DNA from: Escherichia phage PE37 | Reading direction: 5' to 3' (one strand) | Sequence record: NC_054929.1 | DNA: 64,000 nt | Shown here: in pieces, positions 1 through 64,000 of the stretch | Numbering within the stretch: the first letter of the stretch is position 1 | Layout of the letters: the number at the start of each line of letters is the position of its first letter | The notes under the pieces: generated by a model | What the model saw: the letters and a program-made list of their open reading frames with translations, nothing else | The model's database searches: none | Told to the model about the DNA's origin: nothing | Translations under genes and position numbers: made by a program

Positions 1-1
1 A

Positions 2-103
2 ATTTATCCTACGACAGAAATTTCTGTTCAAGGATATGGCATTCATGAACCTATTCGTTTAGTTGAATATGATTTATGTACTGGTGAGGAAGTCAAATAT
101 GAT
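2..103 (+). CDS. 3' end of an upstream ORF (partial, start outside window)
   Basis: Open frame from window edge to TGA at 101-103, overlapping next ATG (ATGA). Confidence 0.3.
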
Positions 104-365
104 TGAAGACATTAAGGGTTATAAGCCACATACTGAAGAGAAAATCGGTAAAGTGAATGCTATCAAAGATGCTGAAGTTCGTTTAGGACTTATCTTTGAC
201 GCTTTATATGATGAATTCTGGGAAGCACTAGATAATTGTGAAGACTGTGAATTCGCGAAGAATTATGCTGAAAGTCTCGATCAGTTAACTATTGCTAAAA
301 CGAAACTCAAAGAAGCCAGTATGTGGGCTTGTCGTGCTGTGTTCCAACCAGAGGAAAAATATTAA
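99..365 (+). CDS. hypothetical early protein (89 aa)
   Basis: Track ORF 63..365 trimmed to ATG 99 preceded by GGTGAGGAAG RBS. Confidence 0.55.
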
Positions 366-643
366 TGGCTCAATTAAGCGCAGGGTTTGGTTATGAGTAT
401 TATACTGCCCCTCGTCGTGCATCTGTTGCTCCTAAGAAAATTCAAAGTCTTGATGACTTCCAAGAAGTAGTCCGTAAAGCTTTTCAGGACTATGCACGTT
501 ATCTTAAAGAAGATTCACAGGACTGTCTCGAAGAAGATGAAATTGCTTACTATACGCAGCGTCTTGAACAGCTCAAAAATCTACATGAGGTTCGTGCAGA
601 AGTTTCAAAGTCTATGAATAAATTGATTAGATTTAAAGAATAA
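365..643 (+). CDS. hypothetical early protein (92 aa)
   Basis: Track ORF 323..643 trimmed to ATG 365 (TAATG overlap with upstream stop). Confidence 0.55.
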
Positions 644-645
644 CT

Positions 646-675
646 GTTTACTTTTCCTCTTGACTGTGGTATAAT
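646..675 (+). promoter_or_regulatory. T4-type early promoter (GTTTAC -35, 18 bp spacer, TATAAT -10)
   Basis: gtttacttttcctcttgactgtggtataat upstream of regB RBS GAGGAG. Confidence 0.6.
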
Positions 676-702
676 TTTTCTATCAGTTAAGAGGAGAATA
701 AC

Positions 703-1164
703 ATGACTATCAATACAGAAGTTTTTATCCGTCGAAATAAGCTTCGTCGTCACTTTGAGTCGGAGTTTCGTCAAATTAACAATGAGATTCGTGAGGCATC
801 AAAAGCAGCAGGGGTCTCATCGTTTCATCTAAAATATTCTCAGCATCTTCTTGATCGTGCAATTCAACGGGAGATTGATGAGACATATGTTTTTGAATTA
901 TTCCACAAAATAAAAGACCATGTTTTAGAAGTTAATGAATTCCTGAGTATGCCTCCGCGTCCTGACATTGACGAGGATTTTATTGATGGGGTTGAATATC
1001 GTCCTGGGCGTTTGGAAATTACAGATGGAAATCTTTGGCTTGGATTTACAGTTTGTAAGCCTAATGAGAAGTTCAAAAACCCGTCACTTCAATGCAGGAT
1101 GGCAATTATCAACAGTCGTCGTTTACCAGGAAAGGCTTCTAAAGCAGTAATTAAAACTCAATGA
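703..1164 (+). CDS. regB: RegB site-specific endoribonuclease
   Basis: 153 aa, matches recalled T4 RegB sequence/length; position upstream of tk cluster. Confidence 0.85.
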   Translation: MTINTEVFIRRNKLRRHFESEFRQINNEIREASKAAGVSSFHLKYSQHLLDRAIQREIDETYVFELFHKIKDHVLEVNEFLSMPPRPDIDEDFIDGVEYRPGRLEITDGNLWLGFTVCKPNEKFKNPSLQCRMAIINSRRLPGKASKAVIKTQ

Positions 1165-1171
1165 GGTAAGC

Positions 1172-1717
1172 ATGAGAAAAGCACTACTCGCTGGTCTATT
1201 GGCCATTTCAATGATGGCACATAGCTCCGAGCATACTTTCAGTAATGTCCAACTCGATAACATGCGTTACGCGTATCAATTCGGGGAACAATTTTCTAAG
1301 GATGGAAAATATAAAACACACAAAAATATCCACAAGAGCGGATTAGGTCATATAATGGCTGCTATTTTATGGCAAGAAAGCTCTGGCGGAGTTAATTTAA
1401 AATCTAAACCAAAGCATCACGCCTACGGAATGTTCCAAAATTATTTGCCTACTATGCGAGCAAGAGTTAAGGAACTTGGTTATAATATGACCGATGCTGA
1501 AATAAAAAGAATGTTGAATAAACGGTCCAATTCAGCTTCCTGGGCGTACATTGAACTTTCTTATTGGTTAAATATACATAAGGGCGATATAAGAAAAGCA
1601 ATATCCTCTTATAATTCGGGATGGAATGTTAAAGCAGGTTCTAAATATGCTTCTGAAGTCCTAGAAAAGGCTAATTACCTTAAAAATAATAAACTTTTGG
1701 AAATAGTAAATGACTAA
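1172..1717 (+). CDS. hypothetical secreted protein (181 aa), N-terminal signal peptide
   Basis: Track ORF; hydrophobic N-terminus MRKALLAGLLAISMMAHS. Confidence 0.6.
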   Translation: MRKALLAGLLAISMMAHSSEHTFSNVQLDNMRYAYQFGEQFSKDGKYKTHKNIHKSGLGHIMAAILWQESSGGVNLKSKPKHHAYGMFQNYLPTMRARVKELGYNMTDAEIKRMLNKRSNSASWAYIELSYWLNIHKGDIRKAISSYNSGWNVKAGSKYASEVLEKANYLKNNKLLEIVND

Positions 1718-2051
1718 AATTTTGGTTTTATGTATAGGATTAATTTCATTTTCTGCGTTAGCAAATACATCATATACTGAAATTAGAGAGTATGTAAACC
1801 GTACTGCCGCGGATTATTGCGGGAAAAATAAAGCATGCCAAGCTGAATTTGCGCAGAAATTAATATATGCATATAAAGACGGAGAAAGAGATAAATCAAG
1901 CAGATACAAAAATGATACATTGTTAAAACGATATGCTAAAAAGTGGAATACCTTAGAATGTTCAGTTGCGGAGGAGAAAGATAAAGCCGCTTGTCATTCA
2001 ATGGTTGACCGTTTAGTAGATTCTTATAATCGAGGATTGAGTACTAGATGA
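1710..2051 (+). CDS. hypothetical secreted protein (113 aa), Cys-containing
   Basis: Track ORF; signal-peptide-like N-terminus; start overlaps upstream stop. Confidence 0.55.
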   Translation: MTKILVLCIGLISFSALANTSYTEIREYVNRTAADYCGKNKACQAEFAQKLIYAYKDGERDKSSRYKNDTLLKRYAKKWNTLECSVAEEKDKAACHSMVDRLVDSYNRGLSTR

Positions 2052-2527
2052 TTGTAAAATATATCAAGGGCGATATTGTCGCCCTATTTCTTCAAGGTAA
2101 TATTATTGCGCACGGGTGCAATTGTTTTCATACTATGGGTTCAGGTGTAGCGGGTCAATTAGCAAGAGCCTATCCTAAAATTTTAGAAATAGATAAAACC
2201 ACTACTGAGTACGGTTCTCGTGATAAATTAGGCGATATGTCTATTGTTTTTAAACATAATCCTACGGGATTTGGTATATGCTATAACCTGTATACGCAAT
2301 ACGAACCGGGTCCTAATCTTGATTATGGTGCTTTAGTAAACTGCATGATAGAATTAAATCTACAGGCAGAAACCCTTTTGTTTAAACCAGTAATTTACAT
2401 TCCACGCATAGGTTGTGGTATTGCTGGCGGTGATTGGGATAAGGTTTCTAAATTAATCGACATGTTTACTCCTGATATTGATTTAATAGTGGTGGATTAT
2501 GAAAGTACATTACCCGCATCCGTTTGA
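2048..2527 (+). CDS. macro-domain protein (ADP-ribose binding / possible ADP-ribosyl hydrolase)
   Basis: Macro-domain-like Gly-rich motifs (HGCNCFHTMGSGVAGQ; IPRIGCGIAGGDW); 159 aa; ATGA overlap. Confidence 0.6.
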   Translation: MIVKYIKGDIVALFLQGNIIAHGCNCFHTMGSGVAGQLARAYPKILEIDKTTTEYGSRDKLGDMSIVFKHNPTGFGICYNLYTQYEPGPNLDYGALVNCMIELNLQAETLLFKPVIYIPRIGCGIAGGDWDKVSKLIDMFTPDIDLIVVDYESTLPASV

Positions 2528-2711
2528 TCCTAAAAACAAAGTGGAAATTATTCGTCAATGGGAACGCATTTGCCGTACTAAATGCCCAATTAATAGTCCA
2601 CATGATGTAGATAAAGACTATATTGGAACATTCGTTGAATATACCTTTATTGATAGGAAAGGTCGTAAACAACATGTAGAAGAATATTGCTTAAAGGTTA
2701 CATGGTTATGA
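2499..2711 (+). CDS. hypothetical protein (70 aa)
   Basis: Track ORF, overlaps macro gene 3' end by 29 nt. Confidence 0.4.
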   Translation: MKVHYPHPFDPKNKVEIIRQWERICRTKCPINSPHDVDKDYIGTFVEYTFIDRKGRKQHVEEYCLKVTWL

Positions 2712-2914
2712 GCCAAACTAGTATTCTTAAAAATGCTCATTGTGAAAAGTGTGAATGGCCAGTTGTTTTTGCTTTATGTAATGATGAAATGGCTTGTGAT
2801 TTCGATTATTGGTGCTATTGTTCCAATAAAGGATGCATCAATCATAAAGGTGAAGGATTTTATTCAGGATTTTATCCTTATCCTGATTTCGTTAAAGAAG
2901 GTAAACCGAAATGA
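2708..2914 (+). CDS. Cys-rich small protein (68 aa), possible zinc-binding
   Basis: Track ORF 2687..2914 trimmed to ATG 2708 (ATGA overlap); 9 Cys in 68 aa. Confidence 0.5.
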   Translation: MSQTSILKNAHCEKCEWPVVFALCNDEMACDFDYWCYCSNKGCINHKGEGFYSGFYPYPDFVKEGKPK

Positions 2915-3084
2915 ATAGTTTTGAGTTACAATATGAAGTGTTACGTGAGCTTGATAATTTAATTGAACTCGCTGCTAATAAAGGTTTTGCCATTGGAATC
3001 GGTCAAAAAGATACTGACCATTTAACTACGGAAATATTTAAGCAAAAGCGAATTATTTTAAAACTCCTGGAAATTAATATATGA
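2911..3084 (+). CDS. hypothetical small protein (57 aa)
   Basis: Hand-called ORF, ATGA overlaps on both sides; below track size cut-off. Confidence 0.4.
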   Translation: MNSFELQYEVLRELDNLIELAANKGFAIGIGQKDTDHLTTEIFKQKRIILKLLEINI

Positions 3085-3266
3085 GTCTGAGTAAAGAACA
3101 AAAAGATAAATTGTTTGAGCTTATCCATGAACTTCTAGATGAGCATGCAGAAGCAAACACCTTTTATGATGAATACGGCCCGCTATCTCCCGAACAACAA
3201 GAAGAATTTGCTGACCGGTTTGATAAGAAAGAAAACGAATTAATAGCTTATGTGAATACGCTTTAA
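3081..3266 (+). CDS. hypothetical acidic small protein (61 aa)
   Basis: Track ORF immediately upstream of tk. Confidence 0.5.
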   Translation: MSLSKEQKDKLFELIHELLDEHAEANTFYDEYGPLSPEQQEEFADRFDKKENELIAYVNTL

Positions 3267-3275
3267 GAAGGTGAT

Positions 3276-3857
3276 ATGGCGAGTTTAATTTTTACTTATG
3301 CAGCAATGAATGCTGGAAAATCTGCTTCTCTTTTGACTGCTGCACATAATTATAAAGAACGTGGAATGAGTGTATTAGTTCTTAAGCCTGCTATTGATAC
3401 TCGCGATTCTGTCTGTGAAGTTGTTTCTCGCATTGGAATTAAACAGGAAGCGAATATTATTACAGATGATATGGATATTTTCGAGTTCTATAAATGGGCT
3501 GAAGCACAAAAAGATATTCATTGTGTATTTGTAGATGAAGCTCAGTTTTTAAAAACTGAACAAGTGCATCAATTGAGCCGAATTGTTGATACATATAATG
3601 TTCCTGTTATGGCTTATGGATTAAGGACTGATTTCGCTGGAAAATTGTTTGAAGGTTCTAAAGAACTTTTAGCGATTGCAGATAAACTTATTGAACTAAA
3701 GGCAGTTTGTCATTGCGGCAAAAAAGCGATTATGACAGCTCGATTAATGGAAGATGGAACACCAGTTAAAGAAGGTAATCAAATCTGTATTGGTGATGAA
3801 ATTTATGTTTCTTTGTGCAGAAAACATTGGAATGAATTAACTAAAAAGCTCGGTTAG
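3276..3857 (+). CDS. tk: thymidine kinase
   Basis: 193 aa, P-loop NAGKSASL, near-identical to recalled T4 Tk. Confidence 0.95.
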   Translation: MASLIFTYAAMNAGKSASLLTAAHNYKERGMSVLVLKPAIDTRDSVCEVVSRIGIKQEANIITDDMDIFEFYKWAEAQKDIHCVFVDEAQFLKTEQVHQLSRIVDTYNVPVMAYGLRTDFAGKLFEGSKELLAIADKLIELKAVCHCGKKAIMTARLMEDGTPVKEGNQICIGDEIYVSLCRKHWNELTKKLG

Positions 3858-3899
3858 TGCAAAAGTTATAAATAGGTTTATCTAACTAAAGGGGTATAT

Positions 3900-4112
3900 A
3901 TGCTACAATTAACTGAAAAGCAACTTCGCAATCTTACTGTTCTTCAATTAGATGAAATTCGTAGGGAAGTTGGAAATATCATTTCAGCTTTGCGTCGAGA
4001 AGTATCACTCAACCAATCTCCGGCAGACTATACTAGATTGCGAAATTTTGAAAAATACCTTGATAAAGTTAAGGCCGTGCATCGGCATAAAGTAAATACA
4101 GGACAAAAATGA
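3900..4112 (+). CDS. hypothetical protein (70 aa), rI.1-like by position
   Basis: Track ORF with RBS GGGG upstream. Confidence 0.5.
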
Positions 4113-4124
4113 TAGGAGGCCTTT

Positions 4125-4418
4125 ATGGCCTTAAAAGCAACGGCACTATTTGCCATGCTAGGATTAGCGTTTGCTTTATCTCCACCGATTGAAGCGAATG
4201 TCGATCCTCATTTTGATAAATTTATGGAATCTGGCATTAGACATGTTTATATGCTTTTTGAAAATAAAAGCGTAGAATCATCTGAACAGTTCTATAGTTT
4301 TATGCGAACGACCTATAAAAATGACCCGTGCTCTTCCGATTTTGAATGTATAGAGCGAGGCGCGGAGATGGCACAATCATACGCTAGAATTATGAACATT
4401 AAATTGGAGACTGAATGA
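4125..4418 (+). CDS. rI: RI lysis-inhibition regulator (antiholin), periplasmic
   Basis: 97 aa with signal-anchor; near-identical to recalled T4 RI. Confidence 0.85.
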   Translation: MALKATALFAMLGLAFALSPPIEANVDPHFDKFMESGIRHVYMLFENKSVESSEQFYSFMRTTYKNDPCSSDFECIERGAEMAQSYARIMNIKLETE

Positions 4419-4801
4419 AATTCAGCGACTTTTCACAAAGTGGAAAACCTTCAAAGGCAGATGAATACTTAGGTTTATTAATGGCTGCACAAGCTTATTT
4501 TCATTCTGCACATTTTGAAACTAAAAGTTATGCTAGACACAAAGCATACGATTTTATTTTCTCCGAGTTGCCAGATTTGATTGATAAATTTGGTGAGCAA
4601 TATTTGGGGTATTCTGGTAGAAAATACACACCTTCAATTCCAGATGCCAGTAAACTTCCTACCGACACAATTAAAATGATTGATCGCATACTAGACCAAT
4701 CTAACAGCATTTATAAAGAAATGCCTCCAGCCATCCAAAGCACGATAGATGATATTACTGGAATGTTTTACCAGAGTAAATATCTTCTTTCCCTCGAATA
4801 A
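4415..4801 (+). CDS. hypothetical protein (128 aa), rI.-1-like by position
   Basis: Track ORF, ATGA overlap with rI. Confidence 0.55.
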
Positions 4802-4805
4802 CATT

Positions 4806-4829
4806 AGTCTCCTTCGGGAGACTTTTTTC
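4806..4829 (+). terminator. intrinsic terminator (UUCG-loop hairpin + T-run)
   Basis: agtctcc-ttcg-ggagact followed by tttttt. Confidence 0.65.
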
Positions 4830-4838
4830 ATTTTACCG

Positions 4839-4868
4839 GTTTACTTTCCATTTGAGCTGTGATACTAT
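4839..4868 (+). promoter_or_regulatory. T4-type early promoter
   Basis: gtttactttccatttgagctgtgatactat; follows terminator (PeSL-like arrangement). Confidence 0.55.
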
Positions 4869-4896
4869 ACAACTATCGGATAAAGAGGAGAACATC

Positions 4897-5085
4897 ATGA
4901 AAATTGAAGCACTTAATCAAGAAGGAAATATCTACGTCATTATTAATGGTGATTTTTTCGTCGACATGGATGAAGTTACTAGTGAAGAACTTGTAGAACT
5001 TCTTAAGAAACGTTATAATATGTGTGATGAAGTTGCAACTCACATGGCGTGTGCAATATTCTCTCTTTCATATGTGGTGGAATAA
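4897..5085 (+). CDS. hypothetical small protein (62 aa)
   Basis: Track ORF 4852..5085 trimmed to ATG 4897 with AGAGGAG RBS. Confidence 0.5.
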
Positions 5086-5288
5086 TGATTAGTATTGAAC
5101 AAGCAGATAAAATTAAGGAATTAGTGGCTTCAATTCGTAAAGCAGATGAAGAGCTGATTGACTTTGATTGGTATTCATCGGGTATTTCTAATAAAGGCAT
5201 TAAAGACTTTGAAACTAAAGTGGATAATGCTATAGAAGCGTTAGATATGTTTCTTGATGAAATTATCGATCATAATACAAGAGTGTAA
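5085..5288 (+). CDS. hypothetical acidic small protein (67 aa)
   Basis: Track ORF 5049..5288 trimmed to ATG 5085 (ATGA overlap). Confidence 0.5.
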   Translation: MISIEQADKIKELVASIRKADEELIDFDWYSSGISNKGIKDFETKVDNAIEALDMFLDEIIDHNTRV

Positions 5289-5290
5289 GT

Positions 5291-5485
5291 ATGCTAACAC
5301 GCGAACAGTTTGAAAAAATCATTAAATTAGCACGTGATATTGAAATAGATTCATATCAATTAGCAGTTGAGCATTGTGAAGGATATTCATACGACGGTAT
5401 AGAAGCAGCTAAAAAGGATTTGGATAAATCTAAAGCTAAGCTAGTTCAATATCTTGAAATGATTAGGTGGAATAATGAAAACTGA
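5291..5485 (+). CDS. hypothetical small protein (64 aa)
   Basis: Track ORF. Confidence 0.5.
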   Translation: MLTREQFEKIIKLARDIEIDSYQLAVEHCEGYSYDGIEAAKKDLDKSKAKLVQYLEMIRWNNEN

Positions 5486-5648
5486 AAAGCAGATGTTTTT
5501 AATGAAACTAATTGAAGAATATGCTAATGCAGTTTCTGACTATGAATGTTCTTCTCGGGAAAGAGGTACAGCTTTCGCCAAAGAAGAAATGAAAATCATG
5601 GTTGATGCTCACACAAAGCTTCAGAATTTTATTGAAAACGTCATTTAA
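5475..5648 (+). CDS. hypothetical small protein (57 aa)
   Basis: Hand-called ORF, start overlaps upstream gene. Confidence 0.4.
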   Translation: MKTEKQMFLMKLIEEYANAVSDYECSSRERGTAFAKEEMKIMVDAHTKLQNFIENVI

Positions 5649-5650
5649 TG

Positions 5651-5680
5651 GTTTACAAGTTGGCAAGGTTATGGTATAGT
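5651..5680 (+). promoter_or_regulatory. T4-type early promoter
   Basis: gtttacaagttggcaaggttatggtatagt. Confidence 0.55.
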
Positions 5681-5708
5681 AATCTTGTCAACTGCCAAGG
5701 AGAAGAGA

Positions 5709-5813
5709 ATGAAAGTTTTGTTTGTTATATATGTGATGATTCAATATAATTACCCAATGTTTACTTATAATTTGGTGAATAACATTATTGATATTATTCA
5801 AAGGAGTATGTAA
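5709..5813 (+). CDS. possible small hydrophobic peptide (34 aa)
   Basis: AAGGAG RBS then ATG; very hydrophobic; weak support. Confidence 0.25.
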   Translation: MKVLFVIYVMIQYNYPMFTYNLVNNIIDIIQRSM

Positions 5814-5998
5814 TGACAAGTGAGCAGGCTTTTAAATTAAGAGAATTAATTGAGACGTATAGTAGAGCTGTTCATACATCAACAATTATTGATGAATCAG
5901 CTTTCTCCGGACATGCTAACAAGATTAAATACAAAACTCTTATGGAAGAAGCTAAAGTAAATCTTGATTGTTATATTGAAACTTTAATTGGTAAATAA
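5813..5998 (+). CDS. hypothetical small protein (61 aa)
   Basis: Track ORF with AGGAG RBS. Confidence 0.5.
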   Translation: MTSEQAFKLRELIETYSRAVHTSTIIDESAFSGHANKIKYKTLMEEAKVNLDCYIETLIGK

Positions 5999-5999
5999 T

Positions 6000-6542
6000 A
6001 TGAAAGCTGTAATTGAAACAACTGATTTGTTCGGTAATCTAGTTATCGAAAAACGCGGTAATGTATATGTTCTGACGCAGGAAGACGATAGTATTATTAT
6101 TCTTCCTATGGAACTGGCTGCGATTTTATCTTATGCTCCCTCAAGAGTTACCGGTGTAACTAATATTACAGACGACCTCCAAGTTCGTTTTTATCGTGGC
6201 CTTTACGGCGGTAATATTGAAACTGAATTTATGTGTCTTTCTATCAACAATTGGGCAACATTCGTTGCCAAGGTGAAAGAATTCTTGGAATCTGAAACAG
6301 TCGAAACACCCGAAAAGGCTAAACTTCAATGGGCTAAAGATCGCGGTGCTAGCATTATTAATCCAGTAGCTGCAAATTATACTACGACTTTGGATGTCAA
6401 GACTTCTTATGAAGATGGCGATGTCGTACTTGTTCGCCAAATTGATGATTCTCGAGCACATATTGTCACATTTACCAAAGATGAAGCTATTGCACTAAAG
6501 ACTTATCTTGATTCTGTCATTCCAACTATGATTTCAAAGTGA
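6000..6542 (+). CDS. hypothetical protein (180 aa), paralog of the next ORF
   Basis: Track ORF 5988..6542 trimmed to ATG 6000; C-terminus resembles that of 6549..7070. Confidence 0.6.
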   Translation: MKAVIETTDLFGNLVIEKRGNVYVLTQEDDSIIILPMELAAILSYAPSRVTGVTNITDDLQVRFYRGLYGGNIETEFMCLSINNWATFVAKVKEFLESETVETPEKAKLQWAKDRGASIINPVAANYTTTLDVKTSYEDGDVVLVRQIDDSRAHIVTFTKDEAIALKTYLDSVIPTMISK

Positions 6543-6548
6543 GGAAAT

Positions 6549-7070
6549 ATGTTTATTTCAAGTGGAAGTGGTTTAATTCGTGTTGAATTTAAAAATGACA
6601 TCTTTCTTATTCAAGGAGATGATATTATTAAAATGAGTTATGACGAAATCAAGAAAATTTGTCATGCTCTTGAAAGTCATGGAAAAGTGAACGCTGTTAT
6701 TGATATTGGCGATTTATGGGTGACACTTTATGAAGTATCCGAAGGATTTAACATTGAAGATGAAAATAACATTTTAGCTATTGATAAAAGAACTGATTTG
6801 TTTGATGTATTAAAAGTTTATGAACAGTCAAATGGCGGAAGAAAAGCTGTATTGATTTATCAAAAACCGCATTCATGTGGAACTGCTTCAATCATTTCAA
6901 ATATTGAAGGCGAAGTTGATACTTATATGTGTGTTTTAAAAGCTGGTGGTGACCGTCATCCGGATTTTATTTCTATTCGTCAAAACAATGGAGAAATTTC
7001 ATTGTCAAAATCAGAAGCTGAAGCTATGATTAAGTATTTAACAACCGTTACGCCTTCAATGAAAGGATAG
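6549..7070 (+). CDS. hypothetical protein (173 aa), paralog of the previous ORF
   Basis: Track ORF; shared C-terminal motif E-A-x-A-x-x-K-Y-L-x-x-V-x-P-x-M. Confidence 0.6.
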   Translation: MFISSGSGLIRVEFKNDIFLIQGDDIIKMSYDEIKKICHALESHGKVNAVIDIGDLWVTLYEVSEGFNIEDENNILAIDKRTDLFDVLKVYEQSNGGRKAVLIYQKPHSCGTASIISNIEGEVDTYMCVLKAGGDRHPDFISIRQNNGEISLSKSEAEAMIKYLTTVTPSMKG

Positions 7071-7072
7071 TT

Positions 7073-7534
7073 ATGATTATTAATGAAAACTCTTGGCACT
7101 ATAAATTATTCAAATTGTTTAACGATGAATGGCAACGACCTAAGACACTATGTGCATACTTTTGGTCTATTGTTATCCCTACATTTTTCGTTTCTTTTTT
7201 CGGATGCACTATACTCGCAGGTCTAACTATCATCTGTGCAGAAATCATACAGAAATGGCTTATTTTTGGTAGTTTATGGACTCTTATTCCATCAGCATTT
7301 ATACTTGCTATTTTGCTTGTTTTACTTATTATCGGTTCATTTGTTATTCCTGTACATTTGCATGAAAAATATAAAGATTATAAATGGAAAAAGGATTATG
7401 CTTTACACGTAGAAAATATTGATAGAGCGTATAAAGGTTTACCTCCTATTCAACCCAAGAAATCTATTATCGTCGAATTTTTAAAAGCGCGTAAAGCTAA
7501 AGTATGTCCTGTTATTGAATATAAGGCTGAATGA
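7073..7534 (+). CDS. predicted membrane protein (153 aa, 2-3 TM helices)
   Basis: Track ORF; long hydrophobic stretches. Confidence 0.6.
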   Translation: MIINENSWHYKLFKLFNDEWQRPKTLCAYFWSIVIPTFFVSFFGCTILAGLTIICAEIIQKWLIFGSLWTLIPSAFILAILLVLLIIGSFVIPVHLHEKYKDYKWKKDYALHVENIDRAYKGLPPIQPKKSIIVEFLKARKAKVCPVIEYKAE

Positions 7535-8544
7535 TGAAAACAGTAATGAAAAGTTATTTTGGTAGTCATCTTTATGGAACTTCTACCCCAGAATCTGATG
7601 TAGATTTTAAAGAAATCTTTGTTCCTCCTGCTCGCGATATTCTTATTGGAAATGTCAAAGAGCATATGAGTAAAAACACTAACAACACATCATCTAAAAA
7701 CACTAAAGATGATATTGACCATGAACTATACAGTCTTAAGTATTTCTTTAAATTAGCAGCAGATGGTGAAACTGTAGCGTTAGATATGCTTCACACTCCG
7801 CCTGAACTAGTGGTTAAATCTGATTTGCCTGATGTATGGAAGTTTATTCAAGACAATCGTTCTCGTTTTTATACGACTAACATGAAATCCTACTTAGGAT
7901 ATGTTCGCAAGCAAGCTTCTAAATACGGTGTTAAGGGTTCTCGTTTGGCTGCATTACGTGATGTATTGAAAGTAGTTAATCAAATCCCCGATCAGTGGGT
8001 TGATTACCGAGAAGATGGAACACAAGGACAACGTCGCACTAAAGTTGAAGATATTAAGCATCGTCTTCCAGAAAACGAATTCTGTGAATGGGTGTTCCAT
8101 AATCATGAGAAAACAGGTCCACAAACGTTCTACACTGTATTGGGTCGTAAATATCAGACAACGCTTTCTCTTATTGAGCTTAAGCAGTCTTTGAATAAAC
8201 TTGATGCTGAATATGGTGAACGCGCTCGTAAGGCTGAAGCCAATGAAGGTATTGACTGGAAAGCTCTGAGCCATGCTTGTCGTGGTGGACTCCAACTATT
8301 GGAAATTTACAAAACTGGCGACTTAGTTTATCCACTCCAAGATGCTCCATTTATTCTCGACGTGAAGCTGGGTAAACATCCATTTAAAACTGTTCAAGAG
8401 TTTTTGGAAGATGTGGTCGATCAAGTAGAAGCAGCATCTACTGAAGCTTCTAAGAATGGTATGCCTAAAACAGTAGATATGAGCTTTTGGAATAATTTCC
8501 TCGAACAGGTTTATCTTGAAAACCACCGAAGTTATTATAAATGA
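7531..8544 (+). CDS. Pol-beta-superfamily nucleotidyltransferase-like protein (337 aa)
   Basis: N-terminal GS-x9-SDVD nucleotidyltransferase motif; ATGA overlap with upstream ORF. Confidence 0.6.
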   Translation: MMKTVMKSYFGSHLYGTSTPESDVDFKEIFVPPARDILIGNVKEHMSKNTNNTSSKNTKDDIDHELYSLKYFFKLAADGETVALDMLHTPPELVVKSDLPDVWKFIQDNRSRFYTTNMKSYLGYVRKQASKYGVKGSRLAALRDVLKVVNQIPDQWVDYREDGTQGQRRTKVEDIKHRLPENEFCEWVFHNHEKTGPQTFYTVLGRKYQTTLSLIELKQSLNKLDAEYGERARKAEANEGIDWKALSHACRGGLQLLEIYKTGDLVYPLQDAPFILDVKLGKHPFKTVQEFLEDVVDQVEAASTEASKNGMPKTVDMSFWNNFLEQVYLENHRSYYK

Positions 8545-8546
8545 TA

Positions 8547-8570
8547 GGGAGCCTTCGGGCTCCCTTTTTA
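8547..8570 (+). terminator. intrinsic terminator (UUCG-loop hairpin + T-run)
   Basis: gggagcc-ttcg-ggctccc followed by ttttta. Confidence 0.65.
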
Positions 8571-8593
8571 TTTCAAAAATTTTTCACAAAGTT

Positions 8594-8623
8594 GTTTACA
8601 AGCATAAAGCTTTATGGTACTAT
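8594..8623 (+). promoter_or_regulatory. T4-type early promoter with conserved leader
   Basis: gtttacaagcataaagctttatggtactat, then conserved leader acaactatcaactgatacggatttggagaataaaATG. Confidence 0.6.
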
Positions 8624-8657
8624 ACAACTATCAACTGATACGGATTTGGAGAATAAA

Positions 8658-9626
8658 ATGAAAACTGTAACTATCAATAAGGGTATCTACTTCGGTAAAG
8701 AAATCTCTGGAACTTTTGAGCTCTTAGGCGAATGGTTCCCAGATAATGCTCCGGTAGATGCACAAGGAGATGGTAAAGTTTTTGTTGAAATTGACGGTAA
8801 GCGTCGCGGTGTTTGGGTTTACAAATCAGACATTTCATATGATGGTGTAAAAGTTGAAGAAGTTAAAGAATCGTATGAAGATATGAAAACCCGCATTAAT
8901 AAAAGATTTAATGTTATGGGAATGATGACGAATGGTATTATTAATGGAAATATTCGTTCATTAATTATCTCTGGCGCAGCAGGTATTGGTAAAACGTATT
9001 CTTTAGATAAAGCTTTAAATAAAGCAAATGATATTGGATACATTGAATATAAAAGCATTAATGGTAAAATCTCTGGTATTGGTCTTTATGAGCAGCTTTG
9101 GAATAATCGTGAAGAGAATTCTGTCCTTTTGATTGATGATGTGGATGTTTTCTCTGATATGGACATTCTTAATCTTCTGAAAGCTGCTCTGGACACTGGA
9201 GAGACCCGTAAAGTCTGCTGGAGCACCGCATCTTCTTACTTAGAAGAAAAAGGCATTGAGCGTGAGTTTGAATTTAAAGGAACGATTGTTTTTATCACAA
9301 ACGTTGACATTGACCGCGAATTAGACCGTGGTACTAAACTTGCTCCACATTTACAAGCATTAGTGTCCCGCTCAGTTTATTTGGATTTGGGTGTTCACAC
9401 TAATGAAGAAATTATGGTCAGGGTTGAAGATGTTATTCTTTCAACTGACATGATGCAAAAGCGCGGTCTTTCTGATGAAGAAACTTATAAAGCATTATCA
9501 TGGATGAAAGTCAATGTTAATCGTTTACGCAATGTTTCACTGCGTACTGCTCTTTATCTTGCTGACTTTATTATGACCGACAAAAACGGTTGGGAAGAAA
9601 TTGCTACGGTTACTCTTCTGAAATAA
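8658..9626 (+). CDS. AAA+/P-loop ATPase-like protein (322 aa)
   Basis: Walker A SGAAGIGKT and Walker B VLLIDDVD; track ORF trimmed to ATG after conserved leader. Confidence 0.6.
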   Translation: MKTVTINKGIYFGKEISGTFELLGEWFPDNAPVDAQGDGKVFVEIDGKRRGVWVYKSDISYDGVKVEEVKESYEDMKTRINKRFNVMGMMTNGIINGNIRSLIISGAAGIGKTYSLDKALNKANDIGYIEYKSINGKISGIGLYEQLWNNREENSVLLIDDVDVFSDMDILNLLKAALDTGETRKVCWSTASSYLEEKGIEREFEFKGTIVFITNVDIDRELDRGTKLAPHLQALVSRSVYLDLGVHTNEEIMVRVEDVILSTDMMQKRGLSDEETYKALSWMKVNVNRLRNVSLRTALYLADFIMTDKNGWEEIATVTLLK

Positions 9627-9728
9627 ATTCATAAGAGGACTTCTAAGACAAAAAGGCAGTTCAGAAATAGATTATATGGACTGCCATCAAAAAGATGACT
9701 AGAATTAAACTGGTAAATGGAGGTAAAG

Positions 9729-10031
9729 ATGTTATACTCAAAAGCTCGTGAAATTTATGAAACTAAAATTAAAGACGCGGTTCATCAGTTCGCAACGACA
9801 ATGCGTTGGACAAATGACTGGGAATACTCCAAGAATCATAAGAAGCCCTTGGTGACAAGAAAGGCTCATATGTTAGTGTTAATAGACCGTGAGCAGATTA
9901 AAGCCCGAGAAGCCCTCCAGAATCATAAAAAGGCTGCCTTTGAATGGTTTATGGATAACACTGCTCCTGAGACTAAGAAAGCAGTGAGCGCTTGGTTCAG
10001 TGGAAAAAATTGTGAAAGAAGTTTCTTTTAG
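9729..10031 (+). CDS. hypothetical protein (100 aa)
   Basis: Track ORF 9717..10031 trimmed to ATG 9729 with GGAGG RBS. Confidence 0.5.
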   Translation: MLYSKAREIYETKIKDAVHQFATTMRWTNDWEYSKNHKKPLVTRKAHMLVLIDREQIKAREALQNHKKAAFEWFMDNTAPETKKAVSAWFSGKNCERSFF

Positions 10032-10033
10032 TT

Positions 10034-10063
10034 GTTTACAAGACTGTTCCTCTGTGGTACTAT
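10034..10063 (+). promoter_or_regulatory. T4-type early promoter with conserved leader
   Basis: gtttacaagactgttcctctgtggtactat + acaactatcaact leader. Confidence 0.55.
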
Positions 10064-10091
10064 ACAACTATCAACTACGGAGGAACAGAAA

Positions 10092-10619
10092 ATGAACGCT
10101 AAAGATATTTTCAACTTGGTAAACTACAATGATGGTAAATTTAAATCTGAAGCACAAAGTAAGTTCTTTAATGACATCTCAATCGGAGGTGAAATCACTG
10201 TTGATGGAGGACAAATTTACAAATCCCGTTGGAATTGGATCGTTATTATTGATGAGATTGGTATTGTAGAAATTTACAAAAATACGAATAAAAATCGTAC
10301 ATTACACTGGTCTCGTGATACTAACGAACAGTACAAAAAGGATAAAGCATCTAAGTTATCTCGTGTAACTCAAGAAGATATTGAGTTCATCAAGAAAGAT
10401 ATTTTGATGTATGATAACTTAATTGCTGAAGAGCAAGCTGTTATTGATAAATTTGATGAGATTAAAGCTTCTCATAAAATTCCTGATTTTATGAAAGAAT
10501 CAGTAAATGAACGATACACTCTCATTTCAGAGCGTATTGAAACTTACAAAAAGCAAAGAGCTGAACGCCAGAATACTCTTCGGAAGTTTGAAGAACGGTT
10601 AAAGACGGTACTTGCATAA
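10092..10619 (+). CDS. hypothetical protein (175 aa) with C-terminal coiled coil
   Basis: Track ORF trimmed to ATG 10092 with GGAGGAACAG RBS. Confidence 0.55.
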   Translation: MNAKDIFNLVNYNDGKFKSEAQSKFFNDISIGGEITVDGGQIYKSRWNWIVIIDEIGIVEIYKNTNKNRTLHWSRDTNEQYKKDKASKLSRVTQEDIEFIKKDILMYDNLIAEEQAVIDKFDEIKASHKIPDFMKESVNERYTLISERIETYKKQRAERQNTLRKFEERLKTVLA

Positions 10620-10621
10620 CC

Positions 10622-10646
10622 GCTTTATACCAAGGATGGTATAATG
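10622..10646 (+). promoter_or_regulatory. promoter (MotA-box-like GCTTTAT + TATAAT)
   Basis: cgctttataccaaggatggtataatgg. Confidence 0.4.
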
Positions 10647-10674
10647 GTTCTAAGCCCTTTTAATTGAGATTATT

Positions 10675-11082
10675 ATGAAACAGCTGATAATTAAAAGATT
10701 GAATTTATTGATATGTTGTTTATGTATAGTAATTGCATATGGTTATTACGCAATTAATGATTATATGCATTATAAAGATTATGATGTTACTGTAGTTAAT
10801 ACCCTTACAGGAACTCAAGGAAAGGGGTCTAGTTTATCGTTTATTGCCGTATATGAACTCAAAGACGGTTATAGATTTAGCGAATATATTTCCCCAGAGA
10901 TGTATTCATCAATAGAAAAAGGCGATAATATTACTGTAAGTTTACGTCCTTTCGACGTAAAACAGACATTGTTTGATAATATTGTTTGGTTCTTTGGAAT
11001 GGTATTAGTTCAATCTGTATGCGGTGCTTATATAGTCTTTTCCATCATATTCTGCGTATTTAGTAAAATTGAAATTGAGTGA
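10675..11082 (+). CDS. predicted membrane protein (135 aa)
   Basis: Track ORF; N- and C-terminal hydrophobic helices. Confidence 0.55.
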   Translation: MKQLIIKRLNLLICCLCIVIAYGYYAINDYMHYKDYDVTVVNTLTGTQGKGSSLSFIAVYELKDGYRFSEYISPEMYSSIEKGDNITVSLRPFDVKQTLFDNIVWFFGMVLVQSVCGAYIVFSIIFCVFSKIEIE

Positions 11083-11089
11083 GGAAAAT

Positions 11090-11977
11090 ATGTCAGTAGT
11101 AATTAATAATGTCAATGCAGTAATTAAATCTTTAGTTAATAAAAAATTGAATGAATGGACTGTACTTCGTCGTGGAGAGCCAGATAAATTTTTTCATAGA
11201 TTTAACCCAACTTTGGATTTGAATGTTATTGACAGAGATGTTCATGCAGAAATTTTAGATAAGTTTAAAGTTGATATTGGATTTGGATTAGAAAAACATT
11301 TACAGCGAACAAACGGGTCTGGAATGGGTTTATCTAATCGCATCATGAAAGCCCTTAATAAAATTGGAGCATTGTCTCGTATTAACGCGAGTGAAATCCT
11401 TCGTAATTATAATAAAGGATATGACCTTTATGGCCGACTAATGCCGAAATTGTCATTCGATCAAATGATTGCGGATTTGTGGGAAAATCAACGACGATTA
11501 TTAGCATTAGGCGCTAGATTAGCTAAAGGTCTAGATAAACAAATGATTTTTAAAACTAATAATACAGAAGACCTTAAATGCTTTAAATTTAGTACTCGTG
11601 GAGATGACTATTACATCAGAGCTCACTCTACAGATTATGTCAATATGGGGCATCATCTCTGTTTAGCTTTTGAAGTTTTAAAAGAAGCCGGAACATTAGA
11701 ATATTCATCTGGGGCAAAATGCCCGATTGGTTCAAATTGTATTTTAATTTATCGCCCGAATGAATCCAGTTCAACTAAATTGCCTACAAAACCTGTACCA
11801 GTTCGTAATAATGAAAAACATTCTGAGCAAATTGATTATTTTAATAAGCAAATTGAAGAGCTGAATATTTCTATTCAACAATATGATGATGAAATTTTCA
11901 GACTATCTGGACTGAGTAGTAAAGCTAAATCTGAGCGTGAAAAGTTAATTAAAATTGTTGATTTACTTAAATCTTAA
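11090..11977 (+). CDS. hypothetical protein (295 aa), C-terminal coiled coil
   Basis: Track ORF trimmed to ATG 11090 with GAGGAAAA RBS. Confidence 0.6.
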   Translation: MSVVINNVNAVIKSLVNKKLNEWTVLRRGEPDKFFHRFNPTLDLNVIDRDVHAEILDKFKVDIGFGLEKHLQRTNGSGMGLSNRIMKALNKIGALSRINASEILRNYNKGYDLYGRLMPKLSFDQMIADLWENQRRLLALGARLAKGLDKQMIFKTNNTEDLKCFKFSTRGDDYYIRAHSTDYVNMGHHLCLAFEVLKEAGTLEYSSGAKCPIGSNCILIYRPNESSSTKLPTKPVPVRNNEKHSEQIDYFNKQIEELNISIQQYDDEIFRLSGLSSKAKSEREKLIKIVDLLKS

Positions 11978-11985
11978 GGAACACC

Positions 11986-13005
11986 ATGAAAACTCGTTCT
12001 CAAATTGAAGATATGGTTCGTAATGCCAGCTATACTCGTGATGTTATGACATTTTTGTGCCAAAATAATTTAGACCCTGATAAAGTTAATCGTGATATTC
12101 ACTTTAAATATATGAATAGCAGTGAATGGTTACGTCATTTTAGTAAAGCGGGATATATTACACAAATGACTGCTCGTGAGCAGCTCACCGATTTCTGTAA
12201 AACTATTGATTATAAAAATCCTCTATTTGTTCAAGGCGTTGGTCAAAGTAAGGTCGATTTATCATCTGGATTTTTCAATCCAAATCATTATCGTATTGAA
12301 TGGAGATTTATTGCTCTGTTCCGTAGACAATTAAAGCAAATTTTGTCTACTGCTAGTCGATTAAAAGGCTCTGATATTAACTTAAAGAATCTGAAATTTG
12401 ATGGTTATACTCTTCAGATGGAAGTAAGACCGTTAAAAGAAAATAATAGAACTGCACGAATTAGCTTTAAACCTAATACAAAAAATTCTCTTTCAATTTG
12501 TGAATGCCTTAAATCACAGTTGACAGAAGCATTTAAGTATATGGATGTTGTTGCTGCTGTTCAATCTAAGATTTTACCTCGTTTTGAACGATTTAAGTTA
12601 GATACAACATCATATGAACTTGATATGATCGTTTCATTTAAATACGATTTTTTGAGAAAGGACGAAGTCCCGCAAGAGAAAAAGCAAGAAGTGCAAGATA
12701 ACTTAAATTTATCTAATTACTCATCAAACGATCCTAAATTTTGGATGTATAGTTCAGGCAATAAAGATGCATGGAAATTCAATAAAGTGAATTTTCTTCC
12801 TATTGAAAATCCGAGTCTTAAACCTGTTGAAAAATGGCACGCGGATGCGATTGGGAAGTCTATCAAGGCAGTAGATGATGAACTCGTTAAAGCAACTAAT
12901 GAAGTGTTAGAAGCTGAAAAGATGCTAGAAAAAGCTCAAGAAAAAGTCAAAAATCTCACGAAGCAACGTTCTAAACTGAACAATGCACTAAATGCACTGA
13001 ACTAG
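11986..13005 (+). CDS. hypothetical protein (339 aa), C-terminal coiled coil
   Basis: Track ORF, AGGAA RBS. Confidence 0.6.
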   Translation: MKTRSQIEDMVRNASYTRDVMTFLCQNNLDPDKVNRDIHFKYMNSSEWLRHFSKAGYITQMTAREQLTDFCKTIDYKNPLFVQGVGQSKVDLSSGFFNPNHYRIEWRFIALFRRQLKQILSTASRLKGSDINLKNLKFDGYTLQMEVRPLKENNRTARISFKPNTKNSLSICECLKSQLTEAFKYMDVVAAVQSKILPRFERFKLDTTSYELDMIVSFKYDFLRKDEVPQEKKQEVQDNLNLSNYSSNDPKFWMYSSGNKDAWKFNKVNFLPIENPSLKPVEKWHADAIGKSIKAVDDELVKATNEVLEAEKMLEKAQEKVKNLTKQRSKLNNALNALN

Positions 13006-13032
13006 TTTACTTTGCCACAAGGATGTGGTATA
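13005..13032 (+). promoter_or_regulatory. T4-type early promoter
   Basis: gtttactttgccacaaggatgtggtataat. Confidence 0.55.
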
Positions 13033-13062
13033 ATGTTCTTACTTTCTACTGAGGAGATTAAT

Positions 13063-14064
13063 ATGACTCGTAACGAATATATCAAATCATTCAATAGCGT
13101 TATTGATGATAAAGCTATACCGATGTTTGGCCAAAATAGCGTTCTTTCTATTATCAATCAATGGCTCAATAGTGTTGATGCAGGTATTGTTTCTTCTGCT
13201 AAATTTATTCATGAAATTCGTAAAATTTCTAGCCGTGTAGATAAAGATAATATCAAGAAAACCTTTAAAGAGTCTCGTCTTCTTTCATATTTGGTTAATC
13301 GGGATATTCTTGGTAATTTTGGGAAAGAAATTAAACGAACCAAAGATGTAGTAGGATATAATTGGTTCGGTGATGTTAATTCTTATCATCTTAATAATAA
13401 AGAAGACCCTGAGAATATTTTTACTCGTCGTTGGATTAGTAATTTCAGACTTTTTAAAGGACAAATTCTAAAATCAGCTTCTAAATTATGTTATGGCGAT
13501 TATCGTCAAATTCATCCTTTGGCTTCTGATATGATTATCGTAAAAGAATATGAGCTTGATGAAAATAAAGTAGCTATTTTTGTGAATTATGGATTTTTTA
13601 CACCAAACGCTAATCAAAAGAATATTAATAAATTTTTCTCAATTGCTAGTGATATAACTCGACAATTAGAGACTGCACTACTTTGTATGGAAACAGTAGA
13701 AAATATTCATACATATCCTTTTAAGAATATATGCGGATGGGAAGGATATAAAATTGTAATTAGTCTTCGTGAAGTGAAATGTGCTTATTCACCTACTGAT
13801 AAAGAAATTTACCAACAAAAATGTGATGAAATTGTGAATACTCCTAAAGAAGAAACTACCCTTGAGGAACTAATGGATAATCTTGATGATTCACCTGAAC
13901 CGGTAGAAATTCGTCCAGAAGTTATTGCATTAGAAAAAGCTTATAAAGAAGTTCTAGAAATTTCTAATAAAGCGCAGAAAGAATATGAGCAGGCTAAAAA
14001 GATTTGGGAAGAATCCGTTAATCGTCTTGATCGTCTTGAACAAGCTTTAAAGTTAATTAAGTAA
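13063..14064 (+). CDS. hypothetical protein (333 aa), C-terminal coiled coil
   Basis: Track ORF trimmed to ATG 13063 with GAGGAG RBS. Confidence 0.6.
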   Translation: MTRNEYIKSFNSVIDDKAIPMFGQNSVLSIINQWLNSVDAGIVSSAKFIHEIRKISSRVDKDNIKKTFKESRLLSYLVNRDILGNFGKEIKRTKDVVGYNWFGDVNSYHLNNKEDPENIFTRRWISNFRLFKGQILKSASKLCYGDYRQIHPLASDMIIVKEYELDENKVAIFVNYGFFTPNANQKNINKFFSIASDITRQLETALLCMETVENIHTYPFKNICGWEGYKIVISLREVKCAYSPTDKEIYQQKCDEIVNTPKEETTLEELMDNLDDSPEPVEIRPEVIALEKAYKEVLEISNKAQKEYEQAKKIWEESVNRLDRLEQALKLIK

Positions 14065-14116
14065 TTTAAAGCCAAGGATGGCTCGGAGTATAAATCATTA
14101 ACCAAGTGAGAAGAAC

Positions 14117-15043
14117 ATGAAAACTCGTAAACATTATATTGATTATTTTGACAGTCTTATTACTAAACACCGTAATTATCAAATCGGACACAGAGCAGTA
14201 ATCAATAATATTCTTCGTGATTTTTTAGACTATATTGGTTGGGAAAACCATATTTGTAAAGATACACAAAATGCGTATTCACATTCTCTTGGTTCTTTGC
14301 TCGAGTGGTTCAAGCGTTCCCGATTACTATCTTCTGTGATAGCTGTTAATAATGTTAAAAAATTTATGTATCCAATCTACATTAAGACTAATGTATCAAA
14401 TGCTAGTGTTGTTACATTTAATATTATTAACGACGTGAAAAGAACTTATTTAGAAGAATGGTTTTCTAAAGATAGTAAAGAAAAATTTGCTAGTGAATTT
14501 TCACACGAATTCAATAATAACGTAAATATGCTTTTTAAGCATTCTCGTAGACTGTTTTGTCATGGTGATAACCGTACTATTAATGTGAATGTAAAAGACT
14601 GGGTTACGGCTAAATTTATTCCATCGTCCCAGAATGGACAATTTGAATTGTCAATTATCGTTTGCGCTCCGCATGAGATATATAAAAATCTTCCGTATAT
14701 GAAACCACGCGAAGCTAATAAACACAATGAAACTATTAGTTCTTTGGCTTATAATTTGCGCGTGTTATTATCTGATATGGATGTAGTCAAATCCTTTGAT
14801 GATAATACGAATTATGGTCTTTCACTGTTTGAAACTAAATTTGTTATTAAATTAAAGGACCCTAGTGAATTTAAACCTATACCAAAATCCAATCATGGAA
14901 ATGATACTATGAAAGAAGAACGTGAATATCTCAATGTCCGTTTGACTGAAGTTGAAAAACAAATTGAAGAGCATACTAAAGTTCTTAAGGCTTTAACCGC
15001 CAAAGCAAATGGTTTACGTAATGCTATTGAGGTATTGAAATGA
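14117..15043 (+). CDS. hypothetical protein (308 aa), C-terminal coiled coil
   Basis: Track ORF; starts MKTR like ORF 11986. Confidence 0.6.
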   Translation: MKTRKHYIDYFDSLITKHRNYQIGHRAVINNILRDFLDYIGWENHICKDTQNAYSHSLGSLLEWFKRSRLLSSVIAVNNVKKFMYPIYIKTNVSNASVVTFNIINDVKRTYLEEWFSKDSKEKFASEFSHEFNNNVNMLFKHSRRLFCHGDNRTINVNVKDWVTAKFIPSSQNGQFELSIIVCAPHEIYKNLPYMKPREANKHNETISSLAYNLRVLLSDMDVVKSFDDNTNYGLSLFETKFVIKLKDPSEFKPIPKSNHGNDTMKEEREYLNVRLTEVEKQIEEHTKVLKALTAKANGLRNAIEVLK

Positions 15044-15429
15044 AAAAGCGTTTATTAGAAGACATTGCAGCTTCAAGTAATTCCAGTTTAATTAAAATTA
15101 TTATGGCTGGTGAGGAAGATGATATGGAAATGCGTGGAAAGATTCACGGCTGCGACGATTTAGATTTTAAACCTCCAGCATGGGATGCTATTATGGCTAT
15201 GGTTGAACGACGTGAAAGAGCTTCTAAAAACGTTCCTAATTGCCCTGAATGCGATACTGAACAAGTTCAATTGATTAACTGGCGTAAACCAGAGCTTGAA
15301 TATAAATGCCGTCAATGTAAACATAAATTCAGTAAGCATGCTCCGGAAATGGTTAAATTGCCTGACTCTACTGAGTTCTTTAAAGAACTTGTGAGTGTTC
15401 AACCAATGCCTAATAATATTTTGGATTAA
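15040..15429 (+). CDS. zinc-ribbon protein (129 aa; CPEC-x17-CRQC)
   Basis: Track ORF; two CxxC pairs. Confidence 0.6.
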
Positions 15430-15431
15430 AA

Positions 15432-15674
15432 ATGACCAAGCGTAAAGAATATATGGAGGCTGCTGAAAAGGCAGTCCGTGAATTAGCAATAGCTTATTAT
15501 AATGAACATGGTAAATTTCCTGATAGATACAGCGTGCTTAAATCTGCTTTAACTCGTTCATATAAAAATATGCTATCAGAAGTAAGTGATATTATATACA
15601 AACATAAAGAACAAACGGGCCAAAGTCTTGATTACGACGAGACTTTTAAACAAGTACTAGGAATTAAGGAATAA
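15432..15674 (+). CDS. hypothetical protein (80 aa)
   Basis: Track ORF. Confidence 0.55.
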
Positions 15675-15675
15675 T

Positions 15676-15939
15676 ATGTTTAAAGTATATGGTTATGATA
15701 GCAACATTCACAAATGTGTGTATTGCGATAATGCAAAACGTCTTTTGACCGTGAAGAAACAGCCGTTTGAATTTATCAACATTATGCCGGAAAAAGGTGT
15801 TTTTGATGATGAGAAAATCGCTGAGCTTCTGACTAAACTAGGTCGTGATACTCAAATCGGCTTGACAATGCCCCAGGTATTTGCTCCTGATGGAAGTCAT
15901 ATTGGTGGATTTGACCAACTGCGAGAATATTTTAAATGA
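15676..15939 (+). CDS. nrdC: thioredoxin/glutaredoxin NrdC
   Basis: 87 aa, CVYC active site, matches recalled T4 NrdC. Confidence 0.9.
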   Translation: MFKVYGYDSNIHKCVYCDNAKRLLTVKKQPFEFINIMPEKGVFDDEKIAELLTKLGRDTQIGLTMPQVFAPDGSHIGGFDQLREYFK

Positions 15940-16151
15940 TGCTCGAAGGAACTGACTATATTCACGATTACCGCGGAAGCGCGGTATATGTAGGTGATGA
16001 AGTTGCAGTTTATTATGGGTATGGAACTTTGATGACAGCAAAGGTTATTCAAATTAAAAATAATCGTGCTAAACTCGAAGTTTATTATTCTAATGATGAA
16101 AAGTCTATTTCTAAGTGGAAATACGGCGATTGTATGGTTAAATTGGGGTAA
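15936..16151 (+). CDS. hypothetical protein (71 aa)
   Basis: Track ORF, ATGA overlap. Confidence 0.5.
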   Translation: MMLEGTDYIHDYRGSAVYVGDEVAVYYGYGTLMTAKVIQIKNNRAKLEVYYSNDEKSISKWKYGDCMVKLG

Positions 16152-16153
16152 AT

Positions 16154-16324
16154 ATGATTTACGATATTAATGTATCACGAGCTCCGTCAATGGTTACTAT
16201 TCCAGCCGAAGAACTAGAACGTCTTCAGAAAATTGAAGAACTTCTTTGGGAAATTGAATGTGCCCTGCCATCAGGACTAGAATCCTGGATTGATGATGAA
16301 GAACTTAATAAATTGCGAAATTAA
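16154..16324 (+). CDS. hypothetical acidic small protein (56 aa)
   Basis: Hand-called ORF filling a gap; below track cut-off. Confidence 0.4.
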   Translation: MIYDINVSRAPSMVTIPAEELERLQKIEELLWEIECALPSGLESWIDDEELNKLRN

Positions 16325-16334
16325 TTGGTGAAAA

Positions 16335-16655
16335 ATGACTATTGAAAATAAATTAGATGTTGATGCAGTTCTGAGCGAAATCATTGAAGACCATGATGCA
16401 TTTTCGGAAAACTATGATTTCGATTTTTCCGATTATCTTAAACCTGTCGAAATAGAAGACTGGGTGCAAGATGGTAAATGTCAATATCGTCAGTGTGTTT
16501 ACTTTAGTCCAAAACATAATGTACATGTGGCTGTAAATGAATCTCGGTTAGGTTCTTATCATTCTGACTGGTATTATGCAGTTCCGACTGTTGAACTAGT
16601 CGAGCCCCATGAACGTGTAGTAACTCAGACAATACGAGAATGGATTACGCTATAA
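16335..16655 (+). CDS. hypothetical acidic protein (106 aa)
   Basis: Track ORF; very acidic N-terminal half. Confidence 0.55.
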   Translation: MTIENKLDVDAVLSEIIEDHDAFSENYDFDFSDYLKPVEIEDWVQDGKCQYRQCVYFSPKHNVHVAVNESRLGSYHSDWYYAVPTVELVEPHERVVTQTIREWITL

Positions 16656-16795
16656 AACCTTGGTGGGCGGCTAGATGGGAAACTGTAGAGCCAGAGCCGG
16701 AAGAACCGGTTTACACTGATGAAGAAACAATATATAATGAACCAACGATAAATGACTTAATTGATATGGAGATGGGACATGATTACAGTAGATAA
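16640..16795 (+). CDS. possible small acidic protein (51 aa)
   Basis: Hand-called ORF overlapping neighbours at both ends; weak support. Confidence 0.25.
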   Translation: MDYAIKPWWAARWETVEPEPEEPVYTDEETIYNEPTINDLIDMEMGHDYSR

Positions 16796-17264
16796 GTGGT
16801 TTAGAATTAATCGTGCTGATACAGGGCTGTGTAATTACTGGCCGGAACTTAGTGCAGGTACTGTCTTTAAAGTTCGTGAACTTGCAAAAGAATGTGAAGA
16901 TGATATAGAGCCTGATACTGGAATTATTGAAATTGAACTTTCTGATGGAAAGATTATTAACATCTACGATAAGCCAATTACGTATTGGTGCTTGTGGAAT
17001 ACTGAATCAGTAGAAAATGGCGAAATTGAAGAAGTTGTAGAGAGAACTAATCAAGTTGTTCAGAAGCCTAAAGCTGATTTTCAAGGTGAACGTATTTCAT
17101 ACGCATTAGCTAAATTAGCTGCACAAGAAAATAACGATGGCTATGAAGGAAATTTGATGCAAGCTGCGGCAGAATATATTGAATGGCTTGAAACCCAAAT
17201 TTCTTTTTCTGACCAAAAGATTCGGCAATATAAGCGATTGAATCAAATGTTTTACAATACTTGA
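16779..17264 (+). CDS. pin: hypothetical protein (161 aa), possibly Pin (Lon protease inhibitor)
   Basis: Length and position immediately upstream of gene 49 match T4 pin; sequence identity not verified. Confidence 0.4.
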   Translation: MITVDKWFRINRADTGLCNYWPELSAGTVFKVRELAKECEDDIEPDTGIIEIELSDGKIINIYDKPITYWCLWNTESVENGEIEEVVERTNQVVQKPKADFQGERISYALAKLAAQENNDGYEGNLMQAAAEYIEWLETQISFSDQKIRQYKRLNQMFYNT

Positions 17265-17276
17265 AAATAATAAATA

Positions 17277-17300
17277 CCCTTATCTATTTAAGGTAAGGGT
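17277..17300 (+). terminator. possible hairpin terminator
   Basis: Imperfect inverted repeat acccttatc/ggtaagggt followed by ttatt. Confidence 0.3.
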
Positions 17301-17305
17301 TTATT

Positions 17306-17779
17306 ATGTTATTGACTGGCAAATTATATAAAGAAGAAAAACAGAAATTTTATGATGCACAAAATGGTAAATGTTTAATTTGCCAACGAGAACTAAATCC
17401 TGACGTTCAAGCTAATCATCTTGATCATGACCATGAATTAAATGGACCAAAAGCAGGAAAAGTACGTGGATTGCTCTGTAATCTCTGCAATGCCGCGGAA
17501 GGTCAAATGAAGCATAAATTTAATCGTTCTGGCTTAAAGGGACAAGGCGTTGATTATCTTGAATGGTTAGAAAATTTACTTACTTATTTAAAATCCGATT
17601 ACACCCAAAATAATATTCATCCTAACTTTGTTGGAGATAAATCAAAGGAATTTTCTCGTTTAGGAAAAGAGGAAATGATGGCTGAGATGCTTCAAAGAGG
17701 ATTTGAATATAATGAATCTGACACTAAAACACAATTAATAGCTTCATTTAAGAAGCAGCTTAGAAAGAGTTTAAAATGA
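17306..17779 (+). CDS. 49: endonuclease VII (Holliday junction resolvase)
   Basis: 157 aa, Cys-rich zinc site and HLDHDH motif; matches recalled T4 gp49. Confidence 0.9.
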   Translation: MLLTGKLYKEEKQKFYDAQNGKCLICQRELNPDVQANHLDHDHELNGPKAGKVRGLLCNLCNAAEGQMKHKFNRSGLKGQGVDYLEWLENLLTYLKSDYTQNNIHPNFVGDKSKEFSRLGKEEMMAEMLQRGFEYNESDTKTQLIASFKKQLRKSLK

Positions 17780-19593
17780 CAATTGAAAAAGAAATTGAAG
17801 GATTGATTCATAAAACTAATAAAGACCTTTTAAACGAGAATGCTAATAAAGATTCTCGTGTTTTTCCAACTCAACGGGACCTTATGGCTGGTATTGTGTC
17901 TAAACACATTGCCAAAAATATGGTCCCGTCTTTTATTATGAAAGCGCATGAAAGCGGAATTATTCATTTCCATGATATTGATTATTCCCCTGCTCTTCCA
18001 TTTACTAATTGCTGTTTAGTAGATTTAAAAGGAATGCTTGAGAACGGATTTAAGCTTGGTAATGCACAGATTGAAACTCCTAAATCAATTGGTGTTGCTA
18101 CTGCAATTATGGCACAAATTACTGCACAGGTTGCTTCCCATCAATACGGCGGAACGACTTTTGCTAATGTAGATAAAGTACTTTCTCCTTATGTTAAACG
18201 CACCTATGCAAAACATATTGAGGATGCAGAAAAATGGCAAATCGCTGATGCGTTGAATTATGCTCAATCTAAAACAGAAAAAGATGTATACGATGCATTC
18301 CAAGCTTATGAATATGAAGTAAATACTCTCTTTAGTTCAAACGGACAAACGCCTTTTGTAACAATTACATTTGGTACGGGAACTGACTGGACTGAACGAA
18401 TGATTCAGAAAGCAATTCTGAAAAATCGTATTAAAGGTCTCGGTCGTGATGGGATAACTCCTATTTTTCCTAAGCTTGTTATGTTCGTCGAAGAAGGCGT
18501 TAATCTTTACAAAGACGATCCGAATTACGACATTAAGCAACTTGCTCTAGAGTGCGCAAGCAAAAGGATGTATCCTGATATTATTTCAGCTAAGAACAAT
18601 AAAGCTATCACCGGCTCATCTATTCCTGTTTCTCCAATGGGTTGCCGCAGTTTCTTGAGTGTGTGGAAAGATTCAACCGGTAATGAAATTCTTGATGGAC
18701 GTAATAATCTCGGTGTTGTAACGCTGAATCTTCCTCGTATCGCATTAGATTCTTATATTGGAACACAGTTCAATGAACAGAAATTTATCGAATTGTTCAA
18801 TGAACGAATGGATTTATGTTTTGAAGCTTTGATGTGCAGAATTAGTTCCTTAAAAGGAGTTAAAGCGACTGTTGCTCCTATTCTTTACCAAGAAGGTGCA
18901 TTCGGGGTTCGTCTTAAACCTGATGACGATATAATTGAGTTATTTAAAAACGGCAGAAGTTCAGTGTCTCTAGGATACATTGGTATTCACGAATTGAATA
19001 TTCTTGTCGGTCGTGATATTGGACGAGAAATTTTAACTAAAATGAATGCTCATCTTAAACAGTGGACTGAAAGAACCGGTTTTGCTTTTAGTTTGTATTC
19101 TACACCTGCTGAAAACCTGTGCTATCGCTTCTGTAAACTTGATACTGAAAAATATGGAAGTGTAAAGGATGTTACTGATAAAGGCTGGTACACTAACAGT
19201 TTCCACGTTTCAGTAGAAGAAAATATCACTCCGTTTGAAAAGATTTCTCGCGAAGCACCATATCATTTCATTGCGACAGGTGGCCACATTTCTTATGTTG
19301 AACTTCCTGATATGAAAAATAACTTAAAAGGTCTTGAGGCTGTATGGGATTATGCCGCACAACATTTAGATTATTTTGGTGTTAATATGCCGGTAGATAA
19401 ATGTTTTACATGCGGAAGTACCCATGAAATGACTCCTACTGAAAACGGATTTGTTTGTTCTATTTGTGGAGAAACTGATCCTAAAAAGATGAACACAATA
19501 AGAAGAACATGTGGTTATTTGGGAAATCCGAACGAACGCGGATTTAATCTCGGTAAAAATAAAGAAATCATGCATAGGGTTAAACACCAATGA
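17776..19593 (+). CDS. nrdD: anaerobic ribonucleoside-triphosphate reductase NrdD
   Basis: 605 aa, C-terminal glycyl-radical region RRTCGYLG; uninterrupted (no intron). Confidence 0.95.
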   Translation: MTIEKEIEGLIHKTNKDLLNENANKDSRVFPTQRDLMAGIVSKHIAKNMVPSFIMKAHESGIIHFHDIDYSPALPFTNCCLVDLKGMLENGFKLGNAQIETPKSIGVATAIMAQITAQVASHQYGGTTFANVDKVLSPYVKRTYAKHIEDAEKWQIADALNYAQSKTEKDVYDAFQAYEYEVNTLFSSNGQTPFVTITFGTGTDWTERMIQKAILKNRIKGLGRDGITPIFPKLVMFVEEGVNLYKDDPNYDIKQLALECASKRMYPDIISAKNNKAITGSSIPVSPMGCRSFLSVWKDSTGNEILDGRNNLGVVTLNLPRIALDSYIGTQFNEQKFIELFNERMDLCFEALMCRISSLKGVKATVAPILYQEGAFGVRLKPDDDIIELFKNGRSSVSLGYIGIHELNILVGRDIGREILTKMNAHLKQWTERTGFAFSLYSTPAENLCYRFCKLDTEKYGSVKDVTDKGWYTNSFHVSVEENITPFEKISREAPYHFIATGGHISYVELPDMKNNLKGLEAVWDYAAQHLDYFGVNMPVDKCFTCGSTHEMTPTENGFVCSICGETDPKKMNTIRRTCGYLGNPNERGFNLGKNKEIMHRVKHQ

Positions 19594-20060
19594 ATTATGA
19601 TAGATTTTATCCTTGCGATTTTGTGAATGGTCCTGGATGCAGGACTGTTCTTTTCGTTACAGGTTGTTTGCATAAATGTGAAGGGTGTTATAATAAATCA
19701 ACATGGAATGCTAGAAATGGTATTCCATTCACTGGTGAAACACTAGAGCAATTAATTGAATGTTTGAATAATGATTATATAGAAGGATTGACTATAACTG
19801 GAGGTGACCCTCTCTATCCTGATAATCGAGATGTTATTCATTGCATTGTTCAAACAGTAAAAAATCTTTATCCTAATAAAAGCATTTGGTTGTGGACAGG
19901 ATATAAGTTTGAAGATATTAAACAACTAGAAATGCTTAAATATGTTGATGTTATTATTGATGGGAAGTATGAGAAAAATCTTCCGACCAAAAAGCTGTGG
20001 CGAGGTTCAGATAATCAGCGACTTTGGTCAAATACCGATGGGGTGTGGAAACATGATTAA
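19590..20060 (+). CDS. nrdG: anaerobic RNR activating protein NrdG (radical SAM)
   Basis: 156 aa, Cys cluster CLHKCEGC; ATGA overlap with nrdD. Confidence 0.9.
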   Translation: MNYDRFYPCDFVNGPGCRTVLFVTGCLHKCEGCYNKSTWNARNGIPFTGETLEQLIECLNNDYIEGLTITGGDPLYPDNRDVIHCIVQTVKNLYPNKSIWLWTGYKFEDIKQLEMLKYVDVIIDGKYEKNLPTKKLWRGSDNQRLWSNTDGVWKHD

Positions 20061-20174
20061 ATTGAATTACATTATGGATACTATAAATGATATGATTTTT
20101 CATTTTGGTCCAGAATTTTATTCGCAATATAGTTTAGTGCTTATCAATGCTTGGTTAATCAATTAAGGGTAAAT

Positions 20175-20390
20175 ATGTATAAATTTCGTAAAGGTTTAGC
20201 TGATTTTCTTACAACTGTAACATTCTTTCTGTTTATGGCAGTTGGAGCTATTTTCCTTATTCCTTTTATTGCTATATTTTTCGTGATTAGTTTGATTTCT
20301 CCAGAAAAAGGCTTATCTTCTAGTGAGTTCAATAAGCGTCTGGATAAAATTACTAACAAGCTGAATGCTGTTCTTGATAAAAAGGCTTAA
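20175..20390 (+). CDS. predicted membrane protein (71 aa)
   Basis: Track ORF 20151..20390 trimmed to ATG 20175; one long TM helix. Confidence 0.5.
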   Translation: MYKFRKGLADFLTTVTFFLFMAVGAIFLIPFIAIFFVISLISPEKGLSSSEFNKRLDKITNKLNAVLDKKA

Positions 20391-20392
20391 TT

Positions 20393-20704
20393 ATGATTAG
20401 TTTTGAGCGGTATGTAGTAGAGAGTTGGAATGGTTTTGATATGTTCGGTAATGACTATTATTTCTATGAATGTAGTCTGAACCCAAGCTTCTGGGCTGGA
20501 CGTGAACAAGACCTCGAAGAAATCAACGCTCGTGCCGATTTGTTAGGTGAACTGCCTACTACTTATTTCACCTTTGATGAATCCGGCTTCGTTATCCAGG
20601 TTTATTTTCCTGAAGAAAACTCTGGTGAGGATTCTGTTAATCCTCCTTATTGGGCTTATCAAGGAATTATTTCTCGTGGAACAAAACTCGAACTTAAAGA
20701 ATAA
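20393..20704 (+). CDS. hypothetical protein (103 aa)
   Basis: Track ORF. Confidence 0.55.
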   Translation: MISFERYVVESWNGFDMFGNDYYFYECSLNPSFWAGREQDLEEINARADLLGELPTTYFTFDESGFVIQVYFPEENSGEDSVNPPYWAYQGIISRGTKLELKE

Positions 20705-20705
20705 G

Positions 20706-20999
20706 ATTGAAGTCTATGGAATTCCAGATGAAGTAGGTCGTTGTCCTGGATGTCAATCAGTTACAAAACTTCTAAAGGAGCTCAATGCTCCTTTTACTTT
20801 CTATAAAGTTCTTACAAATAACGGTAAGATTGAGTATGATCGTCCGCTGATTGTATCTCTTGCTAAACGCGCTGGATTCACATCTCTTAACATTCGTTAT
20901 CCGGTCATTTTCATTAATGATTCTAGACAAAAGAACATTAAACACTTCAAAGAAACTCTCATTTCACTTGGATATGATAGAGATATCATAGAAGATTAA
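20706..20999 (+). CDS. thioredoxin/glutaredoxin-like CxxC protein (nrdH-like); start codon uncertain, no in-frame ATG
   Basis: CPGC motif; frame opens right after upstream stop with no ATG/GTG before the redoxin motif; only in-frame ATG is 50 codons upstream inside previous gene. Confidence 0.4.
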   Translation: MEVYGIPDEVGRCPGCQSVTKLLKELNAPFTFYKVLTNNGKIEYDRPLIVSLAKRAGFTSLNIRYPVIFINDSRQKNIKHFKETLISLGYDRDIIED

Positions 21000-21002
21000 G
21001 AC

Positions 21003-21024
21003 GGGCCCTCTGGGCCTTTCTTTC
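21003..21024 (+). terminator. intrinsic terminator
   Basis: ggccc-tct-gggcc hairpin followed by T-rich tract. Confidence 0.5.
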
Positions 21025-21097
21025 TCGCATTCTGTATATTACCATTCTAAGCTATCGTTCCTTTCTTATCATTCCCTAAAATATTTTTCACAAAGTT

Positions 21098-21127
21098 GTT
21101 TACAACGAGCTCAAACTGTGGTATTAT
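21098..21127 (+). promoter_or_regulatory. T4-type early promoter
   Basis: gtttacaacgagctcaaactgtggtattat. Confidence 0.5.
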
Positions 21128-21157
21128 TAACACATGAATTGCCTTTGAGGAATTGAT

Positions 21158-21340
21158 ATGGTTATGATTGATAAAGAAATTAAAAAGGGACAGTATTATC
21201 TCATTAATGGTAATGCTGTTCGTGTTACTCATGTAAATAGTTTTGAAGTTTGCTATATTATACTCAAGTTACATAAACGCATGATTTGTGATCGTGCTGC
21301 ATTTAGTTCAGTTGCTAAGGAAATTAAACTCCATGGGTAA
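21158..21340 (+). CDS. hypothetical protein (60 aa)
   Basis: Track ORF with GAGGAA RBS. Confidence 0.45.
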   Translation: MVMIDKEIKKGQYYLINGNAVRVTHVNSFEVCYIILKLHKRMICDRAAFSSVAKEIKLHG

Positions 21341-21626
21341 AACGTATCGTCGTAAAGACTTGAAAGTTCGTGATTATGACTATTTCGGAAAGCGTAAAGC
21401 TCCTGATGGGGTAAGTCATAAAGATATGGTTGAAAACATTTTTCGCTCAGATAAATGGCGTAGAATGAAAGGCATTGATTCAGAAGTTAAAGATGAGCTA
21501 AATCGCCAATTACGTGGTGAAGTAAGAAAGTTGAAAAAATCAGTTTACATTGACGATGATTTTGATTATAATACTTCTCAACGAGTTGCTAAGCGCAAAT
21601 CAAACGAGTGTTATCGTTACAGCTGA
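21333..21626 (+). CDS. hypothetical basic protein (97 aa)
   Basis: Track ORF 21288..21626 trimmed to ATG 21333. Confidence 0.5.
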   Translation: MGKTYRRKDLKVRDYDYFGKRKAPDGVSHKDMVENIFRSDKWRRMKGIDSEVKDELNRQLRGEVRKLKKSVYIDDDFDYNTSQRVAKRKSNECYRYS

Positions 21627-21633
21627 GGAAAAT

Positions 21634-21765
21634 ATGAATATTAAACGAATGCTTTTTAAGCAAGGGCTATATACTTTAAATGTTACTCCAAAAGGCGATA
21701 CAACTAAGTGGTCAGTAAATGACTGGATTAAATTTATTGATGAAAACGGTAACTGGAAAATTTAA
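21634..21765 (+). CDS. hypothetical small protein (43 aa)
   Basis: Track ORF trimmed to ATG 21634 with GAGGAAAA RBS. Confidence 0.4.
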   Translation: MNIKRMLFKQGLYTLNVTPKGDTTKWSVNDWIKFIDENGNWKI

Positions 21766-21966
21766 ATGAATCCTGAATCTAAATTATCGCAACGAATTGC
21801 CGAAGCTCGTCGTCAGTTCTTTGAAAATATGATAGCCCAAGGTATTGATGACGAAGTTTTTCTGAACTGGTTTTGGAATCACAAATACTCAAAATGCGCA
21901 GGAGCAATATTAATATCAGCTGCAATGATGTACGAAGGCTGGAAGGGTGCCAAACAGTTTAGCTAA
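21766..21966 (+). CDS. hypothetical protein (66 aa)
   Basis: Track ORF, TAAATG overlap. Confidence 0.5.
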   Translation: MNPESKLSQRIAEARRQFFENMIAQGIDDEVFLNWFWNHKYSKCAGAILISAAMMYEGWKGAKQFS

Positions 21967-21984
21967 GGGCTTCGGCCCTTTTTG
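21965..21984 (+). terminator. intrinsic terminator (GGGC-UUCG-GCCC + T-run)
   Basis: agggcttcggcccttttt. Confidence 0.7.
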
Positions 21985-22018
21985 GATAATAAAATTTTAA
22001 TGTAATTGAGGATAATGT

Positions 22019-22345
22019 ATGACTATTCAAATTAAAAACGCCATCAATTCTTACGCATATGATAAAGTAGTTTCTTTGCTAGAAAAAGGCGATATTGTAA
22101 CTCCTCAAATTTTGGATAAATGGGAAAAAGAGCTTCATCAGACGATGAAACAGAATGATCAGAAAATTGGACGCAATACTGTCCGTGAATTGTTGGTTCA
22201 ATATATCTTGTCAGAATTTGATGTTAAAGCTTTTGGTGTAGAATCTAAAGCTTATCAGAAGCATGAAATTTCTGATAAAACTATTCGTCGTATGAAAAAT
22301 CAACGCAAGAAAAAATTTGCTGACCTGAAAATTACTAAGGCATAA
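22019..22345 (+). CDS. hypothetical protein (108 aa)
   Basis: Track ORF with GAGGA RBS. Confidence 0.55.
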   Translation: MTIQIKNAINSYAYDKVVSLLEKGDIVTPQILDKWEKELHQTMKQNDQKIGRNTVRELLVQYILSEFDVKAFGVESKAYQKHEISDKTIRRMKNQRKKKFADLKITKA

Positions 22346-22347
22346 TT

Positions 22348-22563
22348 ATGAATGAAGCTCTTATTAACGATTTGCGTCTTGCCGGATATGAAGTAAATAC
22401 AAACGGCATTGGTTTAACTCAAATTGAAGGAAATGGATTCATCCTTGAGTATGAATTTAGCCAATGGTGGTTATACGCTAATTACGGCGAATTGATTGAA
22501 TATGTTGACCAATTTGATTCACTAGATGCAGCTCTTGAAGCGGCTAAGTTGATGAATGTATGA
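22348..22563 (+). CDS. hypothetical acidic protein (71 aa)
   Basis: Track ORF. Confidence 0.5.
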   Translation: MNEALINDLRLAGYEVNTNGIGLTQIEGNGFILEYEFSQWWLYANYGELIEYVDQFDSLDAALEAAKLMNV

Positions 22564-22829
22564 AATTTATTAATATTTCTATTACTATTGAAAATTATGG
22601 CATTTTCTATGTTGACCAATACATGAAAATTTCATTTTTCCCAAATAAGACTGGTGTTGGATATTGGGAAAGTCATGTTTCTGAATTAAATGAAAGTGAA
22701 TATGTTAGCACACATGAAAAGTTTTTAGACTTTTTATATCATGCTGATTTAACTAGTCATTACATAGATATTCATGAATTTAAAAAGATGATGGAGAAAG
22801 TGTTCCAAGCATACTGCTTACTTAGATAA
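22560..22829 (+). CDS. hypothetical protein (89 aa)
   Basis: Track ORF, ATGA overlap. Confidence 0.5.
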   Translation: MKFINISITIENYGIFYVDQYMKISFFPNKTGVGYWESHVSELNESEYVSTHEKFLDFLYHADLTSHYIDIHEFKKMMEKVFQAYCLLR

Positions 22830-22880
22830 CTGATATCCTCTATGCTTTAAGATAGATCTTCAAATATTATGATATAATAG
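22813..22880 (+). promoter_or_regulatory. promoter region upstream of gene 55 (MotA-box-like TGCTTTA plus TATAAT)
   Basis: ctatgcttta and gatataat motifs; exact -10/-35 assignment uncertain. Confidence 0.35.
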
Positions 22881-22907
22881 ATCTATGAATTGAGCTAAGA
22901 GGTGAAA

Positions 22908-23465
22908 ATGTCAGAAACTAAGCCTAAATATAATTACGTAAACAATAAAGAGCTTTTACAAGCTATTATTGATTGGAAAACAGAATTAGCAAATAATAAA
23001 GACCCAAATAAAGTAGTTCGTCAGAATGATACTATCGGATTAGCCATTATGCTTATTGCAGAAGGCTTATCTAAACGTTTCAACTTTTCAGGATACACCC
23101 AGTCTTGGAAACAAGAAATGATTGCAGATGGTATAGAAGCTTCTATTAAGGGGCTTCATAATTTTGATGAAACGAAATATAAAAACCCACATGCATATAT
23201 AACTCAAGCTTGTTTTAATGCATTCGTCCAACGTATTAAAAAAGAACGTAAGGAAGTTGCAAAGAAATATAGTTACTTCGTTCACAATGTCTATGACAGC
23301 CGTGACGACGATATGGTTGCGTTAGTAGATGAAACTTTTATTCAAGACATCTATGATAAAATGACGCATTACGAAGAATCAACCTATAGAACACCGGGGG
23401 CTGAAAAGAAAAGTGTTGTAGACGATTCTCCTAGTTTGGATTTTTTATATGAGGCTAACGATTAA
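22908..23465 (+). CDS. 55: late-transcription sigma factor gp55
   Basis: Protein begins [24 protein letters not shown], matching recalled T4 gp55 (185 aa); start taken from track frame. Confidence 0.9.
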
Positions 23466-23667
23466 CCTCTCCGGATTCTTGGAAGAAATACCTGAAGTTG
23501 AAGCTATTCCCTATTTACTTAAAATGTATCTCAGGGAAGTTTTAGCTCTTGACATTGATATTGATCCAGAAAATCCGTATGATACCGCTTTTAAATCTAA
23601 TGGTGTAGAATTAAACTATCGGTATCATTTAACAGATGATGATTTTTATTTTATATTAGAGAAATAA
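23449..23667 (+). CDS. hypothetical acidic protein (72 aa)
   Basis: Track ORF overlapping gene 55 3' end. Confidence 0.45.
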
Positions 23668-23668
23668 T

Positions 23669-23986
23669 ATGACTGATAAACCCGAAATTAATGATGAAGT
23701 GGAAAAGCTTATTTCTTCTATTGAAGAAAAGAACCGTCTTGAAGCAGAAAGAAAAGCAAATAAGTTATTGTCTAAAAACAAACGCGAACTGAATCGTCTT
23801 TATAAGCACGCTCAGATTGCAGCTGAAAATAATAATTTTGCTCAATACGAATATGCTATCAAGAAAAGTCGGGATATTCTAAAACAGCCATATAACGATG
23901 AACTCATCAGTATTCTTTGGAAGACTACTAGATCGCAGATTGAGGATATGATTGATGCTTACACACGTAAAATTCAAGCGTCTTAA
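23669..23986 (+). CDS. hypothetical protein (105 aa)
   Basis: Track ORF. Confidence 0.55.
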   Translation: MTDKPEINDEVEKLISSIEEKNRLEAERKANKLLSKNKRELNRLYKHAQIAAENNNFAQYEYAIKKSRDILKQPYNDELISILWKTTRSQIEDMIDAYTRKIQAS

Positions 23987-24158
23987 AATTAATGCAGGAT
24001 TTACTGAATCTTTGAATGGTCATCTTTGTGTGAAAATTTCTGAAAAAGAATACCATGATAGTTCAATTAAAGAAGTTAATCCTCCTATTGTAAGAGCAGA
24101 CCCTAATATGAAAGTGTGGGTTGATTCTTATCAAGTCAAAAAATGGTGGCAGTTATGA
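23952..24158 (+). CDS. hypothetical protein (68 aa)
   Basis: Track ORF. Confidence 0.45.
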   Translation: MMLTHVKFKRLKINAGFTESLNGHLCVKISEKEYHDSSIKEVNPPIVRADPNMKVWVDSYQVKKWWQL

Positions 24159-24161
24159 AAG

Positions 24162-24335
24162 ATGAACACCCAGACTTCTGAAATAGATTATAATAAAGTT
24201 CGTTCCTTTAAAGAGGAAATGATGAGACTCTTTAAAGAGTCTCATGATAAAGCTAAAGCAGAAGGAACTATAACATATAAGCGCATAAAATTTAAAAGTT
24301 CTAACGAGCCTCTGTATGGCGTATTATGTGGATAG
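24162..24335 (+). CDS. hypothetical small protein (57 aa)
   Basis: Hand-called ORF ending at terminator hairpin. Confidence 0.4.
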   Translation: MNTQTSEIDYNKVRSFKEEMMRLFKESHDKAKAEGTITYKRIKFKSSNEPLYGVLCG

Positions 24336-24350
24336 GAGCTTCGGCTCCTA
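24333..24350 (+). terminator. UUCG-loop hairpin terminator
   Basis: taggagc-ttcg-gctccta. Confidence 0.5.
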
Positions 24351-24351
24351 T

Positions 24352-24378
24352 ATTGCTTTATAAATTTTTGGTAAAATA
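24352..24378 (+). promoter_or_regulatory. MotA-dependent middle promoter (MotA box ATTGCTTTA + -10 TAAAAT)
   Basis: attgctttataaatttttggtaaaat upstream of alpha-gt. Confidence 0.55.
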
Positions 24379-24401
24379 AACCAAAACAAAGAGGATATTA
24401 A

Positions 24402-25604
24402 ATGAAAGTATGTATTTTTATGGCTCGAGGTCTTGAAGGTTGTGGTGTAACAAAATTCTCACTCGAGCAACGTGATTGGTTTATTAAAAATGGTCATGAA
24501 GTGACTTTGGTTTATGCTAAAGATAAATCATTTACTCGTAACTGTGCACATGATTATAAATCATTTTCAATTCCGGTTTTATTGGCAAAAGAATACGATA
24601 AAACACTTAAGCTGGTAAATGATTGTGATATTCTAATTATCAATTCAGTTCCTGCTACTTCAGTTGAAGAAGACACTATTAATAACTATAAAAAAATTAT
24701 TGATAACATTAAACCTTCTGTTCGTGTTGTAGTTTATCAACATGACCATTCTTCTCTTTCTTTGCGCCGAAATTTGGGATTAGAAGAAACTATTCGTCGA
24801 GCTGATGTTATTTTTAGCCATTCTGATAATGGTGATTTTAATAAAGTTCTGATGAAAGAGTGGTATCCAGAAACTGTTTCTCTGTTTGATGATATTGAAG
24901 AAGCACCGACCGTATATAACTTTCAGCCTCCTATGGATATTGCGAAGGTTCGGTCAACTTACTGGAAAGATGTTTCTGAAATTAACATGAATATCAACCG
25001 TTGGATTGGTCGTACGACTACATGGAAAGGTTTTTATCAGATGTTTGATTTTCATGAAAAACATCTTAAACCTGCAGGACTAAGTACTGTTATGGAAGGT
25101 CTGGAACGTTCTCCAGCGTTCATTCCTATTAAAGAAAAAGGAATTCCATACGAGTATTATCGTCTTCATCAAGTAGACCAAATTAAAATTGCTCCTAATT
25201 TGCCAACGCAAATTCTTGACCGTTATGTAAATAGCGAAATGCTTGAACGCATGAGTAAATCCGGATTTGGTTATCAATTGAGTAAGTTGGATAAAAAATA
25301 TCTACAACGTTCTTTAGAATATACTCATCTCGAGCTTGGTGCATGTGGAACAATTCCGGTATTTTGGAAATCTACTGGCGAAAATTTAAAATTCCGTGTT
25401 GATAATACTCCTTTGACCTCGCATGATAGCGGTATCATTTGGTTTGATGAAAATGACATGGAATCAACATTTGAACGTATTAAAGAACTGTCATCTGACC
25501 GAGCTCTTTATGACCGTGAGCGAGAAAAAGCATATGAATTTTTGTATCAGCATCAAGATTCAAGCTTCTGCTTTAAAGAACAGTTTGACATTATTACAAA
25601 ATAA
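24402..25604 (+). CDS. a-gt: DNA alpha-glucosyltransferase (hmC alpha-glucosylation)
   Basis: 400 aa; closely matches recalled T4 alpha-gt sequence. Confidence 0.9.
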   Translation: MKVCIFMARGLEGCGVTKFSLEQRDWFIKNGHEVTLVYAKDKSFTRNCAHDYKSFSIPVLLAKEYDKTLKLVNDCDILIINSVPATSVEEDTINNYKKIIDNIKPSVRVVVYQHDHSSLSLRRNLGLEETIRRADVIFSHSDNGDFNKVLMKEWYPETVSLFDDIEEAPTVYNFQPPMDIAKVRSTYWKDVSEINMNINRWIGRTTTWKGFYQMFDFHEKHLKPAGLSTVMEGLERSPAFIPIKEKGIPYEYYRLHQVDQIKIAPNLPTQILDRYVNSEMLERMSKSGFGYQLSKLDKKYLQRSLEYTHLELGACGTIPVFWKSTGENLKFRVDNTPLTSHDSGIIWFDENDMESTFERIKELSSDRALYDREREKAYEFLYQHQDSSFCFKEQFDIITK

Positions 25605-25620
25605 AGGGCTTCGGCCCTTT
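25603..25620 (+). terminator. intrinsic terminator (GGGC-UUCG-GCCC)
   Basis: aaagggcttcggcccttt. Confidence 0.65.
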
Positions 25621-25646
25621 AGCTTTATACGGAGTTTGATATAATG
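25619..25646 (+). promoter_or_regulatory. middle promoter (MotA-box-like AGCTTTA + TATAAT)
   Basis: tagctttatacggagtttgatataat. Confidence 0.45.
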
Positions 25647-25784
25647 ATATTTCTTGGATATGTGATACTTTTTCTTGCATTTTATCTATTCACTAGAGCA
25701 TGTTGGATTGGGTTCTTTAGCACTCCAGATGGATTTATTTCAATAATTTTATTTTGCATTTCAATGACGGTTCTTGATATATGA
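25644..25784 (+). CDS. small membrane protein (46 aa)
   Basis: Hand-called ORF; hydrophobic; ATGA overlap with gene 47. Confidence 0.4.
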   Translation: MIFLGYVILFLAFYLFTRACWIGFFSTPDGFISIILFCISMTVLDI

Positions 25785-26800
25785 AAATTTTAAATTTAGG
25801 TGATTGGCATTTAGGCGTTAAAGCTGATGATGAGTGGGTTCAATCCATTCAGTTGGATGGAATTAAACAAGCAATAGAATATTCTAAGAAAAATGGAATT
25901 ACTACATGGATTCAATATGGTGATATTTTTGATGTGCGAAAAGCAATCACGCATAAAACTATGGAGTTCGCTCGTGAAATAGTTCAAATGCTTGATGATG
26001 CTGGTATTACCCTACATACTGTTGTAGGAAACCATGATATGCACTTTAAAAATACTTTAACTCCAAATGCCTCTACTGAGCTTTTGGCTAAATATCCTAA
26101 TGTTAAAGTATATGATAAGCCTACTACAGTAGATTTTGACGGATGTTTAATTGATTTAATTCCTTGGATGTGTGAAGAAAATACTGGTGAAATTCTTGAA
26201 CACATCAAAACTTCATCTGCTTCTTTTTGCGTTGGTCACTGGGAACTGAACGGATTTTATTTTTATAAAGGAATGAAATCTCATGGTCTTGAACCTGATT
26301 TCCTTAAGACTTATAAAGAAGTGTGGTCTGGTCACTTCCATACTATCTCTGAGGCTGCTAACGTCAGATATATTGGGACACCATGGACACTAACTGCAGG
26401 TGACGAGAATGACCCTCGTGGGTTCTGGATGTTTGATACAGAAACAGAACGAATGGAATTTATTCCAAACAACACTACCTGGCATCGTAGAATTCATTAT
26501 CCATTTAAAGGAAAAATTGATTATAAAGATTTTACAAATCTATCAGTACGTGTTATAGTAACTGAGGTAGACAAAAATCTGACGAAGTTCGAATCTGAAC
26601 TAGAAAAAGTTGTGCATTCATTACGAGTTGTGTCAAAGATTGATAACTCTGTCGAGTCAGATGACAGTGAAGAAGTTGAAGTTCAATCGCTTCAGACATT
26701 AATGGAAGAGTATATTAATGCAATTCCAGACATCACTGATTCTGACCGTGAAGCACTTATTCAATATGCAAATCAGCTATATGTAGAGGCAACACAATGA
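25781..26800 (+). CDS. 47: recombination endonuclease subunit gp47 (Mre11-like)
   Basis: 339 aa, phosphoesterase motifs (LGDWHLG, GNHD). Confidence 0.92.
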   Translation: MKILNLGDWHLGVKADDEWVQSIQLDGIKQAIEYSKKNGITTWIQYGDIFDVRKAITHKTMEFAREIVQMLDDAGITLHTVVGNHDMHFKNTLTPNASTELLAKYPNVKVYDKPTTVDFDGCLIDLIPWMCEENTGEILEHIKTSSASFCVGHWELNGFYFYKGMKSHGLEPDFLKTYKEVWSGHFHTISEAANVRYIGTPWTLTAGDENDPRGFWMFDTETERMEFIPNNTTWHRRIHYPFKGKIDYKDFTNLSVRVIVTEVDKNLTKFESELEKVVHSLRVVSKIDNSVESDDSEEVEVQSLQTLMEEYINAIPDITDSDREALIQYANQLYVEATQ

Positions 26801-27060
26801 CTTTTGATGAATTTAAAAATGTTATGATGAGTCAGCATTTTGAATGCGAAGTAAAAGATGATATTGGGCATAAAGAAATTATTGAATATTGGTTTGAACC
26901 GTTAGAGGTTGAAGATAATTGTATTAAAAAGGTTACGGTCTGCACTGATTGGGCTGTATCCTTTAACTTCAACATTTTAGATAATGACACACCTAAATCA
27001 TTACGAGATATGGCTGTATCTTGTATTAAGGATGCATACTGTGAAGTTTTCGACATTTGA
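26797..27060 (+). CDS. hypothetical protein (87 aa)
   Basis: Track ORF, ATGA overlap. Confidence 0.5.
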   Translation: MTFDEFKNVMMSQHFECEVKDDIGHKEIIEYWFEPLEVEDNCIKKVTVCTDWAVSFNFNILDNDTPKSLRDMAVSCIKDAYCEVFDI

Positions 27061-27247
27061 CATTAATGATGAATTCATAGCAAACATTGATTATACCGAA
27101 GAAGATTCTAGATATGTTGGAATAATTTATATTACATCAAAAACAGCACAAGGTGTTGTTTGCATGGCTGAATTTGATGAATACTTTTTAGATTATGATG
27201 ATATGATAGAATGGTCTAAAAGATACATTAAAAGGAATCTTTTGTGA
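27032..27247 (+). CDS. hypothetical protein (about 71 aa)
   Basis: Track ORF 26984..27247 trimmed to first plausible start; start uncertain. Confidence 0.4.
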   Translation: MHTVKFSTFDINDEFIANIDYTEEDSRYVGIIYITSKTAQGVVCMAEFDEYFLDYDDMIEWSKRYIKRNLL

Positions 27248-28926
27248 AGAATTTTAAACTTAATAGAGTAAAATATAAAAATATAATGTCAGTTGGTCAA
27301 AATGGGATTGACATTCAATTAGATAAGGTTCAAAAAACTCTTATTACTGGACGAAATGGCGGTGGTAAGTCTACTATGCTAGAAGCCATCACATTTGGGC
27401 TTTTTGGCAAGCCATTTCGTGATGTAAAGAAAGGTCAATTAATAAACAGCACAAATAAGAAAGAACTTTTAGTTGAACTGTGGATGGAATATGATGAGAA
27501 AAAGTACTATATCAAAAGAGGACAAAAACCGAACGTTTTCGAAATCACCGTTAACGGTACACGTCTTAATGAATCTGCCAGCAGTAAAGATTTCCAAGCA
27601 GAATTTGAACAGCTTATCGGAATGTCATATGCCAGTTTCAAGCAGATTGTTGTCCTTGGTACAGCAGGGTATACCCCTTTCATGGGTTTGTCGACCCCTG
27701 CGCGAAGAAAGCTTGTGGAAGACCTGCTCGAGGTAGGAACATTAGCTGAAATGGATAAGCTTAATAAAGCACTAATACGTGAATTAAATTCACAAAACCA
27801 AGTGCTTGATGTTAAAAAAGATAGTATTATCCAACAAATTAAAATATATAATGATAACGTTGAACGCCAGAAAAAATTAACGGGTGACAACCTTACTCGT
27901 CTTCAAAATATGTATGATGATTTGGCAAAAGAAGCTAGAACGCTAAAATCGGAAATAGAAGAAGCTAATGAAAGATTAGTTAATATTGTTTTAGATGAAG
28001 ACCCTACTGATGCATTTAATAAAATCGGTCAAGAAGCAGTTTTAATTAAATCAAAAATTGACTCGTATAATAAAGTCATTAATATGTATCACGAAGGTGG
28101 ATTATGTCCAACCTGTTTGTCACAATTAAGTTCCGGTGATAAAGTTGTTTCTAAAATTAAAGATAAAGTTTCTGAATGCACGCATTCGTTTGAACAGCTT
28201 TCAACACATCGTGATAATTTAAAAGTTCTTGTTGATGAATACCGAGATAATATTAAAACCCAGCAGTCGCTGGCAAATGATATTCGCAATAAAAAGCAAT
28301 CTCTAATCACGACGGTAGATAAAGCTAAAAAGGTTAAAGCGGCTATAGAAAAAGCATCTTCTGAGTTTATTGACCATGCTGATGAAATAGCATTGCTTCA
28401 AGAAGAACTTGATAAAATTGTTAAGACAAAAACTAATTTAGTAATGGAAAAATACCACCGAGGAATTTTGACTGATATGCTCAAAGATTCTGGTATTAAA
28501 GGTGCTATTATTAAAAAGTACATTCCATTATTTAATAAGCAGATTAACCATTATCTTAAAATAATGGAAGCGGATTATGTGTTTACATTAGATGAAGAAT
28601 TTAATGAGACAATTAAATCCCGTGGTCGTGAAGATTTTAGTTATGCTTCATTTAGTGAAGGTGAAAAAGCAAGAATTGATATTGCTCTTTTATTTACTTG
28701 GCGTGATATTGCTTCTATTGTATCTGGTGTTAGTATTAGTACATTAATACTCGATGAAGTGTTTGATGGGTCATTTGATGCCGAAGGTATTAAAGGTGTA
28801 GCTAATATTATAAATTCAATGAAAAACACTAATGTTTTTATAATTTCGCATAAAGACCATGACCCGCAAGAATACGGTCAGCATCTTCAAATGAAGAAAG
28901 TTGGTCGATTTACTGTAATGGTTTAA
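27244..28926 (+). CDS. 46: recombination endonuclease subunit gp46 (Rad50/SbcC-like ATPase)
   Basis: 560 aa, Walker A GRNGGGKST, zinc hook CPTC, coiled coils; GTG start. Confidence 0.92.
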   Translation: MKNFKLNRVKYKNIMSVGQNGIDIQLDKVQKTLITGRNGGGKSTMLEAITFGLFGKPFRDVKKGQLINSTNKKELLVELWMEYDEKKYYIKRGQKPNVFEITVNGTRLNESASSKDFQAEFEQLIGMSYASFKQIVVLGTAGYTPFMGLSTPARRKLVEDLLEVGTLAEMDKLNKALIRELNSQNQVLDVKKDSIIQQIKIYNDNVERQKKLTGDNLTRLQNMYDDLAKEARTLKSEIEEANERLVNIVLDEDPTDAFNKIGQEAVLIKSKIDSYNKVINMYHEGGLCPTCLSQLSSGDKVVSKIKDKVSECTHSFEQLSTHRDNLKVLVDEYRDNIKTQQSLANDIRNKKQSLITTVDKAKKVKAAIEKASSEFIDHADEIALLQEELDKIVKTKTNLVMEKYHRGILTDMLKDSGIKGAIIKKYIPLFNKQINHYLKIMEADYVFTLDEEFNETIKSRGREDFSYASFSEGEKARIDIALLFTWRDIASIVSGVSISTLILDEVFDGSFDAEGIKGVANIINSMKNTNVFIISHKDHDPQEYGQHLQMKKVGRFTVMV

Positions 28927-28936
28927 TTTATAAGAG

Positions 28937-28965
28937 ATTATGCTTTAATTTATTAGAGTATAATC
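28937..28965 (+). promoter_or_regulatory. MotA-dependent middle promoter
   Basis: attatgctttaatttattagagtataat (MotA box + TATAAT), flanked by inverted repeat. Confidence 0.5.
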
Positions 28966-28981
28966 TCTATGGAGGAAAAAC

Positions 28982-29170
28982 ATGGAATATTCAACTGGAC
29001 AGCATCTATTAACTTTTCCTGAAATAAAACGATATATTCTGAGAAATAATTTTTCTAATGAAGAGCATATAGTTACTGAATCTATGCTTAGGAATGCATT
29101 TAAAGCAGAATATACAAAAATAATGTCCAATAGAAATGAAGCTTGGACTGTTACTGATTATTATGACTAA
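28982..29170 (+). CDS. hypothetical protein (62 aa)
   Basis: Track ORF with GGAGGAAAAA RBS. Confidence 0.5.
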   Translation: MEYSTGQHLLTFPEIKRYILRNNFSNEEHIVTESMLRNAFKAEYTKIMSNRNEAWTVTDYYD

Positions 29171-29179
29171 AGGTGTATT

Positions 29180-29569
29180 ATGACTAAAATTACTGTGAAT
29201 TATAACGTTGATGTAAAAGATATTCAGCCAAAACACGTGCGTTCTGAATCAAATCCACAAAACCAAAATAAAATTCGTCGAGCATGGGTTTTGTCTCTTT
29301 CTGATAACGCAATGGAAGTTATTCAAAACAAAATTAAATCTGCACCTGCTCGTCATGCGTATTATGAAGCTATCGATCGTGAAGTAAGTAATAAATGGAT
29401 TGAACTAATGCGCAAACATACTACAGAATCCCTAAACGCCGGTGCTAAATTTATTATGACTTCATGTGGTGAACGCCTTGAAGATGATTATTGCGGTAAT
29501 GCAGATGAACGTCTAATTGTTGCTGCTCAAATTGTTGCGGAAACAATTGCGGCTGATTTTAATCGTTAA
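29180..29569 (+). CDS. rpbA: RNA polymerase-binding protein RpbA
   Basis: 129 aa, position between 46 and 45 as in T4. Confidence 0.8.
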
Positions 29570-29594
29570 TTGCTTTATTAAATTAGTTATAAAA
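29568..29594 (+). promoter_or_regulatory. middle promoter (MotA box TTGCTTTAT) upstream of gene 45
   Basis: ttgctttattaaattagttataaaat. Confidence 0.4.
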
Positions 29595-29624
29595 TTAAAT
29601 CTCATTTGAATTGAAGGAAATTAC

Positions 29625-30311
29625 ATGAAACTGTCTAAAGATACTACTGCTCTGCTTAAAAATTTCGCTACTATTAACTCCGGTATTATGCTTAAATCCG
29701 GTCAATTTATTATGACTCGCGCAGTTAATGGTACAACTTACGCAGAAGCAAATATTTCTGACACTATTGATTTTGATGTAGCAATTTACGATTTGAACGG
29801 TTTTCTCGGTATTCTGTCCCTAGTTAATGACGATGCAGAAATTTCCCAGTCAGAAGATGGAAATATTAAAATTGCTGATGCCCGTTCAACAATTTTTTGG
29901 CCAGCAGCCGATCCGAGTACAGTAGTTGCTCCTAATAAACCAATTCCATTCCCGGTAGCATCTGTTGTTACTGAAATTAAAGCTGAAGACCTTCAACAAC
30001 TGTTGCGTGTATCTCGTGGTCTGCAGATTGATACAATTGCTATCACGGTAAAAGAAGGTAAAATCGTAATTAACGGTTTTAATAAAGTGGAAGATTCTGC
30101 TTTGACCCGTGTTAAATATTCTTTGACTCTTGGTGATTATGATGGTGAAAATACATTTAATTTCATTATCAATATGGCAAATATGAAAATGCAACCAGGA
30201 AATTATAAACTTCTGCTCTGGGCAAAAGGTAAACAAGGTGCTGCTAAATTTGAAGGTGAACATGCGAATTATGTAGTAGCTCTTGAAGCTGATTCTACCC
30301 ACGATTTTTAA
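29625..30311 (+). CDS. 45: sliding clamp gp45
   Basis: 228 aa, near-identical to recalled T4 gp45. Confidence 0.95.
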   Translation: MKLSKDTTALLKNFATINSGIMLKSGQFIMTRAVNGTTYAEANISDTIDFDVAIYDLNGFLGILSLVNDDAEISQSEDGNIKIADARSTIFWPAADPSTVVAPNKPIPFPVASVVTEIKAEDLQQLLRVSRGLQIDTIAITVKEGKIVINGFNKVEDSALTRVKYSLTLGDYDGENTFNFIINMANMKMQPGNYKLLLWAKGKQGAAKFEGEHANYVVALEADSTHDF

Positions 30312-30314
30312 TAG

Positions 30315-30330
30315 AGGGCTTCGGCCCTTT
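30315..30330 (+). terminator. UUCG-loop hairpin (GGGC-UUCG-GCCC)
   Basis: agagggcttcggcccttt. Confidence 0.6.
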
Positions 30331-30362
30331 ATAATTTACACTAAAACTTGAATGAGGAAATT

Positions 30363-31322
30363 ATGATTACCGTAAATGAAAAAGAACACATTCTTGAACA
30401 GAAATATCGTCCATCTACTATCGATGAATGTATTCTTCCCGCCTTTGATAAAGAAACCTTTAAATCTATTACAAGTAAAGGTAAGATTCCACATATTATT
30501 CTTCATTCTCCTTCTCCAGGAACAGGTAAAACAACTGTAGCGAAAGCATTGTGTCATGATGTAAATGCTGATATGATGTTTGTAAATGGATCAGACTGTA
30601 AAATTGATTTCGTTCGTGGTCCTTTGACTAATTTTGCTAGTGCAGCTTCATTTGATGGTCGTCAAAAGGTAATTGTTATTGATGAATTTGACCGCTCAGG
30701 TTTAGCAGAGTCTCAGCGACATCTTCGTTCCTTTATGGAAGCTTATAGTTCAAACTGTAGTATTATTATTACTGCTAACAATATTGATGGTATTATTAAA
30801 CCTCTCCAGTCACGCTGCCGAGTTATTACATTCGGTCAACCGACCGATGAAGATAAAATTGAAATGATGAAGCAGATGATTCGTCGATTGACTGAAATCT
30901 GCAAGCATGAAGGAATTGCTATAGCTGATATGAAAGTTGTAGCAGCTTTGGTTAAAAAGAATTTTCCTGATTTTCGTAAAACTATTGGCGAGCTCGATAG
31001 TTATTCATCTAAAGGTATTTTGGATGCTGGTATTTTATCACTGGTTACTAACGATCGTGGTGCTATTGATGATGTTCTTGAGTCTCTCAAAAATAAAGAT
31101 GTTAAACAACTCAGAGCTTTAGCACCAAAATATGCAGCCGATTATTCGTGGTTCGTGGGTAAACTTGCCGAAGAAATCTATTCACGTGTAACTCCACAGA
31201 GTATTATTCGTATGTACGAAATTGTCGGCGAAAATAATCAGTATCATGGTATTGCAGCTAATACTGAATTGCATTTAGCTTATCTTTTCATTCAGTTAGC
31301 ATGTGAAATGCAATGGAAGTGA
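30363..31322 (+). CDS. 44: clamp loader large subunit gp44
   Basis: 319 aa, Walker A SPGTGKTT; track ORF trimmed to ATG with GAGGAAA RBS. Confidence 0.95.
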
Positions 31323-31323
31323 T

Positions 31324-31887
31324 ATGAGCTTATTTGAAGATGATATTCAATTAAACGAGCATCAAGTTGCTTGGTATTCAAAAGATTGGACAGCTGTCCA
31401 ATCCGCTGCTGATTCTTTTAAAGAAAAAGCTGAAAATGAGTTTTTTGAAATAATTGGAGCTATTAATAATAAAACTAAATGTTCTATTGCTCAAAAAGAT
31501 TATTCAAAATTCATGGTTGAAAATGCATTATCACAATTTCCAGAGTGCATGCCAGCTGTATATGCTATGAATTTAATTGGATCAGGTTTAAGTGATGAAG
31601 CTCATTTTAATTATCTAATGGCTGCAGTTCCTCGTGGTAAAAGATATGGTAAATGGGCAAAACTGGTTGAAGATTCCACCGAAGTATTGATTATTAAGTT
31701 ACTTGCTAAGCGGTATCAAGTTAATACAAATGATGCAATTAACTATAAATCAATTCTTACTAAAAATGGAAAACTTCCTTTAGTATTAAAAGAACTAAAA
31801 GGTTTAGTCACGGATGATTTCTTGAAAGAAGTGACTAAGAACGTAAAAGAACAGAAACAACTCAAAAAACTAGCATTGGAATGGTAA
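31324..31887 (+). CDS. 62: clamp loader small subunit gp62
   Basis: 187 aa; ATG overlapping gene 44 stop. Confidence 0.9.
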
Positions 31888-31888
31888 A

Positions 31889-32257
31889 ATGATTGAAATT
31901 ACTCTTAAAAAACCTGAAGATTTTCTGAAAGTAAAAGAAACTTTGACTCGTATGGGAATTGCTAATAATAAAGATAAAGTTCTGTATCAGTCCTGCCACA
32001 TTCTTCAGAAAAAAGGACTATACTATATCGTTCATTTTAAAGAAATGCTTCGTATGGATGGTCGCCAGGTTGAAATGACAGAAGAAGATGAAGTTCGTCG
32101 TGATTCGATTGCATGGCTGTTAGAAGATTGGGGACTGATTGAAATCGTTCCTGGACAAAGAACTTTTATGAAAGATTTAACTAATAACTTCCGAGTTATT
32201 TCTTTTAAACAGAAACATGAATGGAAACTCGTTCCTAAATATACGATTGGTAATTAA
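31889..32257 (+). CDS. regA: translational repressor RegA
   Basis: 122 aa, matches recalled T4 RegA. Confidence 0.92.
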   Translation: MIEITLKKPEDFLKVKETLTRMGIANNKDKVLYQSCHILQKKGLYYIVHFKEMLRMDGRQVEMTEEDEVRRDSIAWLLEDWGLIEIVPGQRTFMKDLTNNFRVISFKQKHEWKLVPKYTIGN

Positions 32258-32258
32258 T

Positions 32259-32480
32259 ATGACTGCTATAACTCCACAAGAATACATGGCGTCTCTTAAA
32301 GAAAAATATAATCTTTCTGCAACAGAAACACTTTTTGATTTACCAGAAAACCTCCAACTAAAATTTCAGGTAGAATTTCAAAAATTAATTCATCCAGAAC
32401 AAAAACACTTTACCGCAGTCGTTAAGTCAATTAATGCAGATGGAATGACAATTTTTCACCGACAAATAGTACTAATTTAA
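32259..32480 (+). CDS. hypothetical protein (73 aa)
   Basis: Track ORF 32217..32480 trimmed to ATG 32259. Confidence 0.5.
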   Translation: MTAITPQEYMASLKEKYNLSATETLFDLPENLQLKFQVEFQKLIHPEQKHFTAVVKSINADGMTIFHRQIVLI

Positions 32481-32482
32481 GC

Positions 32483-32500
32483 AAGGGGCTTCGGCCCCTT
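32483..32500 (+). terminator. UUCG-loop hairpin terminator (GGGGC-UUCG-GCCCC)
   Basis: aaggggcttcggcccctt. Confidence 0.65.
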
Positions 32501-32520
32501 ATTTGGAGTATAATATATCA

Positions 32521-32558
32521 AGAGCCTAATAACTCGGGCTATAAACTAAGGAATATCT
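32521..32558 (+). promoter_or_regulatory. gene 43 translational operator (RNA hairpin bound by gp43)
   Basis: agagcctaataactcgggct hairpin plus RBS AAGGAA just upstream of gene 43 ATG, matching the known T4 operator. Confidence 0.7.
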
Positions 32559-35255
32559 ATGAAAGAATTTTATATCTCTATTGAAACAGTCGGAAATAAC
32601 ATTGTTGAACGTTATATTGATGAAAACGGAAAGGAACGTACTCGTGAAGTAGAATATCTTCCAACTATGTTTAGGCATTGTAAGGAAGAGTCAAAATACA
32701 AAGACATCTATGGTAAAAATTGTGCTCCTCAAAAATTTCCATCAATGAAAGATGCTCGAGATTGGATGAAACGAATGGAAGACATCGGTCTCGAAGCTCT
32801 CGGTATGAACGATTTTAAACTCGCTTATATCAGTGATACATATGGTTCAGAAATTGTTTATGACCGAAAATTTGTTCGTGTAGCTAACTGTGACATTGAG
32901 GTTACTGGTGATAAATTTCCTGACCCAATGAAAGCTGAATATGAAATTGATGCTATCACTCATTACGATTCAATTGACGATCGTTTTTATGTTTTCGACC
33001 TTTTGAATTCAATGTATGGTTCAGTATCAAAATGGGATGCAAAGTTAGCTGCTAAGCTTGACTGTGAAGGTGGTGATGAAGTTCCTCAAGAAATTCTTGA
33101 CCGAGTAATTTATATGCCATTCGATAATGAGCGTGATATGCTCATGGAATATATTAATCTTTGGGAACAGAAACGACCTGCTATTTTTACCGGTTGGAAT
33201 ATTGAGGGATTTGACGTTCCGTATATCATGAATCGCGTTAAAATGGTTCTCGGTGAACGTAGTATGAAACGCTTCTCTCCAATCGGTCGAGTAAAATCTA
33301 AATTAATTCAAAATATGTACGGTAGCAAAGAAATTTATTCTATTGATGGCGTATCTATTCTTGATTATTTAGATTTGTACAAGAAATTCGCTTTTACTAA
33401 TTTGCCGTCATTCTCTTTGGAATCAGTTGCTCAACATGAAACCAAAAAAGGTAAATTACCATACGACGGTCCTATTAATAAACTTCGTGAGACTAATCAT
33501 CAACGATACATTAGTTATAACATCATTGACGTAGAATCAGTTCAAGCAATTGATAAAATTCGCGGGTTTATCGATCTAGTTTTAAGTATGTCTTATTACG
33601 CTAAAATGCCTTTTTCCGGTGTAATGAGTCCTATTAAAACTTGGGATGCTATTATTTTTAACTCATTGAAAGGTGAACATAAGGTTATTCCTCAACAAGG
33701 TTCGCACGTTAAACAGAGTTTTCCGGGTGCATTTGTATTTGAACCTAAACCAATTGCTCGTCGATATATTATGAGTTTTGACTTGACGTCTCTGTATCCG
33801 AGCATTATTCGTCAGGTTAACATTAGTCCTGAAACTATTCGTGGTCAGTTTAAAGTTCATCCAATTCATGAATATATCGCAGGAACAGCTCCTAAACCGA
33901 GTGATGAATATTCTTGTTCTCCGAATGGATGGATGTATGATAAGCATCAAGAAGGTATCATTCCAAAGGAAATCGCTAAAGTATTTTTCCAGCGTAAAGA
34001 CTGGAAAAAGAAAATGTTCGCTGAAGAAATGAATGCCGAAGCTATTAAAAAGATTATTATGAAAGGCGCAGGGTCTTGTTCAACTAAACCTGAAGTTGAA
34101 CGATATGTTAAGTTCAGTGATGATTTCTTAAATGAACTATCGAATTATACTGAATCTGTTCTCAATAGTTTGATTGAAGAATGTGAAAAAGCAGCTACAC
34201 TTGCTAATACAAATCAGCTGAACCGTAAAATTCTTATTAACAGTCTTTATGGTGCTCTTGGTAATATTCATTTCCGTTACTATGATTTGCGAAATGCTAC
34301 TGCTATCACAATTTTCGGCCAAGTTGGTATTCAGTGGATTGCTCGTAAAATTAATGAATACCTGAATAAGGTGTGTGGAACTAATGGCGAAGATTTCATC
34401 GCAGCAGGTGATACTGATTCGGTATATGTTTGTGTAGATAAAGTTATTGAAAAAGTAGGTCTTGACCGCTTTAAAGAACAAAATGATTTAGTTGAATTCA
34501 TGAATCAGTTCGGTAAGAAAAAGATGGAACCTATGATTGATGTTGCATATCGTGAGTTATGTGATTATATGAATAACCGCGAGCATCTGATGCATATGGA
34601 CCGTGAAGCTATTTCTTGTCCTCCGCTCGGTTCAAAGGGTGTTGGTGGATTTTGGAAAGCGAAAAAACGTTATGCTCTGAACGTTTATGATATGGAAGAT
34701 AAGCGATTTGCTGAACCGCATCTAAAAATCATGGGTATGGAAACTCAGCAAAGTTCAACACCAAAAGCAGTACAAGAAGCTCTTGAAGAAAGTATTCGTC
34801 GTATTCTTCAGGAAGGTGAAGAGTCTGTCCAAGAATATTACAAGAACTTCGAGAAAGAATATCGTCAACTTGACTATAAAGTTATTGCTGAAGTAAAAAC
34901 TGCGAACGATATAGCGAAATATGATGATAAAGGTTGGCCAGGGTTTAAATGCCCGTTCCATATTCGCGGTGTGCTAACTTATCGTCGAGCTGTTAGCGGT
35001 CTGGGTGTAGCTCCAATTTTGGATGGAAATAAAGTAATGGTTCTTCCATTACGTGAAGGAAATCCATTTGGCGACAAGTGCATTGCTTGGCCGTCGGGTA
35101 CGGAACTTCCAAAAGAAATTCGTTCTGATGTACTGTCTTGGATTGACTACTCAACTTTGTTCCAAAAATCGTTTGTTAAACCGCTTGCGGGCATGTGTGA
35201 ATCGGCTGGTATGGACTATGAAGAAAAAGCTTCGTTAGACTTCCTGTTTGGCTGA
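32559..35255 (+). CDS. 43: DNA polymerase gp43 (family B, 3'-5' exonuclease)
   Basis: 898 aa, near-identical to recalled T4 gp43; motifs DTDS, SLYPS. Confidence 0.97.
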   Translation: MKEFYISIETVGNNIVERYIDENGKERTREVEYLPTMFRHCKEESKYKDIYGKNCAPQKFPSMKDARDWMKRMEDIGLEALGMNDFKLAYISDTYGSEIVYDRKFVRVANCDIEVTGDKFPDPMKAEYEIDAITHYDSIDDRFYVFDLLNSMYGSVSKWDAKLAAKLDCEGGDEVPQEILDRVIYMPFDNERDMLMEYINLWEQKRPAIFTGWNIEGFDVPYIMNRVKMVLGERSMKRFSPIGRVKSKLIQNMYGSKEIYSIDGVSILDYLDLYKKFAFTNLPSFSLESVAQHETKKGKLPYDGPINKLRETNHQRYISYNIIDVESVQAIDKIRGFIDLVLSMSYYAKMPFSGVMSPIKTWDAIIFNSLKGEHKVIPQQGSHVKQSFPGAFVFEPKPIARRYIMSFDLTSLYPSIIRQVNISPETIRGQFKVHPIHEYIAGTAPKPSDEYSCSPNGWMYDKHQEGIIPKEIAKVFFQRKDWKKKMFAEEMNAEAIKKIIMKGAGSCSTKPEVERYVKFSDDFLNELSNYTESVLNSLIEECEKAATLANTNQLNRKILINSLYGALGNIHFRYYDLRNATAITIFGQVGIQWIARKINEYLNKVCGTNGEDFIAAGDTDSVYVCVDKVIEKVGLDRFKEQNDLVEFMNQFGKKKMEPMIDVAYRELCDYMNNREHLMHMDREAISCPPLGSKGVGGFWKAKKRYALNVYDMEDKRFAEPHLKIMGMETQQSSTPKAVQEALEESIRRILQEGEESVQEYYKNFEKEYRQLDYKVIAEVKTANDIAKYDDKGWPGFKCPFHIRGVLTYRRAVSGLGVAPILDGNKVMVLPLREGNPFGDKCIAWPSGTELPKEIRSDVLSWIDYSTLFQKSFVKPLAGMCESAGMDYEEKASLDFLFG

Positions 35256-35268
35256 TAGAATAAATCTA

Positions 35269-35289
35269 GGGACCTCCAGGTCCCTTTTT
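35269..35289 (+). terminator. intrinsic terminator
   Basis: gggacc-tcca-ggtccc followed by ttttt. Confidence 0.7.
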
Positions 35290-35371
35290 CATACAAGTAA
35301 TATAAATCTATACTTATGAAAAACAGATGATTCTGGACATTTAGAATTCCCTAAAAAATTTTCACAAAACT

Positions 35372-35405
35372 GTTTACAAGAATGTTCTTCCATGGTACTA
35401 TACAA
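35372..35405 (+). promoter_or_regulatory. T4-type early promoter with conserved leader
   Basis: tgtttacaagaatgttcttccatggtactat + leader acaactatcaactactgatacggatttggataataaaATG. Confidence 0.6.
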
Positions 35406-35438
35406 CTATCAACTACTGATACGGATTTGGATAATAAA

Positions 35439-35675
35439 ATGAAAATTGTTATGGGTTGCTTAGCAGTTTGTTTAGTTGCATTAGCAGCAGTTCCATTTGT
35501 TAGTGTTGAAAATGATACTCAACCTGTGATTGAATCTAGCACTGTTATTCACACTAATGGTAAAATATCAGTTAAAATTGATGATAATCTTCATGTGAAT
35601 ACAAATGGATCTTTAGGTGTGCAAATGGGTAATACCTGCATAAGCACTACTGGAGTAATTACTACTTGCATTTGA
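35439..35675 (+). CDS. small secreted/membrane protein (78 aa)
   Basis: Track ORF trimmed to ATG after conserved leader; signal-peptide-like N-terminus. Confidence 0.55.
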   Translation: MKIVMGCLAVCLVALAAVPFVSVENDTQPVIESSTVIHTNGKISVKIDDNLHVNTNGSLGVQMGNTCISTTGVITTCI

Positions 35676-35685
35676 GGAAATTATT

Positions 35686-36066
35686 ATGAAAATCGCTATT
35701 TTGGTTATTGCATTAGGTCTTACTGGTTGTGTGGCTCAAGGACCGGTAGTAAATCAGTCTGATGCAGGAAAAATTGTAAACTGTTCAAGCAAGTTTTATA
35801 ATCCTAATGTCAAGTGTTATAAAGAAGCTCCAAAGCAAACAGTCGAACAAATGCAGGCGAATTTTGACGAAGCTATTCGTCCAGATGAATCTGCTCAAGC
35901 ATATCGTAATTCGGATGTAATTACACGCGAAGAAAAAATTGAAAACTACTGCGCCGAGCTTTGGGCAAATTGGGCTAATAATTACCAATGGCGTACCGGT
36001 AAAAATGCTCCGATGGAGTATGTAGTGAATTCTTATAATTCATGCGTAAAAAATTTGACTAAGTGA
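35686..36066 (+). CDS. predicted lipoprotein (126 aa)
   Basis: Signal peptide with lipobox LTGC. Confidence 0.6.
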   Translation: MKIAILVIALGLTGCVAQGPVVNQSDAGKIVNCSSKFYNPNVKCYKEAPKQTVEQMQANFDEAIRPDESAQAYRNSDVITREEKIENYCAELWANWANNYQWRTGKNAPMEYVVNSYNSCVKNLTK

Positions 36067-36073
36067 GGAAAAC

Positions 36074-36325
36074 ATGGAAACTTTAGTAGCAGGTTCAATT
36101 TTTATGGTTTTAGTTTCAGGTGTGTTGGCTATTATTATATACATGCTTCCATGGTTTATCGCCTTGATGCGTGGGTCAAAATCGACAGTAGGAATCTTTT
36201 TCACATCTTTACTGTTTAACTGGTCAATTATTGGTTGGTTTATTACATTTATTTGGTCAATTGCGGGTGAAACTAAAAAGTCTGCACAACCAAATCAGGT
36301 AATTATCATCAGAGAGAAGGAATGA
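36074..36325 (+). CDS. imm: superinfection immunity membrane protein Imm
   Basis: 83 aa, two TM helices, position upstream of gene 42 as in T4. Confidence 0.8.
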   Translation: METLVAGSIFMVLVSGVLAIIIYMLPWFIALMRGSKSTVGIFFTSLLFNWSIIGWFITFIWSIAGETKKSAQPNQVIIIREKE

Positions 36326-36471
36326 AAAGCAAAATTATAGCAGTGTTGCTTTTAATCTTGATGATTATAATAAGTATATACTATAGTGTAACGGTTCCTC
36401 TTATGATTCCAACTATTATTTTAGGTTGGGGTTTATTACTGTTACAAGTTAAATATGAATGTATCAATTGA
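36322..36471 (+). CDS. small membrane protein (49 aa)
   Basis: Hand-called ORF, ATGA overlap with imm; very hydrophobic. Confidence 0.4.
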   Translation: MKSKIIAVLLLILMIIISIYYSVTVPLMIPTIILGWGLLLLQVKYECIN

Positions 36472-36478
36472 GGTTTAA

Positions 36479-37219
36479 ATGATTAGTGACTCTATGACAG
36501 TTGAAGAAATCCGTCTTCATTTGGGGCTTGCATTAAAAGAAAAAGATTTCGTAGTTGATAAAACCGGTGTTAAAACTATTGAAATTATTGGCGCATCATT
36601 TGTAGCAGATGAACCGTTTATTTTTGGCGCTCTTAATGATGAATACATTCAGCGTGAACTTGAATGGTATAAATCTAAGAGCTTGTTTGTTAAAGATATT
36701 CCAGGTGAAACACCAAAGATTTGGCAGCAGGTAGCATCTTCTAAAGGCGAAATTAACTCGAATTATGGTTGGGCTATTTGGTCAGAAGATAACTATGCCC
36801 AGTATGATATGTGTTTAGCTGAACTTGGTCAAAATCCTGATTCTCGACGTGGTATCATGATTTATACTCGTCCATCCATGCAATTTGACTACAATAAAGA
36901 TGGTATGTCAGATTTCATGTGTACGAATACCGTACAATACTTGATTCGTGACAAGAAAATCAATGCGGTTGTTAACATGAGAAGCAATGATTGCTGGGCA
37001 GGCTATCGTAATGATTATGCATGGCAAAAATACGTATTAGATAAATTAGTATCTGATTTGAATGCAGGCGACCCATCGCGGCAATATAAAGCAGGTTCTA
37101 TTATATGGAACGTTGGAAGTCTTCATGTGTACGAAAATCAGTTTTATTTAGTTGACCATTGGTGGAACACTGGTGAAACTCATATTGCTAAAAAGGATTA
37201 TACTGGAAAATGGAAGTAA
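36479..37219 (+). CDS. 42: dCMP hydroxymethylase gp42
   Basis: 246 aa, thymidylate-synthase-like fold; length and position as in T4. Confidence 0.9.
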   Translation: MISDSMTVEEIRLHLGLALKEKDFVVDKTGVKTIEIIGASFVADEPFIFGALNDEYIQRELEWYKSKSLFVKDIPGETPKIWQQVASSKGEINSNYGWAIWSEDNYAQYDMCLAELGQNPDSRRGIMIYTRPSMQFDYNKDGMSDFMCTNTVQYLIRDKKINAVVNMRSNDCWAGYRNDYAWQKYVLDKLVSDLNAGDPSRQYKAGSIIWNVGSLHVYENQFYLVDHWWNTGETHIAKKDYTGKWK

Positions 37220-37851
37220 ATGCGCCACATGTTTATAAGTATAAACATCCTAAAACTAAAAAGTGGTATATAGGAAGTCATGATGGTCACAACCCGAATT
37301 ATGATGGTTCGGGTGTAGTTTGGCAACATGCTAAAAAGAAATATGGAATAAAATCCTTTAATAAAGAAATATTATATGAAGGACCAATGTTTAGACAGGT
37401 TGAAGAAATTATTTTAACTTGTTTAGATGCTGCTAATTGTCCGGATTCATATAATTTAAAGAATGAAGCATGGGGAGGAAGTTTTCCAGGCAAATTAAAT
37501 GGAATGTACGGTAAAAAACTATCTCCAGAAGAAAGATATAAGTGCGGAAATGCCTTTCGTGGAATCAAGCGTCCTGATCATTCTAAAAGAATGAAAGGCG
37601 AAGGTAATCCAATGTATGGTAAAAATGAGCAAGCATATGGAATTATAAATCGAGCAAAGGAAAATTCTGGTAAAACTTATGAAGAAATTTTTGGCGCAGA
37701 AAAAGCTAAAATAATTAAAGAAACGATGTCTAAAAATCGTAAAGGAAAACCTCATAATTTGATAGAAAAAATATGTCCGTATTGCGGACTAAAAGGACGT
37801 GGGCCAAATATGACAAGATACCATTTTGACAAATGTAAGGCACTTAAATGA
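37210..37851 (+). mobile_element. GIY-YIG homing endonuclease gene (Seg-like, free-standing)
   Basis: N-terminal VYKYKHP-x5-WYIGS motif, repeated GxxxS/NPMYGK motifs, C-terminal CPYC-x-CxxC zinc finger; absent at this locus in T4. Confidence 0.7.
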
Positions 37852-38690
37852 TTCAATTCGTAATTCCAAGCTATCAACGCGTAGGGGCAGTTTCTGCCCT
37901 TGATATGTTTCCGACTGATTATGAACCTCATATTGTAGTACGTGAACATGAAGAAAAAGCTTATTATGACGCTTACGGGTCTAGGGCTAAAATTATAACT
38001 ATTCCTGATGATGTTAATGGAATTGCTGGTACTCGTAAAGCAATTACTGATATGTATGCAGGTCAACGAATCTGGATGATTGATGATGATACTACTATTC
38101 GTATGAGTTCAATGCGAAAAAGAGATGATCGTCGTTGTGTGGATAAAGTCAATCAATTGACTCGTGAACAGTTCTATGAATTGATTCAATATGTTGAGGA
38201 TGCCATGGATTGTGGGTATTATCATGGCCATGCTCGTCTACCTATTTTTAAAATTACTTCATCTTGGGGTAATTATCGTGAAAATTCATATGGATTCACG
38301 AATACATGGTATGACCTCGGAAAACTTACGACAGAACAAATTGGGTATGGAAAAATTGATTTGTGCGAAGATATGTATGCATTTCTCAATTTAATTAATC
38401 AAGGTTATCCGCATTTGGCCTTGTTCAAATATCTGGTTGTATCTGGAAAAGCACAAGCTCCTGGCGGGTGCAGTTCAATTCGTAGTAATTCTAAACATAA
38501 TAGAGCGCTTGAACAAATCAATAGAGAATTTCCAGAGCAAGCTCGTTGGAAAACTTCTAATATTGAAAAACGAAAATCGTTGGGTGAAGAAGATGAGCCA
38601 TTAAAGGTTCTTCGTATGTGTGTTTCGCGCAAAGAAAAATCAGAAGCATTTCATAAGTTTAATGCTATTCATCCGATAGCAGTTGATTAA
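37848..38690 (+). CDS. putative DNA glycosyltransferase (GT-A-like, DxD motif) at the beta-gt locus; candidate T2/T6-type beta-alpha-glucosyltransferase
   Basis: 280 aa; IWMIDDDTT DxD motif; occupies position of T4 beta-gt but is unrelated to the 351-aa T4 protein. Confidence 0.5.
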   Translation: MIQFVIPSYQRVGAVSALDMFPTDYEPHIVVREHEEKAYYDAYGSRAKIITIPDDVNGIAGTRKAITDMYAGQRIWMIDDDTTIRMSSMRKRDDRRCVDKVNQLTREQFYELIQYVEDAMDCGYYHGHARLPIFKITSSWGNYRENSYGFTNTWYDLGKLTTEQIGYGKIDLCEDMYAFLNLINQGYPHLALFKYLVVSGKAQAPGGCSSIRSNSKHNRALEQINREFPEQARWKTSNIEKRKSLGEEDEPLKVLRMCVSRKEKSEAFHKFNAIHPIAVD

Positions 38691-38767
38691 TGCCTAAATT
38701 TATTGTGTTATAATTACTCTATCTTTAACCAGTGAGGAAAATATAATGATGCCTATGGAAAAAATGA

Positions 38768-39949
38768 ATGTCTATTGCAGATTTAAAATCCCGTTTGATT
38801 AAAGCTTCCACTTCTAAAATGACTGCTGAACTGACTACATCTAAATTCTTTAATGAAAAGGATGTAATCCGTACAAAAATTCCAATGCTGAATATTGCTA
38901 TTTCTGGTGCGATTGATGGCGGTATGCAGTCTGGTTTAACTATTTTCGCAGGGCCTTCTAAACACTTTAAATCAAATATGTCTTTGACTATGGTTGCGGC
39001 ATATTTGAACAAATATCCTGACGCGGTTTGTCTATTCTATGATAGCGAATTTGGTATTACTCCAGCTTATTTGCGATCCATGGGAGTTGACCCGGAACGA
39101 GTAATTCATACGCCAATCCAGTCAGTTGAACAGCTGAAAATTGATATGGTGAATCAGCTTGAAGCTATTGAGCGTGGTGAAAAGGTTATTGTATTCATCG
39201 ACTCAATCGGTAATATGGCTTCTAAGAAAGAAACGGAAGATGCTTTGAATGAAAAATCTGTGGCAGATATGACTCGTGCTAAATCACTGAAGTCATTATT
39301 CCGTATTGTTACTCCTTATTTTAGCATTAAAAATATTCCATGTGTTGCGGTTAACCATACAATTGAAACAATTGAAATGTTTAGTAAAACCGTGATGACA
39401 GGTGGTACAGGCGTAATGTATTCGGCTGATACTGTATTCATTATCGGTAAACGTCAGATTAAAGATGGTTCTGATCTTCAAGGGTATCAATTTGTTCTAA
39501 ATGTAGAAAAATCTCGTACCGTTAAAGAAAAAAGTAAATTCTTTATTGATGTTAAATTTGACGGTGGTATCGATCCTTATTCTGGATTGTTAGATATGGC
39601 TCTAGAATTAGGATTCGTAGTAAAACCTAAGAATGGTTGGTATGCTCGTGAATTTCTTGACGAAGAAACCGGCGAGATGATTCGCGAAGAAAAATCTTGG
39701 CGTGCAAAAGATACTAACTGCACTACATTCTGGGGTCCTTTATTTAAGCATCAACCATTCCGAGATGCTATTAAACGTGCTTATCAGTTAGGTGCTATTG
39801 ATAGTAATGAAATTGTTGAAGCTGAAGTTGACGAATTGATTAACTCAAAGGTTGAAAAATTTAAATCTCCAGAAAGTAAAAGTAAATCAGCAGCTGATTT
39901 AGAAACTGACCTAGAACAGTTAAGTGATATGGAAGAATTTAATGAATAA
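38768..39949 (+). CDS. uvsX: recombinase UvsX (RecA-like)
   Basis: 393 aa; Walker A GPSKHFKS; closely matches recalled T4 UvsX. Confidence 0.95.
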   Translation: MSIADLKSRLIKASTSKMTAELTTSKFFNEKDVIRTKIPMLNIAISGAIDGGMQSGLTIFAGPSKHFKSNMSLTMVAAYLNKYPDAVCLFYDSEFGITPAYLRSMGVDPERVIHTPIQSVEQLKIDMVNQLEAIERGEKVIVFIDSIGNMASKKETEDALNEKSVADMTRAKSLKSLFRIVTPYFSIKNIPCVAVNHTIETIEMFSKTVMTGGTGVMYSADTVFIIGKRQIKDGSDLQGYQFVLNVEKSRTVKEKSKFFIDVKFDGGIDPYSGLLDMALELGFVVKPKNGWYAREFLDEETGEMIREEKSWRAKDTNCTTFWGPLFKHQPFRDAIKRAYQLGAIDSNEIVEAEVDELINSKVEKFKSPESKSKSAADLETDLEQLSDMEEFNE

Positions 39950-40286
39950 AGATGATTTAGATTTAGATCTAGAAATTATCGATGAATCCCCCTCTTCGGA
40001 GGGGGAAGAAGAAAGAAAAGAACGTCTTTTTAATGAGTCTCTTAAGATAATTAAATCCGCTATGGAAAATGTTATCCAGGAGATTGTCATTAAACTAGAA
40101 GATGGTTCTACACATATAGTGTATGTAACTAAACTGGATTGGGTTGATGGAAAGGTTGTAATGGACTTTGCTGTTCTTGACCAAGAAAGAAAAGCTGAGT
40201 TAGCTCCTCATGTAGAAAAATGTATTACAATGCAACTGCAAGATGCATTTAATAAAAGGTCAAAGAAAAAATTTAAATTCTTTTAA
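39942..40286 (+). CDS. 40: gp40 head-initiation-related protein
   Basis: Track ORF 39924..40286 trimmed to ATG 39942; position between uvsX and 41. Confidence 0.6.
   Translation: MNKDDLDLDLEIIDESPSSEGEEERKERLFNESLKIIKSAMENVIQEIVIKLEDGSTHIVYVTKLDWVDGKVVMDFAVLDQERKAELAPHVEKCITMQLQDAFNKRSKKKFKFF
39988..40005 (+). other. stable UUCG-tetraloop hairpin inside gene 40 coding sequence
   Basis: cccctc-ttcg-gagggg, 6-7 bp GC stem, no following T-run. Confidence 0.5.
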
Positions 40287-40295
40287 GGAGTAAGT

Positions 40296-41723
40296 GTGGT
40301 AGAAATTATTCTTTCTCATCTCATATTTGATCAAGCTTATTTTTCAAAAGTTTGGCCATATATGGATTCAGAATATTTTGAAAGTGGTCCAGCTAAAAAT
40401 ACATTCAAATTAATTAAATCTCATGTTAATGAGTACCATAGCGTTCCATCTATTAATGCGTTAAATGTTGCATTAGAAAATAGTTCATTTACTGAAACAG
40501 AATATTCTGGTGTAAAAACACTTATTTCAAAACTGGCTGATTCTCCAGAAGACCACAGTTGGTTAGTAAAAGAAACAGAAAAATATGTTCAGCAAAGGGC
40601 GATGTTTAATGCTACGTCTAAAATAATCGAAATTCAAACTAATGCTGAACTTCCTCCGGAAAAACGAAATAAGAAAATGCCGGATGTTGGTGCTATTCCT
40701 GACATCATGCGCCAGGCATTATCAATTTCATTTGATAGTTACGTTGGTCATGACTGGATGGATGACTACGAAGCACGTTGGCTATCTTATATGAATAAAG
40801 CTCGTAAGGTTCCATTTAAACTCAAAATTCTAAATAAAATTACTAAAGGCGGAGCTGAGACTGGAACACTGAACGTTTTAATGGCTGGTGTTAACGTTGG
40901 TAAGTCATTAGGTCTGTGTTCATTGGCAGCAGATTATTTACAGCTCGGTCATAATGTTCTTTACATTTCAATGGAAATGGCAGAAGAAGTCTGTGCTAAA
41001 CGTATTGACGCTAACATGCTTGATGTTTCTCTTGATGACATTGATGATGGGCATATTTCTTACGCTGAATATAAAGGAAAAATGGAAAAATGGCGTGAGA
41101 AATCTACTCTCGGTCGTTTAATCGTTAAACAGTATCCTACTGGTGGAGCAGACGCTAATACATTTCGATCACTTTTAAACGAATTGAAGCTCAAAAAGAA
41201 TTTTGTTCCAACAATCATTATCGTCGACTATTTAGGTATTTGTAAATCTTGCCGCATTAGAGTTTATTCAGAAAATAGTTACACAACTGTTAAAGCTATC
41301 GCAGAGGAATTGCGTGCTCTGGCTGTTGAAACCGAAACTGTTCTTTGGACCGCAGCACAAGTTGGTAAGCAAGCTTGGGATTCTTCTGATGTTAACATGA
41401 GCGATATTGCAGAATCTGCTGGTCTTCCAGCAACAGCTGATTTTATGCTTGCGGTCATTGAAACCGAGGAGCTAGCAGCTGCTGAACAACAACTCATTAA
41501 GCAAATCAAATCACGATATGGCGATAAGAATAAGTGGAATAAGTTTTTAATGGGTGTTCAAAAGGGAAATCAGAAATGGGTAGAAATTGAACAAGATTCT
41601 ACTCCAACTGAAGTGAACGAAGTAGCAGGTTCACAGCAGATTCAGGCTGAACAGAATCGCTATCAAAGAAATGAATCCACTCGAGCTCAGTTAGATGCTT
41701 TGGCGAATGAATTAAAATTTTAG
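40296..41723 (+). CDS. 41: replicative DNA helicase gp41 (DnaB-like)
   Basis: 475 aa; Walker A GVNVGKS; GTG start after AAGGAG RBS. Confidence 0.95.
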   Translation: MVEIILSHLIFDQAYFSKVWPYMDSEYFESGPAKNTFKLIKSHVNEYHSVPSINALNVALENSSFTETEYSGVKTLISKLADSPEDHSWLVKETEKYVQQRAMFNATSKIIEIQTNAELPPEKRNKKMPDVGAIPDIMRQALSISFDSYVGHDWMDDYEARWLSYMNKARKVPFKLKILNKITKGGAETGTLNVLMAGVNVGKSLGLCSLAADYLQLGHNVLYISMEMAEEVCAKRIDANMLDVSLDDIDDGHISYAEYKGKMEKWREKSTLGRLIVKQYPTGGADANTFRSLLNELKLKKNFVPTIIIVDYLGICKSCRIRVYSENSYTTVKAIAEELRALAVETETVLWTAAQVGKQAWDSSDVNMSDIAESAGLPATADFMLAVIETEELAAAEQQLIKQIKSRYGDKNKWNKFLMGVQKGNQKWVEIEQDSTPTEVNEVAGSQQIQAEQNRYQRNESTRAQLDALANELKF

Positions 41724-41752
41724 TTTACAAACTGACAAGACTATGGTATAGT
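41724..41752 (+). promoter_or_regulatory. T4-type early promoter
   Basis: gtttacaaactgacaagactatggtatagt. Confidence 0.55.
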
Positions 41753-41781
41753 AGTCCTGTTGGTTAAATGAGGAGATTGTT

Positions 41782-41964
41782 ATGGAATTGGTAAAGGTAG
41801 TTTTTATGGGGTGGTTTAAGAATGAAAGCATGTTTACTAAAGAAACCACAATGATGAAAGATGACGTTCAATGGGCTACTACTCAGTATGCTGAAGTTAA
41901 TAAAGCATTAGTTAAAGCTTTCATTGATGACAAGAAAGTATGTGAAGTAGATTGCCGAGGATAA
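41782..41964 (+). CDS. dmd: Dmd antitoxin (inhibitor of host RnlA/LsoA toxins)
   Basis: 60 aa, matches recalled T4 Dmd. Confidence 0.85.
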   Translation: MELVKVVFMGWFKNESMFTKETTMMKDDVQWATTQYAEVNKALVKAFIDDKKVCEVDCRG

Positions 41965-41965
41965 T

Positions 41966-42223
41966 ATGCATATTGTTTTATTTAAACCTACTCCGTATAA
42001 CGTCAGGAAAAATACTCAATTCAAAGCACTTATTGCGGATACGTGGGAATTGGTGTTAGATATTCCAGCAGAAGAAAGTCCTCCATTTGGTCGAGTGGAA
42101 TTTATTAAGTTTGCTGTACGTCCTACGAAGCGACAGATTCGTCAGTGTAAAAGGTATTTTCGTAAGATCGTTAAGCTAGAGAAACAGTTTGTAACATGTG
42201 ATTACGCAGAAATTTTAAAATAA
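41966..42223 (+). CDS. hypothetical protein (85 aa)
   Basis: Track ORF. Confidence 0.55.
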   Translation: MHIVLFKPTPYNVRKNTQFKALIADTWELVLDIPAEESPPFGRVEFIKFAVRPTKRQIRQCKRYFRKIVKLEKQFVTCDYAEILK

Positions 42224-42225
42224 CT

Positions 42226-42255
42226 GTTTACTTTTGTTGGAAATTGAGATACTAT
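42226..42255 (+). promoter_or_regulatory. T4-type early promoter
   Basis: gtttacttttgttggaaattgagatactat. Confidence 0.5.
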
Positions 42256-42283
42256 ATAAACATAAACTACTGAGGAGATTATC

Positions 42284-42577
42284 ATGAAAAAATTTATTTT
42301 TGCTACAATTTTTACTTTGGCTTCTTGTGCTGCTCAGCCTGCTATGGCAGGATATGATAAAGACTTGTGCGAATGGTCTATGACTGCAGATCAGACTGAA
42401 GTTGAAACTCAAATTGAAGCGGATATTATGAATATTGTTGAGCGCGATCGTCCTGAAATGAAAGCTGAAGTGCAAAAACAACTTAAGTCTGGTGGTGTAA
42501 TGCAGTATAATTATGTTCTGTATTGCGATAAAAACTTTAATAACAAAAATATCGTAACCGAAATCACAGGCGAATAA
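42284..42577 (+). CDS. sp: Spackle periplasmic protein (inhibitor of gp5 lysozyme; superinfection exclusion)
   Basis: 97 aa with signal peptide; position between 41 and 61. Confidence 0.75.
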   Translation: MKKFIFATIFTLASCAAQPAMAGYDKDLCEWSMTADQTEVETQIEADIMNIVERDRPEMKAEVQKQLKSGGVMQYNYVLYCDKNFNNKNIVTEITGE

Positions 42578-42578
42578 T

Positions 42579-43214
42579 ATGATTTATTATATGCACAAAA
42601 ATCCACCGTTTAAATACGGTAAATTTCCTGATGCACAATGTTATAATATAACACCTGATGAAAATAACCGTGGATATCTTATTGGCACAATTTTTGTAAT
42701 TGTTAAAGATAACGAAATCGTTGCCTGGGCAGATTTTAAAGGTACAACATATGATGTTAATCCGGTGCCTTTCACATATTACAATATAATGGATTTGGCG
42801 TACGATTATAATTGGTTTAATCATGACACGTTGGCTCCTCATATTGAAGGTGTAGGATTTGACATCTCTTATTCTAGTTACTCGTTGTGTCCTATGAGCC
42901 GAGCTCATAGAGAGCCTGAATATTTTTCATTTCGTCGGCGTGTAGACTTTAAACGCAGCACAGAGTATGTCGGTGGAATATTTGTTAAAGATAATCGAAT
43001 TACTCGCATTATTTATCCTTTGGGCGGTGGTCAAAAAGATATTGATGTTGATTTAGACTTTACTGAAAACATCATTAATCATATTGCTTCTGTGTATTTT
43101 GATATTGATCACAAAATTGTAATATGTGGATATGAATTACCATCAGAAAAACAGTCTAAAGTAAATGTTTCTATTGATGACCAAATTTTTAATGCTTTTA
43201 TGAATAGAGGTTAA
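42579..43214 (+). CDS. hypothetical protein (211 aa)
   Basis: Track ORF. Confidence 0.6.
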   Translation: MIYYMHKNPPFKYGKFPDAQCYNITPDENNRGYLIGTIFVIVKDNEIVAWADFKGTTYDVNPVPFTYYNIMDLAYDYNWFNHDTLAPHIEGVGFDISYSSYSLCPMSRAHREPEYFSFRRRVDFKRSTEYVGGIFVKDNRITRIIYPLGGGQKDIDVDLDFTENIINHIASVYFDIDHKIVICGYELPSEKQSKVNVSIDDQIFNAFMNRG

Positions 43215-43215
43215 T

Positions 43216-43380
43216 ATGAAAACATATAAAGAATTTATCAAAGAAGATATGGTCGCTGGAGATTCAGGTGGTAATCCTGAAAATATCTCTACTGGAACAA
43301 CGTCAGGCGCTGTAGTAAATAAAGGTCCTGAACAGATTCCTAAAAAGAAGAAAGAGGAATCTAAAGAAAAAGAAGAGTAA
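43216..43380 (+). CDS. hypothetical Lys/Glu-rich small protein (54 aa)
   Basis: Hand-called ORF between 42579 ORF and gene 61. Confidence 0.45.
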   Translation: MKTYKEFIKEDMVAGDSGGNPENISTGTTSGAVVNKGPEQIPKKKKEESKEKEE

Positions 43381-43382
43381 AA

Positions 43383-44411
43383 ATGTCATCAATACCTTGG
43401 ATTGATAATGAGTTTGCGTATCGTGCATTAGCTCATTTACCTAAATTCACACAAGTAAATAACAGTTCAACTTTTAAATTGCGGTTTAGATGTCCTGTTT
43501 GTGGAGATTCAAAAACCGACCAAAATAAAGCCCGTGGATGGTATTATGGTGATAATAATGAAGGAAATATTCATTGTTATAACTGTAACTATCATGCACC
43601 AATCGGAATATATTTAAAGGAGTTTGAACCCGATTTATATCGTGAGTATATCCTTGAAATAAGAAAAGAAAAAGGTAAAAGTCGTCCAGTAGAAAAACCT
43701 AAAGAACTTCCTAAGCGACCTGAGAAGAAAATAATTAAATCTCTTCCGTCATGTGTTAGATTAGATAAACTGGCGGAAGACCATCCAATTATAAAATATG
43801 TAAAAGCTCGTTGTATTCCAAAGGATAAATGGAAATATCTTTGGTTTACAACCGAATGGCCTAAATTAGTTAATAGCATAGCACCGGGAACATACAAAAA
43901 GGAAATTTCTGAGCCTCGTCTTGTTATTCCAATTTATAATGCTAATGGAAAAGCTGAGTCTTTTCAAGGACGTGCATTAAAGAAAGATGCTCCTCAAAAA
44001 TATATCACCATTAAAGCTTATCCTGAGGCAACAAAAATATATGGAGTCGAACGAGTTAAAGATGGTGATGTATATGTTCTAGAAGGACCTATAGATTCAC
44101 TTTTTATTGAAAATGGTATAGCTATTACGGGTGGTCAATTAGACCTAGAAGTTGTTCCATTTAAAGATAGACGTGTGTGGGTCTTAGATAATGAACCTCG
44201 TCACCCTGACACTATCAAACGAATGACTAAATTAGTTGATGCAGGAGAAAGGGTTATGTTTTGGGATAAATCTCCCTGGAAATCAAAAGATGTCAATGAT
44301 ATGATTAGAAAGGAAGGTGCAACCCCTGAACAAATTATGGAATATATGAAAAATAATATTGCACAGGGGTTGATGGCTAAAATGCGGCTATCTAAATATG
44401 CCAAGATTTAA
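43383..44411 (+). CDS. 61: DNA primase gp61
   Basis: 342 aa; zinc ribbon CPVCGDS...CYNC; TOPRIM-like region. Confidence 0.93.
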   Translation: MSSIPWIDNEFAYRALAHLPKFTQVNNSSTFKLRFRCPVCGDSKTDQNKARGWYYGDNNEGNIHCYNCNYHAPIGIYLKEFEPDLYREYILEIRKEKGKSRPVEKPKELPKRPEKKIIKSLPSCVRLDKLAEDHPIIKYVKARCIPKDKWKYLWFTTEWPKLVNSIAPGTYKKEISEPRLVIPIYNANGKAESFQGRALKKDAPQKYITIKAYPEATKIYGVERVKDGDVYVLEGPIDSLFIENGIAITGGQLDLEVVPFKDRRVWVLDNEPRHPDTIKRMTKLVDAGERVMFWDKSPWKSKDVNDMIRKEGATPEQIMEYMKNNIAQGLMAKMRLSKYAKI

Positions 44412-44608
44412 ATTAACCCAACTAAAGCAAATGCTAAATCTACGAATGTATCAAGAGTAACTACTGGAATATTAATACCATGTGCAATTGCAACAGGTGA
44501 TAGAATAAAGTTCCAGAGTAAAATTCCTACCATAGCAGAAATAGTAAAAGCTATACGTTTCTTATTACCTTTTATGGCATTAACAAGTGCCATTAATTTT
44601 TGTACCAT
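44408..44608 (-). CDS. antisense small membrane protein (66 aa, 2 predicted TM helices)
   Basis: Only minus-strand gene in window; strong AGGAGGA RBS; ATAAATA late-promoter-like motif upstream on minus strand; stop overlaps gene 61 stop. Confidence 0.55.
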   Translation of the reverse strand: MVQKLMALVNAIKGNKKRIAFTISAMVGILLWNFILSPVAIAHGINIPVVTLDTFVDLAFALVGLI

Positions 44609-44648
44609 ATATATATATCCTCCTTTAAATTAATATTTATCATAAATT

Positions 44649-44678
44649 TGTTTACTTTCTCAGCTTGTTATGGTATTA
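44649..44678 (+). promoter_or_regulatory. T4-type early promoter
   Basis: gtttactttctcagcttgttatggtattat upstream of 44705 ORF. Confidence 0.5.
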
Positions 44679-44704
44679 TAAAATAAATTGCTGAGGATGA
44701 TATA

Positions 44705-46042
<1,338 letters not shown>

Positions 46043-46044
<2 letters not shown>

Positions 46045-46071
46045 TTGCTTACATACTCAAATGATATAATT
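46043..46071 (+). promoter_or_regulatory. middle promoter (MotA-box-like TTGCTTAC + TATAAT) upstream of gene 56
   Basis: aattgcttacatactcaaatgatataat. Confidence 0.4.
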
Positions 46072-46104
46072 ATTTAACTTATTAATGAATTGAAAGGAAA
46101 AATA

Positions 46105-46623
46105 ATGTCTCACTTTAATGAATGCGCTCATTTGATCGAAGGTGTTGATAAAGCAACTCGTGCATATGCTGAGAATATTATGCGCAATATTGACCCATTG
46201 CAGGTTATGCTTGATATGCAGCGGTCTTTACAGATTCGTTTGGCTAATGATAAACCAGAAACAAATCGTCATCCTGATTCACTTGAAACAGCAGGAGAAG
46301 TTCTTGCTTGGTTGCGAAACCAAGACGATTATATCGCAGATGAAACTCGCGAACTATATACTTCTCTTGGTGGTATGAGTAATGGTGAAAAAGAAGCTTC
46401 TGCTGTATGGAAACCTTGGAAGAAACGTTATTCTGAAATGCAATCCAAGAAAATTCAAGATTTATCTCCCGAAGATCAGCTTGAAATTAAATTTGAACTG
46501 ATTGACCAATTTCACTTTTTCATGAATAAATTTATTGCTCTTGGAATGTCAGCTGAAGAAATATTTAAACTTTATTATCTGAAAAATGCTGAAAATTTCG
46601 CTCGTCAAGACCGAGGTTATTGA
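46105..46623 (+). CDS. 56: dCTP pyrophosphatase gp56
   Basis: 172 aa; matches recalled T4 gp56. Confidence 0.9.
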   Translation: MSHFNECAHLIEGVDKATRAYAENIMRNIDPLQVMLDMQRSLQIRLANDKPETNRHPDSLETAGEVLAWLRNQDDYIADETRELYTSLGGMSNGEKEASAVWKPWKKRYSEMQSKKIQDLSPEDQLEIKFELIDQFHFFMNKFIALGMSAEEIFKLYYLKNAENFARQDRGY

Positions 46624-46665
46624 TGATATAAATATACCTGTAATTAAACAATAAAGGAGTTTATT

Positions 46666-46902
46666 ATGGGTGGTTTCGTTAACATCAAGACCTTTACTCA
46701 TCCAGCGGGTGAAGGCAAAGAAGTTAAAGGTATGGAAGTTTCTGTTCCGTTTGAAATCTATTCTAACGAGCATCGTATTGCAGATTCTCATTATCAAATC
46801 TTTCCGTCAGAAAAAGCAGCTTATTCTGATGTAGTTTCCGATGCAGCAACTTGGAAAACTAAGAATGCTGCAATGTTTACGCCTACAGAAATAGGTGGTT
46901 AA
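46666..46902 (+). CDS. soc: small outer capsid protein Soc
   Basis: 78 aa; central and C-terminal similarity to recalled T4 Soc (HYQxFPSEKAAYS). Confidence 0.8.
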   Translation: MGGFVNIKTFTHPAGEGKEVKGMEVSVPFEIYSNEHRIADSHYQIFPSEKAAYSDVVSDAATWKTKNAAMFTPTEIGG

Positions 46903-46910
46903 TAATTCAA

Positions 46911-46935
46911 GGACTCCCGAAGGAGTCCTTTTTTT
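46911..46935 (+). terminator. intrinsic terminator
   Basis: ggactcc-cgaa-ggagtcc followed by ttttttt. Confidence 0.75.
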
Positions 46936-46945
46936 CATTTAAATG

Positions 46946-46975
46946 GTTTACTTTCCAAAATGAGTATGGTATAAT
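46946..46975 (+). promoter_or_regulatory. T4-type early promoter
   Basis: gtttactttccaaaatgagtatggtataat. Confidence 0.55.
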
Positions 46976-47001
46976 AAAATTATCTTATAGAGGAGAGCAC
47001 T

Positions 47002-47208
47002 ATGTTAAATCGTTGGATTAAACCAAATGAAGATTTAGATATTATCATTTCACGACATGTAATGAAGAAATATGAACTGCAGCCATGGTCTACAGAAGTT
47101 GTTGTGCATTCATTTATGATGTACGCAGATGGTTCTGTCGAATTTAATGCAGAGATTCGATATGATTATGGTGAAAAGCAAGTCGAATTCAAGAGAGGCT
47201 TTTTGTAA
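47002..47208 (+). CDS. hypothetical protein (68 aa)
   Basis: Track ORF with GAGGAGAG RBS. Confidence 0.5.
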   Translation: MLNRWIKPNEDLDIIISRHVMKKYELQPWSTEVVVHSFMMYADGSVEFNAEIRYDYGEKQVEFKRGFL

Positions 47209-47549
47209 TGTTTATCTTTAATTGGTTTAAAAATTTCTTTACAGATTTTTTCTCTACGACTCCTGGGGAAGGTGTAGTTCCTATTTCAAATGACTATCTT
47301 CCTTTAACTGTAGTTGAGTATGTTTATATGGGAGATGGAACAGTAGAAGCAGTTACTATGACTTATGAAGAAGCCCAAGAATATTATAAAAATCCTTGGC
47401 GCTGGTCAGTACCTACTACATCATCTAACACACAGAATACACAGTCTAGTTCTGATTCATATGATACGAATGTTCCTGTTCATGTGTGGACGGGCGATTC
47501 ATGTGGAAGTTCTTGTGATTCTAGTTGTTCATCTACATCTTGCGATTGA
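47208..47549 (+). CDS. hypothetical protein (113 aa) with Ser/Cys-rich C-terminus
   Basis: Track ORF. Confidence 0.5.
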
Positions 47550-47557
47550 GGAAAATT

Positions 47558-48043
47558 ATGGAAGCGATTTTGTTTGAAATGTATATTAGCAGTAATAGTA
47601 TGTCGTTTGCTAAAGACGTTCCAATTACCGTAGCAGTAATGATTGATAAGGGTTATTGCGACCCAATGTATCTCGTAGAAAATTTCGTTTCAATGCCAAT
47701 TCCAGAAGATGCTGAAATAAAACTTAAAAAGATTGGTATTATTGAAACTGTGCCAAATATTCCATTTAGAGCAATTGAAGCATTTACTAAATCAGAATAC
47801 ATTAATGTTAACACAGAAAAATATAATGATGAACCTTTATCTTTTTATTCGTACGATTCAGTATATAGTTGGAAAATAGATAAAGGAAATAAATTTATAA
47901 TTGTGGACGAAGATGCTTTATCATACTTTATTTCTTCTGTATGGAATAGTTTACATCCAAATTTGCTAAAAATTCATGAATTTGATGATGCTCCTACTGT
48001 TGTTTTAGGTAAAACAGATGAAAGTTCTGAAGAAAATGCTTGA
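47558..48043 (+). CDS. hypothetical protein (161 aa)
   Basis: Track ORF 47525..48043 trimmed to ATG 47558 with GAGGAAAA RBS. Confidence 0.55.
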
Positions 48044-48221
48044 ATGGTTCAGTAGACCAAACTCAATGTATATTGACGATGGTTGGGTTGAACAAGCAAA
48101 TAAAGAAATGCAGAACGAGTCAGAAGAATGGATGAAATCAATGATTAGTGCTGAGAAAGAAAAGAAATTAGAACGCTCAGCGCTTAAATTGATGAGAGAC
48201 ATCTATGGGGATAAATCATGA
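48036..48221 (+). CDS. hypothetical protein (61 aa)
   Basis: Track ORF 48018..48221 trimmed to ATG 48036. Confidence 0.45.
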
Positions 48222-48382
48222 ACAAGAATATGGCGTTAGAAGAGGCTAAAGCTAAAGCAAATGAAGCAATGGATTTGCTTCTTAAAATTGGCAGTAAAAT
48301 GATGGAAGAAAATGAGAAATACATTCAGGAAAACAAAATTCCTGACGGTCCATTAGTAGGCAAAAGGAAATCACATGATTGA
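48218..48382 (+). CDS. hypothetical protein (54 aa)
   Basis: Hand-called ORF, ATGA overlap upstream. Confidence 0.4.
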
Positions 48383-48845
48383 AGTAGCAAAACATTATTC
48401 AATAGAATTTATGTCTAAAGAAGGTAAATCAGTAAATACACTTGATAAAAATTGCTCATTAATTATTCCTTTAGCAGAAAATCCGGATATTTTAATTAAA
48501 GATATAAAAGAAAGAAAATATCCAGAAAATGTTATTCTAATTATAAAGCATACTGAAGATATTTTGCAGAATACTGATTCACCATTTTCTTCTTCTGAAG
48601 CTTTAACTATTAAAGGCTATAAAAGAGCTCATGAATATAGTCTTTTTGACCTGTTTGAAGATGATAAAGTTAAATTAGCTAGTCAACCTTCTAAAAGTAA
48701 AACATTCATTATTGAAGATATTAAAGATATAAATGCATTTGTTAAGATGGTCTGGGCTCATTTTGATGTTGGACTACGCTGGAGAATGTCCGAAGAAGAA
48801 AGAAAGATTATTGAAGCTAATCGTCAATTTGGTTTTTATCGCTAA
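48375..48845 (+). CDS. hypothetical protein (156 aa)
   Basis: Track ORF. Confidence 0.55.
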
Positions 48846-48853
48846 GAATTAGT

Positions 48854-49036
48854 ATGGATTTATTTGAGATGTTAGAAGATAATCATTCTACGAATATCCA
48901 GAATGATTCTAGTGATTATAAGAAAGAGTACCGTATAGTATTACAGAATTATGGAATTGAAGCCCCAGATGCTCTTCTAGAAGAACTAGCTTCATACCAT
49001 CTTGACCCTCCGCCTTGGGCTCCCTGGGCAAAATAA
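48854..49036 (+). CDS. hypothetical acidic protein (60 aa)
   Basis: Track ORF. Confidence 0.45.
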   Translation: MDLFEMLEDNHSTNIQNDSSDYKKEYRIVLQNYGIEAPDALLEELASYHLDPPPWAPWAK

Positions 49037-49103
49037 TTCAAAAAGTTGTTTACTTTCCTTTCTAACGATGATATGATAGCTTCTGAAGTATACGGAGGCT
49101 ATC

Positions 49104-49727
49104 ATGATTATTAATCCTGCAGATGTTGAACAGTTATCTATAAAAGCTGAAAGCGTTGATTTTCAATATGATATGTATAAAAAGGTCTGTGAAAAATTTA
49201 CTGACTTTGAACAGTCAGTTCTTTGGCAGTGTATGGAAGCCAAAAAGAATGAAGCTCTTCATCGGCAGTTGAATAAAATCATTAAAAAGCATTTAACTAA
49301 ATCGCCTTATCAATTATATCGTGGTATATCAAAATCGACAAAAGAACTTATTAAAGATTTACAAGTTGGAGAAGTGTTTTCAACGAACAGGGTAGATTCA
49401 TTTACTACTAGTTTGCATACAGCGTGTTCTTTTTCTTATGCTGAATATTTCACTGAAACAATACTTCGTTTAAAAACTGATAAAGCTTTTAATTACTCTG
49501 ACCATATCAGCGATATTATACTTTCTTCTCCTAATACTGAGTTTAAGTACACGTATGAAGACACTGATGGATTAGATTCAGAGCGTACTGATAACTTAAT
49601 GATGATTGTACATGAACAAGAATGGATGATTCCAATTGGAAAGTATAGAATAACTTCTATTTCAAAAGAAAAATTACATGATTCATTTGGAACATTTAAA
49701 GTTTATGATATTGAGGTAGTTGAATGA
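49104..49727 (+). CDS. modB: ADP-ribosyltransferase ModB
   Basis: 207 aa, matches recalled T4 ModB; R-S-E-type ART signature (YRGI, STS). Confidence 0.8.
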   Translation: MIINPADVEQLSIKAESVDFQYDMYKKVCEKFTDFEQSVLWQCMEAKKNEALHRQLNKIIKKHLTKSPYQLYRGISKSTKELIKDLQVGEVFSTNRVDSFTTSLHTACSFSYAEYFTETILRLKTDKAFNYSDHISDIILSSPNTEFKYTYEDTDGLDSERTDNLMMIVHEQEWMIPIGKYRITSISKEKLHDSFGTFKVYDIEVVE

Positions 49728-50326
49728 AATACTCAGTAATGCAACTAAAAGATTTTAAAATAAAATCAATGGATGCATCGGTGCGTGCTTCTATTCGTGA
49801 AGAATTACTTTCTGAAGGGTTTAATTTATCTGAAATTGAACTTTTAATTCATTGTATTACTAATAAGCCAGATGACCATACTTGGTTAAATGAAATAATC
49901 AAATCTCGTTTGGTTCCAAACGATAAACCTCTTTGGAGAGGTGTTCCAGTCGAGACTAAGCAGGTGTTAAATCAAGGAATTGATATTATTACATTTGATA
50001 AAGTCGTATCAGCTTCATATGATAAAAATATAGCTCTACATTTTGCTTCCGGTTTAGAGTATAACACGCAAGTTATTTTTGAATTCAAAGCTCCTATGGT
50101 ATTCAATTTTCAGGAGTATGCTATAAAAGCTCTACGCTGTAAAGAATACAATCCAAACTTTAAGTTTCCGGATAGCCATCGTTATCGTAATATGGAATTA
50201 GTTTCAGATGAACAAGAAGTAATGATACCAGCTGGAAGTGTATTTAGAATTGCAGATAGATATGAGTACAAAAAGTATTCAACATACACTATCTATACTC
50301 TTGATTTTGAAGGATTTAATCTATAA
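49724..50326 (+). CDS. modA: ADP-ribosyltransferase ModA
   Basis: 200 aa, paralog of ModB, ATGA overlap; position as in T4. Confidence 0.75.
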   Translation: MKYSVMQLKDFKIKSMDASVRASIREELLSEGFNLSEIELLIHCITNKPDDHTWLNEIIKSRLVPNDKPLWRGVPVETKQVLNQGIDIITFDKVVSASYDKNIALHFASGLEYNTQVIFEFKAPMVFNFQEYAIKALRCKEYNPNFKFPDSHRYRNMELVSDEQEVMIPAGSVFRIADRYEYKKYSTYTIYTLDFEGFNL

Positions 50327-50380
50327 TGGAAGGACTTAGATTCATTATACCATGAAATTTTTGAAGCATTTTTCATAAAA

Positions 50381-50412
50381 TTGTTTACAAGCCAAGGTAA
50401 AAATGTTATAGT
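50381..50412 (+). promoter_or_regulatory. T4-type early promoter
   Basis: gtttacaagccaaggtaaaaatgttatagt. Confidence 0.5.
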
Positions 50413-50447
50413 ATAGTAGTCAATCGTCCGTAAGATGTGAGAAAAAT

Positions 50448-51203
50448 ATGAAACTGCATAATATGTCTAATAATCAAATTCGTAAAATTAAACGTCGTTT
50501 AGAGCACACTCAGGCATCTGCAAAAAGGCGTTCTAAAGATTTTAACTTAGACTTCAATTACATTAAGAATATTTTAGATCAAAAAGTTTGTGCTTACTCG
50601 GGAGAACCTTTTGATAATCGTATTGAAGGAGAGAAATTATCATTAGAACGTTTTGATAATAACGTTGGATACATTAAAGGGAATGTTATTGCAGTAAAGA
50701 AAAAGTATAATACATTTCGTTCTGATTATACTTTAGAAGAGTTGATTGAAAAACGGGATTTATTTGCTTTGCGAATTGGTCGTTCATCTGCGAAAAAAGT
50801 TCATAAACTAAATTTAGATGAAAAGAAATGGGCTAAAATCAAAAAGACTTATAATCAAATTAAAGCTATACAGAAAAAGCGTGAAAATCGAATTGAACAC
50901 ATTTCTCAGCTTTCTAAATCAAAACAGACCTCTGACATTAAGCTAAGGATTATAGCACTTAAAGCTCGTATTGATGGTTCTCGCATAGCAGAAGGCGCTG
51001 AAGTTGTTAAACTGAACGTTCTTCTTAAAGGCTCGGATTGGAAAACTGTGAAAAAGTTGTCAGAAGCAGAAATGCAATATGATATGTGTGATAAAATTAT
51101 TCAAGGTGTAGAGCGGTATCAAAACTTGTCTTTTATTGATAAACTTAAACTGAAAAGAGGATACCCGCTAAATTGTTCAATTTTTAAACTTATCCGAGGA
51201 TAA
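50448..51203 (+). CDS. srd: hypothetical basic protein (251 aa), possibly Srd
   Basis: Position between modA and dda.1 as T4 srd; identity by synteny only. Confidence 0.4.
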   Translation: MKLHNMSNNQIRKIKRRLEHTQASAKRRSKDFNLDFNYIKNILDQKVCAYSGEPFDNRIEGEKLSLERFDNNVGYIKGNVIAVKKKYNTFRSDYTLEELIEKRDLFALRIGRSSAKKVHKLNLDEKKWAKIKKTYNQIKAIQKKRENRIEHISQLSKSKQTSDIKLRIIALKARIDGSRIAEGAEVVKLNVLLKGSDWKTVKKLSEAEMQYDMCDKIIQGVERYQNLSFIDKLKLKRGYPLNCSIFKLIRG

Positions 51204-51204
51204 T

Positions 51205-51516
51205 ATGTTTTATGTATATGCGATAGTGTATAGAGATAAAGATGGATTTGCGGTGCCTGTTCCTCTTGATGAACATCGTCCTGCTGTGTTTTTTGAAAGA
51301 GAGATTGCTGATAGAGTTTTTACTACTCTCAAAGACCAATATAAACTAGCTTTAGGTATGGGAATTCCAAGACTAGTTGAGACTCCACGCAAGTTTTGGT
51401 TTAATAAAATAGAAGTTAAACATGTTAAGCCTGATGTAGATACACAAAGATTATATCAACGAATTTTAGATACTGGGCGTATTGTTAGTATACCAATTGC
51501 AGGGAATTTACGATGA
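51205..51516 (+). CDS. hypothetical protein (103 aa), dda.1-like by position
   Basis: Track ORF. Confidence 0.55.
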   Translation: MFYVYAIVYRDKDGFAVPVPLDEHRPAVFFEREIADRVFTTLKDQYKLALGMGIPRLVETPRKFWFNKIEVKHVKPDVDTQRLYQRILDTGRIVSIPIAGNLR

Positions 51517-52832
51517 CATTTGATGATTTGACCGAAGGCCAGAAAAATGCCTTTAACATCGTTATGAGGGCTATTAAAGAAAAGAAACATCATGTAACTA
51601 TTAATGGACCTGCTGGTACTGGTAAGACTACTCTTACTAAGTTCATCATTGAAGCCTTAATATCTACGGGCGAAACTGGTATCATTTTAGCAGCTCCTAC
51701 TCATGCAGCTAAAAAGATTCTTTCAAAACTGTCAGGGAAAGAAGCGAGTACTATTCACAGTATTCTTAAAATTAACCCAGTAACATATGAAGAAAACGTT
51801 CTTTTTGAACAAAAAGAAGTACCGGATTTAGCTAAATGCAGGGTATTAATCTGCGATGAAGTATCAATGTATGATAGAAAGCTATTTAAAATTCTGCTTT
51901 CAACTATCCCGCCGTGGTGTACTATAATTGGAATAGGCGATAATAAGCAAATTAGACCTGTTGACCCAGGAGAAAACACTGCTTATATCAGTCCATTCTT
52001 TACACATAAAGATTTTTATCAGTGTGAACTCACTGAAGTTAAACGCAGTAATGCTCCTATTATTGATGTAGCTACTGACGTTCGTAACGGTAAGTGGATT
52101 TATGATAAAGTTGTTGACGGGCATGGAGTACGTGGATTTACTGGTGATACCGCTTTACGCGATTTTATGGTAAATTATTTTTCAATCGTCAAATCTTTAG
52201 ATGATTTGTTTGAAAATCGCGTAATGGCATTTACGAATAAATCTGTTGACAAGTTAAATAGCATTATTCGTAAAAAGATTTTTGAAACTGATAAAGATTT
52301 TATTGTCGGTGAAATTATTGTAATGCAGGAACCATTAATTAAAACATATAAAATTGATGGAAAGCCTGTGTCAGAAATTATTTTTAATAATGGACAATTA
52401 GTTCGTATTATAGAAGCAGAGTATACATCGACGTTTGTTAAAGCTCGTGGTGTTCCTGGAGAATATCTAATTCGTCATTGGGATTTAACAGTAGAAACTT
52501 ACGGCGATGATGAATATTATCGTGAAAAGATTAAAATAATTTCATCTGATGAAGAGCTATATAAGTTTAACCTGTTTTTAGGTAAAACGGCAGAAACTTA
52601 TAAAAATTGGAATAAAGGCGGAAAAGCTCCATGGAGTGATTTTTGGGATGCTAAATCACAGTTTAGTAAAGTGAAAGCACTTCCTGCATCAACATTCCAT
52701 AAAGCTCAGGGTATGTCTGTAGACCGTGCTTTCATTTATACGCCTTGTATTCATTATGCAGATGCTGAACTAGCTCAGCAGCTTCTTTATGTTGGTGTAA
52801 CACGTGGTCGTTATGATGTGTTTTACGTATGA
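51513..52832 (+). CDS. dda: Dda DNA helicase (SF1B)
   Basis: 439 aa; Walker A GPAGTGKT; near-identical to recalled T4 Dda. Confidence 0.95.
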   Translation: MTFDDLTEGQKNAFNIVMRAIKEKKHHVTINGPAGTGKTTLTKFIIEALISTGETGIILAAPTHAAKKILSKLSGKEASTIHSILKINPVTYEENVLFEQKEVPDLAKCRVLICDEVSMYDRKLFKILLSTIPPWCTIIGIGDNKQIRPVDPGENTAYISPFFTHKDFYQCELTEVKRSNAPIIDVATDVRNGKWIYDKVVDGHGVRGFTGDTALRDFMVNYFSIVKSLDDLFENRVMAFTNKSVDKLNSIIRKKIFETDKDFIVGEIIVMQEPLIKTYKIDGKPVSEIIFNNGQLVRIIEAEYTSTFVKARGVPGEYLIRHWDLTVETYGDDEYYREKIKIISSDEELYKFNLFLGKTAETYKNWNKGGKAPWSDFWDAKSQFSKVKALPASTFHKAQGMSVDRAFIYTPCIHYADAELAQQLLYVGVTRGRYDVFYV

Positions 52833-52853
52833 TTAAATTCGAGGAAGCTATTC

Positions 52854-53099
52854 GTGGAAATAACTAAAGACCAGTTTTATCTGCTTCAAGATAAAGTGAG
52901 CGAAATTTATGAAATAGCTTATAGTAAAAATCGCAAAAACGTGAAAATTGAATCGGGAAAGTTAATGCTTCAATTGGAAGAAATTGAACGAGATTTAATT
53001 GCGTTAGAATTCTTTTGTGGTGAAGTGAAAACTGTTACAATCAGTGATTATGTTTTAGGTGAAATTAGCCATCTTTATAAGGCGGTTATTAATGATTGA
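52854..53099 (+). CDS. hypothetical protein (81 aa)
   Basis: Track ORF, GTG start with GAGGAAG RBS. Confidence 0.5.
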   Translation: MEITKDQFYLLQDKVSEIYEIAYSKNRKNVKIESGKLMLQLEEIERDLIALEFFCGEVKTVTISDYVLGEISHLYKAVIND

Positions 53100-53301
53100 A
53101 TTAAGTTTGCATCAGTTTAAATCTCTTGTGGCAAATGTTAAAGCTGTCATTCAAGAAAATTCAGGACCTGATAATGTTACTATTCGCGAAAAAGCTTTAA
53201 AGATAGTATACAGTCTTGAAGAGATACAAAAAGATATTGAATCTATGGCAAAATTTATTGATGAGCCCATTAATAAAGTTATATCCAAGATTATACTGTA
53301 G
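53092..53301 (+). CDS. hypothetical protein (69 aa)
   Basis: Track ORF 53059..53301 trimmed to ATG 53092. Confidence 0.5.
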   Translation: MIELSLHQFKSLVANVKAVIQENSGPDNVTIREKALKIVYSLEEIQKDIESMAKFIDEPINKVISKIIL

Positions 53302-53332
53302 GTCAAATTCGCGATTTAGCGAGGAAAATTTA

Positions 53333-54016
53333 ATGTTTGATTTTATTATAGATTTTGAAACAATGGGAAGCGGTGAAAAGGCAGCTGTTATTGATTTGGC
53401 TGTAATTGCTTTTGACCCTAATCCGGAAGTTGTTGAAACATTCGATGAACTAGTTTCACGTGGCATTAAAATTAAATTTGACTTAAAAAGTCAAAAAGGA
53501 CACCGTCTTTTTACTAAAAGCACTATTGAATGGTGGAAAAATCAATCGCCTGAAGCTAGAAAAAATATTGCACCATCAGATGAAGATGTAAGCACCATTG
53601 ATGGTATTGCAAAATTCAATGATTACATCAATGCACATAATATCGATCCTTGGAAATCTCAAGGCTGGTGCCGTGGAATGTCGTTTGATTTTCCAATTTT
53701 AGTCGATCTCATTCGCGATATTCAACGTCTTAACGGCGTTTCCGAGAATGAGCTTGACACATTTAAGTTAGAACCATGTAAATTCTGGAATCAGCGTGAT
53801 ATTCGTACCAGAATTGAAGCACTTCTACTTGTTCGTGATATGACCACATGTCCTCTTCCAAAGGGAACTTTAGATGGATTCGTTGCGCATGATTCTATTC
53901 ATGACTGTGCGAAAGACATCCTGATGATGAAGTATGCTTTGCGCTATGCTATGGGTCTTGAAGATGCTCCGTCAGAGGAAGAGTGCGATCCTCTGTCTCT
54001 TCCAACAAAACGATAA
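53333..54016 (+). CDS. dexA: exonuclease A DexA
   Basis: 227 aa; DEDD-type exonuclease motif FDFIIDFET; track ORF trimmed to ATG 53333. Confidence 0.9.
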   Translation: MFDFIIDFETMGSGEKAAVIDLAVIAFDPNPEVVETFDELVSRGIKIKFDLKSQKGHRLFTKSTIEWWKNQSPEARKNIAPSDEDVSTIDGIAKFNDYINAHNIDPWKSQGWCRGMSFDFPILVDLIRDIQRLNGVSENELDTFKLEPCKFWNQRDIRTRIEALLLVRDMTTCPLPKGTLDGFVAHDSIHDCAKDILMMKYALRYAMGLEDAPSEEECDPLSLPTKR

Positions 54017-54022
54017 AAAGTT

Positions 54023-54052
54023 GTTTACTTCCTCGGTTAGTTGTGGTATTAT
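54023..54052 (+). promoter_or_regulatory. T4-type early promoter
   Basis: gtttacttcctcggttagttgtggtattat. Confidence 0.5.
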
Positions 54053-54079
54053 AACAGCATAGCTACTGAGGATAATAAA

Positions 54080-54592
54080 ATGAAAATTTATCGTGTTGAA
54101 TCATCGTTTAGCGCATTAAATGATGATAGTGGTATAATGAAAATTAGGCAAGAGTTATGTGTTCAATCAACTCCTTATCGTGGATTTGATTCTATGAAAA
54201 CTCGAACTTGGCTAAAATTTTGCGGTATTAATTCATCGTCATTTCATCATCATAGCGATAATTATGAAAGTCATGAAAGTATTCCTATTCCACACGATGA
54301 TAAGTTATTAGTTGAAAATGCTAATGATGCTATTAAAACTAAATGGAATAAAGATTATTCACGAATTGAAAATTATATTCCATTATGGTTTATTGCATTA
54401 TATCATTTTGCTTTCGCTAGTGAATATGATATAATGAGATGGTTTACTCGAGAAGAGCGTGAAGACTTAAAAGATCGTGGAATGTACATTGCGATTTATG
54501 AAGTGCCAGATGATCAAGTTATCATTGGTGGGCATCAAGTAATGTTTCGCAAATCGCATGCCGAATTAAAAGGCTTTATTACCTTAGATTAA
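54080..54592 (+). CDS. hypothetical protein (170 aa)
   Basis: Track ORF 54041..54592 trimmed to ATG 54080 with GAGGA RBS. Confidence 0.55.
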   Translation: MKIYRVESSFSALNDDSGIMKIRQELCVQSTPYRGFDSMKTRTWLKFCGINSSSFHHHSDNYESHESIPIPHDDKLLVENANDAIKTKWNKDYSRIENYIPLWFIALYHFAFASEYDIMRWFTREEREDLKDRGMYIAIYEVPDDQVIIGGHQVMFRKSHAELKGFITLD

Positions 54593-54601
54593 AGGAAAAT
54601 T

Positions 54602-55102
54602 ATGATTAAAATTAATACTACGTATCAAATGAAAAAACCATCTGAAATTGATTTCCAGACAATGTCGAATACGACTGATAGCAAGTTTTGGGAACTTCTT
54701 GGTACAACTGGCGGATATCCTTTTACTGTTATTAGTGTTAATAGCGGAATTCTCATTGGTACAGTGTACATGGAAATTAGAAACTATTATGGAAGGGTAT
54801 CATCATTCATCATCTATGAAGAAGATTTCAATTTATTGACAGAAATTGAAAAAGAAGAACAAGAAAAATCCCATATTGATATGGATTTAGTTTCTATGTA
54901 TGTAACACCAGTTGAAAAAATTGAAGACCCGACTGATTTGTTGTGTAAGGCAGTTTATATTCGTCGTCCATTCGCGAATCCGATTGGCGGTTGGGTAACT
55001 GATCAGTGGATTGAAGATGGTGTTGAACTTCTGAACGTAGTTCATGCTGGAGAGTACTCTGTAGTTCCTCGCAGCGCAGTGATTAATGTTCGTGTAAGCT
55101 AG
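54602..55102 (+). CDS. hypothetical protein (166 aa), paralog of the next ORF
   Basis: Track ORF; shared C-terminal TDQW-x-EDGV-x-L-x-NVV motif. Confidence 0.6.
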   Translation: MIKINTTYQMKKPSEIDFQTMSNTTDSKFWELLGTTGGYPFTVISVNSGILIGTVYMEIRNYYGRVSSFIIYEEDFNLLTEIEKEEQEKSHIDMDLVSMYVTPVEKIEDPTDLLCKAVYIRRPFANPIGGWVTDQWIEDGVELLNVVHAGEYSVVPRSAVINVRVS

Positions 55103-55131
55103 TTTACAAACTCTTGGGATCAGAGTATAAT
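55102..55131 (+). promoter_or_regulatory. T4-type early promoter
   Basis: gtttacaaactcttgggatcagagtataat. Confidence 0.5.
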
Positions 55132-55175
55132 GATCCCGTGGAGTATAAAATCTTTTTAACAAGTGAGAGATAACT

Positions 55176-55664
55176 ATGATTATTAATATTGGTGAAATTG
55201 CTCGTGTATCTGATAAATCCCGTTCTAAAGCAGCAGGAAAATTGGTTGAAATTGTAAGCATTCAGCTTAAACACGGTGTTAAAGATGAAGATTCTGAAGT
55301 AAAAGTGCGTATCATTCCTAAAGATGGAAAGTCTAAACCTCAGTTTGGCTATGTTCGTGCGAAATTTCTTGAGTCTGCGTTTTTGAAAGCTGTTCCTGCT
55401 AAAGGAATTGAAACGATTGATACTTCGCATGTAGGCGTAGACTTTAAGTGGAAACTCGGTCAGGCTATTAAGTTCATTGCTCCTTGCGAATTTAAATTTA
55501 TCAAAGATGATGGAAAGGCTGCTTATACTCGCGCTATGTGTGGATACATTACCGATCAATGGGTAGAAGATGGCGTTAAGTTGTACAACGTGGTATTTTT
55601 AGGAACATACAAAGTCATTCCTGAAAGTTGGATTAAACACTATAGCAATGCTCTCTATGCATAA
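55176..55664 (+). CDS. motB: hypothetical protein (162 aa), possibly MotB
   Basis: Length and position match T4 motB; symbol by synteny only. Confidence 0.4.
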   Translation: MIINIGEIARVSDKSRSKAAGKLVEIVSIQLKHGVKDEDSEVKVRIIPKDGKSKPQFGYVRAKFLESAFLKAVPAKGIETIDTSHVGVDFKWKLGQAIKFIAPCEFKFIKDDGKAAYTRAMCGYITDQWVEDGVKLYNVVFLGTYKVIPESWIKHYSNALYA

Positions 55665-55761
55665 AGTTTAAAATTTTTTCATAAAACTATATACATCAGT
55701 AGTTGATTATGGTACTATATCAATATCAACTACTGATACAGAAAACAACTTGGAGAATAAA

Positions 55762-56031
55762 ATGGAAAACTTAATTATCATCGAGCAATCTTTCAACGAT
55801 TATGGTATGGCTTACGGTTATCGTGCGATAATGGAAGATTCTCGTGGATGTGTTATCGATATTGCTGAATGTAAAGATTTACTACAGCTTTTGAAGATTG
55901 TTCGTAAAAATTGGGATTGTGAAAATATTAAAGTTCGAGTTGTTACAGAAGAAGAAACTGTTTTTCATGATGTAAAATTCGCTAAAGGTGCTGCTACTCT
56001 TCTGAAACGTATCGCTCCAATGTTTAATTAA
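55762..56031 (+). CDS. hypothetical protein (89 aa)
   Basis: Track ORF trimmed to ATG after conserved leader ggagaataaaATG. Confidence 0.55.
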   Translation: MENLIIIEQSFNDYGMAYGYRAIMEDSRGCVIDIAECKDLLQLLKIVRKNWDCENIKVRVVTEEETVFHDVKFAKGAATLLKRIAPMFN

Positions 56032-56044
56032 TGAGGAAATTGTA

Positions 56045-56260
56045 ATGAAACGTAAAATTGTTCAGAATTGCACTAATGACGAATTTGAAGATGTATTATT
56101 TGATCCAAATCTTGTAGTAGTTCAAAAGGAACATACTAATAAGTTTACTCACTTGACTTCGGTTTATGTGTACGAAAAAGTTGGTGATAAACAACCAATT
56201 TATGGTGTGTTTCGCGAAATTACTGAAGATGGTACAACTTATTGGAAGGAAACTTATTAA
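56045..56260 (+). CDS. hypothetical protein (71 aa), possibly Cef
   Basis: Track ORF; length/position resemble T4 cef. Confidence 0.45.
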
Positions 56261-56685
56261 TGGCTATTAAATTTGAAGTTAATAAATGGTATCAATTTAA
56301 AAATAAACAAGCTCAAGAAGATTTTATCAAGGACCATACTGAAAACGGAATTTATGCACGACGTCTTGGTATGGAACCTTTTAGAGTTACAGATATTGAC
56401 TATCTTGGTCGTCCTACTAAACTTGTGACATCTAGTGGAAAATTGGGGTTATCTTCTGGTAAAGATATTTTGGATGAAGATTTTATCTGGCTTTCAACGA
56501 GTGAAGCTGTGTTCTTTGATGAAGTGGAAAATCCATACCAGGCAGCTGAAGAGCAAGAGCAGGAAGAGAAAGAGCAAGAACAAATAGAAGATTTCACAGA
56601 ATTCCCGGTCATGAAAGTTACTATTGAAAATAATGAACAGGCATGGTCTTTGTATCAGATGTTGAAAGCACACTTTAAGGAATAA
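56260..56685 (+). CDS. goF: hypothetical protein (141 aa) with acidic C-terminus, possibly GoF
   Basis: Length and position match T4 goF; symbol by synteny only. Confidence 0.4.
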
Positions 56686-56687
56686 TT

Positions 56688-56864
56688 ATGCCAATGTATG
56701 ATTATAAATGCCAATCCGAAGATTGCGGGCATGAATATGAAAAAATTAAAAAGATTTCTGAACGAGAAAATGATGTTTGCCCTAAATGTCATCGTTTGTC
56801 TACTCGTCGGCCTTCTGCTCCTAAGCATGTGAATGGCGGTTTTTACGATTTACTTAAAGGGTGA
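56688..56864 (+). CDS. small zinc-ribbon protein (58 aa; CxxC-x16-CxxC)
   Basis: Hand-called ORF MPMYDYKCQSEDCGHEYEK...CPKCHR; below track cut-off. Confidence 0.5.
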   Translation: MPMYDYKCQSEDCGHEYEKIKKISERENDVCPKCHRLSTRRPSAPKHVNGGFYDLLKG

Positions 56865-56866
56865 TT

Positions 56867-57241
56867 ATGTTTAAAATCGGTAAGAAATATCGTGTTCGCG
56901 AAGGTGAAGAAAAGAAATATCTACTTTCTGCTAGTAATAGGAATGGTTCTATTAATGCCGTAATATCTACAAGCGAATTTATCGTTGAAGATATGAAAGG
57001 TCATAATGTTACAATGATTAGTACAGCAACTAGCAGAAATGCTGGAAAAATTCTTCACAGTCTGCGGAGTGAAGTTCTAATTTATGATGAAGAATTTGAC
57101 TTCTTCGAAGAAGTCACTGAAGATTTTGATTTTGAATGCACTATCACTATGAAATCTGGCGACCCTCTTTCTTTTACAGTTAAAGATGAAAGAAGCCGTT
57201 TGAGAATTATTAGTCTCCTTCAAGCCATTAAATTTAAGTGA
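56867..57241 (+). CDS. hypothetical protein (124 aa)
   Basis: Track ORF 56861..57241 trimmed to ATG 56867. Confidence 0.55.
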   Translation: MFKIGKKYRVREGEEKKYLLSASNRNGSINAVISTSEFIVEDMKGHNVTMISTATSRNAGKILHSLRSEVLIYDEEFDFFEEVTEDFDFECTITMKSGDPLSFTVKDERSRLRIISLLQAIKFK

Positions 57242-57507
57242 AAACTATGAAATATATTAATCGTTCTATTGCAGCATTAGTATTAGCAGTATCTTTAGTA
57301 GGATGTACTGATGCTGATAATGCAACTAAAATTTTATCATCAAGTGGTTTTACGAATATTGAAATCACTGGATATAACTGGTTCGGTTGCTCTGAAAATG
57401 ATTTCCAACATACTGGATTTCGTGCTATTGGACCTACTGGGCAGAAAGTAGAAGGAACAGTATGTTCTGGGTTGTTCTTTAAGGATTCAACTATTCGTTT
57501 TAAATAA
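57238..57507 (+). CDS. predicted lipoprotein (89 aa)
   Basis: Signal peptide with lipobox LVGC. Confidence 0.55.
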   Translation: MKTMKYINRSIAALVLAVSLVGCTDADNATKILSSSGFTNIEITGYNWFGCSENDFQHTGFRAIGPTGQKVEGTVCSGLFFKDSTIRFK

Positions 57508-57524
57508 AAGGCCTTCGGGCCTTT
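57507..57524 (+). terminator. UUCG-loop hairpin terminator
   Basis: aaaggccttcgggccttt. Confidence 0.6.
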
Positions 57525-57550
57525 AGCTTTATGATTGCCGGAGTATAATA
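57522..57550 (+). promoter_or_regulatory. middle promoter (MotA-box-like AGCTTTA + TATAAT) upstream of gene 39
   Basis: tagctttatgattgccggagtataat. Confidence 0.45.
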
Positions 57551-57576
57551 TTCCCGAAACCAAACGAGGATAAGTA

Positions 57577-59394
57577 ATGATTAAGAATGAAATTAAAATT
57601 CTGAGCGATATTGAACATATCAAAAAGCGTAGTGGCATGTATATTGGCTCTTCTGCTAATGAAATGCATGAGCGCTTTCTGTTTGGTAAATGGGAAAGTG
57701 TTCAGTATGTACCTGGTCTTGTTAAGCTCATTGATGAAATTATCGATAACTCAGTCGATGAAGGTATTCGTACTAAGTTTAAATTCGCGAATAAAATTAA
57801 TGTTACCATTAAAAATAATCAGGTAACAGTTGAAGATAACGGTCGTGGTATTCCACAAGCGATGGTTAAAACACCTACCGGTGAAGAAATTCCTGGTCCA
57901 GTTGCTGCTTGGACTATTCCAAAAGCAGGTGGTAACTTTGGTGATGATAAAGAACGTGTCACCGGTGGTATGAATGGTGTTGGTTCTAGTTTAACTAACA
58001 TTTTTTCTGTGATGTTTGTCGGTGAAACTGGCGATGGTCAAAATAATATTGTAGTTCGTTGTTCAAATGGTATGGAAAATAAATCCTGGGAAACTATTCC
58101 TGGAAAATGGAAAGGAACTCGTGTTACTTTCATTCCTGATTTTATGTCATTTGAAACTAATGAGCTGTCTCAGGTTTATCTTGATATTACACTGGATCGT
58201 CTCCAGACACTTGCTGTTGTTTATCCTGATATTCAATTTACCTTTAATGGTAAAAAGGTTCAGGGCAATTTTAAGAAATATGCACGACAGTATGATGAAC
58301 ACGCTATTGTTCAAGAACAAGAAAATTGTTCTATTGCGGTTGGTCGTTCACCGGATGGTTTTCGTCAATTAACTTATGTGAATAACATTCACACTAAGAA
58401 TGGTGGTCATCACATTGATTGTGTTATGGATGATATTTGTGAAGACCTTATTCCACAAATCAAACGTAAATTCAAAATTGATGTAACTAAAGCACGCGTT
58501 AAAGAATGTTTGACTATCGTTATGTTTGTTCGTGATATGAAAAACATGCGATTTGATTCTCAAACTAAAGAGCGTTTGACTTCTCCATTTGGCGAAATTC
58601 GTAGTCATATTCAGCTTGATGCTAAAAAGATTTCACGCGCTATTCTAAATAATGAAGCAATTTTAATGCCGATTATTGAAGCTGCGTTGGCTCGTAAATT
58701 GGCGGCAGAAAAAGCAGCAGAAACTAAAGCAGCTAAAAAGGCTTCTAAAGCTAAGGTTCATAAACATATCAAAGCGAATCTCTGTGGTAAAGATGCTGAC
58801 ACTACTCTTTTCTTGACTGAGGGTGATTCTGCTATCGGATATCTTATTGATGTTCGTGATAAAGAACTTCATGGTGGTTATCCATTGCGTGGTAAAGTTC
58901 TCAACAGTTGGGGTATGTCATATGCTGATATGCTTAAAAACAAAGAACTATTTGATATTTGCGCAATCACTGGATTAGTTCTTGGTGAAAAAGCTGAAAA
59001 CTTGAATTATCATAATATTGCTATTATGACCGATGCTGACCATGATGGTTTAGGAAGCATTTATCCTTCTCTGCTCGGATTTTTTAGTAATTGGCCAGAA
59101 TTGTTTGAGCAAGGACGAATTCGCTTTGTCAAAACTCCTGTAATCATCGCTCAGGTCGGTAAAAAACAAGAATGGTTTTATACAGTCGCTGAATATGAGA
59201 GTGCTAAAGATGCTCTACCTAAACATAGCATCCGTTATATTAAAGGACTTGGCTCTTTGGAAAAATCTGAATATCGTGAGATGATTCAAAATCCAGTATA
59301 TGATGTTGTTAAACTTCCTGAGAACTGGAAAGAGCTTTTTGAAATGCTCATGGGAGATAATGCTGACCTTCGTAAAGAATGGATGAGCCAGTAG
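57577..59394 (+). CDS. 39: DNA topoisomerase II large subunit gp39, fused form (ATPase + gene-60-equivalent C-terminus)
   Basis: 605 aa single ORF with GHKL ATPase motifs; T4 has split 39/60, T2/T6 have a fused gene. Confidence 0.9.
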   Translation: MIKNEIKILSDIEHIKKRSGMYIGSSANEMHERFLFGKWESVQYVPGLVKLIDEIIDNSVDEGIRTKFKFANKINVTIKNNQVTVEDNGRGIPQAMVKTPTGEEIPGPVAAWTIPKAGGNFGDDKERVTGGMNGVGSSLTNIFSVMFVGETGDGQNNIVVRCSNGMENKSWETIPGKWKGTRVTFIPDFMSFETNELSQVYLDITLDRLQTLAVVYPDIQFTFNGKKVQGNFKKYARQYDEHAIVQEQENCSIAVGRSPDGFRQLTYVNNIHTKNGGHHIDCVMDDICEDLIPQIKRKFKIDVTKARVKECLTIVMFVRDMKNMRFDSQTKERLTSPFGEIRSHIQLDAKKISRAILNNEAILMPIIEAALARKLAAEKAAETKAAKKASKAKVHKHIKANLCGKDADTTLFLTEGDSAIGYLIDVRDKELHGGYPLRGKVLNSWGMSYADMLKNKELFDICAITGLVLGEKAENLNYHNIAIMTDADHDGLGSIYPSLLGFFSNWPELFEQGRIRFVKTPVIIAQVGKKQEWFYTVAEYESAKDALPKHSIRYIKGLGSLEKSEYREMIQNPVYDVVKLPENWKELFEMLMGDNADLRKEWMSQ

Positions 59395-59397
59395 TTT

Positions 59398-59428
59398 ACT
59401 TTACCACAAGGATGTGGTATAATTAATT
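59398..59428 (+). promoter_or_regulatory. T4-type early promoter
   Basis: gtttactttaccacaaggatgtggtataat. Confidence 0.55.
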
Positions 59429-59448
59429 GGGCAAATGAGGATATTGAA

Positions 59449-59652
59449 ATGAAATCATATAGAGTAAATTTAGAACTTTTTGATAAAGCAGTTCATCGAG
59501 AATATAGAATCATTCAACGCTTTTTCGATATGGGAGAAGCCGAAGAATTTAAAAACCGCTTTAAAGATATTAGAGATAAAATTCAATCCGACACCGCAAC
59601 TAAAGATGAACTACTAGAAGTTGCTGAAGTTATTAAGCGTAATATGAATTAA
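59449..59652 (+). CDS. hypothetical protein (67 aa), rIIA.1-like by position
   Basis: Track ORF. Confidence 0.55.
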
Positions 59653-59662
59653 TGAGGAAATT

Positions 59663-61840
59663 ATGATTATCACCACTGAAAAAGAAACAATTCTTGGTAA
59701 TGGTTCTAAATCAAAAGCATTTAGCATCACAGCATCTCCTAAAGTATTTAAAATTCTGTCATCTGATTTGTATACAAACAAAATTCGCGCAGTAGTCCGT
59801 GAATTGATTACCAACATGATTGATGCTCATGCTCTCAATGGAAATCCTGAAAAATTTATCATTCAAGTTCCTGGACGTTTAGATCCACGATTTGTTTGCC
59901 GAGATTTTGGTCCGGGTATGAGTGATTTTGATATTCAGGGTGATGATAATTCTCCTGGTTTGTATAATTCATACTTCAGTTCATCTAAGGCTGAATCTAA
60001 CGATTTCATTGGCGGATTTGGTTTAGGTTCTAAATCTCCGTTTAGTTATACTGATACGTTTAGTATTACTTCGTATCATAAAGGTAAAATTCGTGGTTAT
60101 GTAGCTTACATGGATGGTGATGGCCCACAGATTAAACCTACATTCGTAAAAGAAATGGGTCCAGATGATAAAACTGGTATTGAAATCGTAGTTCCAGTTG
60201 AAGAAAAAGACTTTAGAAACTTTGCTTATGAAGTTTCTTATATCATGCGACCGTTCAAAGATTTGGCTATTATTAATGGTCTTGACCGTGAAATTGATTA
60301 TTTTCCGGATTTTGATGATTATTACGGTGTAAATCCAGAAAGATACTGGCCTGATCGTGGTGGATTATATGCTATCTATGGCGGTATTGTTTATCCTATC
60401 GATGGTGTTATTAGAGACCGTAACTGGCTAAGCATTCGCAATGAAGTGAATTACATTAAGTTTCCAATGGGTTCACTTGATATTGCTCCATCACGTGAAG
60501 CTCTTTCATTGGATGATCGCACTCGTAAAAATATTATTGAACGAGTTAAAGAGCTTAGTGAGAAAGCATTTAATGAAGATGTAAAACGATTTAAAGAATC
60601 TACATCTCCCCGTCACACATATCGTGAATTGATGAAGATGGGGTATTCTGCTCGAGATTATATGATTAGTAATTCAGTCAAATTCACGACTAAAAATCTG
60701 TCATATAAAAAGATGCAGAGTATGTTTGAACCTGACAGTAAGTTATGTAATGCAGGCGTGGTGTATGAAGTAAATCTTGACCCTCGACTGAAGCGCATTA
60801 AGCAAAGTCATGAAACTTCAGCCGTTGCATCAAGTTATCGTCTGTTTGGTATTAATGCAACAAAAATTAATATCGTTATTGATAATATTAAAAATCGTGT
60901 TAATATTGTCCGTGGATTAGCACATGCGTTAGATGATAGTGAATTTAATAACACTTTGAATATTCATCACAATGAGCGTCTTCTGTTTATTAATCCGGAA
61001 GTAGAATCGCAGATTGATTTGCTTCCTGATATTATGGCGATGTTTGAAAGTGATGAAGTTAACATTCATTATTTGTCAGAAATTGAAAATTTAGTTAAAA
61101 GCTATATTCCAAAGGTAGTTAAAAGTAAAGCTCCTCGTCCTAAAGCTGCTACAGCATTTAAGTTTGAAATTAAAGACGGGCGCTGGGAAAAAGAGGAACT
61201 GTTTACACTTACGTCAGAAGCAGATGAAATTACTGGGTATGTAGCGTATATGCATCGTTCTGATATTTTCTCTATGGATGGTACTACATCTCTTTGTCAT
61301 CCATCTATGAATATTTTGATTCGTATGGCTAATCTTATTGGCATTAATGAATTTTATGTTATTCGTCCGCTTTTGCAGAAAAAGGTAAAAGAACTCGGTC
61401 AGTGCCAATGTATTTTTGAAACTCTGCGTGATTTATATGTAGATGCTTTTGATGATGTAGATTATGATAAGTATGTAGGTTATTCAAGTTCAGCTCAACG
61501 GTATATTGATAAAATTATCAAGCATCCTGAACTAGATTTTATGATGAAGTACTTCAGTACAGATGAAGTTTCTGAAGAATATACACGACTCGCTAATATA
61601 GTTAGTTCATTGCGCGGTGTATATTTTAATGGTGGAAAAGATACCATCGGTCATGATATCTGGACAGTAACTAATCTTTTTGATGTATTATCAAATAATG
61701 CTTCAAAAAACAGTGATAAAATGGTTGCTGAGTTTACCAAGAAATTCCGTATTGTTTCCGACTTCATCGGATATCGCAACTCTTTAAGTGATGATGAAGT
61801 TTCCCAAATCGCTAAAACTATGAAGGCCCTTGCGGCCTAA
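59663..61840 (+). CDS. rIIA: rIIA membrane-associated protein
   Basis: 725 aa, length and position as T4 rIIA. Confidence 0.9.
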
Positions 61841-61851
61841 TAAGGAAAATT

Positions 61852-62790
61852 ATGTACAATATTAAATGCCTGACCAAAAACGAACAAGCTGAAATTGTTA
61901 AACTGTATTCAAGCGGTAATTATACTCAGCAGGAATTGGCTGATTGGCAAGGTGTATCAGTTGATACAATCCGTCGTGTTTTGAAAAATGCTGAAGAAGC
62001 TAAACGCTCTAAAGTTACTATTAGCGGTGATATTACAGTTAAAGTTAATAGCGATGCAGTTATTGCTCCAGTTACTAAATCTGACATTATTTGGAATGCA
62101 TCTAAAAAATTCATTTCGATTACTGTCGATGGTGTAACTTATAATGCAACACCTAATACTCATTCAAACTTCCAGGAAATTCTCAATCTGCTTGTAGCGG
62201 ATAAGCTGGAAGAAGCGGCACAAAAAATTAATGTTCGTCGCGCTGTTGAAAAATATATTTCCGGCGATGTTCGAATTGAAGGTGGAAGCTTATTCTATCA
62301 AAATATTGAATTGCGGTCTGGTTTGGTTGATCGTATTCTTGATTCGATGGAAAAAGGCGAAAACTTTGAATTTTATTTTCCGTTCTTGGAAAATCTGCTG
62401 GAAAACCCAAGCCAGAAAGCGGTATCTCGACTTTTTGATTTCTTGGTAGCAAACGATATTGAAATTACAGAAGATGGTTACTTCTATGCTTGGAAAGTAG
62501 TTCGCAGCAATTACTTTGACTGTCACTCAAATACCTTTGATAACAGTCCTGGTAAAGTAGTTAAAATGCCGCGTATTCGTGTGAATGACGATGATACACA
62601 AACTTGTTCTCGTGGTCTGCATGTGTGTTCTAAATCTTATATTCGTCATTTTGGCAGTTCAACCAGCCGAGTTGTAAAAGTTAAAGTTCATCCTCGCGAT
62701 GTAGTATCAATTCCGATTGATTACAACGACGCTAAAATGCGTACCTGCCAATACGAAGTAGTTGAAGACGTTACTGAACAATTTAAATAA
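61852..62790 (+). CDS. rIIB: rIIB protein
   Basis: 312 aa, directly downstream of rIIA. Confidence 0.9.
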   Translation: MYNIKCLTKNEQAEIVKLYSSGNYTQQELADWQGVSVDTIRRVLKNAEEAKRSKVTISGDITVKVNSDAVIAPVTKSDIIWNASKKFISITVDGVTYNATPNTHSNFQEILNLLVADKLEEAAQKINVRRAVEKYISGDVRIEGGSLFYQNIELRSGLVDRILDSMEKGENFEFYFPFLENLLENPSQKAVSRLFDFLVANDIEITEDGYFYAWKVVRSNYFDCHSNTFDNSPGKVVKMPRIRVNDDDTQTCSRGLHVCSKSYIRHFGSSTSRVVKVKVHPRDVVSIPIDYNDAKMRTCQYEVVEDVTEQFK

Positions 62791-62805
62791 GGGCTTCGGC
62801 CCTTA
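62788..62805 (+). other. UUCG-loop hairpin (GGGC-UUCG-GCCC) without strong T-run
   Basis: aagggcttcggccctt after rIIB stop. Confidence 0.5.
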
Positions 62806-62818
62806 ACTAAGGAAAATT

Positions 62819-63013
62819 ATGTTAGGTTATCAAGCACGAGTAAAAGAAGAATACGATCAATTAATGCTCAAAATTAATGCACTGAGCAAATTTTTAGAAA
62901 GCGCAAAGTTTCTAACGGTTAGTGCAGTTGAGCAAGAATTACTGCTTTCGCAGTTTATTTCAATGAAATCTTACGCAGATTGTTTAGAGAAAAGAATTGC
63001 ACAATTCAAATAA
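62819..63013 (+). CDS. hypothetical protein (64 aa)
   Basis: Track ORF. Confidence 0.5.
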   Translation: MLGYQARVKEEYDQLMLKINALSKFLESAKFLTVSAVEQELLLSQFISMKSYADCLEKRIAQFK

Positions 63014-63016
63014 AGT

Positions 63017-63040
63017 AAAGGGCTTCGGCCCTTTTGTTTT
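63017..63040 (+). terminator. intrinsic terminator (GGGC-UUCG-GCCC + T-run)
   Basis: aaagggcttcggcccttttgtttt. Confidence 0.7.
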
Positions 63041-63099
63041 AAGGGAAACTATGATTTATTATATTAACATCAGTGATTCCGACGTAAAAGGAAAGTTTA

Positions 63100-63657
63100 A
63101 TGCAGAAAACGAATCCGGGTTTACAGAGACTACTTCAGATTCCGGCATTTACCATGTCTAATAGTGACTTGACTAGTGAAATGAAGGTCAAAATTGCTGA
63201 TACAGCAAGATACTCTTTAAAACAAAATCCAAATCAGGATAAAGCAGAAGTTATCGAAAGATGCCGTATCGCGGTGTACGCAGAGTTTTTTGTAGCAGAT
63301 TGGCTAAGCGGGTATGTTAACAAAGGCCAAGAGGATGTTAATGACCCATATACATACGCATGGGATGTATTGGCGCATCCAAGATACTGCGGGCTTCGTG
63401 TAGAAGTTAAGACACACCAAACTGGCTCACGTTGGATTTCTGTAACAACAGGATGCAGCGGAGAGTATCCATATGGTTCTGGAATAAATCTAGGGCCCAT
63501 TCTAAATCATCAAGTCGCTGACTGTATAATTATATTCAACACTAAAGAAATTCATCCAGGTGTCATCCAGTACACTCCGAAGTTCATCGGTGATAAAGAA
63601 GACCTTCGTAAGGTTGTAAGAAAAAGCAACTACAACGGATGGTATCTTTCCATTTAA
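63100..63657 (+). CDS. denB: endonuclease IV DenB
   Basis: 185 aa, position downstream of rIIB as T4 denB. Confidence 0.75.
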   Translation: MQKTNPGLQRLLQIPAFTMSNSDLTSEMKVKIADTARYSLKQNPNQDKAEVIERCRIAVYAEFFVADWLSGYVNKGQEDVNDPYTYAWDVLAHPRYCGLRVEVKTHQTGSRWISVTTGCSGEYPYGSGINLGPILNHQVADCIIIFNTKEIHPGVIQYTPKFIGDKEDLRKVVRKSNYNGWYLSI

Positions 63658-63674
63658 AAATTTCACAAAACGGT

Positions 63675-63705
63675 TTACATACCACAAGGACTGTGGTACT
63701 ATACA
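63675..63705 (+). promoter_or_regulatory. T4-type early promoter with conserved leader
   Basis: gtttacataccacaaggactgtggtactat + acaactatcaactgatacggatttggagagtaaaATG. Confidence 0.55.
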
Positions 63706-63736
63706 ACTATCAACTGATACGGATTTGGAGAGTAAA

Positions 63737-64000
63737 ATGAAATTTAAATTTTATTATGCTAAGCATAAAATAACTGATGAGTTTGTGTCAGTTGAATATT
63801 CTAGCGATGATGAAGGCATGATTTATACTCGCTTAGGACTATCGCATTGGGAGTCTGATCAGCCTTATTTTTCAACTCCTGAAGAAATTACACGCTTAGT
63901 TAATGGTCATATGAATGACCACTGGAATGTAATTCTTTCGGATAGTCTTAAAAATGCTATTAATAATAATGAAATGAAAATCGCTGAGATTGAACTATGA
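63737..64000 (+). CDS. hypothetical protein (87 aa)
   Basis: Track ORF 63725..64000 trimmed to ATG after conserved leader. Confidence 0.5.
   Translation: MKFKFYYAKHKITDEFVSVEYSSDDEGMIYTRLGLSHWESDQPYFSTPEEITRLVNGHMNDHWNVILSDSLKNAINNNEMKIAEIEL

Follow-up and report, generated by a model that had tools for sequence, protein, structure and literature searches.

A stable C(UUCG)G hairpin in the first codons of gene 40 of a T4-like phage: conservation at the uvsX junction and a probable role at the 3' end of uvsX RNA

A very stable RNA hairpin that follows the uvsX stop codon, and that is written into the first codons of gene 40, is probably a 3'-end-defining, exonuclease-blocking element for the RNA that contains uvsX, a reading to which we give a probability of about 0.6. 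We favour it because of the RNA 3' end published for T4 and its link to RNA stability, because the versions of the hairpin that lie inside gene 40 have no U-run, and because the structure is tied to the uvsX junction. The element is already known in T4, so that its presence here is no discovery; what the comparison adds is its conservation across genera, its occurrence either as a terminator between the genes or as a hairpin within gene 40, and an N-terminal gp40 peptide that is subordinate to the RNA, none of which is mentioned in the accessible literature (the Hinton 1989 primary papers lie outside it). The comparative results therefore refine a known feature and do not amount to a new kind of system.

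The window, by which we mean the whole 64-kb stretch of DNA that was analysed, belongs to a T4-like Tequatrovirus, for which the best match over positions 38700-41800 (3.1 kb) is phage ECP52, at 98.1% identity, T4 being at 93.6%. In gene 40 and its flanks, 397 of 401 bases are shared with T4, and the hairpin has no difference at all, so that with the same sequence and the same location (between the uvsX stop/gene 40 start and gene 41) the element is no different from the T4 gene 40 stem-loop. The phage that carries it is nevertheless a relative of T4 and not T4 itself, from which it differs upstream of uvsX: where T4 has the homing endonuclease gene segA (AF158101, 23570-24235), the window phage has a glycosyltransferase gene, the product of which matches Pfam TAGT and which a near-identical relative annotates as beta-glucosyl-HMC-alpha-glucosyltransferase. 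The genes around the hairpin and the other features considered are listed in Table 1.

On folding, positions 39988-40005, which read CCCCCTCTTCGGAGGGGG, give a 7-bp stem with a UUCG loop, and a flanking U-A pair lengthens this stem to 8 bp, the frequency of the minimum free energy structure being 0.87. The loop is closed by a C-G pair (...CUC UUCG GAG...) and is thus of the extra-stable C(UUCG)G type. The stem holds six G-C pairs and one U-A pair, or two U-A pairs with the extension; of the "6-7 bp all-GC stem" given in a preliminary description made from the letters of this DNA, the length is about right (7 bp, 8 with the extension) and the composition is not. Its other observations, a very stable UUCG hairpin in gene 40 codons (SPSSEGE) and the lack of a T-run after it, stand: the folding calculation that it had suggested gives the energy listed in Table 1, and the stem is followed by AGAAGAAAGA, with no T-run or U-run. 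The hairpin starts 45 nt past the gene 40 ATG and 37 nt past the uvsX stop and takes up codons 16-22. The residues it encodes are outside the Pfam Phage_head_chap domain of gp40 (residues 44-99), in an N-terminal part of about 43 residues which, in the alignment, varies in both length and sequence and is absent from distant homologues. A scan of 39500-40500 with the Rfam covariance models returned no family at E <= 1. Over the 358 nt upstream of gene 41 (39938-40295, + strand), the whole fold has an energy of -85.1 kcal/mol versus -67.4 kcal/mol for shuffles (z = -3.6), and it contains, in addition to the hairpin, long-range base pairs that span gene 40.

Table 1. Features of the window considered in the text (positions in nucleotides of the window)
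Feature	Position	Strand	Remarks
uvsX, RecA-like recombinase, 393 aa	38768-39949	+	stop codon 39947-39949; hairpin follows its 3' end
gene 40, head vertex assembly chaperone, 114 aa	39942-40286	+	ATG overlaps uvsX stop by 8 nt
RNA hairpin UCCCCCUC-UUCG-GAGGGGGA	39987-40006	+	8 bp, C(UUCG)G tetraloop, dG -16.7 kcal/mol; encodes gp40 residues 16-22 (SPSSEGE)
gene 41, replicative helicase, GTG start	40296-41723	+	downstream gene
glycosyltransferase gene, 280 aa	37848-38690	+	upstream of uvsX
hairpin GAAUGGUCCUGGAUGCAGGACUGUUC	19625-19650	+	-16.4 kcal/mol, then UUUUCG
NrdG-like gene	19590-20060		NrdD stop at 19593
CTTCGG as loop of between-gene hairpins	8546, 24332, 25602, 30311, 32483	+	
CTTCGG as loop of a between-gene hairpin	46909-46930	-	
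hairpins at tight stop/start junctions	2067-2085, 15964-15991, 31384-31403, 37289-37316, 37879-37908		

The hairpin is the most stable 28-nt local fold of the 64-kb window on either strand. In six first-order Markov simulations of 64 kb, matched to the window in composition, the minima ranged from -12.3 to -15.7 kcal/mol and none of the six reached -16.7 kcal/mol. In a genome of 34% G+C, its codons are the rarest synonymous choices found in the window (CCC 2.5% of Pro, GGG 6.5% of Gly, TCC 5.3% and TCG 5.4% of Ser, GAG 15% of Glu) and, given the peptide, this string of codons has a probability of about 2e-7. The hexamer CTTCGG is itself over-represented, with 30 copies in the window for 12.4 expected, a number reached by 0 of 100 shuffles; copies of it form the loops of between-gene hairpins on both strands (Table 1).

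Other hairpins of the window also lie just past a stop codon. That at 19625-19650 comes directly after the NrdD stop, 35 nt into the NrdG-like gene, and looks like a full terminator with its U-run, set within codons where the Fer4_12 domain begins. When the first 100 nt after the stop were folded at tight stop/start junctions, those at which the following gene begins at the stop or beside it, 10 of 50 reached -11 kcal/mol or below versus 2.9% of 209 interior coding windows (Mann-Whitney p = 0.027), a count made from crude gene calls and in which some junctions are spurious; hairpins at such junctions are given in Table 1.

In order to follow the structure in relatives, we took gp40 or gp41 as anchor and collected the uvsX-40-41 junction from 110 loci, which come from phages in GenBank and from contigs of IMG/VR; a broad alignment of gp40 lacked any stretch conserved enough to find relatives, and gp41 served in its place. 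Loci are designated below by L numbers where they have no other name. In all sampled loci with uvsX upstream of gene 40, a strong hairpin, of -12 to -20 kcal/mol, is present at 1-80 nt downstream of the uvsX stop. Among the loci that contain gp40, 27 distinct hairpin sequences were found, all at or below -12.1 kcal/mol and with a mean of -15.1 kcal/mol, whereas the strongest hairpin of each control, for which 288 coding windows of 160 nt were used, averages -8.3 kcal/mol and reaches -12 kcal/mol in only 4.5% of them (Mann-Whitney p = 1.4e-17). The same uvsX/gene 40 junction keeps the structure in at least nine phage genera, with differing sequences (Table 2), and L042 and L044 have additional versions. 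Besides UUCG, the loops of the relatives are UCAG, UAAG, GGAA, GAAG, CUA and CUAGU; as the loop is variable, it is the stem, and not the tetraloop, that is the conserved part.

Table 2. Versions of the hairpin in T4-like phages
Phage	5' arm	Loop	3' arm	Encoded peptide
T4 / this window	UCCCCCUC	UUCG	GAGGGGGA	SPSSEGE
RB69	UCCCCUUC	UUCG	GAAGGGGA	
KP179 (Jiaodavirus)	UCUCCCUC	GGAA	GAGGGAGA	SPSEEGD
CJ20 (Gaprivervirus)	GCGGAGGGAGC	UAAG	GCUCCUUCUGU	AEGAKAPS
VR5 (Dhakavirus)	AGAGGGUCA	CUA	UGACCCUCU	EEGHYDPL
CIP9 (Kanagawavirus)	GAGGGCC	CUAGU	GGCCCUC	EEGPSGPQ
PWKp16 (Marfavirus)	AAGCUCCCCUU	GAAG	AAGGGGAGUUU	APLEEGEF

Two records of the sample call for a remark. In locus L015 (IMGVR_UViG_2974573174_000001), one C is missing from the 5' arm, some 60 nt ahead of the gp40 match, where CCCC stands for CCCCC. 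With this loss the hairpin is down to -12.4 kcal/mol and the frame of gene 40 is shifted upstream of the hairpin; the cause is either an error in sequencing the homopolymer or a true frameshift. In Citrobacter phage CkP1 (L029, MW239124.1), gene 40 is annotated from an ATG downstream of the hairpin, while its frame is open from the uvsX stop as in the other genera. The annotated start of gene 40 varies between records, and annotators should be warned that the CkP1 record begins this gene past the hairpin.

The place of the hairpin relative to gene 40 is not the same in all these phages. In the Tevenvirinae genera, in Marfavirus and in two more lineages from IMG/VR, L042 and L044, gene 40 begins at the uvsX stop and the hairpin is 33-55 nt inside gene 40, without a U-run: the 10-nt tails of these in-gene versions have 0-5 U and no tract. 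In Shewanella phage Thanatos-1, Morganella phage Rgz1, Pantoea phage Phynn, L037, L043 and L046-L048, uvsX and gene 40 are apart, gene 40 has no N-terminal extension, and the hairpin comes 1-17 nt past the uvsX stop, in most cases with a U-run behind it (L037 and L043, for instance). One hairpin of these distant relatives, AAAAGGGAC-UUCG-GUCCCUUUUU, has the form of an ordinary intrinsic terminator. Where gene 40 is not preceded by uvsX (L021 and L045, Acinetobacter phage PhT2 among them), there are only background folds, of -7.2 and -6.4 kcal/mol, and gene 40 of PhT2 and of L045 has the N-terminal extension despite having no uvsX upstream. Since the hairpin is present after uvsX and absent without it, it belongs with the 3' end of uvsX and not with gene 40, the part of this contrast without uvsX coming from two loci that are possibly of one lineage.

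In distant environmental T4-like contigs that have no gene 40, uvsX is nearer to gene 41 (L050, L051, L059-L061, L069, L082, L088 and L094). In several contigs of this kind, a very strong hairpin, of -15 to -20 kcal/mol, is found at 23-82 nt from the uvsX stop, and many others have none.

As to its origin, the hairpin would descend from, or be the functional equal of, the intrinsic terminator that directly follows uvsX in the distant relatives; in the Tevenvirinae, where gene 40 begins at the uvsX stop, it would then have been written into the variable N-terminal extension of gp40. Evolution would in that case have gone from terminator to in-gene hairpin.

For T4 itself, an RNA 3' end at a stem-loop upstream of gene 41 has been published. 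In the introduction and the Fig. 5B legend of Kim et al. 2025 (PMC12152347), a segment of T4 from -358 to -1 of gene 41 is used, which corresponds to positions 39938-40295 of the window, and it is stated, citing Hinton 1989, that an in vivo RNA 3' end is found in this 358-nt segment just downstream of a stem-loop. The same parts of that paper report, again from Hinton 1989, that in rho(nusD) hosts more RNA ends at the site and gene 41 mRNA is lowered, and also that the suppressor GoF(D25Y) restores gene 41 RNA post-transcriptionally, via a longer RNA half-life. In the review of Hinton 2010 (PMC2988021), the nusD effect is now put down to nuclease attack on unprotected transcripts and not to extra termination. 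Within 39938-40295, no local fold other than the hairpin reaches -11 kcal/mol and, for this reason, we infer from the figure legend, the fold scan and the identity with T4 that the published stem-loop is this hairpin, the sequence expected for it being CCCCCUCUUCGGAGGGGG. There is no stem-loop annotated at the site in the T4 GenBank record AF158101, and neither the review on T4 post-transcriptional control (PMC3014915) nor the T4 multi-omics paper discusses the site.

According to the reading that we favour, uvsX, 40 and 41 are co-transcribed, and the hairpin would both set and protect the 3' end of the transcripts that carry uvsX. After a cut in the downstream 40-41 RNA, or if this RNA ends too early, 3'-to-5' exonucleases would digest it back and halt at the C(UUCG)G stem-loop, leaving a uvsX RNA that ends immediately past the stem. 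As there is no U-run, most polymerases would read through the hairpin, such that genes 40 and 41 would still be expressed. The 3' end would in this way be produced by a block to exonucleases rather than by termination. A possible counterpoint to this reading is that the hairpin may be of benefit to the downstream 40-41 RNA.

The nearest competitor, which we nonetheless hold to be unlikely, is a weak terminator or pause site devoid of a U-tract, at which some polymerases would stop, giving uvsX-only transcripts and tuning the amount of 40/41 RNA. The in vivo 3' end reported just past a stem-loop and its response to rho alleles, as related in the parts of PMC12152347 cited above, would fit such a site, as would the canonical hairpin plus U-run terminators directly after uvsX in the distant relatives and the very fast folding and high stability of C(UUCG)G hairpins (PMC4371310); the G+C-rich stem-loop of an intrinsic terminator is indeed present (8 bp, 6 G-C, -16.7 kcal/mol). 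Against it, the tail AGAAGAAAGA has no U-run directly 3' of the stem, no in-gene version has one either, and a consensus terminator scan of 38500-42000 did not call the hairpin. The post-transcriptional action of GoF(D25Y) on RNA half-life described in PMC12152347, and the nusD Rho proteins, which do not simply terminate more (PMC2988021), also argue against termination. Finally, T4 RNA-seq from a wild-type host at 5 min gives 46.0, 39.8 and 43.1 reads per nt for uvsX, gene 40 and gene 41 (PMC6024815 Table S1), with no marked drop in transcript across the site at this one time point of steady-state RNA, so that the hairpin is not an efficient terminator. This flat density is at the same time the main weakness of the exonuclease-blocking reading, since it implies that differential stabilisation was small at 5 min or was offset by other promoters.

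A role in translation, by which the hairpin would slow newly started ribosomes on gene 40, or modulate their coupling to uvsX translation, and so keep gp40 low, appears improbable. It would agree with the constant placing of the Tevenvirinae hairpin, always 33-55 nt after the gene 40 start, a distance just beyond the footprint of an initiating ribosome, and with the fact that gp40 is needed in small amounts relative to UvsX. However, elongating ribosomes generally unwind hairpins of such size, the hairpin of the distant relatives is upstream of gene 40, directly after uvsX and before the promoter-like and ribosome-binding sequences of gene 40, and the copies of gene 40 that have no uvsX upstream keep the N-terminal extension yet have no hairpin.

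The comparison of the in-gene versions indicates that it is the RNA structure that has been selected. Compared with T4, RB69 and KP179 each have one compensatory double change from a C-G to a U-A pair, made by synonymous substitutions; among the close homologues, only modest covariation is seen, at 2 of 8 pairs, and the pairwise identity of stem columns is 0.88 versus 0.58 for the flanks. At third-codon positions, the mean pairwise identity is 0.70 in the hairpin and 0.43 in the flanks (p = 0.0025), and when the peptide of each lineage was recoded synonymously 500 times, the natural hairpin surpassed 95-100% of the recodings in stability, in 14 of 14 lineages. G·U pairs occur in several versions, which fold better in the sense than in the antisense strand (-19.2 vs -8.8 kcal/mol for CJ20, -14.2 vs -9.7 for L042, -17.0 vs -12.5 for L044 and -18.0 vs -13.0 for PWKp16). 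As these pairs favour the sense strand, the selected structure is in the mRNA-sense RNA and not in the DNA. A structure kept through compensatory or wholesale changes of sequence and, in several versions, specific to the sense strand, as in conserved structured RNAs, is thus found here, and its persistence with different sequences and compensatory changes implies purifying selection on the structure and not a scar. We propose that the N-terminal peptide of gp40 yields to this structure, taking the form Pro/Ser...Glu/Gly or Glu/Gly...Pro.

These results also bear on what the preliminary description had made of the hairpin. Its suggestion of an RNA processing or stability element is supported by the synonymous-site conservation that it had proposed to look for, which is clearly present, by the 14 of 14 lineages that beat their recodings, and by the identity with T4, for which the sections of Kim et al. 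2025 (PMC12152347) cited above describe, in the 358-nt segment that holds this sequence, a 3' end directly past a stem-loop and tie this end to RNA stability. The likeness it had noted to intergenic terminator hairpins was apt, the distant counterpart being an intergenic hairpin with a U-run directly after uvsX. Its other suggestion, the remnant of a recombination joint, finds no support, since at least nine genera retain the structure at this junction while its sequence varies and its pairs change in a compensatory way.

That the hairpin has no function as nucleic acid, and either results incidentally from the conservation of a gp40 peptide (Pro-Ser-x-Glu-Gly) or is a DNA palindrome (a protein-binding site or a recombination scar), is strongly disfavoured and the least probable account: the peptide PS[SQK]EGE does recur in several genera and the T4-type hairpin folds nearly as well in antisense (-15.8 vs -16.7 kcal/mol), but the peptides of other genera are completely different while the structure persists, the rarest codons of the genome are used and synonymous sites are conserved, 95-100% of synonymous recodings lose the hairpin, the G·U pairs make several versions sense-strand-specific, which disfavours the DNA-level palindrome in particular, and the residues concerned are outside the Phage_head_chap domain, in a region absent from distant homologues.

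Some more specific candidates were also rejected. A target of RegB (GGAG) is present at the loop-stem junction in T4, but RB69 has GGAA and the motif is not conserved. An internal ribosome-binding site formed by GGAGGGGG has no in-frame start at a usable distance, the next ATG being out of frame and about 25 nt downstream. A recoding or bypass signal as in T4 gene 60 does not agree with a frame that is continuous and with flanking residues that align across genera. In the consensus scan of 38500-42000, no late-promoter TATAAATA was found near the hairpin; this core of the T4 late promoter occurs twice in the whole window for 11.3 expected and appears to be avoided in the early/middle-gene region.

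REP-like 3' stem-loops in operons block exonucleases, and Rho-terminated transcripts have trimmed ends. The window hairpin resembles the E. coli REP elements and these trimmed ends in being a stable hairpin without a U-run in a polycistronic RNA, and, if the stem-loop published for T4 is this hairpin, it would also have a 3' end just past the stem that is sensitive to Rho alleles and RNA-stability factors, as with exonuclease-blocking 3' stem-loops, going by the introduction and figure legend of PMC12152347. It differs from the REP elements in that it sits in coding sequence, and must be translated through, and in that it is not a dispersed repeat family. With intrinsic terminators it shares a G+C-rich stem-loop right after a stop codon, accompanied by a U-run in the counterparts of the distant relatives, and it differs from them by the U-tract missing from the window hairpin and from every in-gene version and by the lack of a marked drop in RNA-seq. 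The C(UUCG)G hairpins of T4 mRNA reportedly lie mainly in the regions between genes, unlike the window hairpin, which is inside a reading frame. They have the same UUCG loop, C-G closure and exceptional stability, according to the summary of Tuerk et al. 1988 given in PMC4371310.

A broader scenario, to which we would give slightly less than even odds, is that an ancestral uvsX terminator was captured into gene 40 when the start of this gene moved to the uvsX stop, that it lost its U-run, and that it was kept and repeatedly rebuilt, from new sequences each time, as a decay barrier sensitive to Rho and GoF, which would set how much gene 41 message survives. The N-terminal peptide of gp40 would then be dictated by the RNA, and the hairpin would be the plainest example of something that T4 does more widely, in which the hairpin of a 3' end is hidden among the opening codons of the gene that follows.

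The comparison shows strong and long-term selection on an RNA structure inside protein-coding sequence, and this conservation provides an evolutionary argument that the 3' end described in T4 is functional and not incidental. The hairpins of these phages, which differ in their loops, in whether a U-run follows and in whether they lie within the gene, form a natural set of variants for probing the balance between uvsX, 40 and 41, and they would also be suited to asking what Rho(nusD) and GoF act on.

Follow-up and report, generated by a model that had tools for sequence, protein, structure and literature searches.

The closest described relative of the gene examined here is RB69ORF029w (NP_861719.1) of phage RB69. 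Together with phrog_2024, whose annotation in PHROGs is 'unknown function', it represents a family that is already known as a 'hypothetical protein' encoded downstream of DNA primase in T-even-type phages. A transmembrane segment spanning residues 21-41 was predicted for the RB69 orthologue, and no site before RB69ORF029w appears in the HMM-based list of RB69 late promoters (Nolan et al. 2006).

Early and middle transcripts of T4 all run counterclockwise (PMC2988020). T4 late promoters need no -35 or other upstream element, and position -13 is tolerant of change: among 50 late promoters listed, 32 are perfect and nine carry A at -13 (PMC2988020). The same position is poorly conserved among relatives of T4 (PMC1524935). 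A T4 dRNA-seq study describes 150 start sites, 22 of which are antisense (bioRxiv 10.1101/2024.04.04.588121).

The stretch of DNA analysed here, 64 kb long and called the window below, contains a member of the RB69ORF029w family on its minus strand. The encoded protein of 66 aa is 55% identical to the RB69 protein and shares with it size, position convergent with gene 61 and a predicted transmembrane segment; nothing essential differs between the two. An earlier note on the window had described a hydrophobic minus-strand ORF of 66 aa, preceded by an AGGAGGA ribosome binding site and ending on the stop of gene 61. The ORF is intact at the coordinates that it gave, and both the ribosome binding site and the overlap are present. 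The features of the locus are as follows.

43383-44411, plus strand: gene 61 (DNA primase), the convergent, invariant neighbour that anchors the position of the small gene.
44408-44608, minus strand: ORF with ATG start, coding sequence of the 66-aa small membrane protein (phrog_2024 / RB69ORF029w family; membrane location predicted).
44408-44411: TTAA common to both convergent stops (gene 61 on the plus strand, small ORF on the minus strand).
44609-44618, minus strand: (AT)5, a 10-nt spacer from Shine-Dalgarno sequence to ATG; in relatives the ATG follows AGGAGG by 2, 4, 6 or 10 nt.
44618-44624, minus strand: Shine-Dalgarno sequence AGGAGGA; AGGAG(G/A) or GGAGG stands 2-10 nt before the ATG in eight of eight lineages.
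44634-44641, minus strand: GATAAATA, predicted gp55-type late promoter (consensus TATAAATA, here with G at -13), 25 nt upstream of the ATG.
44651-44679, plus strand: sigma-70/T4-early-like promoter, (G)TTTACT-17-TATTAT with upstream TG, facing the 186-aa ORF and dam; deleted in T4.

The stop codon of gene 61 lies at 44409-44411 and that of the small ORF at 44410-44408, so that the two share the TTAA palindrome. The same 4-nt overlap is found in T4, RB69, F2 and HMGUkp2. The two genes overlap by 21-24 nt in PM2 and Q7622 and are separated by an 18-nt gap in Shark_ER15. Plus-strand ORFs occupy 95% of the window, and the 66-aa ORF is the only minus-strand ORF of at least 60 aa that falls within a plus-strand gap in the 64 kb. 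The sole other minus-strand ORF with low overlap, at 21047-21232, lies 40% under a plus-strand ORF. No other minus-strand gene in the window is credible, as the earlier note had proposed in calling the 66-aa ORF the only antisense gene. In the first 50 kb of a T2 record, all 94 annotated genes, early and middle, are on one strand, opposite to the 66-aa ORF.

Comparison with the PHROGs profiles assigned the protein to phrog_2024 with an E-value of 1.4e-31, residues 2-66 aligning to positions 1-65 of the 65-position profile. The RB69 protein and divergent members from Klebsiella, Pectobacterium and Enterobacter phages were assigned to the same family with E-values of 1e-24 to 1e-27. The ORF was found by tblastn in 695 phage records, near full length in 685; carriers include T4, RB69 and phages of Klebsiella, Enterobacter and Pectobacterium. 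A divergent Klebsiella-phage member used as the query identified 344 records, including phages of Salmonella, Klebsiella, Citrobacter and Edwardsiella. Loss of the ORF from closely related isolates with otherwise identical flanks, which the earlier note had named as a refutation, is not indicated by the counts: the ORF is present at 90% identity or more in 501 records, compared with 500 records with gp61 at 95% or more. The gene is missing at the gene 61 locus in Karamvirus Pet-CM3-4, Kagamiyamavirus EcS1 and Krischvirus Aragogtheria and is thus not universal.

The ORF has a dN/dS of 0.1-0.2. Pairs below saturation give a pN/pS of 0.11-0.23, and comparison of Tequatrovirus with Mosigvirus gives a saturated pS of about 0.75 and a pN of about 0.31. 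The numbers of variable sites at codon positions 1/2/3 were 10/2/11, 7/0/12 and 34/19/53, position 2 being far less variable than position 3. In addition, the reading frame, start codon, Shine-Dalgarno sequence and length (63-69 aa) are retained across eight lineages whose identity falls as low as about 30%. The profile match and the purifying selection indicate that the ORF is more than a chance occurrence, and by this conservation it is a genuine gene that is widespread among T4-like phages (Tevenvirinae).

Further searches added little to the family. A phmmer search of 1.84 billion representative sequences returned nine matches, of which the long ones (P0032, P0036 and P0037) were rejected as spurious hits to repetitive proteins. 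Word-indexed protein searches returned T4-like phage proteins only. Matches labelled Shigella, E. coli or Salmonella are on contigs of up to about 167 kb that look phage-derived, and a scan of IMG/VR yielded only seven loci. Neither the protein nor a three-sequence profile used as the query matched Pfam, NCBIfam, PADLOC or PDB sequences.

The small gene is convergent with gene 61 in T2, T4, RB69, F2, Q7622, PM2, HMGUkp2, Shark_ER15 and HMD-9, and its neighbour on the far side varies, being the nuclease-like ORF, dam, gene 56 or a MazG-like gene. It is among the most consistently retained small genes near the primase locus in T-even-type phages. The T4 copy is intact and unannotated at NC_000866 17738-17938, in the 309-bp gap between dam and gene 61; the copy in the window, a Tequatrovirus allele, is 98.5% identical to it. 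T4 lacks 539 bp corresponding to 44639-45177 of the window, which include most of the nuclease-like ORF and its promoter. The deletion junction abuts GATAAATA, and both the small gene and the 8-bp motif were retained. Despite its clear coding signature, the gene is left out of the reference annotation of T4 (NC_000866) and of at least one curated and carefully annotated T2 record. Genome-wide screens and expression atlases of T4 that are built on the reference annotation would have passed over it. Literature searches on RB69ORF029w, on T4 small proteins and ribosome profiling, on antisense and late promoters, and on the gene 61/dam region turned up no mention of the gene.

Several observations bear on how the gene may be transcribed. 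The earlier note had pointed to an ATAAATA-containing element resembling the T4 late promoter just upstream of the ORF, and such an element is indeed present. GATAAATA is followed by TTAATTTAAA; the element would occupy -13 to -6 with AT-rich DNA downstream, and its single deviation is at -13, where G is outside the commonest variants, T (32 sites) and A (9 sites). A [T/A/G]ATAAATA element stands 13-33 nt 5' of the ATG in every lineage examined, in the perfect form TATAAATA in Q7622 and HMGUkp2, and within Tequatrovirus it persists in three upstream contexts that are not homologous to one another. In NC_054924.1 the 8-mer GATAAATA bears the annotation 'promoter'.

The motif is otherwise avoided in the window. 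Counting both strands of the 64 kb, NATAAATA occurs five times compared with about 41 expected, a depletion of about eightfold; TATAAATA occurs twice (11.3 expected) and VATAAATA three times (29.7 expected). Only two copies of NATAAATA are on the minus strand, one of them that of the small gene, and the three plus-strand copies precede rI.-1/rI, gene 49 and soc. In positions 1-50 kb of the T2 record, the single copy of the motif on the strand of the small gene is the gene's own. The conservation of the motif, its depletion in the window and the plus-strand copies before rI, gene 49 and soc together give good support to late, gp55-dependent transcription.

The promoters of soc, gene 49 and rI are the nearest counterparts. 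Each of these genes is likewise preceded by a short NATAAATA element, 13-33 nt from its start codon, and by a strong Shine-Dalgarno sequence, and none requires a promoter element further upstream; they are late genes embedded in early regions with their own TATAAATA promoters. The small gene differs from them in having G rather than T or A at -13. It also differs in strand: soc, gene 49 and rI lie on the early (counterclockwise) strand, where read-through from early promoters is possible, whereas the small gene lies on the opposite strand and so should be strictly late. Its clockwise orientation is compatible only with late transcription. Thus, the gene is probably transcribed late from an ATAAATA-type T4 late promoter. 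If this reading is true, changing GATAAATA to GATCAATA is expected to abolish the transcript and to phenocopy a knockout, and the gene stands out, in a very well studied phage, as a clean candidate for a small protein of the inner membrane that is made strictly late.

The predicted transcription start lies near 44626-44629, which would give a leader of about 20 nt. A conserved minus-strand sigma-70 promoter at 44724-44697 was considered and rejected; the site lies within the DNA deleted in T4. Likewise, the idea that a conserved terminator separates the two convergent genes was discarded, the plus-strand hairpin with a T-run at 44574-44593, inside the ORF, being weak and lacking an equivalent in RB69 and Q7622. 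No minus-strand terminator was detected downstream of the small ORF.

The protein has a GRAVY of +1.25. Its charge map places five basic residues before the hydrophobic core and, after it, only two aspartates, D53 and D57. An AlphaFold2 model (mean pLDDT 80) contains helices at residues 2-12, 16-42 and 52-63, and both the model and hydropathy predict one transmembrane helix at about residues 19-42. The invariant alignment columns form a conserved core, W-N-F...P...H/Q-G...P. The predicted layout is as follows.

Residues 1-18: basic amphipathic N-terminus.
Residues ~19-42: transmembrane helix with invariant W32-N33-F34 and P38.
Residues 43-51: conserved HG...P loop.
Residues 52-63: short amphipathic helix with D53/D57.

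The product is therefore predicted to be a single-pass membrane protein with its N-terminus inside. Foldseek comparison of the AlphaFold2 model with the PDB gave no matches, and comparison with BFVD returned family members only, one of which is named 'Holin' without evidence.

From these features a mode of action can be proposed. The small gene is a lone clockwise gene, placed tail-to-tail with gene 61 inside a long counterclockwise block of early and middle genes. Most probably its transcription is confined to the late period, when RNA polymerase bearing the phage sigma factor gp55 would start from the 8-bp GATAAATA, and the leader of about 20 nt would bear the strong Shine-Dalgarno sequence. 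The product would insert in the inner membrane by one helix at about residues 19-42, the basic N-terminus remaining cytoplasmic, and the C-terminal residues (about 24, hydrophobic and acidic-striped) would lie at or in the periplasmic face. It may act by helix-helix association, with itself or with a larger membrane protein, as suggested by the invariant polar and aromatic core W-N-F...P...H/Q-G...P in and after the helix.

AcrZ, MgrB, MgtS and SgrT offer an analogy for such a mode of action. They too are single-pass proteins of less than 70 aa with conserved residues in or beside the transmembrane helix; they have no homology to the 66-aa protein, and the likeness is an analogy only. Conserved residues of the type found in AcrZ, MgrB, MgtS and SgrT suggest binding of a larger membrane protein. 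Our preferred guess, offered tentatively, is that the 66-aa protein is a late-acting modulator of the envelope, affecting lysis timing, lysis inhibition or membrane integrity. A bolder and more doubtful proposal is that this overlooked, strictly late membrane gene of T4 supplies a missing component of a classical late membrane process in T-even phages that is incompletely explained, through helix association by the conserved core. If so, candidate processes are the stabilization or timing of lysis inhibition, the triggering of the holin, or a late block to superinfection.

Other readings concern either the origin of the ORF or its function. With regard to origin, the earlier note had suggested that the small gene and the nuclease-like ORF share a divergent promoter region and belong to the same inserted module. 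The shared region is present: the intergenic DNA is 96 bp (44609-44704) and holds the late-like motif on the minus strand and the early-like promoter on the plus strand, which faces the 186-aa ORF, so that the two promoters are physically divergent. It is this arrangement of both genes around one short region that would make the small gene an immunity or regulatory partner within an inserted module of nuclease-like ORF and dam. The distribution of the two genes in sequence records refutes such membership. The nuclease-like ORF is present in only 162 records, compared with about 700 for the small gene, which is anchored to gene 61. The 539-bp deletion in T4 took the nuclease-like ORF and its promoter and left the small gene intact. 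Furthermore, RB69, F2, Q7622, PM2, HMGUkp2, Shark_ER15 and HMD-9, like T4, carry the small gene without the nuclease-like ORF, and these seven mostly lack dam as well. We give this partnership almost no credence, and since the two genes have independent histories the locus is not evidence of a mobile 'nuclease + immunity' cassette. It is nearly as improbable that the feature is not a protein gene at all, being instead a late RNA antisense to the gene 61 message, the 3' UTR of gene 61 or its terminator, or an ORF that arose by chance in an AT-rich spacer. A late transcript would run antisense into gene 61, given that no minus-strand terminator was detected downstream; the weak T-run hairpin lies within the ORF; and the reference annotations of T4 and T2 omit the ORF. 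Against these points, the amino-acid sequence is conserved across distances at which synonymous sites have saturated, and variation is lowest at second codon positions. The frame, length, Shine-Dalgarno sequence and start codon persist through eight lineages, and neither RB69 nor Q7622 conserves the hairpin. Besides its coding function, the gene could also exert an antisense effect on gene 61. A real, late gene for a small membrane protein, independent of the nuclease-like insert, is the reading that we hold with good confidence.

With regard to function, the earlier note had offered exclusion, immunity and a holin-like activity as examples. The region around gene 61 in T4 is rich in genes of the first kind, sp and imm acting in exclusion and dmd and 61.4 having anti-toxin activity; such genes are present in the window or in its relatives. 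A small inner-membrane protein conserved mainly among phages of enterobacteria might likewise block DNA entry late in infection or neutralize a membrane-associated host defence. Imm and Sp are also small envelope proteins from the same general genome region. However, both are early genes on the early strand, Sp having a cleavable signal peptide and Imm two transmembrane segments, whereas the small gene can be read only clockwise from a late-type promoter. The 66-aa protein resembles neither Imm nor Sp, matches no PADLOC model and gave no PHROG or Pfam cross-match, and its purifying selection and near-universal retention in Tequatrovirus resemble a housekeeping accessory rather than an arms-race gene. 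A role in exclusion, immunity or anti-defence is therefore unlikely. A holin- or pinholin-like pore former, which would oligomerize late in the inner membrane and permeabilize it, is rather unlikely too. The protein is small, hydrophobic and probably late. Its transmembrane helix contains a conserved Asn, and a pore might be lined by the two acidic residues that share one face of the C-terminal helix. Holins with one or two TMDs, such as T7 gp17.5 and the lambdoid S21 pinholin, are similarly small and late, with a transmembrane helix and possible oligomerization via polar membrane residues. No sequence or profile similarity to these holins was found, and no holin family was matched in Pfam, NCBIfam (E up to 1-10) or PHROGs, nor any fold in the PDB. 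The charge is reversed in the 66-aa protein: the charged, hydrophilic C-terminal tail is absent, the C-terminal 24 residues being hydrophobic and the basic cluster N-terminal. No endolysin, spanin or antiholin gene is adjacent in any lineage, rI is about 40 kb away in the window, and T4-like phages already possess a holin, T. The name 'Holin' given to the OE5505 orthologue in UniRef/BFVD is an entry name to which no evidence is attached. More doubtful still is a morphogenetic or virion role, in which the protein would, late in infection, tether head or tail assembly to the inner membrane or act there as its chaperone, or would be a small hydrophobic part of the virion that serves in DNA injection. 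The inferred late timing fits structural and assembly genes, the gene keeps a fixed position in many Tevenvirinae genera, and the strong Shine-Dalgarno sequence suggests substantial synthesis. Yet it is unlinked to structural gene clusters, it is missing at the locus in some genera whose T4 morphogenetic core is complete, and literature searches gave no report of the 66-aa protein in virion proteomes.

One record of a 'mutant T4' carries a 2-bp deletion inside the small gene. If genuine, this deletion means that the phage can do without the gene under laboratory conditions.

The window comes from a Tequatrovirus genome of the T2/T4 type, and its region 43800-45900 shares 98% identity with phages vB_EcoM_112, PhiZZ30 and T2. 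Plus-strand ORFs cover 95% of it, and sp, 61.2, 61.1 and then gene 61 follow one another on that strand. The layout around the small minus-strand gene is as follows.

43383-44411, plus strand: gene 61 (primase)
44408-44411: TTAA common to the two convergent stops, of gene 61 and the small ORF
44408-44608, minus strand: small ORF of 66 codons with an ATG start, in the gap between gene 61 and the 186-aa ORF
44609-44618, minus strand: (AT)5 spacer of 10 nt from Shine-Dalgarno to ATG
44618-44624, minus strand: AGGAGGA Shine-Dalgarno
44634-44641, minus strand: GATAAATA, 25 nt 5' of the small-ORF ATG
44705-45265, plus strand: 186-aa nuclease-like ORF
45265-46044, plus strand: dam, with gene 56 beyond

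The antisense ORF, AGGAGGA sequence, motif and stop overlap described in the earlier note were correct in every detail. Its description as the only antisense gene also held, as this is the sole minus-strand ORF of at least 60 aa located in a plus-strand gap of the window, and in T2 the 94 genes annotated over the first 50 kb all lie on the strand opposite to it. The only other minus-strand ORF of at least 60 aa with low plus-strand overlap (21047-21232, 61 aa, 40% covered) is located at the plus-strand gap 21000-21157.

Selection on the small ORF was estimated by Nei-Gojobori counts. Unsaturated pairs gave pN/pS values of 0.11-0.23, and between Tequatrovirus and Mosigvirus, where synonymous sites are saturated (pS ~0.75), pN was ~0.31. 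Variable sites at codon positions 1/2/3 numbered 10/2/11, 7/0/12 and 34/19/53 in three groups, with position 2 always the least variable. Down to ~30% identity, the homologues retain the reading frame, the ATG, a Shine-Dalgarno and a length of 63-69 aa. Since the ORF overlaps gene 61 at the stop codon only, this constraint is not borrowed from the other strand. Judged by these sequence comparisons, the small ORF is under purifying selection and is a real gene.

The gene was found by tblastn in 695 phage records: 501 Tequatrovirus records at ≥90% identity, and 194 records from Mosigvirus and others at 38-56%. With a divergent Klebsiella-phage member as query, Jiaodavirus-type, Salmonella, Citrobacter and Edwardsiella phages joined the family. 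Along its whole length the product matches PHROG family phrog_2024 (E 1.4e-31), and all divergent versions hit this PHROG too. Absence from close relatives, which the earlier note took as a sign against the gene, was not found: the 501 records with the ORF at ≥90% compare with 500 carrying gp61 at ≥95%, so the gene is essentially never lost in Tequatrovirus. It is absent at the gene 61 locus in a Karamvirus, a Kagamiyamavirus and a Krischvirus. The family is not new as an object, being a catalogued hypothetical protein (RB69ORF029w, phrog_2024) annotated in hundreds of GenBank records. What is useful is that the T4 and T2 reference annotations omit the gene and that it has never been characterized; no paper on it was found. 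In the record OL964745.1 ('mutant T4 clone T4_7t1', ~1726-1930 of locus L023), a 2-bp deletion frameshifts the ORF, just 41 codons of it are annotated, and dam is fragmented too. Unless the indels are sequencing errors in the record, that laboratory lineage can do without the gene.

The small gene runs tail-to-tail with primase in T2, T4, F2, Enterobacter phage Q7622 and Pectobacterium phage PM2, in RB69, where it is annotated as RB69ORF029w, and in Klebsiella phages HMGUkp2 and Shark_ER15 and Escherichia phage HMD-9. Its other flank varies, being the nuclease-like ORF, dam, gene 56 or a MazG-like gene, and the 186-aa ORF occurs in only 162 records. T4 lacks the 539 bp corresponding to window 44639-45177, that is, the early-type promoter of the 186-aa ORF together with its first ~158 codons, and the deletion junction abuts GATAAATA. 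An intact small ORF, 98.5% identical to the window copy, is nevertheless retained in T4 (NC_000866, 17738-17938), unannotated within the 309-bp dam/gene 61 stretch. The primase-linked position, the 695 versus 162 records and the T4 deletion that spares the gene refute the proposal that it shares an inserted module with the nuclease-like ORF; on this comparative evidence it belongs with gene 61.

The 186-aa ORF itself gave weak but consistent matches to type II restriction endonucleases (Pfam DpnII, E 0.0096; BanI; HSDR_N; PADLOC REase_II, E 1.3e-4). A copy 44% identical is found in Klebsiella phage KPV15, and T4 keeps just its last ~26 codons after the deletion. Because GATC is the target of both DpnII-type enzymes and Dam, the ORF and dam could form a phage-borne nuclease/methylase pair.

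A [T/A/G]ATAAATA motif lies 13-33 nt before the small-gene ATG in all lineages compared. The 8-mer is TATAAATA, the perfect consensus, in Q7622 and HMGUkp2, AATAAATA in RB69 and F2, and GATAAATA in T4, T2, PM2 and Shark_ER15, the last having an additional CATAAATA nearer the ATG. Within Tequatrovirus, the motif is retained at 20-25 nt in three non-homologous upstream contexts (T2-type, T4-type deletion and gene 56-adjacent type), which fits a promoter of the T4 late kind, as these need no upstream element (PMC2988020). Elsewhere in the window such sequences are avoided: TATAAATA was observed twice against 11.3 ± 3.4 expected and VATAAATA three times against 29.7 ± 5. The octamer NATAAATA is ~8-fold under-represented, with five copies on both strands against ~41 expected.

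3867, plus strand: NATAAATA
17269, plus strand: NATAAATA
46627, plus strand: NATAAATA
43010, minus strand: NATAAATA
44634, minus strand: NATAAATA

The three plus-strand copies directly precede rI.-1/rI, gene 49 and soc, all of them expressed late. This depletion and placement suggest that late promoters arising by chance in the early region are strongly selected against. On the anti-early strand of T2 (1-50 kb), the sole copy is the one before the small ORF. Early and middle transcripts of T4 are all counterclockwise (PMC2988020), so a clockwise gene can only be late. The annotation of phage Lutter marks exactly the small gene's 8-mer as a promoter. Two points count against a late promoter: the RB69 late-promoter HMM list has no site at the small-gene position (Nolan et al., 2006), and the G at -13 in the window copy is a rarer variant. 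Position -13 is the most tolerant, with A in 9 of 50 T4 late promoters (PMC2988020), and is poorly conserved in relatives (PMC1524935). Motif conservation, varied contexts, avoidance elsewhere, strand and literature all agree, and the late-promoter-like motif of the earlier note is probably a gp55-type (late sigma factor) promoter; the gene probably encodes a strictly late, small membrane protein.

An orphan GATAAATA (43010-43017, minus strand) lies inside 61.2, antisense to its coding sequence. T4 shares the site (L004, 4830), and it is missing in T2, where 61.2 is shorter. The 34-codon ORF that begins right after it has no leader, so the site is more likely to mark an antisense start or to be a chance occurrence that is tolerated. 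In RB69, the short intergenic region beside the small gene (L014 ~2999-3040; RB69 coordinates 15998-16038) carries the AATAAATA motif of ORF029w on one strand and, on the other, a predicted MotA-type middle promoter for gene 56 (Pm:16038; Nolan et al., 2006). The back-to-back promoter layout thus recurs with a different partner gene.

The 66-aa product is very hydrophobic (GRAVY +1.25); five of its first 18 residues are basic, with D53 and D57 as the only charged ones further on. The AlphaFold2 model (mean pLDDT 80; 16-sequence alignment) has helices at 2-12, 16-42 and 52-63, the last two joined by a conserved H43-G44-x3-P48 loop. Invariant columns are G14, K16, W32-N33-F34, P38, G44, P48, A61 and L65. 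By the positive-inside rule, the N-terminus is predicted to be cytoplasmic, residues ~19-42 to span the membrane and the last ~24 residues to lie at or in the periplasmic leaflet, in keeping with the small hydrophobic membrane protein first proposed; a helical hairpin instead of this single-pass topology is possible. A conserved Asn within a membrane-spanning helix classically drives helices to associate, from which we infer that the product works by associating with itself or with a larger membrane protein. For RB69ORF029w, a transmembrane segment was predicted at 21-41 (Nolan et al., 2006). No characterized family matched by sequence or fold; exhaustive phmmer returned only homologues in T4-like phages and repeat proteins, the latter rejected as spurious.

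The probable late timing, membrane location and features suggesting oligomerization or partner binding prompt a tentative guess that the product might be a late accessory envelope factor, with a part in the timing or inhibition of lysis or in membrane integrity. Roles in exclusion, as the earlier note suggested, in anti-defence or in morphogenesis are possible alternatives. A true holin is unlikely, as the product has no holin family match and a reversed charge distribution, the gene lies apart from the lysis genes, and holin T is already present in T4-type phages. Of the earlier interpretation, the real gene, probable late promoter and membrane protein therefore stand, the nuclease module falls away and the holin-like label is unsupported.

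Since no minus-strand terminator was seen downstream of the small ORF in the window sequence, a late transcript may also act antisense on the 3' end of gene 61, although this could not explain the protein-level conservation. A perfect 9-bp inverted repeat, CAACCCCTG ... CAGGGGTTG (44320-44328 and 44364-44372, 35-nt loop), was spotted by eye within the last 90 nt of gene 61, just 3' of the small-ORF stop on the minus strand. It lacks the T-run of a canonical terminator, and the stem could form in either transcript. Another hairpin (44574-44593, plus strand), on the strand of gene 61, resembles a terminator and is followed by TAATTTTTGT. It falls within the 5' end of the small ORF, is weak, with 8 pairs of which 3 are G-C, and has no counterpart in RB69 or Q7622. 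The Shine-Dalgarno-to-ATG spacer is a variable AT-dinucleotide or ACAT tract (window; L001-L004, L010, L011, L022 and L023), whose length is 10 nt in the window, 6 in T4, 4 in T2 and others and 2 in the mutant T4 record. It resembles a microsatellite prone to slippage and could tune translation.

Follow-up and report, generated by a model that had tools for sequence, protein, structure and literature searches.

The modB-modA gene pair of Escherichia phage PE37 and an independent macro-domain gene of the tk.4/adfM type

The window analyzed here is a stretch of 64,000 nucleotides from Escherichia phage PE37 (NC_054929.1), a Tequatrovirus (T4-like) sequence that lies in reversed orientation relative to the T4 reference. 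The best joint explanation of the features described below, to which we assign a probability of about 0.9, is that the phage carries an early operon of T4-orthologous modB and modA genes and an independent macro-domain gene, the role of which is most likely counter-defence. The initial annotation had recognized ModB and ModA as tandem ADP-ribosyltransferases and had suggested that the macro protein might erase or read their modifications. The identification of the two enzymes was upheld, whereas the distance between the genes, their transcription units, the linkage chemistry and the spread of the two families all spoke against the suggested partnership.

The modB-modA gene pair

The modB/modA neighbourhood has the same gene order as in T4 (mrh-srh-modA.4-modA.3-modA.2-modB-modA-srd-dda.1), and all features given with coordinates in this study are located on the plus strand. 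Adjoining modB upstream is a modA.2 homolog (48854-49036; phrog_1647), the product of which is 98% identical to T4 ModA.2. The modB gene (49104-49727) codes for a protein of 207 aa, identified by its identity to T4 ModB as the arginine-specific ADP-ribosyltransferase and RNAylating enzyme (phrog_832, 5e-42), and modA (49724-50326) for a protein of 200 aa, likewise identified as the ADP-ribosyltransferase acting on Arg265 of the RNA polymerase alpha subunit (phrog_832, 2e-33). Both open reading frames were recovered at the coordinates of the initial annotation. Nucleotides 49724-49727 read ATGA, with the stop codon of modB overlapped by the start codon of modA, and a GAGG motif is located 7 nt upstream of the modA start. 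The mod operon ends where a second early-type promoter, identified in the consensus scan (50384-50412; TTTACA, 17 nt, TATAGT), precedes the downstream neighbour, which as in T4 is the anti-sigma factor homolog srd (50448-51203; phrog_1400, 1.9e-108; 99% identical to T4 Srd).

The two proteins are paralogs, with 27% identity across 179 residues (E-value 2e-15), and their names were corroborated both by the T4 gene order and by BLASTP searches against the T4 proteins, in which 201 of 207 residues (97%) were identical for ModB and 197 of 200 (99%) for ModA. The gene pair is the well-studied T4 pair in intact form, and the finding is in this respect already known and ordinary. The region was retrieved from 519 phage records at a nucleotide identity of at least 90%, annotated as modA/modB, almost all of them from Tequatrovirus-type phages that infect Escherichia, Shigella and Yersinia, and a ModB protein 100% identical to that of PE37 is already public from Escherichia phage ECP52 (ON782582). 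These are textbook T4 genes, present in hundreds of sequenced relatives, and their presence in PE37 is in itself of little weight.

In T4, the target of ModA is Arg265 on both RNA polymerase alpha subunits (PMC2988021), while ModB acts on ribosomal proteins S1 and L2 as well as on EF-Tu and trigger factor (PMC10468400, PMC3014915) and also transfers NAD-capped RNA in a reaction termed RNAylation (PMC10468400). The T4 Mod activities and the R73A mutant have been covered previously (PMC10468400, PMC3014915, PMC2988021, PMC8120803). By analogy, the PE37 proteins would be small, early-expressed enzymes belonging to the R-S-ExE (cholera-toxin-like) clade, and would use NAD for the modification of arginine residues in host proteins.

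We compared the PE37 proteins residue by residue to their T4 counterparts. PE37 ModB resembles T4 ModB (NP_049636) in its length of 207 aa, in its genomic position between modA.2 and modA, in the ATGA overlap and in the retention of R73, G74, S99, E171 and E173, but differs from it by six substitutions (L5P, K54R, H55Q, E58K, R170H and K182R). One of these, R170H, is located directly before the E171-Q-E173 motif, in a column that is variable across the family. PE37 ModA has the same length (200 aa) and position as T4 ModA (NP_049635) and differs by S53T, A76V and C185Y, none of which affects the functional residues R72, S109, F127, F129 and E165 listed for T4 ModA in a review table (PMC8120803). 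The residues identified in PE37 ModA are R72, S96 (and S109), F127, F129 and E163-Q-E165. Alignment with T4 ModA and ModB, suggested in the initial annotation as a check on the catalytic R-S-E residues, thus recovered all of them in both proteins.

It is conceivable that one of two tandem paralogs has decayed into an inactive relic, a pseudoenzyme. Some relatives, such as Salmonella phage S16 and Klebsiella phages, have a single mod gene, and in phiC120 only a remnant of 45 codons is left at the modB position. For PE37 we consider such decay extremely improbable, given that both open reading frames are full length, are 97-99% identical to biochemically active T4 proteins and retain every invariant catalytic residue.

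Conservation, fold and spread of the Mod family

An alignment of 44 diverse Mod members, with a mean column identity of 26%, contained only five invariant columns, namely R73, G74, S99, E171 and E173 in ModB numbering. Judged from the alignment, this invariance is the R-S-ExE catalytic signature, which in ModB comprises R73, S99-F-T101 and E171-Q-E173. The AlphaFold (AF2) model of ModB (pLDDT 93.1, pTM 0.88) placed R73 in strand 71-74 and S99 in strand 98-101, followed by helix 104-114, with E171 and E173 located where strand 173-176 begins. In a Foldseek search of the PDB with this model, the top 50 matches were all R-S-E ADP-ribosyltransferases (E-values of about 1e-5, TM-scores of about 0.4-0.57), including Certhrax, Plx2A, iota Ia, C3, Vis, VIP2, Tre1, CDTa, ExoS and HopU1. 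ModB shares with the toxins of the C3/iota/VIP2/Certhrax type the fold and the catalytic layout of R, S-x-S/T and ExE, but the sequence identity is only 9-17% and the Mod proteins have an N-terminal four-helix segment of their own. Because the catalytic residues are invariant and the confident model matches R-S-E ADP-ribosyltransferases, both PE37 enzymes look intact.

The serine of the motif is ambiguous, in that S109 is listed as the motif serine of ModA in the review table (PMC8120803), while the invariance within the family and the topology of the model point to S99 in ModB and S96 in ModA. Both ModA serines are present in PE37, and the conclusion about the catalytic residues is therefore the same for either choice. 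The placement of the motif serine may be of interest to specialists.

Neither ModB nor ModA matched any PDB entry by sequence, which indicates that no structure of a Mod protein has been solved. Scanned against Pfam-A and NCBIfam, the two proteins were likewise without a match. Since the Mod family carries a precomputed PF26816 label in a protein database and is matched by PHROGs, we attribute this silence to the coverage of the two libraries. The family is small and mostly restricted to phages: an exhaustive profile (HMM) search of 1.84 billion cluster representatives identified 116 Mod relatives, as compared to only 10 ModB relatives in a word-indexed homolog search. A search for related loci with an alignment of 11 sequences identified 16 loci in three or four genera, and tblastn searches recovered the family from 1009 phage records, essentially all from T4-like enterobacterial phages.

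The early promoter and leader hairpin of modB

A T4-early-type promoter was identified by consensus scan directly upstream of modB (49049-49077), consisting of a TTTACT -35 element, a spacer of 17 nt and a TG-extended TATGAT -10 element. The -35 element is preceded by a G, giving GTTTAC, and both the promoter and the leader sequence are identical in T4. Among 10 leaders compared from 6 lineages, 9 contained GTTTAC at positions -56 to -58 from the AUG, the exception being the Dhakavirus leader, which has TTTTAC. This one promoter would drive both modB and modA, and the ATGA overlap would probably couple the translation of modA to that of modB. As predicted from the -10 hexamer (49072-49077), transcription would start at about 49083-49085.

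Folding and covariation analyses also identified an RNA hairpin in the modB leader (49067-49112). The 5' arm of the hairpin (49067-49085) contains the -10 hexamer, and its last bases coincide with the predicted transcript start. The 3' arm contains the Shine-Dalgarno sequence of modB, GGAGG (49094-49098), and the AUG start codon (49104). In PE37, the minimum free energy of the hairpin is -22.3 kcal/mol (z -2.84), and across 7 lineages the values range from -15 to -25 kcal/mol (z -2.75 to -4.46). The same architecture is common to RB69, S16, Dhakavirus, VR5-like phages and two lineages of Klebsiella phages. In the covariation analysis, 89.5% of the cells were paired, as compared to 39-48% when the partner was slid, and the covariation score was 0.413 versus 0.293±0.033 in shuffled alignments, none of which reached the observed value (0/500). 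Double changes were found in 4 of the 11 hairpin pairs. The srd leader, for its part, showed no stable structure (z 0.41).

Two other explanations of the hairpin were considered. A function as an intrinsic terminator was rejected, as most lineages lack a U-tract after the hairpin, and a palindrome acting at the DNA level is less likely, as the mRNA strand contains several G-U pairs in the stem.

Similar hairpins have been described for the T4 genes e, soc, 49 and I-TevI, in which the Shine-Dalgarno sequence and the AUG are likewise contained within the helix and the 5' arm extends upstream of the proximal transcript start (PMC3014915). In these four genes, the translatable transcripts come only from the proximal promoter, as is predicted for modB, but their proximal promoter is a late one and it is early translation that is blocked, whereas the proximal promoter of modB is early. 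The list of hairpins that sequester ribosome-binding sites in the 2010 review of T4 does not include modB (PMC3014915). Transcripts that read through from the upstream genes (mrh/modA.2) would carry the closed hairpin and be shut to ribosomes, and translation of modB would be limited to transcripts begun at the proximal early promoter. We tentatively propose, at odds slightly short of even, that the hairpin is a conserved translational gate on the toxic ModB protein, and on ModA through the ATGA coupling, as an early counterpart of the e, soc, 49 and I-TevI hairpins. Such a gate could explain the short early expression window of the toxic ModA and ModB proteins, and may be of interest to specialists.

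The macro-domain gene and its relationship to ModA and ModB

The macro domain reported in the initial annotation was confirmed as an open reading frame of 159 aa (2048-2527) that scored 33.1 bits with the Pfam Macro family (PF01661), above the gathering threshold of 22. The gene is located outside the mod operon, between vs and tk.3 in the vs/tk transcription unit, which is the position of tk.4 (adfM) in T4. Its product is 58% identical to T4 Tk.4 (E-value 1e-70), as compared to 96.5% and 91% identity for the flanking vs and tk.3, respectively. Judged by sequence and position, the PE37 gene is a divergent allele of T4 tk.4/adfM, and the same allele is also present in teqdroes, FL33 and PEC04. 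In T4, tk.4 was recently renamed adfM and is required for growth on hosts that carry DarTG2, a defence system that ADP-ribosylates thymidines in DNA; it gave a single significant hit against DarTG2, and a clean knockout sensitized T4 to the system (2025 preprint, bioRxiv 10.1101/2025.11.20.689424). The PE37 protein resembles T4 Tk.4 in its vs/tk.3 locus, its size, its TARG1/DarG-class macro fold and the family-invariant residues H22, G23, N25, C26, D49, N80, Y82, T83, Q84, G122, G124 and W130, but is just 58% identical to it, and protection against DarTG2 is known for the T4 allele only.

The AF2 model of the macro protein (pLDDT 93.8) had TARG1, BT1257, Poa1p and DarG as its best folds in the PDB. 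DarG and TARG1 are the closest solved folds (TM-scores 0.73-0.83), with weak matches at the sequence level (4.8e-5 to 5m3i and 0.01 to TARG1). The PE37 protein differs from DarG, however, by the absence of the DarT-binding C-terminal domain, and its score against the DarG equivalog model NF048014 was 27.8 bits, far below the cut-off of 250 (159 aa versus a profile of 338 positions). The TK motif, as defined previously (PMC8120803), contributes a catalytic lysine in DarG (K80) and TARG1 (K84); this lysine was not found in the macro family, which has an invariant N-x-Y-T-Q motif instead. In the AF2 model, Q84 ends strand 74-84, and we infer from the motif, the spacing and the ends of the strands that this glutamine corresponds to TARG1 K84. 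A MAFFT alignment of three sequences instead placed TARG1 K84 opposite K69 of the macro protein, a solution that we judged inconsistent with the spacing, the TK/TQ motif and the strand ends. TARG1 differs additionally in having D125 opposite Ala126 of the macro protein. With an invariant glutamine in place of the catalytic lysine of TARG1 and DarG, a mechanism and an exact substrate can be assigned to the macro protein only tentatively.

These features leave some room for a housekeeping function in metabolism, in which the macro protein would be a Poa1p-like ADP-ribose-1''-phosphate phosphatase or O-acetyl-ADP-ribose deacetylase rather than an enzyme that removes ADP-ribose from DNA. The family is labelled "phosphatase" (A1pp motif) by GenBank and PHROG, Poa1p structures were matched by sequence at E-values down to 1.5e-9 with an HxCNC motif common to both, and Poa1p and BT1257 were level with DarG in the ranking of the fold search. 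The missing lysine and the low score against the DarG equivalog model are also as expected for such an enzyme. We nevertheless consider it unlikely, since the fitness loss of the T4 tk.4 mutant, a clean knockout, was specific to hosts with DarTG2 (bioRxiv 10.1101/2025.11.20.689424), and since the replacement of the allele amid otherwise conserved neighbours fits arms-race evolution. By analogy to T4, the role of the macro gene is most likely counter-defence against DarT-type ADP-ribosylation of the phage DNA, and not the reversal of ModA/ModB marks.

The latter function, in which the macro protein would erase or read the ModA/ModB marks in a self-contained circuit, is suggested by the presence of both kinds of genes in one genome, and by the general ability of macrodomains to bind ADP-ribose and of many of them to hydrolyse ADP-ribosyl adducts. 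We regard it as very unlikely. The macro gene ends at position 2527 and modB starts at position 49104, so that the two are separated by 47 kb and belong to separate transcription units, and the positional ortholog in T4 acts against DarTG2 (bioRxiv 10.1101/2025.11.20.689424). The chemistry does not match either. The marks left by ModB are arginine N-glycosides that are removed by ARH1 but not by ARH3 (PMC10468400), and the hydrolysis of arginine-linked ADP-ribose belongs to the DraG/ARH fold, whereas macrodomains of the TARG1/MacroD type cleave ester-linked ADP-ribose, O-acetyl-ADP-ribose and nucleic-acid adducts (PMC8120803). Removal of the ARH1-sensitive linkage is thus not expected from a TARG1-like macro protein.

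The distribution of the two families also argues against a circuit. A tblastn search identified homologs of the macro gene in 2776 phage records, as compared to the 1009 records with Mod. Phages of Felixounavirus size and phages of Pseudomonas, Vibrio, Synechococcus and Streptomyces are among the former, and many of the groups with a macro gene had no Mod match. Moreover, the macro allele has been swapped while ModA and ModB have remained 97-99% identical to the T4 proteins, and there is accordingly no sign of co-evolution between macro and Mod. PE37 differs in all these respects from the known pairs of ADP-ribosyltransferases and hydrolases (DraT/DraG, Tre1/Tri1, DarT/DarG, SirTM/MacroD): macro and modB are neither adjacent nor co-transcribed, the TARG1-class macro fold is mismatched with the arginine N-glycoside linkage, and co-occurrence, judged from the totals per family, was not seen. 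The macro protein may still have a role as a reader that only binds ModA/ModB marks. The annotation of PE37 should be corrected accordingly, with the macro gene entered as an allele of tk.4/adfM, the anti-DarTG2 factor of T4, rather than as a partner of ModA and ModB, and no phage-internal circuit of writers and erasers should be annotated.

Conservation and apparent integrity of ModB and ModA

The initial annotation had named two adjacent plus-strand ORFs as the paralogs ModB (49104-49727, 207 aa) and ModA (49724-50326, 200 aa), joined by an ATGA overlap, and the ORF list and a direct reading of the sequence agree exactly with its coordinates, lengths and overlap. The ATGA is located at 49724-49727, so that the start codon of modA overlaps the stop codon of modB. 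The gene names are also right, with 201 of 207 residues identical to T4 ModB and 197 of 200 to T4 ModA, both encoded on the minus strand of the T4 reference (NC_000866). The two proteins are mutual paralogs (27% identity, E 2e-15), and a public ModB from phage ECP52 is 100% identical to that of the window. The neighbours are T4-like, with srh, modA.4, modA.3 and modA.2 upstream and srd and dda.1 downstream (protein identity 91-99%). In total, 519 phage records matched 48800-50600 at 90% identity or more in a megablast search, nearly all from T4-like phages of Escherichia, Shigella and Yersinia, in which the genes are labelled modB and modA. The ModB/ModA finding is already known.

T4 ModA ADP-ribosylates Arg265 on both alpha subunits of RNA polymerase, and the enzyme is strongly toxic to E. 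coli (PMC2988021). T4 ModB targets S1, EF-Tu and trigger factor (PMC3014915), and links NAD-capped RNAs to S1 and L2 at arginine residues; its activity is abolished by R73A, and T4 with ModB R73A,G74A has a smaller burst and delayed lysis (PMC10468400).

No matches to ModA or ModB were obtained in the local Pfam and NCBIfam libraries or in PDB sequence searches, and both proteins fall in phrog_832, "RNA polymerase ADP-ribosylase" (PHROGs). The Mod family is small: when 1.84 billion cluster representatives were searched exhaustively with a profile, just 116 relatives reached E ≤ 1e-3. Across 44 diverse members, aligned with a mean column identity of 26%, no columns are invariant other than R73, G74, S99, E171 and E173 of ModB, which correspond to R72, G73, S96, E163 and E165 of ModA. 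These residues are the R-S-ExE signature of cholera-toxin-like ADP-ribosyltransferases. A confident AlphaFold model of the window ModB (pLDDT 93.1, pTM 0.88) places R73 on strand 71-74, S99 on strand 98-101, ahead of helix 104-114, and E171 and E173 at the start of strand 173-176. The best 50 PDB matches to this model in Foldseek are all R-S-E ADP-ribosyltransferases, including Certhrax, Plx2A, iota Ia, C3, Vis, VIP2, Tre1, CDTa, ExoS and HopU1. None of the substitutions relative to T4, six in ModB and three in ModA, affects an invariant residue; R170H in ModB immediately precedes the EQE motif, in a column that varies freely across the family. The catalytic R-S-E residues, which the initial annotation had left to be verified, are all present in both proteins, and ModB and ModA appear, from alignment and model, to be intact as enzymes.

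A review table gives S109 of ModA as the motif serine (PMC8120803). This residue (50048-50050) and its ModB equivalent S111 (49434-49436) are not invariant in the family and are located inside a helix of the ModB model, which argues against that assignment. ModA S96 (50009-50011) and ModB S99 (49398-49400) fit instead, being invariant and placed by the model at the canonical end of a strand. Both candidate serines are kept in the window ModA and ModB.

The arrangement of the mod genes varies among relatives. The two genes overlap in Tequatrovirus, whereas in RB69 and Dhakavirus both are present but apart, with modA under its own early promoter. In phiC120, modB is reduced to a 45-codon remnant, and S16 and two Klebsiella phages have a single mod gene each. 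In one of the latter, phi1_146055, a homolog of the antitoxin-like dmd directly follows the Mod-family gene (the pair at 1150-2012 of comparison locus L006), and Iyer et al. proposed Mod-Dmd as a possible toxin-antitoxin-like pair (PMC9503650).

Elsewhere in the window, T4 beta-glucosyltransferase and segA are absent from 37210-38690, where a seg-like GIY-YIG homing endonuclease (phrog_314) and a beta-glucosyl-HMC-alpha-glucosyltransferase (phrog_842, 6e-89) are found instead, a predicted T2/T6-type DNA glucosylation. The T4 nrdD I-TevII intron, mobC, mobB, segF, the mobA/60.1 insertion and the gene 60 split are also absent (sites at ~18311, ~19600, ~24400, 46610-46896 and ~58994-59046); the alignment to T4 picks up again at T4 position 2806, within the annotated translational-bypass region. 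The soc gene is present and divergent from T4 (46666-46902).

The macro-domain gene at the tk.4 position

The macro-domain gene (2048-2527, + strand, 159 aa; Pfam Macro 33.1 bits against a gathering score of 22) is located between vs (96.5% identity to T4) and tk.3 (91%), the exact position of T4 tk.4, but its product is just 58% identical to T4 Tk.4. The tk.2 product is also diverged (54%), and T4 tk.1 has no counterpart, with other small ORFs in its place (phrog_2306, phrog_3452), while the surrounding vs.1, vs, tk.3 and tk share 91-100% identity with T4. Judged by sequence comparison, segment 2048-3266 (tk.4 to tk.1) is an allele replacement relative to T4 within a conserved neighbourhood, consistent with diversifying selection on an anti-defence locus. 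The same macro allele is present in other Tequatrovirus genomes. According to a 2025 preprint, tk.4 is the sole significant T4 gene needed on DarTG2-expressing hosts; the requirement was confirmed by clean knockout and the gene was renamed adfM (bioRxiv 10.1101/2025.11.20.689424).

The nearest proteins by sequence are BT1257, Poa1p and SCO6735, with weaker similarity to M. tuberculosis DarG and TARG1; the confident model (pLDDT 93.8) has its best fold matches to TARG1, BT1257, Poa1p and DarG (TM 0.7-0.8). N-x-Y-T-Q (residues 80-84) is invariant in the Tk.4/AdfM-type family, whereas at the probable equivalent site TARG1 and DarG carry TK, the lysine of which is catalytic (PMC8120803). The catalytic Asp of TARG1, D125, is opposite Ala126 of the window protein, where residues 122-128 read G-x-G-I-A-G-G, and the score is well under the DarG equivalog threshold. 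Because of these three features, we class the protein as an AdfM-type homolog rather than as a DarG. Any removal of DarT2 adducts by Tk.4/AdfM-type proteins would have to proceed without the lysine of DarG.

The initial annotation had suggested that the macro protein may erase or read the marks written by ModA and ModB. This link is unsupported, and both the recent genetics and the chemistry of the linkage contradict it. ModB yields arginine N-glycosides, which ARH1 removes (PMC10468400), and hydrolysis of arginine-ADPr belongs to the DraG/ARH fold, whereas MacroD/TARG1-like macros act on ester, O-acetyl-ADPr and nucleic-acid substrates (PMC8120803). A distance of 47 kb separates the macro gene from the mod genes, each with promoters of their own, and the macro allele has been swapped while ModA and ModB stay near-identical to T4. 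Phyletic distributions also differ in tblastn searches: 2776 phage records contain the macro family, among them Escherichia, Salmonella and Pseudomonas phages of ~86-98 kb as well as Vibrio, Synechococcus and Streptomyces phages, as compared to 1009 records for the Mod family, which is essentially confined to T4-like phages of enterobacteria. A role as a pure reader of the marks is possible.

A predicted hairpin in the modB leader

A T4-early-type promoter (GTTTACT, 17 nt, TG-extended TATGAT) precedes modB at 49048-49077 (+), and a second early-type promoter is located before srd. Since the promoter scan of the window identified no early-type promoter in front of modA, which has GAGG 7 nt upstream of its ATG, modB and modA probably form a single bicistronic early unit in this phage, with their translation coupled.

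The modB leader is predicted to fold into a hairpin at 49067-49112 (+; −22.3 kcal/mol, z −2.84), the most stable leader among those of the 19 early-type promoters of the window, with the −10 hexamer in the 5' arm and the SD GGAGG and AUG in the 3' arm. The hairpin is identical in T4, and every further lineage examined has the same arrangement, in other sequences, ahead of its first mod gene, namely RB69 and phiC120 (Mosigvirus), S16 (Gelderlandvirus), IME341 (Dhakavirus), VR5-like contigs and two Klebsiella phage lineages (z −2.75 to −4.46; L003:818-864, L004:1404-1452, L005:501-545, L006:1111-1152, L007:1063-1110 and L016:768-811, as positions in comparison loci from related phages). The hairpin is present in seven T4-like lineages. 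GTTTAC is found at −56 to −58 from the AUG in 9 of 10 leaders, with TTTTAC in Dhakavirus. An AUG-anchored comparison gave 2-4 pair types per 3'-arm position, double compensatory changes included. In a 14-sequence alignment fitted to the structure model, which flatters these figures, 89.5% of cells pair, as compared to 39-48% with the partner slid, double changes occur at 4 of 11 pairs, and the covariation score exceeds all of 500 shuffles.

No comparable structure was found in the leaders of the second mod gene or of srd. The srd leader carries the motif CGTCCGTAAGA(T/C) at ~50427-50438, with equivalents in L003, L005 and L016-L024; it is kept ~15-25 nt before the srd start codon in Tequatro-, Mosig-, Dhaka- and VR5-like phages, in a leader that is otherwise variable.

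The predicted start site, ~49084, falls in the last bases of the 5' arm, so that the ribosome-binding site would be open in transcripts begun at the proximal promoter and closed in those reading through from upstream. The hairpin may confine ModB translation to proximal transcripts, by a logic already established in T4 for e, soc, 49 and I-TevI, the only four cases of ribosome-binding-site sequestration in T4 listed in a 2010 review, whose list does not include modB (PMC3014915).

Weaker pairings between −10 and SD/AUG are predicted at two other early-type promoters, at 13005-13074 (+; 12 nt, −11.4 kcal/mol), before a 333-aa ORF at 13063, and at 646-714 (+; 10 nt, −8.3 kcal/mol), before a 153-aa ORF at 703, where T4 has regB. 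Both are weak matches to the covariance model as well, which suggests that the device may be reused there. The modB leader hairpin is the sole item here that may be new, and it would be a variation on a regulatory device already known from T4.

Follow-up and report, generated by a model that had tools for sequence, protein, structure and literature searches.

The record of bacteriophage T4 (NC_000866) annotates rIIA, rIIA.1, gene 60, 60.1, mobA and gene 39, and in it, as a preliminary description of the DNA considered here had stated, the large subunit of the topoisomerase is split into genes 39 and 60 around mobA/60.1, gene 60 being joined over a 50-nt 'non-coding translational bypass region' (2803..2852). 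The question raised by the corresponding locus of Escherichia phage PE37 (NC_054929.1) is whether the subunit is encoded there in one piece and, if it is, whether the gene was ever interrupted. We analysed a stretch of 64,000 nucleotides, referred to below as the window. Between positions 57577 and 59394 its + strand carries exactly one ORF of 605 aa, the single fused frame reported in the preliminary description; it starts with ATG, ends with TAG, has no in-frame stop (ORF listing) and lies in a region of 35–38% G+C, like its surroundings. At ~35% G+C, a frame of 605 open codons has a chance probability of ~(1 − 0.07)^605, or ~1e-19; therefore the ORF is real and not a chance frame. We conclude that 57577..59394 is almost certainly the intact, never-interrupted 'parental' form of the T-even gene 39, encoding a whole type IIA large subunit in one chain, and we found no data that speak against this reading. 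Its domain content, colinearity, near-identity to T6 gp39 and freedom from the T4 cassette are matters of direct observation. The feature is already known throughout, from the literature, from a solved structure and from hundreds of identical database entries.

The ORF, together with PHROGs and PDB comparisons, identifies 57577..59394 (+) as gene 39 of the unsplit, '39+60' type, the large subunit of a T-even phage type IIA DNA topoisomerase. Family phrog_543 ('DNA topoisomerase II large subunit') matches over aa 1–605 with an E-value of 1.6e-295. The top PDB match, 8ylu_C, also spans aa 1–605 and differs at one position (Q526H; Q here, H in T6); in 8YLU, a structure of T6 Topo II bound to DNA, this chain is the gp39 of phage T6 (PMC11461880). 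Next among the PDB matches comes an engineered T4 gp39–gp60 fusion, which aligns as two stretches, and the alignments to human TOP2A/B and yeast Top2 run unbroken through aa 10–603. The same 605-aa sequence can already be found in public records on 376 contigs, where it goes by names including 'DNA topoisomerase large subunit [Escherichia phage AV121]'.

Pfam places HATPase_c, DNA_gyraseB, Toprim and TOPRIM_C in that order along the one chain, all encoded on the + strand. The GHKL ATPase core (aa 47–149, 57715..58023), with N58 and a DNGRGIP motif, is matched by HATPase_c with an E-value of 1.9e-9; the transducer domain (aa 250–384, 58324..58728), with its QTK loop Q329-T330-K331, by DNA_gyraseB with 1.5e-13; and the TOPRIM-associated C-terminal domain (aa 519–604, 59131..59388) by TOPRIM_C with 4.1e-7, all three above cut-off. 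The TOPRIM core (aa 410–492, 58804..59052), containing the metal-binding residues E415 and D486-x-D488 as well as D490, is matched by Pfam Toprim below cut-off (E 0.0047; 17.5 bits against a gathering score of 23.1), and the same region aligns continuously with human, yeast and bacterial type IIA TOPRIM domains among the PDB matches. Read residue by residue, N58, Q329-T330-K331, E415, D486, D488 and D490 are all present, and E415, D486 and D488 are contiguous in one ORF with the TOPRIM domain uninterrupted. The roles of these catalytic and structural residues have been described (PMC11461880).

The GHKL–transducer–TOPRIM architecture is common to the cellular type IIA topoisomerases, that is, to the N-terminal half of eukaryotic Topo II and to GyrB/ParE, with which alignment is continuous over aa 5–603. 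In contrast, the breakage–reunion half in the phage is a separate small protein, gp52, rather than GyrA/ParC, and is not fused as it is in eukaryotes (T4 record; PMC11461880). The closest record, ECP52, and others label the gene gyrB, as though its product were a gyrase B (or ParE) of bacterial type, and NCBIfam gyrB/parE models do match the protein with E-values from 1e-50 to 1e-69. Their scores, however, fall far under the curated cut-offs (234 against 740, 218 against 882, 209 against 900 and 169 against 723 bits); moreover, eukaryotic Topo II chains outscore gyrase B on the protein (206 against 130 bits; PDB), and the near-identical T6 protein has been characterised, with gp52 as its partner, as a Topo II that relaxes DNA (PMC11461880). 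For the T4 and T6 enzymes the published activity is relaxation only, and not the ATP-dependent negative supercoiling of a gyrase. With every score below the NCBIfam equivalog cut-off, a gyrB/parE identity was rejected, and we consider it highly improbable. The proper label is 'DNA topoisomerase II large subunit (gp39, unsplit T2/T6 type)' and not 'gyrB', and there is no programmed bypass to annotate. Many deposited genomes, among them ON782582.1 (ECP52), KP869105.1 and MF158046.1, label the gene 'hypothetical protein' or 'gyrB / DNA gyrase subunit B', and rIIA.1 is named 'transaldolase' in the T2 record AP018813; all three labels are annotation errors in public records.

Comparison with T4 at the level of single bases locates the difference between the two arrangements. 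By blastn, window positions 57246–58994 correspond to T4 5660..3911 with 95.5% identity and positions 59046–60200 to T4 2806..1652 with 97.8%, leaving 1104 nt in T4 (2807..3910) against 51 nt in the window (58995..59045). At the protein level, aa 1–473 match T4 gp39 1–473 at 465 of 473 positions (98.3%), and aa 472–605 match T4 gp60 27–160 at 128 of 134 (95.5%). The C-terminal region, on whose kinship with gp60 the preliminary description had made its reading depend, is thus a true gp60 counterpart. Its picture of 450 aa of gp39 homology followed by 160 aa of gp60 homology was right as to colinearity with both halves and wrong as to their extents, which are gp39 1–473 and ~130 aa of gp60; this is because in T4 the cassette encodes the final 43 aa of gp39 and the initial ~30 aa of gp60, for which the window has no counterpart (bioRxiv 10.1101/2022.08.31.505936). 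These two pieces, the gp39 tail (FEEKEDGEW...RKNL) and the start of gp60, make up the 71 residues that T4 has in surplus.

T4 therefore has the same enzyme as the window, and its flanking genes 39.1, rIIA.1 and rIIA are also the same. The T4 insert encodes the 43-aa gp39 tail, remnants of an HNH endonuclease (mobA/60.1) and the ~30-aa N-terminal extension of gp60, and it further carries a recoded copy of the deleted stretch, named 'homR' (bioRxiv 10.1101/2022.08.31.505936), and the 50-nt gap; the window lacks all of these parts. Positions 58996–59049 of the window encode ENLNYHNIAIMTDADHDG, and their counterpart in T4, gp60 codons 29–46, encodes SSMNYANVAIMTDADHDG; only 35 of the 54 nt are identical. 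When compared with T4 gene 60 codons 45–48 and the 50-nt gap, the counterpart of the T4 take-off and landing codons in the window is the uninterrupted GAT GGT TTA GGA (59044..59055, +; D490 G491 L492 G493). At the same place T4 reads GAT GGA (TAG CCTTCGGG ... 50 nt ... GGA) TTA GGT.

The 9 nt that follow also differ, being TTAGGAAGC in the window and TTAGGTTCT in T4. The 3′ end of the cassette has been mapped just after D490/G491, the insert in the E. coli clade has been reported to reach 9 nt past the landing codon, and the unsplit genes have been described as the parental state (bioRxiv 10.1101/2022.08.31.505936). Taken with that published extension, the difference from T4 in these 9 nt places the empty site of the MobA/bypass cassette at 58996..59058 (+; aa 474–494), with its left junction after A473, its right junction 9 nt past G491, and a sequence of the T2 type. 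A further difference from T4 lies elsewhere in the gene: at aa 326–328, directly before the QTK loop, T4 gp39 reads MR-LIR-QTKERL, whereas the window (58552–58560), T2, T6 and RB51 read MR-FDS-QTKERL. Three successive changes in an otherwise 98%-identical protein suggest a frameshift and its compensation, in the T4 sequence or in the stock, more than they suggest ordinary divergence.

The preliminary description had also held that there was no gene 60 split, no mobA and no translational bypass in this gene. This was borne out by cassette searches of the whole 64 kb, which were negative, and by the uninterrupted GAT GGT TTA GGA. Searching the 64-kb window with tblastn revealed no gp60.1, T4 MobA fragment, gp39 tail or gp60 N-terminal extension (best E 0.12); the gp39 tail and gp60 extension peptides are likewise absent from the alignment and gave E-values of at least 0.19 over the 64 kb. 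When the cassette DNA was compared with the same 64 kb by blastn at word size 7, the sole match was the homologous 46 nt at 59003–59048, with 76% identity. At the junction (59044–59055) there is no 50-nt coding gap with matched GGA codons and a UAG stop, and the CTTCGG hairpin motif of the T4 gap does not occur within gene 39 of the window.

These results also bear on whether gene 39 might harbour a recoding or splitting device elsewhere in its length, or of a form unlike that of T4. We found no point in support of such a device. The reading frame runs unbroken from its ATG to its TAG, the protein is colinear with T6 gp39 at every residue, the gene contains no CTTCGG-type hairpin and an Rfam scan found no family in the window, all of which argue against it; the Rfam scan was equally empty at the T4 locus, Rfam having no model of the bypass element, and its absence is uninformative for that element. 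We regard a device of this kind as improbable in the extreme.

An uninterrupted gene could nevertheless have a more complicated history. Re-fused genes are known in other phage clades, including an Aeromonas phage clade (bioRxiv 10.1101/2022.08.31.505936), and gene 39 of the window might once have been split by the MobA cassette and have been rejoined later through loss of the endonuclease and the bypass ('hit and run'); a clean replacement through recombination with an unsplit relative would indeed leave no trace. Re-fused genes, however, keep the cassette-encoded C-terminal tail and N-terminal extension (bioRxiv 10.1101/2022.08.31.505936), and neither is found here (tblastn E ≥ 0.19). Furthermore, the protein has exactly the 605 aa of its counterparts in T2, T6 and RB51, and the site at 58996–59058 is 2/63 nt from T2, while its first 54 nt match the copy in the T4 cassette at only 35 of 54. 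Because the window contains no remnants of the cassette, we consider secondary re-fusion very unlikely and favour a gene that was never interrupted.

Both of the changes that separate the empty site from that of T2 are synonymous, ACC replacing ACT at 59029–59031 and TTA replacing CTA at 59050–59052. MobA nicking and homing have been reported in T2, and polymorphisms alone did not stop MobA nicking, in both cases according to work as cited in bioRxiv 10.1101/2022.08.31.505936. Because the site lies only 2/63 nt from that of T2, in which MobA acts, 58996..59058 is presumably a live MobA homing target in mixed infections, its susceptibility being judged from sequence likeness. It is very unlikely, though conceivable, that the two synonymous changes could alter susceptibility to MobA homing and make this a naturally resistant or hypersensitive allele.

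The arrangement in the window had been assigned to the T2/T6 type, and this is correct. T2 (AP018813) and T6 (NC_054907) each have one CDS of 1818 nt at the same map position (2447..4264), encoding proteins that differ from the window protein by 2 and 1 aa, respectively. Nucleotide identity of the gene is 96.5% with T2, 97.1% with T6 (53 of 1818 nt differ, nearly all of them synonymously) and 97.0% with RB51 (ACP30921.1; 1 aa difference). In T2 gene 39 and in RB51 '60plus39'/'gp60plus39', as in the window, there is a single 1818-nt CDS, and only scattered synonymous changes separate those genes from that of the window. T6 gp39 (YP_010067157.1; PDB 8YLU, 8YO1, 8YO5, 8YO7, 8YOD, 8YON and 9IMJ) is also of 605 aa, with equal domain order and catalytic residues; its gene, like that in the window, sits between 39.1 and rIIA.1, and no functional difference between the two proteins is expected. 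The map order 39.2 – (ORF) – 39.1 – 39 – rIIA.1 – rIIA – rIIB is kept in the window and is the same in RB51, T2 and T6.

In order to assess how common the unsplit gene is, a junction query of 281 nt (58880–59160) was compared with phage records, and the junction was counted as intact when the query was matched in one piece with a coverage of at least 80%. Because pieces were joined only within 640 nt, T4-like records show two separate places with this query. The junction is intact in 453 of 498 matching phage records, and T4 cassette DNA occurs in 43 phage records only. The unsplit gene is the norm, found in about nine-tenths of sequenced relatives, and T4 is the exception. The proposal that an unsplit gene helps to place the phage is therefore sound in one respect, as it excludes the T4-like minority, that is, the Tequatrovirus minority bearing the MobA/bypass cassette (43 records, against 453 intact); otherwise it is a weak marker, because 453 of 498 matching records share it. 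Beyond annotation, the significance of the finding is small.

The likely workings of the gene product can be drawn from its close relatives. By homology with the T6 enzyme, gp39 of the window would pair with gp52, which carries the catalytic tyrosine, in a gp39(2)gp52(2) heterotetramer; this enzyme would pass one duplex through a transient double-strand break at the expense of ATP and so relax DNA during phage replication, with the metal chemistry of TOPRIM E415/D486/D488 supporting the gp52 tyrosine. ATP-dependent relaxation has been demonstrated experimentally for the T6 enzyme, whose large subunit is near-identical to the window protein (PMC11461880). We infer enzyme activity, subunit assembly and the MobA sensitivity of the empty site by analogy with these systems. 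A match to gp52 was not obtained by tblastn in the 64-kb window; in the T4 record gene 52 lies ~2.8 kb beyond rIIB, which in a matching layout is past the end of the window. Gene 39 itself is translated conventionally, from one start to one stop, and involves neither a coding gap nor recoding. The split in T4 is a derived state, produced by a mobile cassette in which the MobA HNH endonuclease and the 50-nt bypass are combined with the tail of gp39 and the N-terminal extension of gp60; the absence of that cassette from the window leaves an empty T2-type homing site at 58996..59058.

Signals that could serve expression of the gene were read from the sequence on either side of it. On the + strand upstream, a MotA-box-like TTTAGCTTTA is followed by a 12-nt spacer and TATAAT (57544–57549), the whole extending over 57522..57549; it was not called by a sigma-70 scan, and by the known MotA-box consensus it may be a T4-type middle promoter. 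A G+C-rich hairpin, AAAGGCC-TTCG-GGCCTTT (57507..57524, +), directly follows the stop of the 39.1 homologue; it has no T-run and was not called in a terminator scan. The Shine–Dalgarno sequence GAGG (57566..57569, +) lies 7 nt upstream of the gene 39 start codon. Downstream, the sigma-70 scan found a sigma-70-type promoter-like site on the + strand between gene 39 and rIIA.1 (59395..59423; TTTACT, 17-nt spacer, TATAAT and an extended TG; 10 of 12 matches), which sets the downstream limit of the gene 39 unit. The gene beyond it, rIIA.1, occupies 59449–59652 (Pfam T4_RIIA1, E 2e-33).

Two small genes upstream differ from what is annotated in T4. The gp39.1 homologue (57238–57507) has 89 aa in the window against 65 aa annotated in T4, and its N-terminus resembles a lipoprotein signal peptide that closes with a lipobox-like LVGC (MKTMKYINRSIAALVLAVSLVGC...). 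The T4 alignment runs upstream of the annotated start of 39.1, to T4 5660, and the T4 annotation of 39.1 may therefore be N-terminally truncated, or the gene disrupted. Between 39.2 and 39.1 the window has a 126-aa ORF (56861–57241) that is absent in T4 and present in RB51, T6 and RB32 ('RB32ORF005c'); it belongs to phrog_622 (unknown function) and has weak similarity to goF-like proteins (phrog_13003, E 9e-7).

A window-wide comparison with T4 revealed further differences. Absent from the window are the nrdD group I intron with I-TevII (T4 44815–45849), mobC (T4 42917–43517), mobB (T4 37818–38678), segF (T4 15338–16282) and mobD (T4 56450–57257). The places in the window at which T4 homing-endonuclease elements are lacking are 18312–18313, ~19590–19610, 24387–24410, 46611–46895 and 6568–7529; that of mobD holds a y05I-like ORF of 173 aa and a predicted membrane ORF of 153 aa. 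The absence of segF, segA, mobB, mobC, mobD, the nrdD intron and the gene 39 cassette fits the known picture of T4 as unusually rich in homing-endonuclease elements.

A 536-nt insert specific to the window contains a 186-aa ORF (44705–45265) that has no T4 counterpart and ends exactly where dam (45265–46044) begins. Its product falls in phrog_8706 (unknown function; E 3.5e-116), and has a faint, sub-threshold match to the Pfam DpnII restriction endonuclease family (E 0.0096; 15.7 against 23 bits), with no NCBIfam match and no meaningful PDB match. A GATC-related nuclease-like protein adjoining Dam would be interesting if true, and this resemblance is too weak to claim one.

At 37210–38690, the window replaces T4 segA and the beta-glucosyltransferase gene (T4 23556–25486) with two other ORFs. 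The first (37210–37851) encodes a seg-like homing endonuclease of 213 aa (phrog_314, E 1e-30), which TIGR01453 'group I intron endonuclease' and NUMOD3 also match weakly. The second (37848–38690) encodes a 280-aa beta-glucosyl-HMC-alpha-glucosyltransferase (phrog_842, E 6e-89; Pfam TAGT), a DNA-glucosylation enzyme of the T2/T6 type, and is a better marker of T2/T6-like character than the unsplit gene 39.
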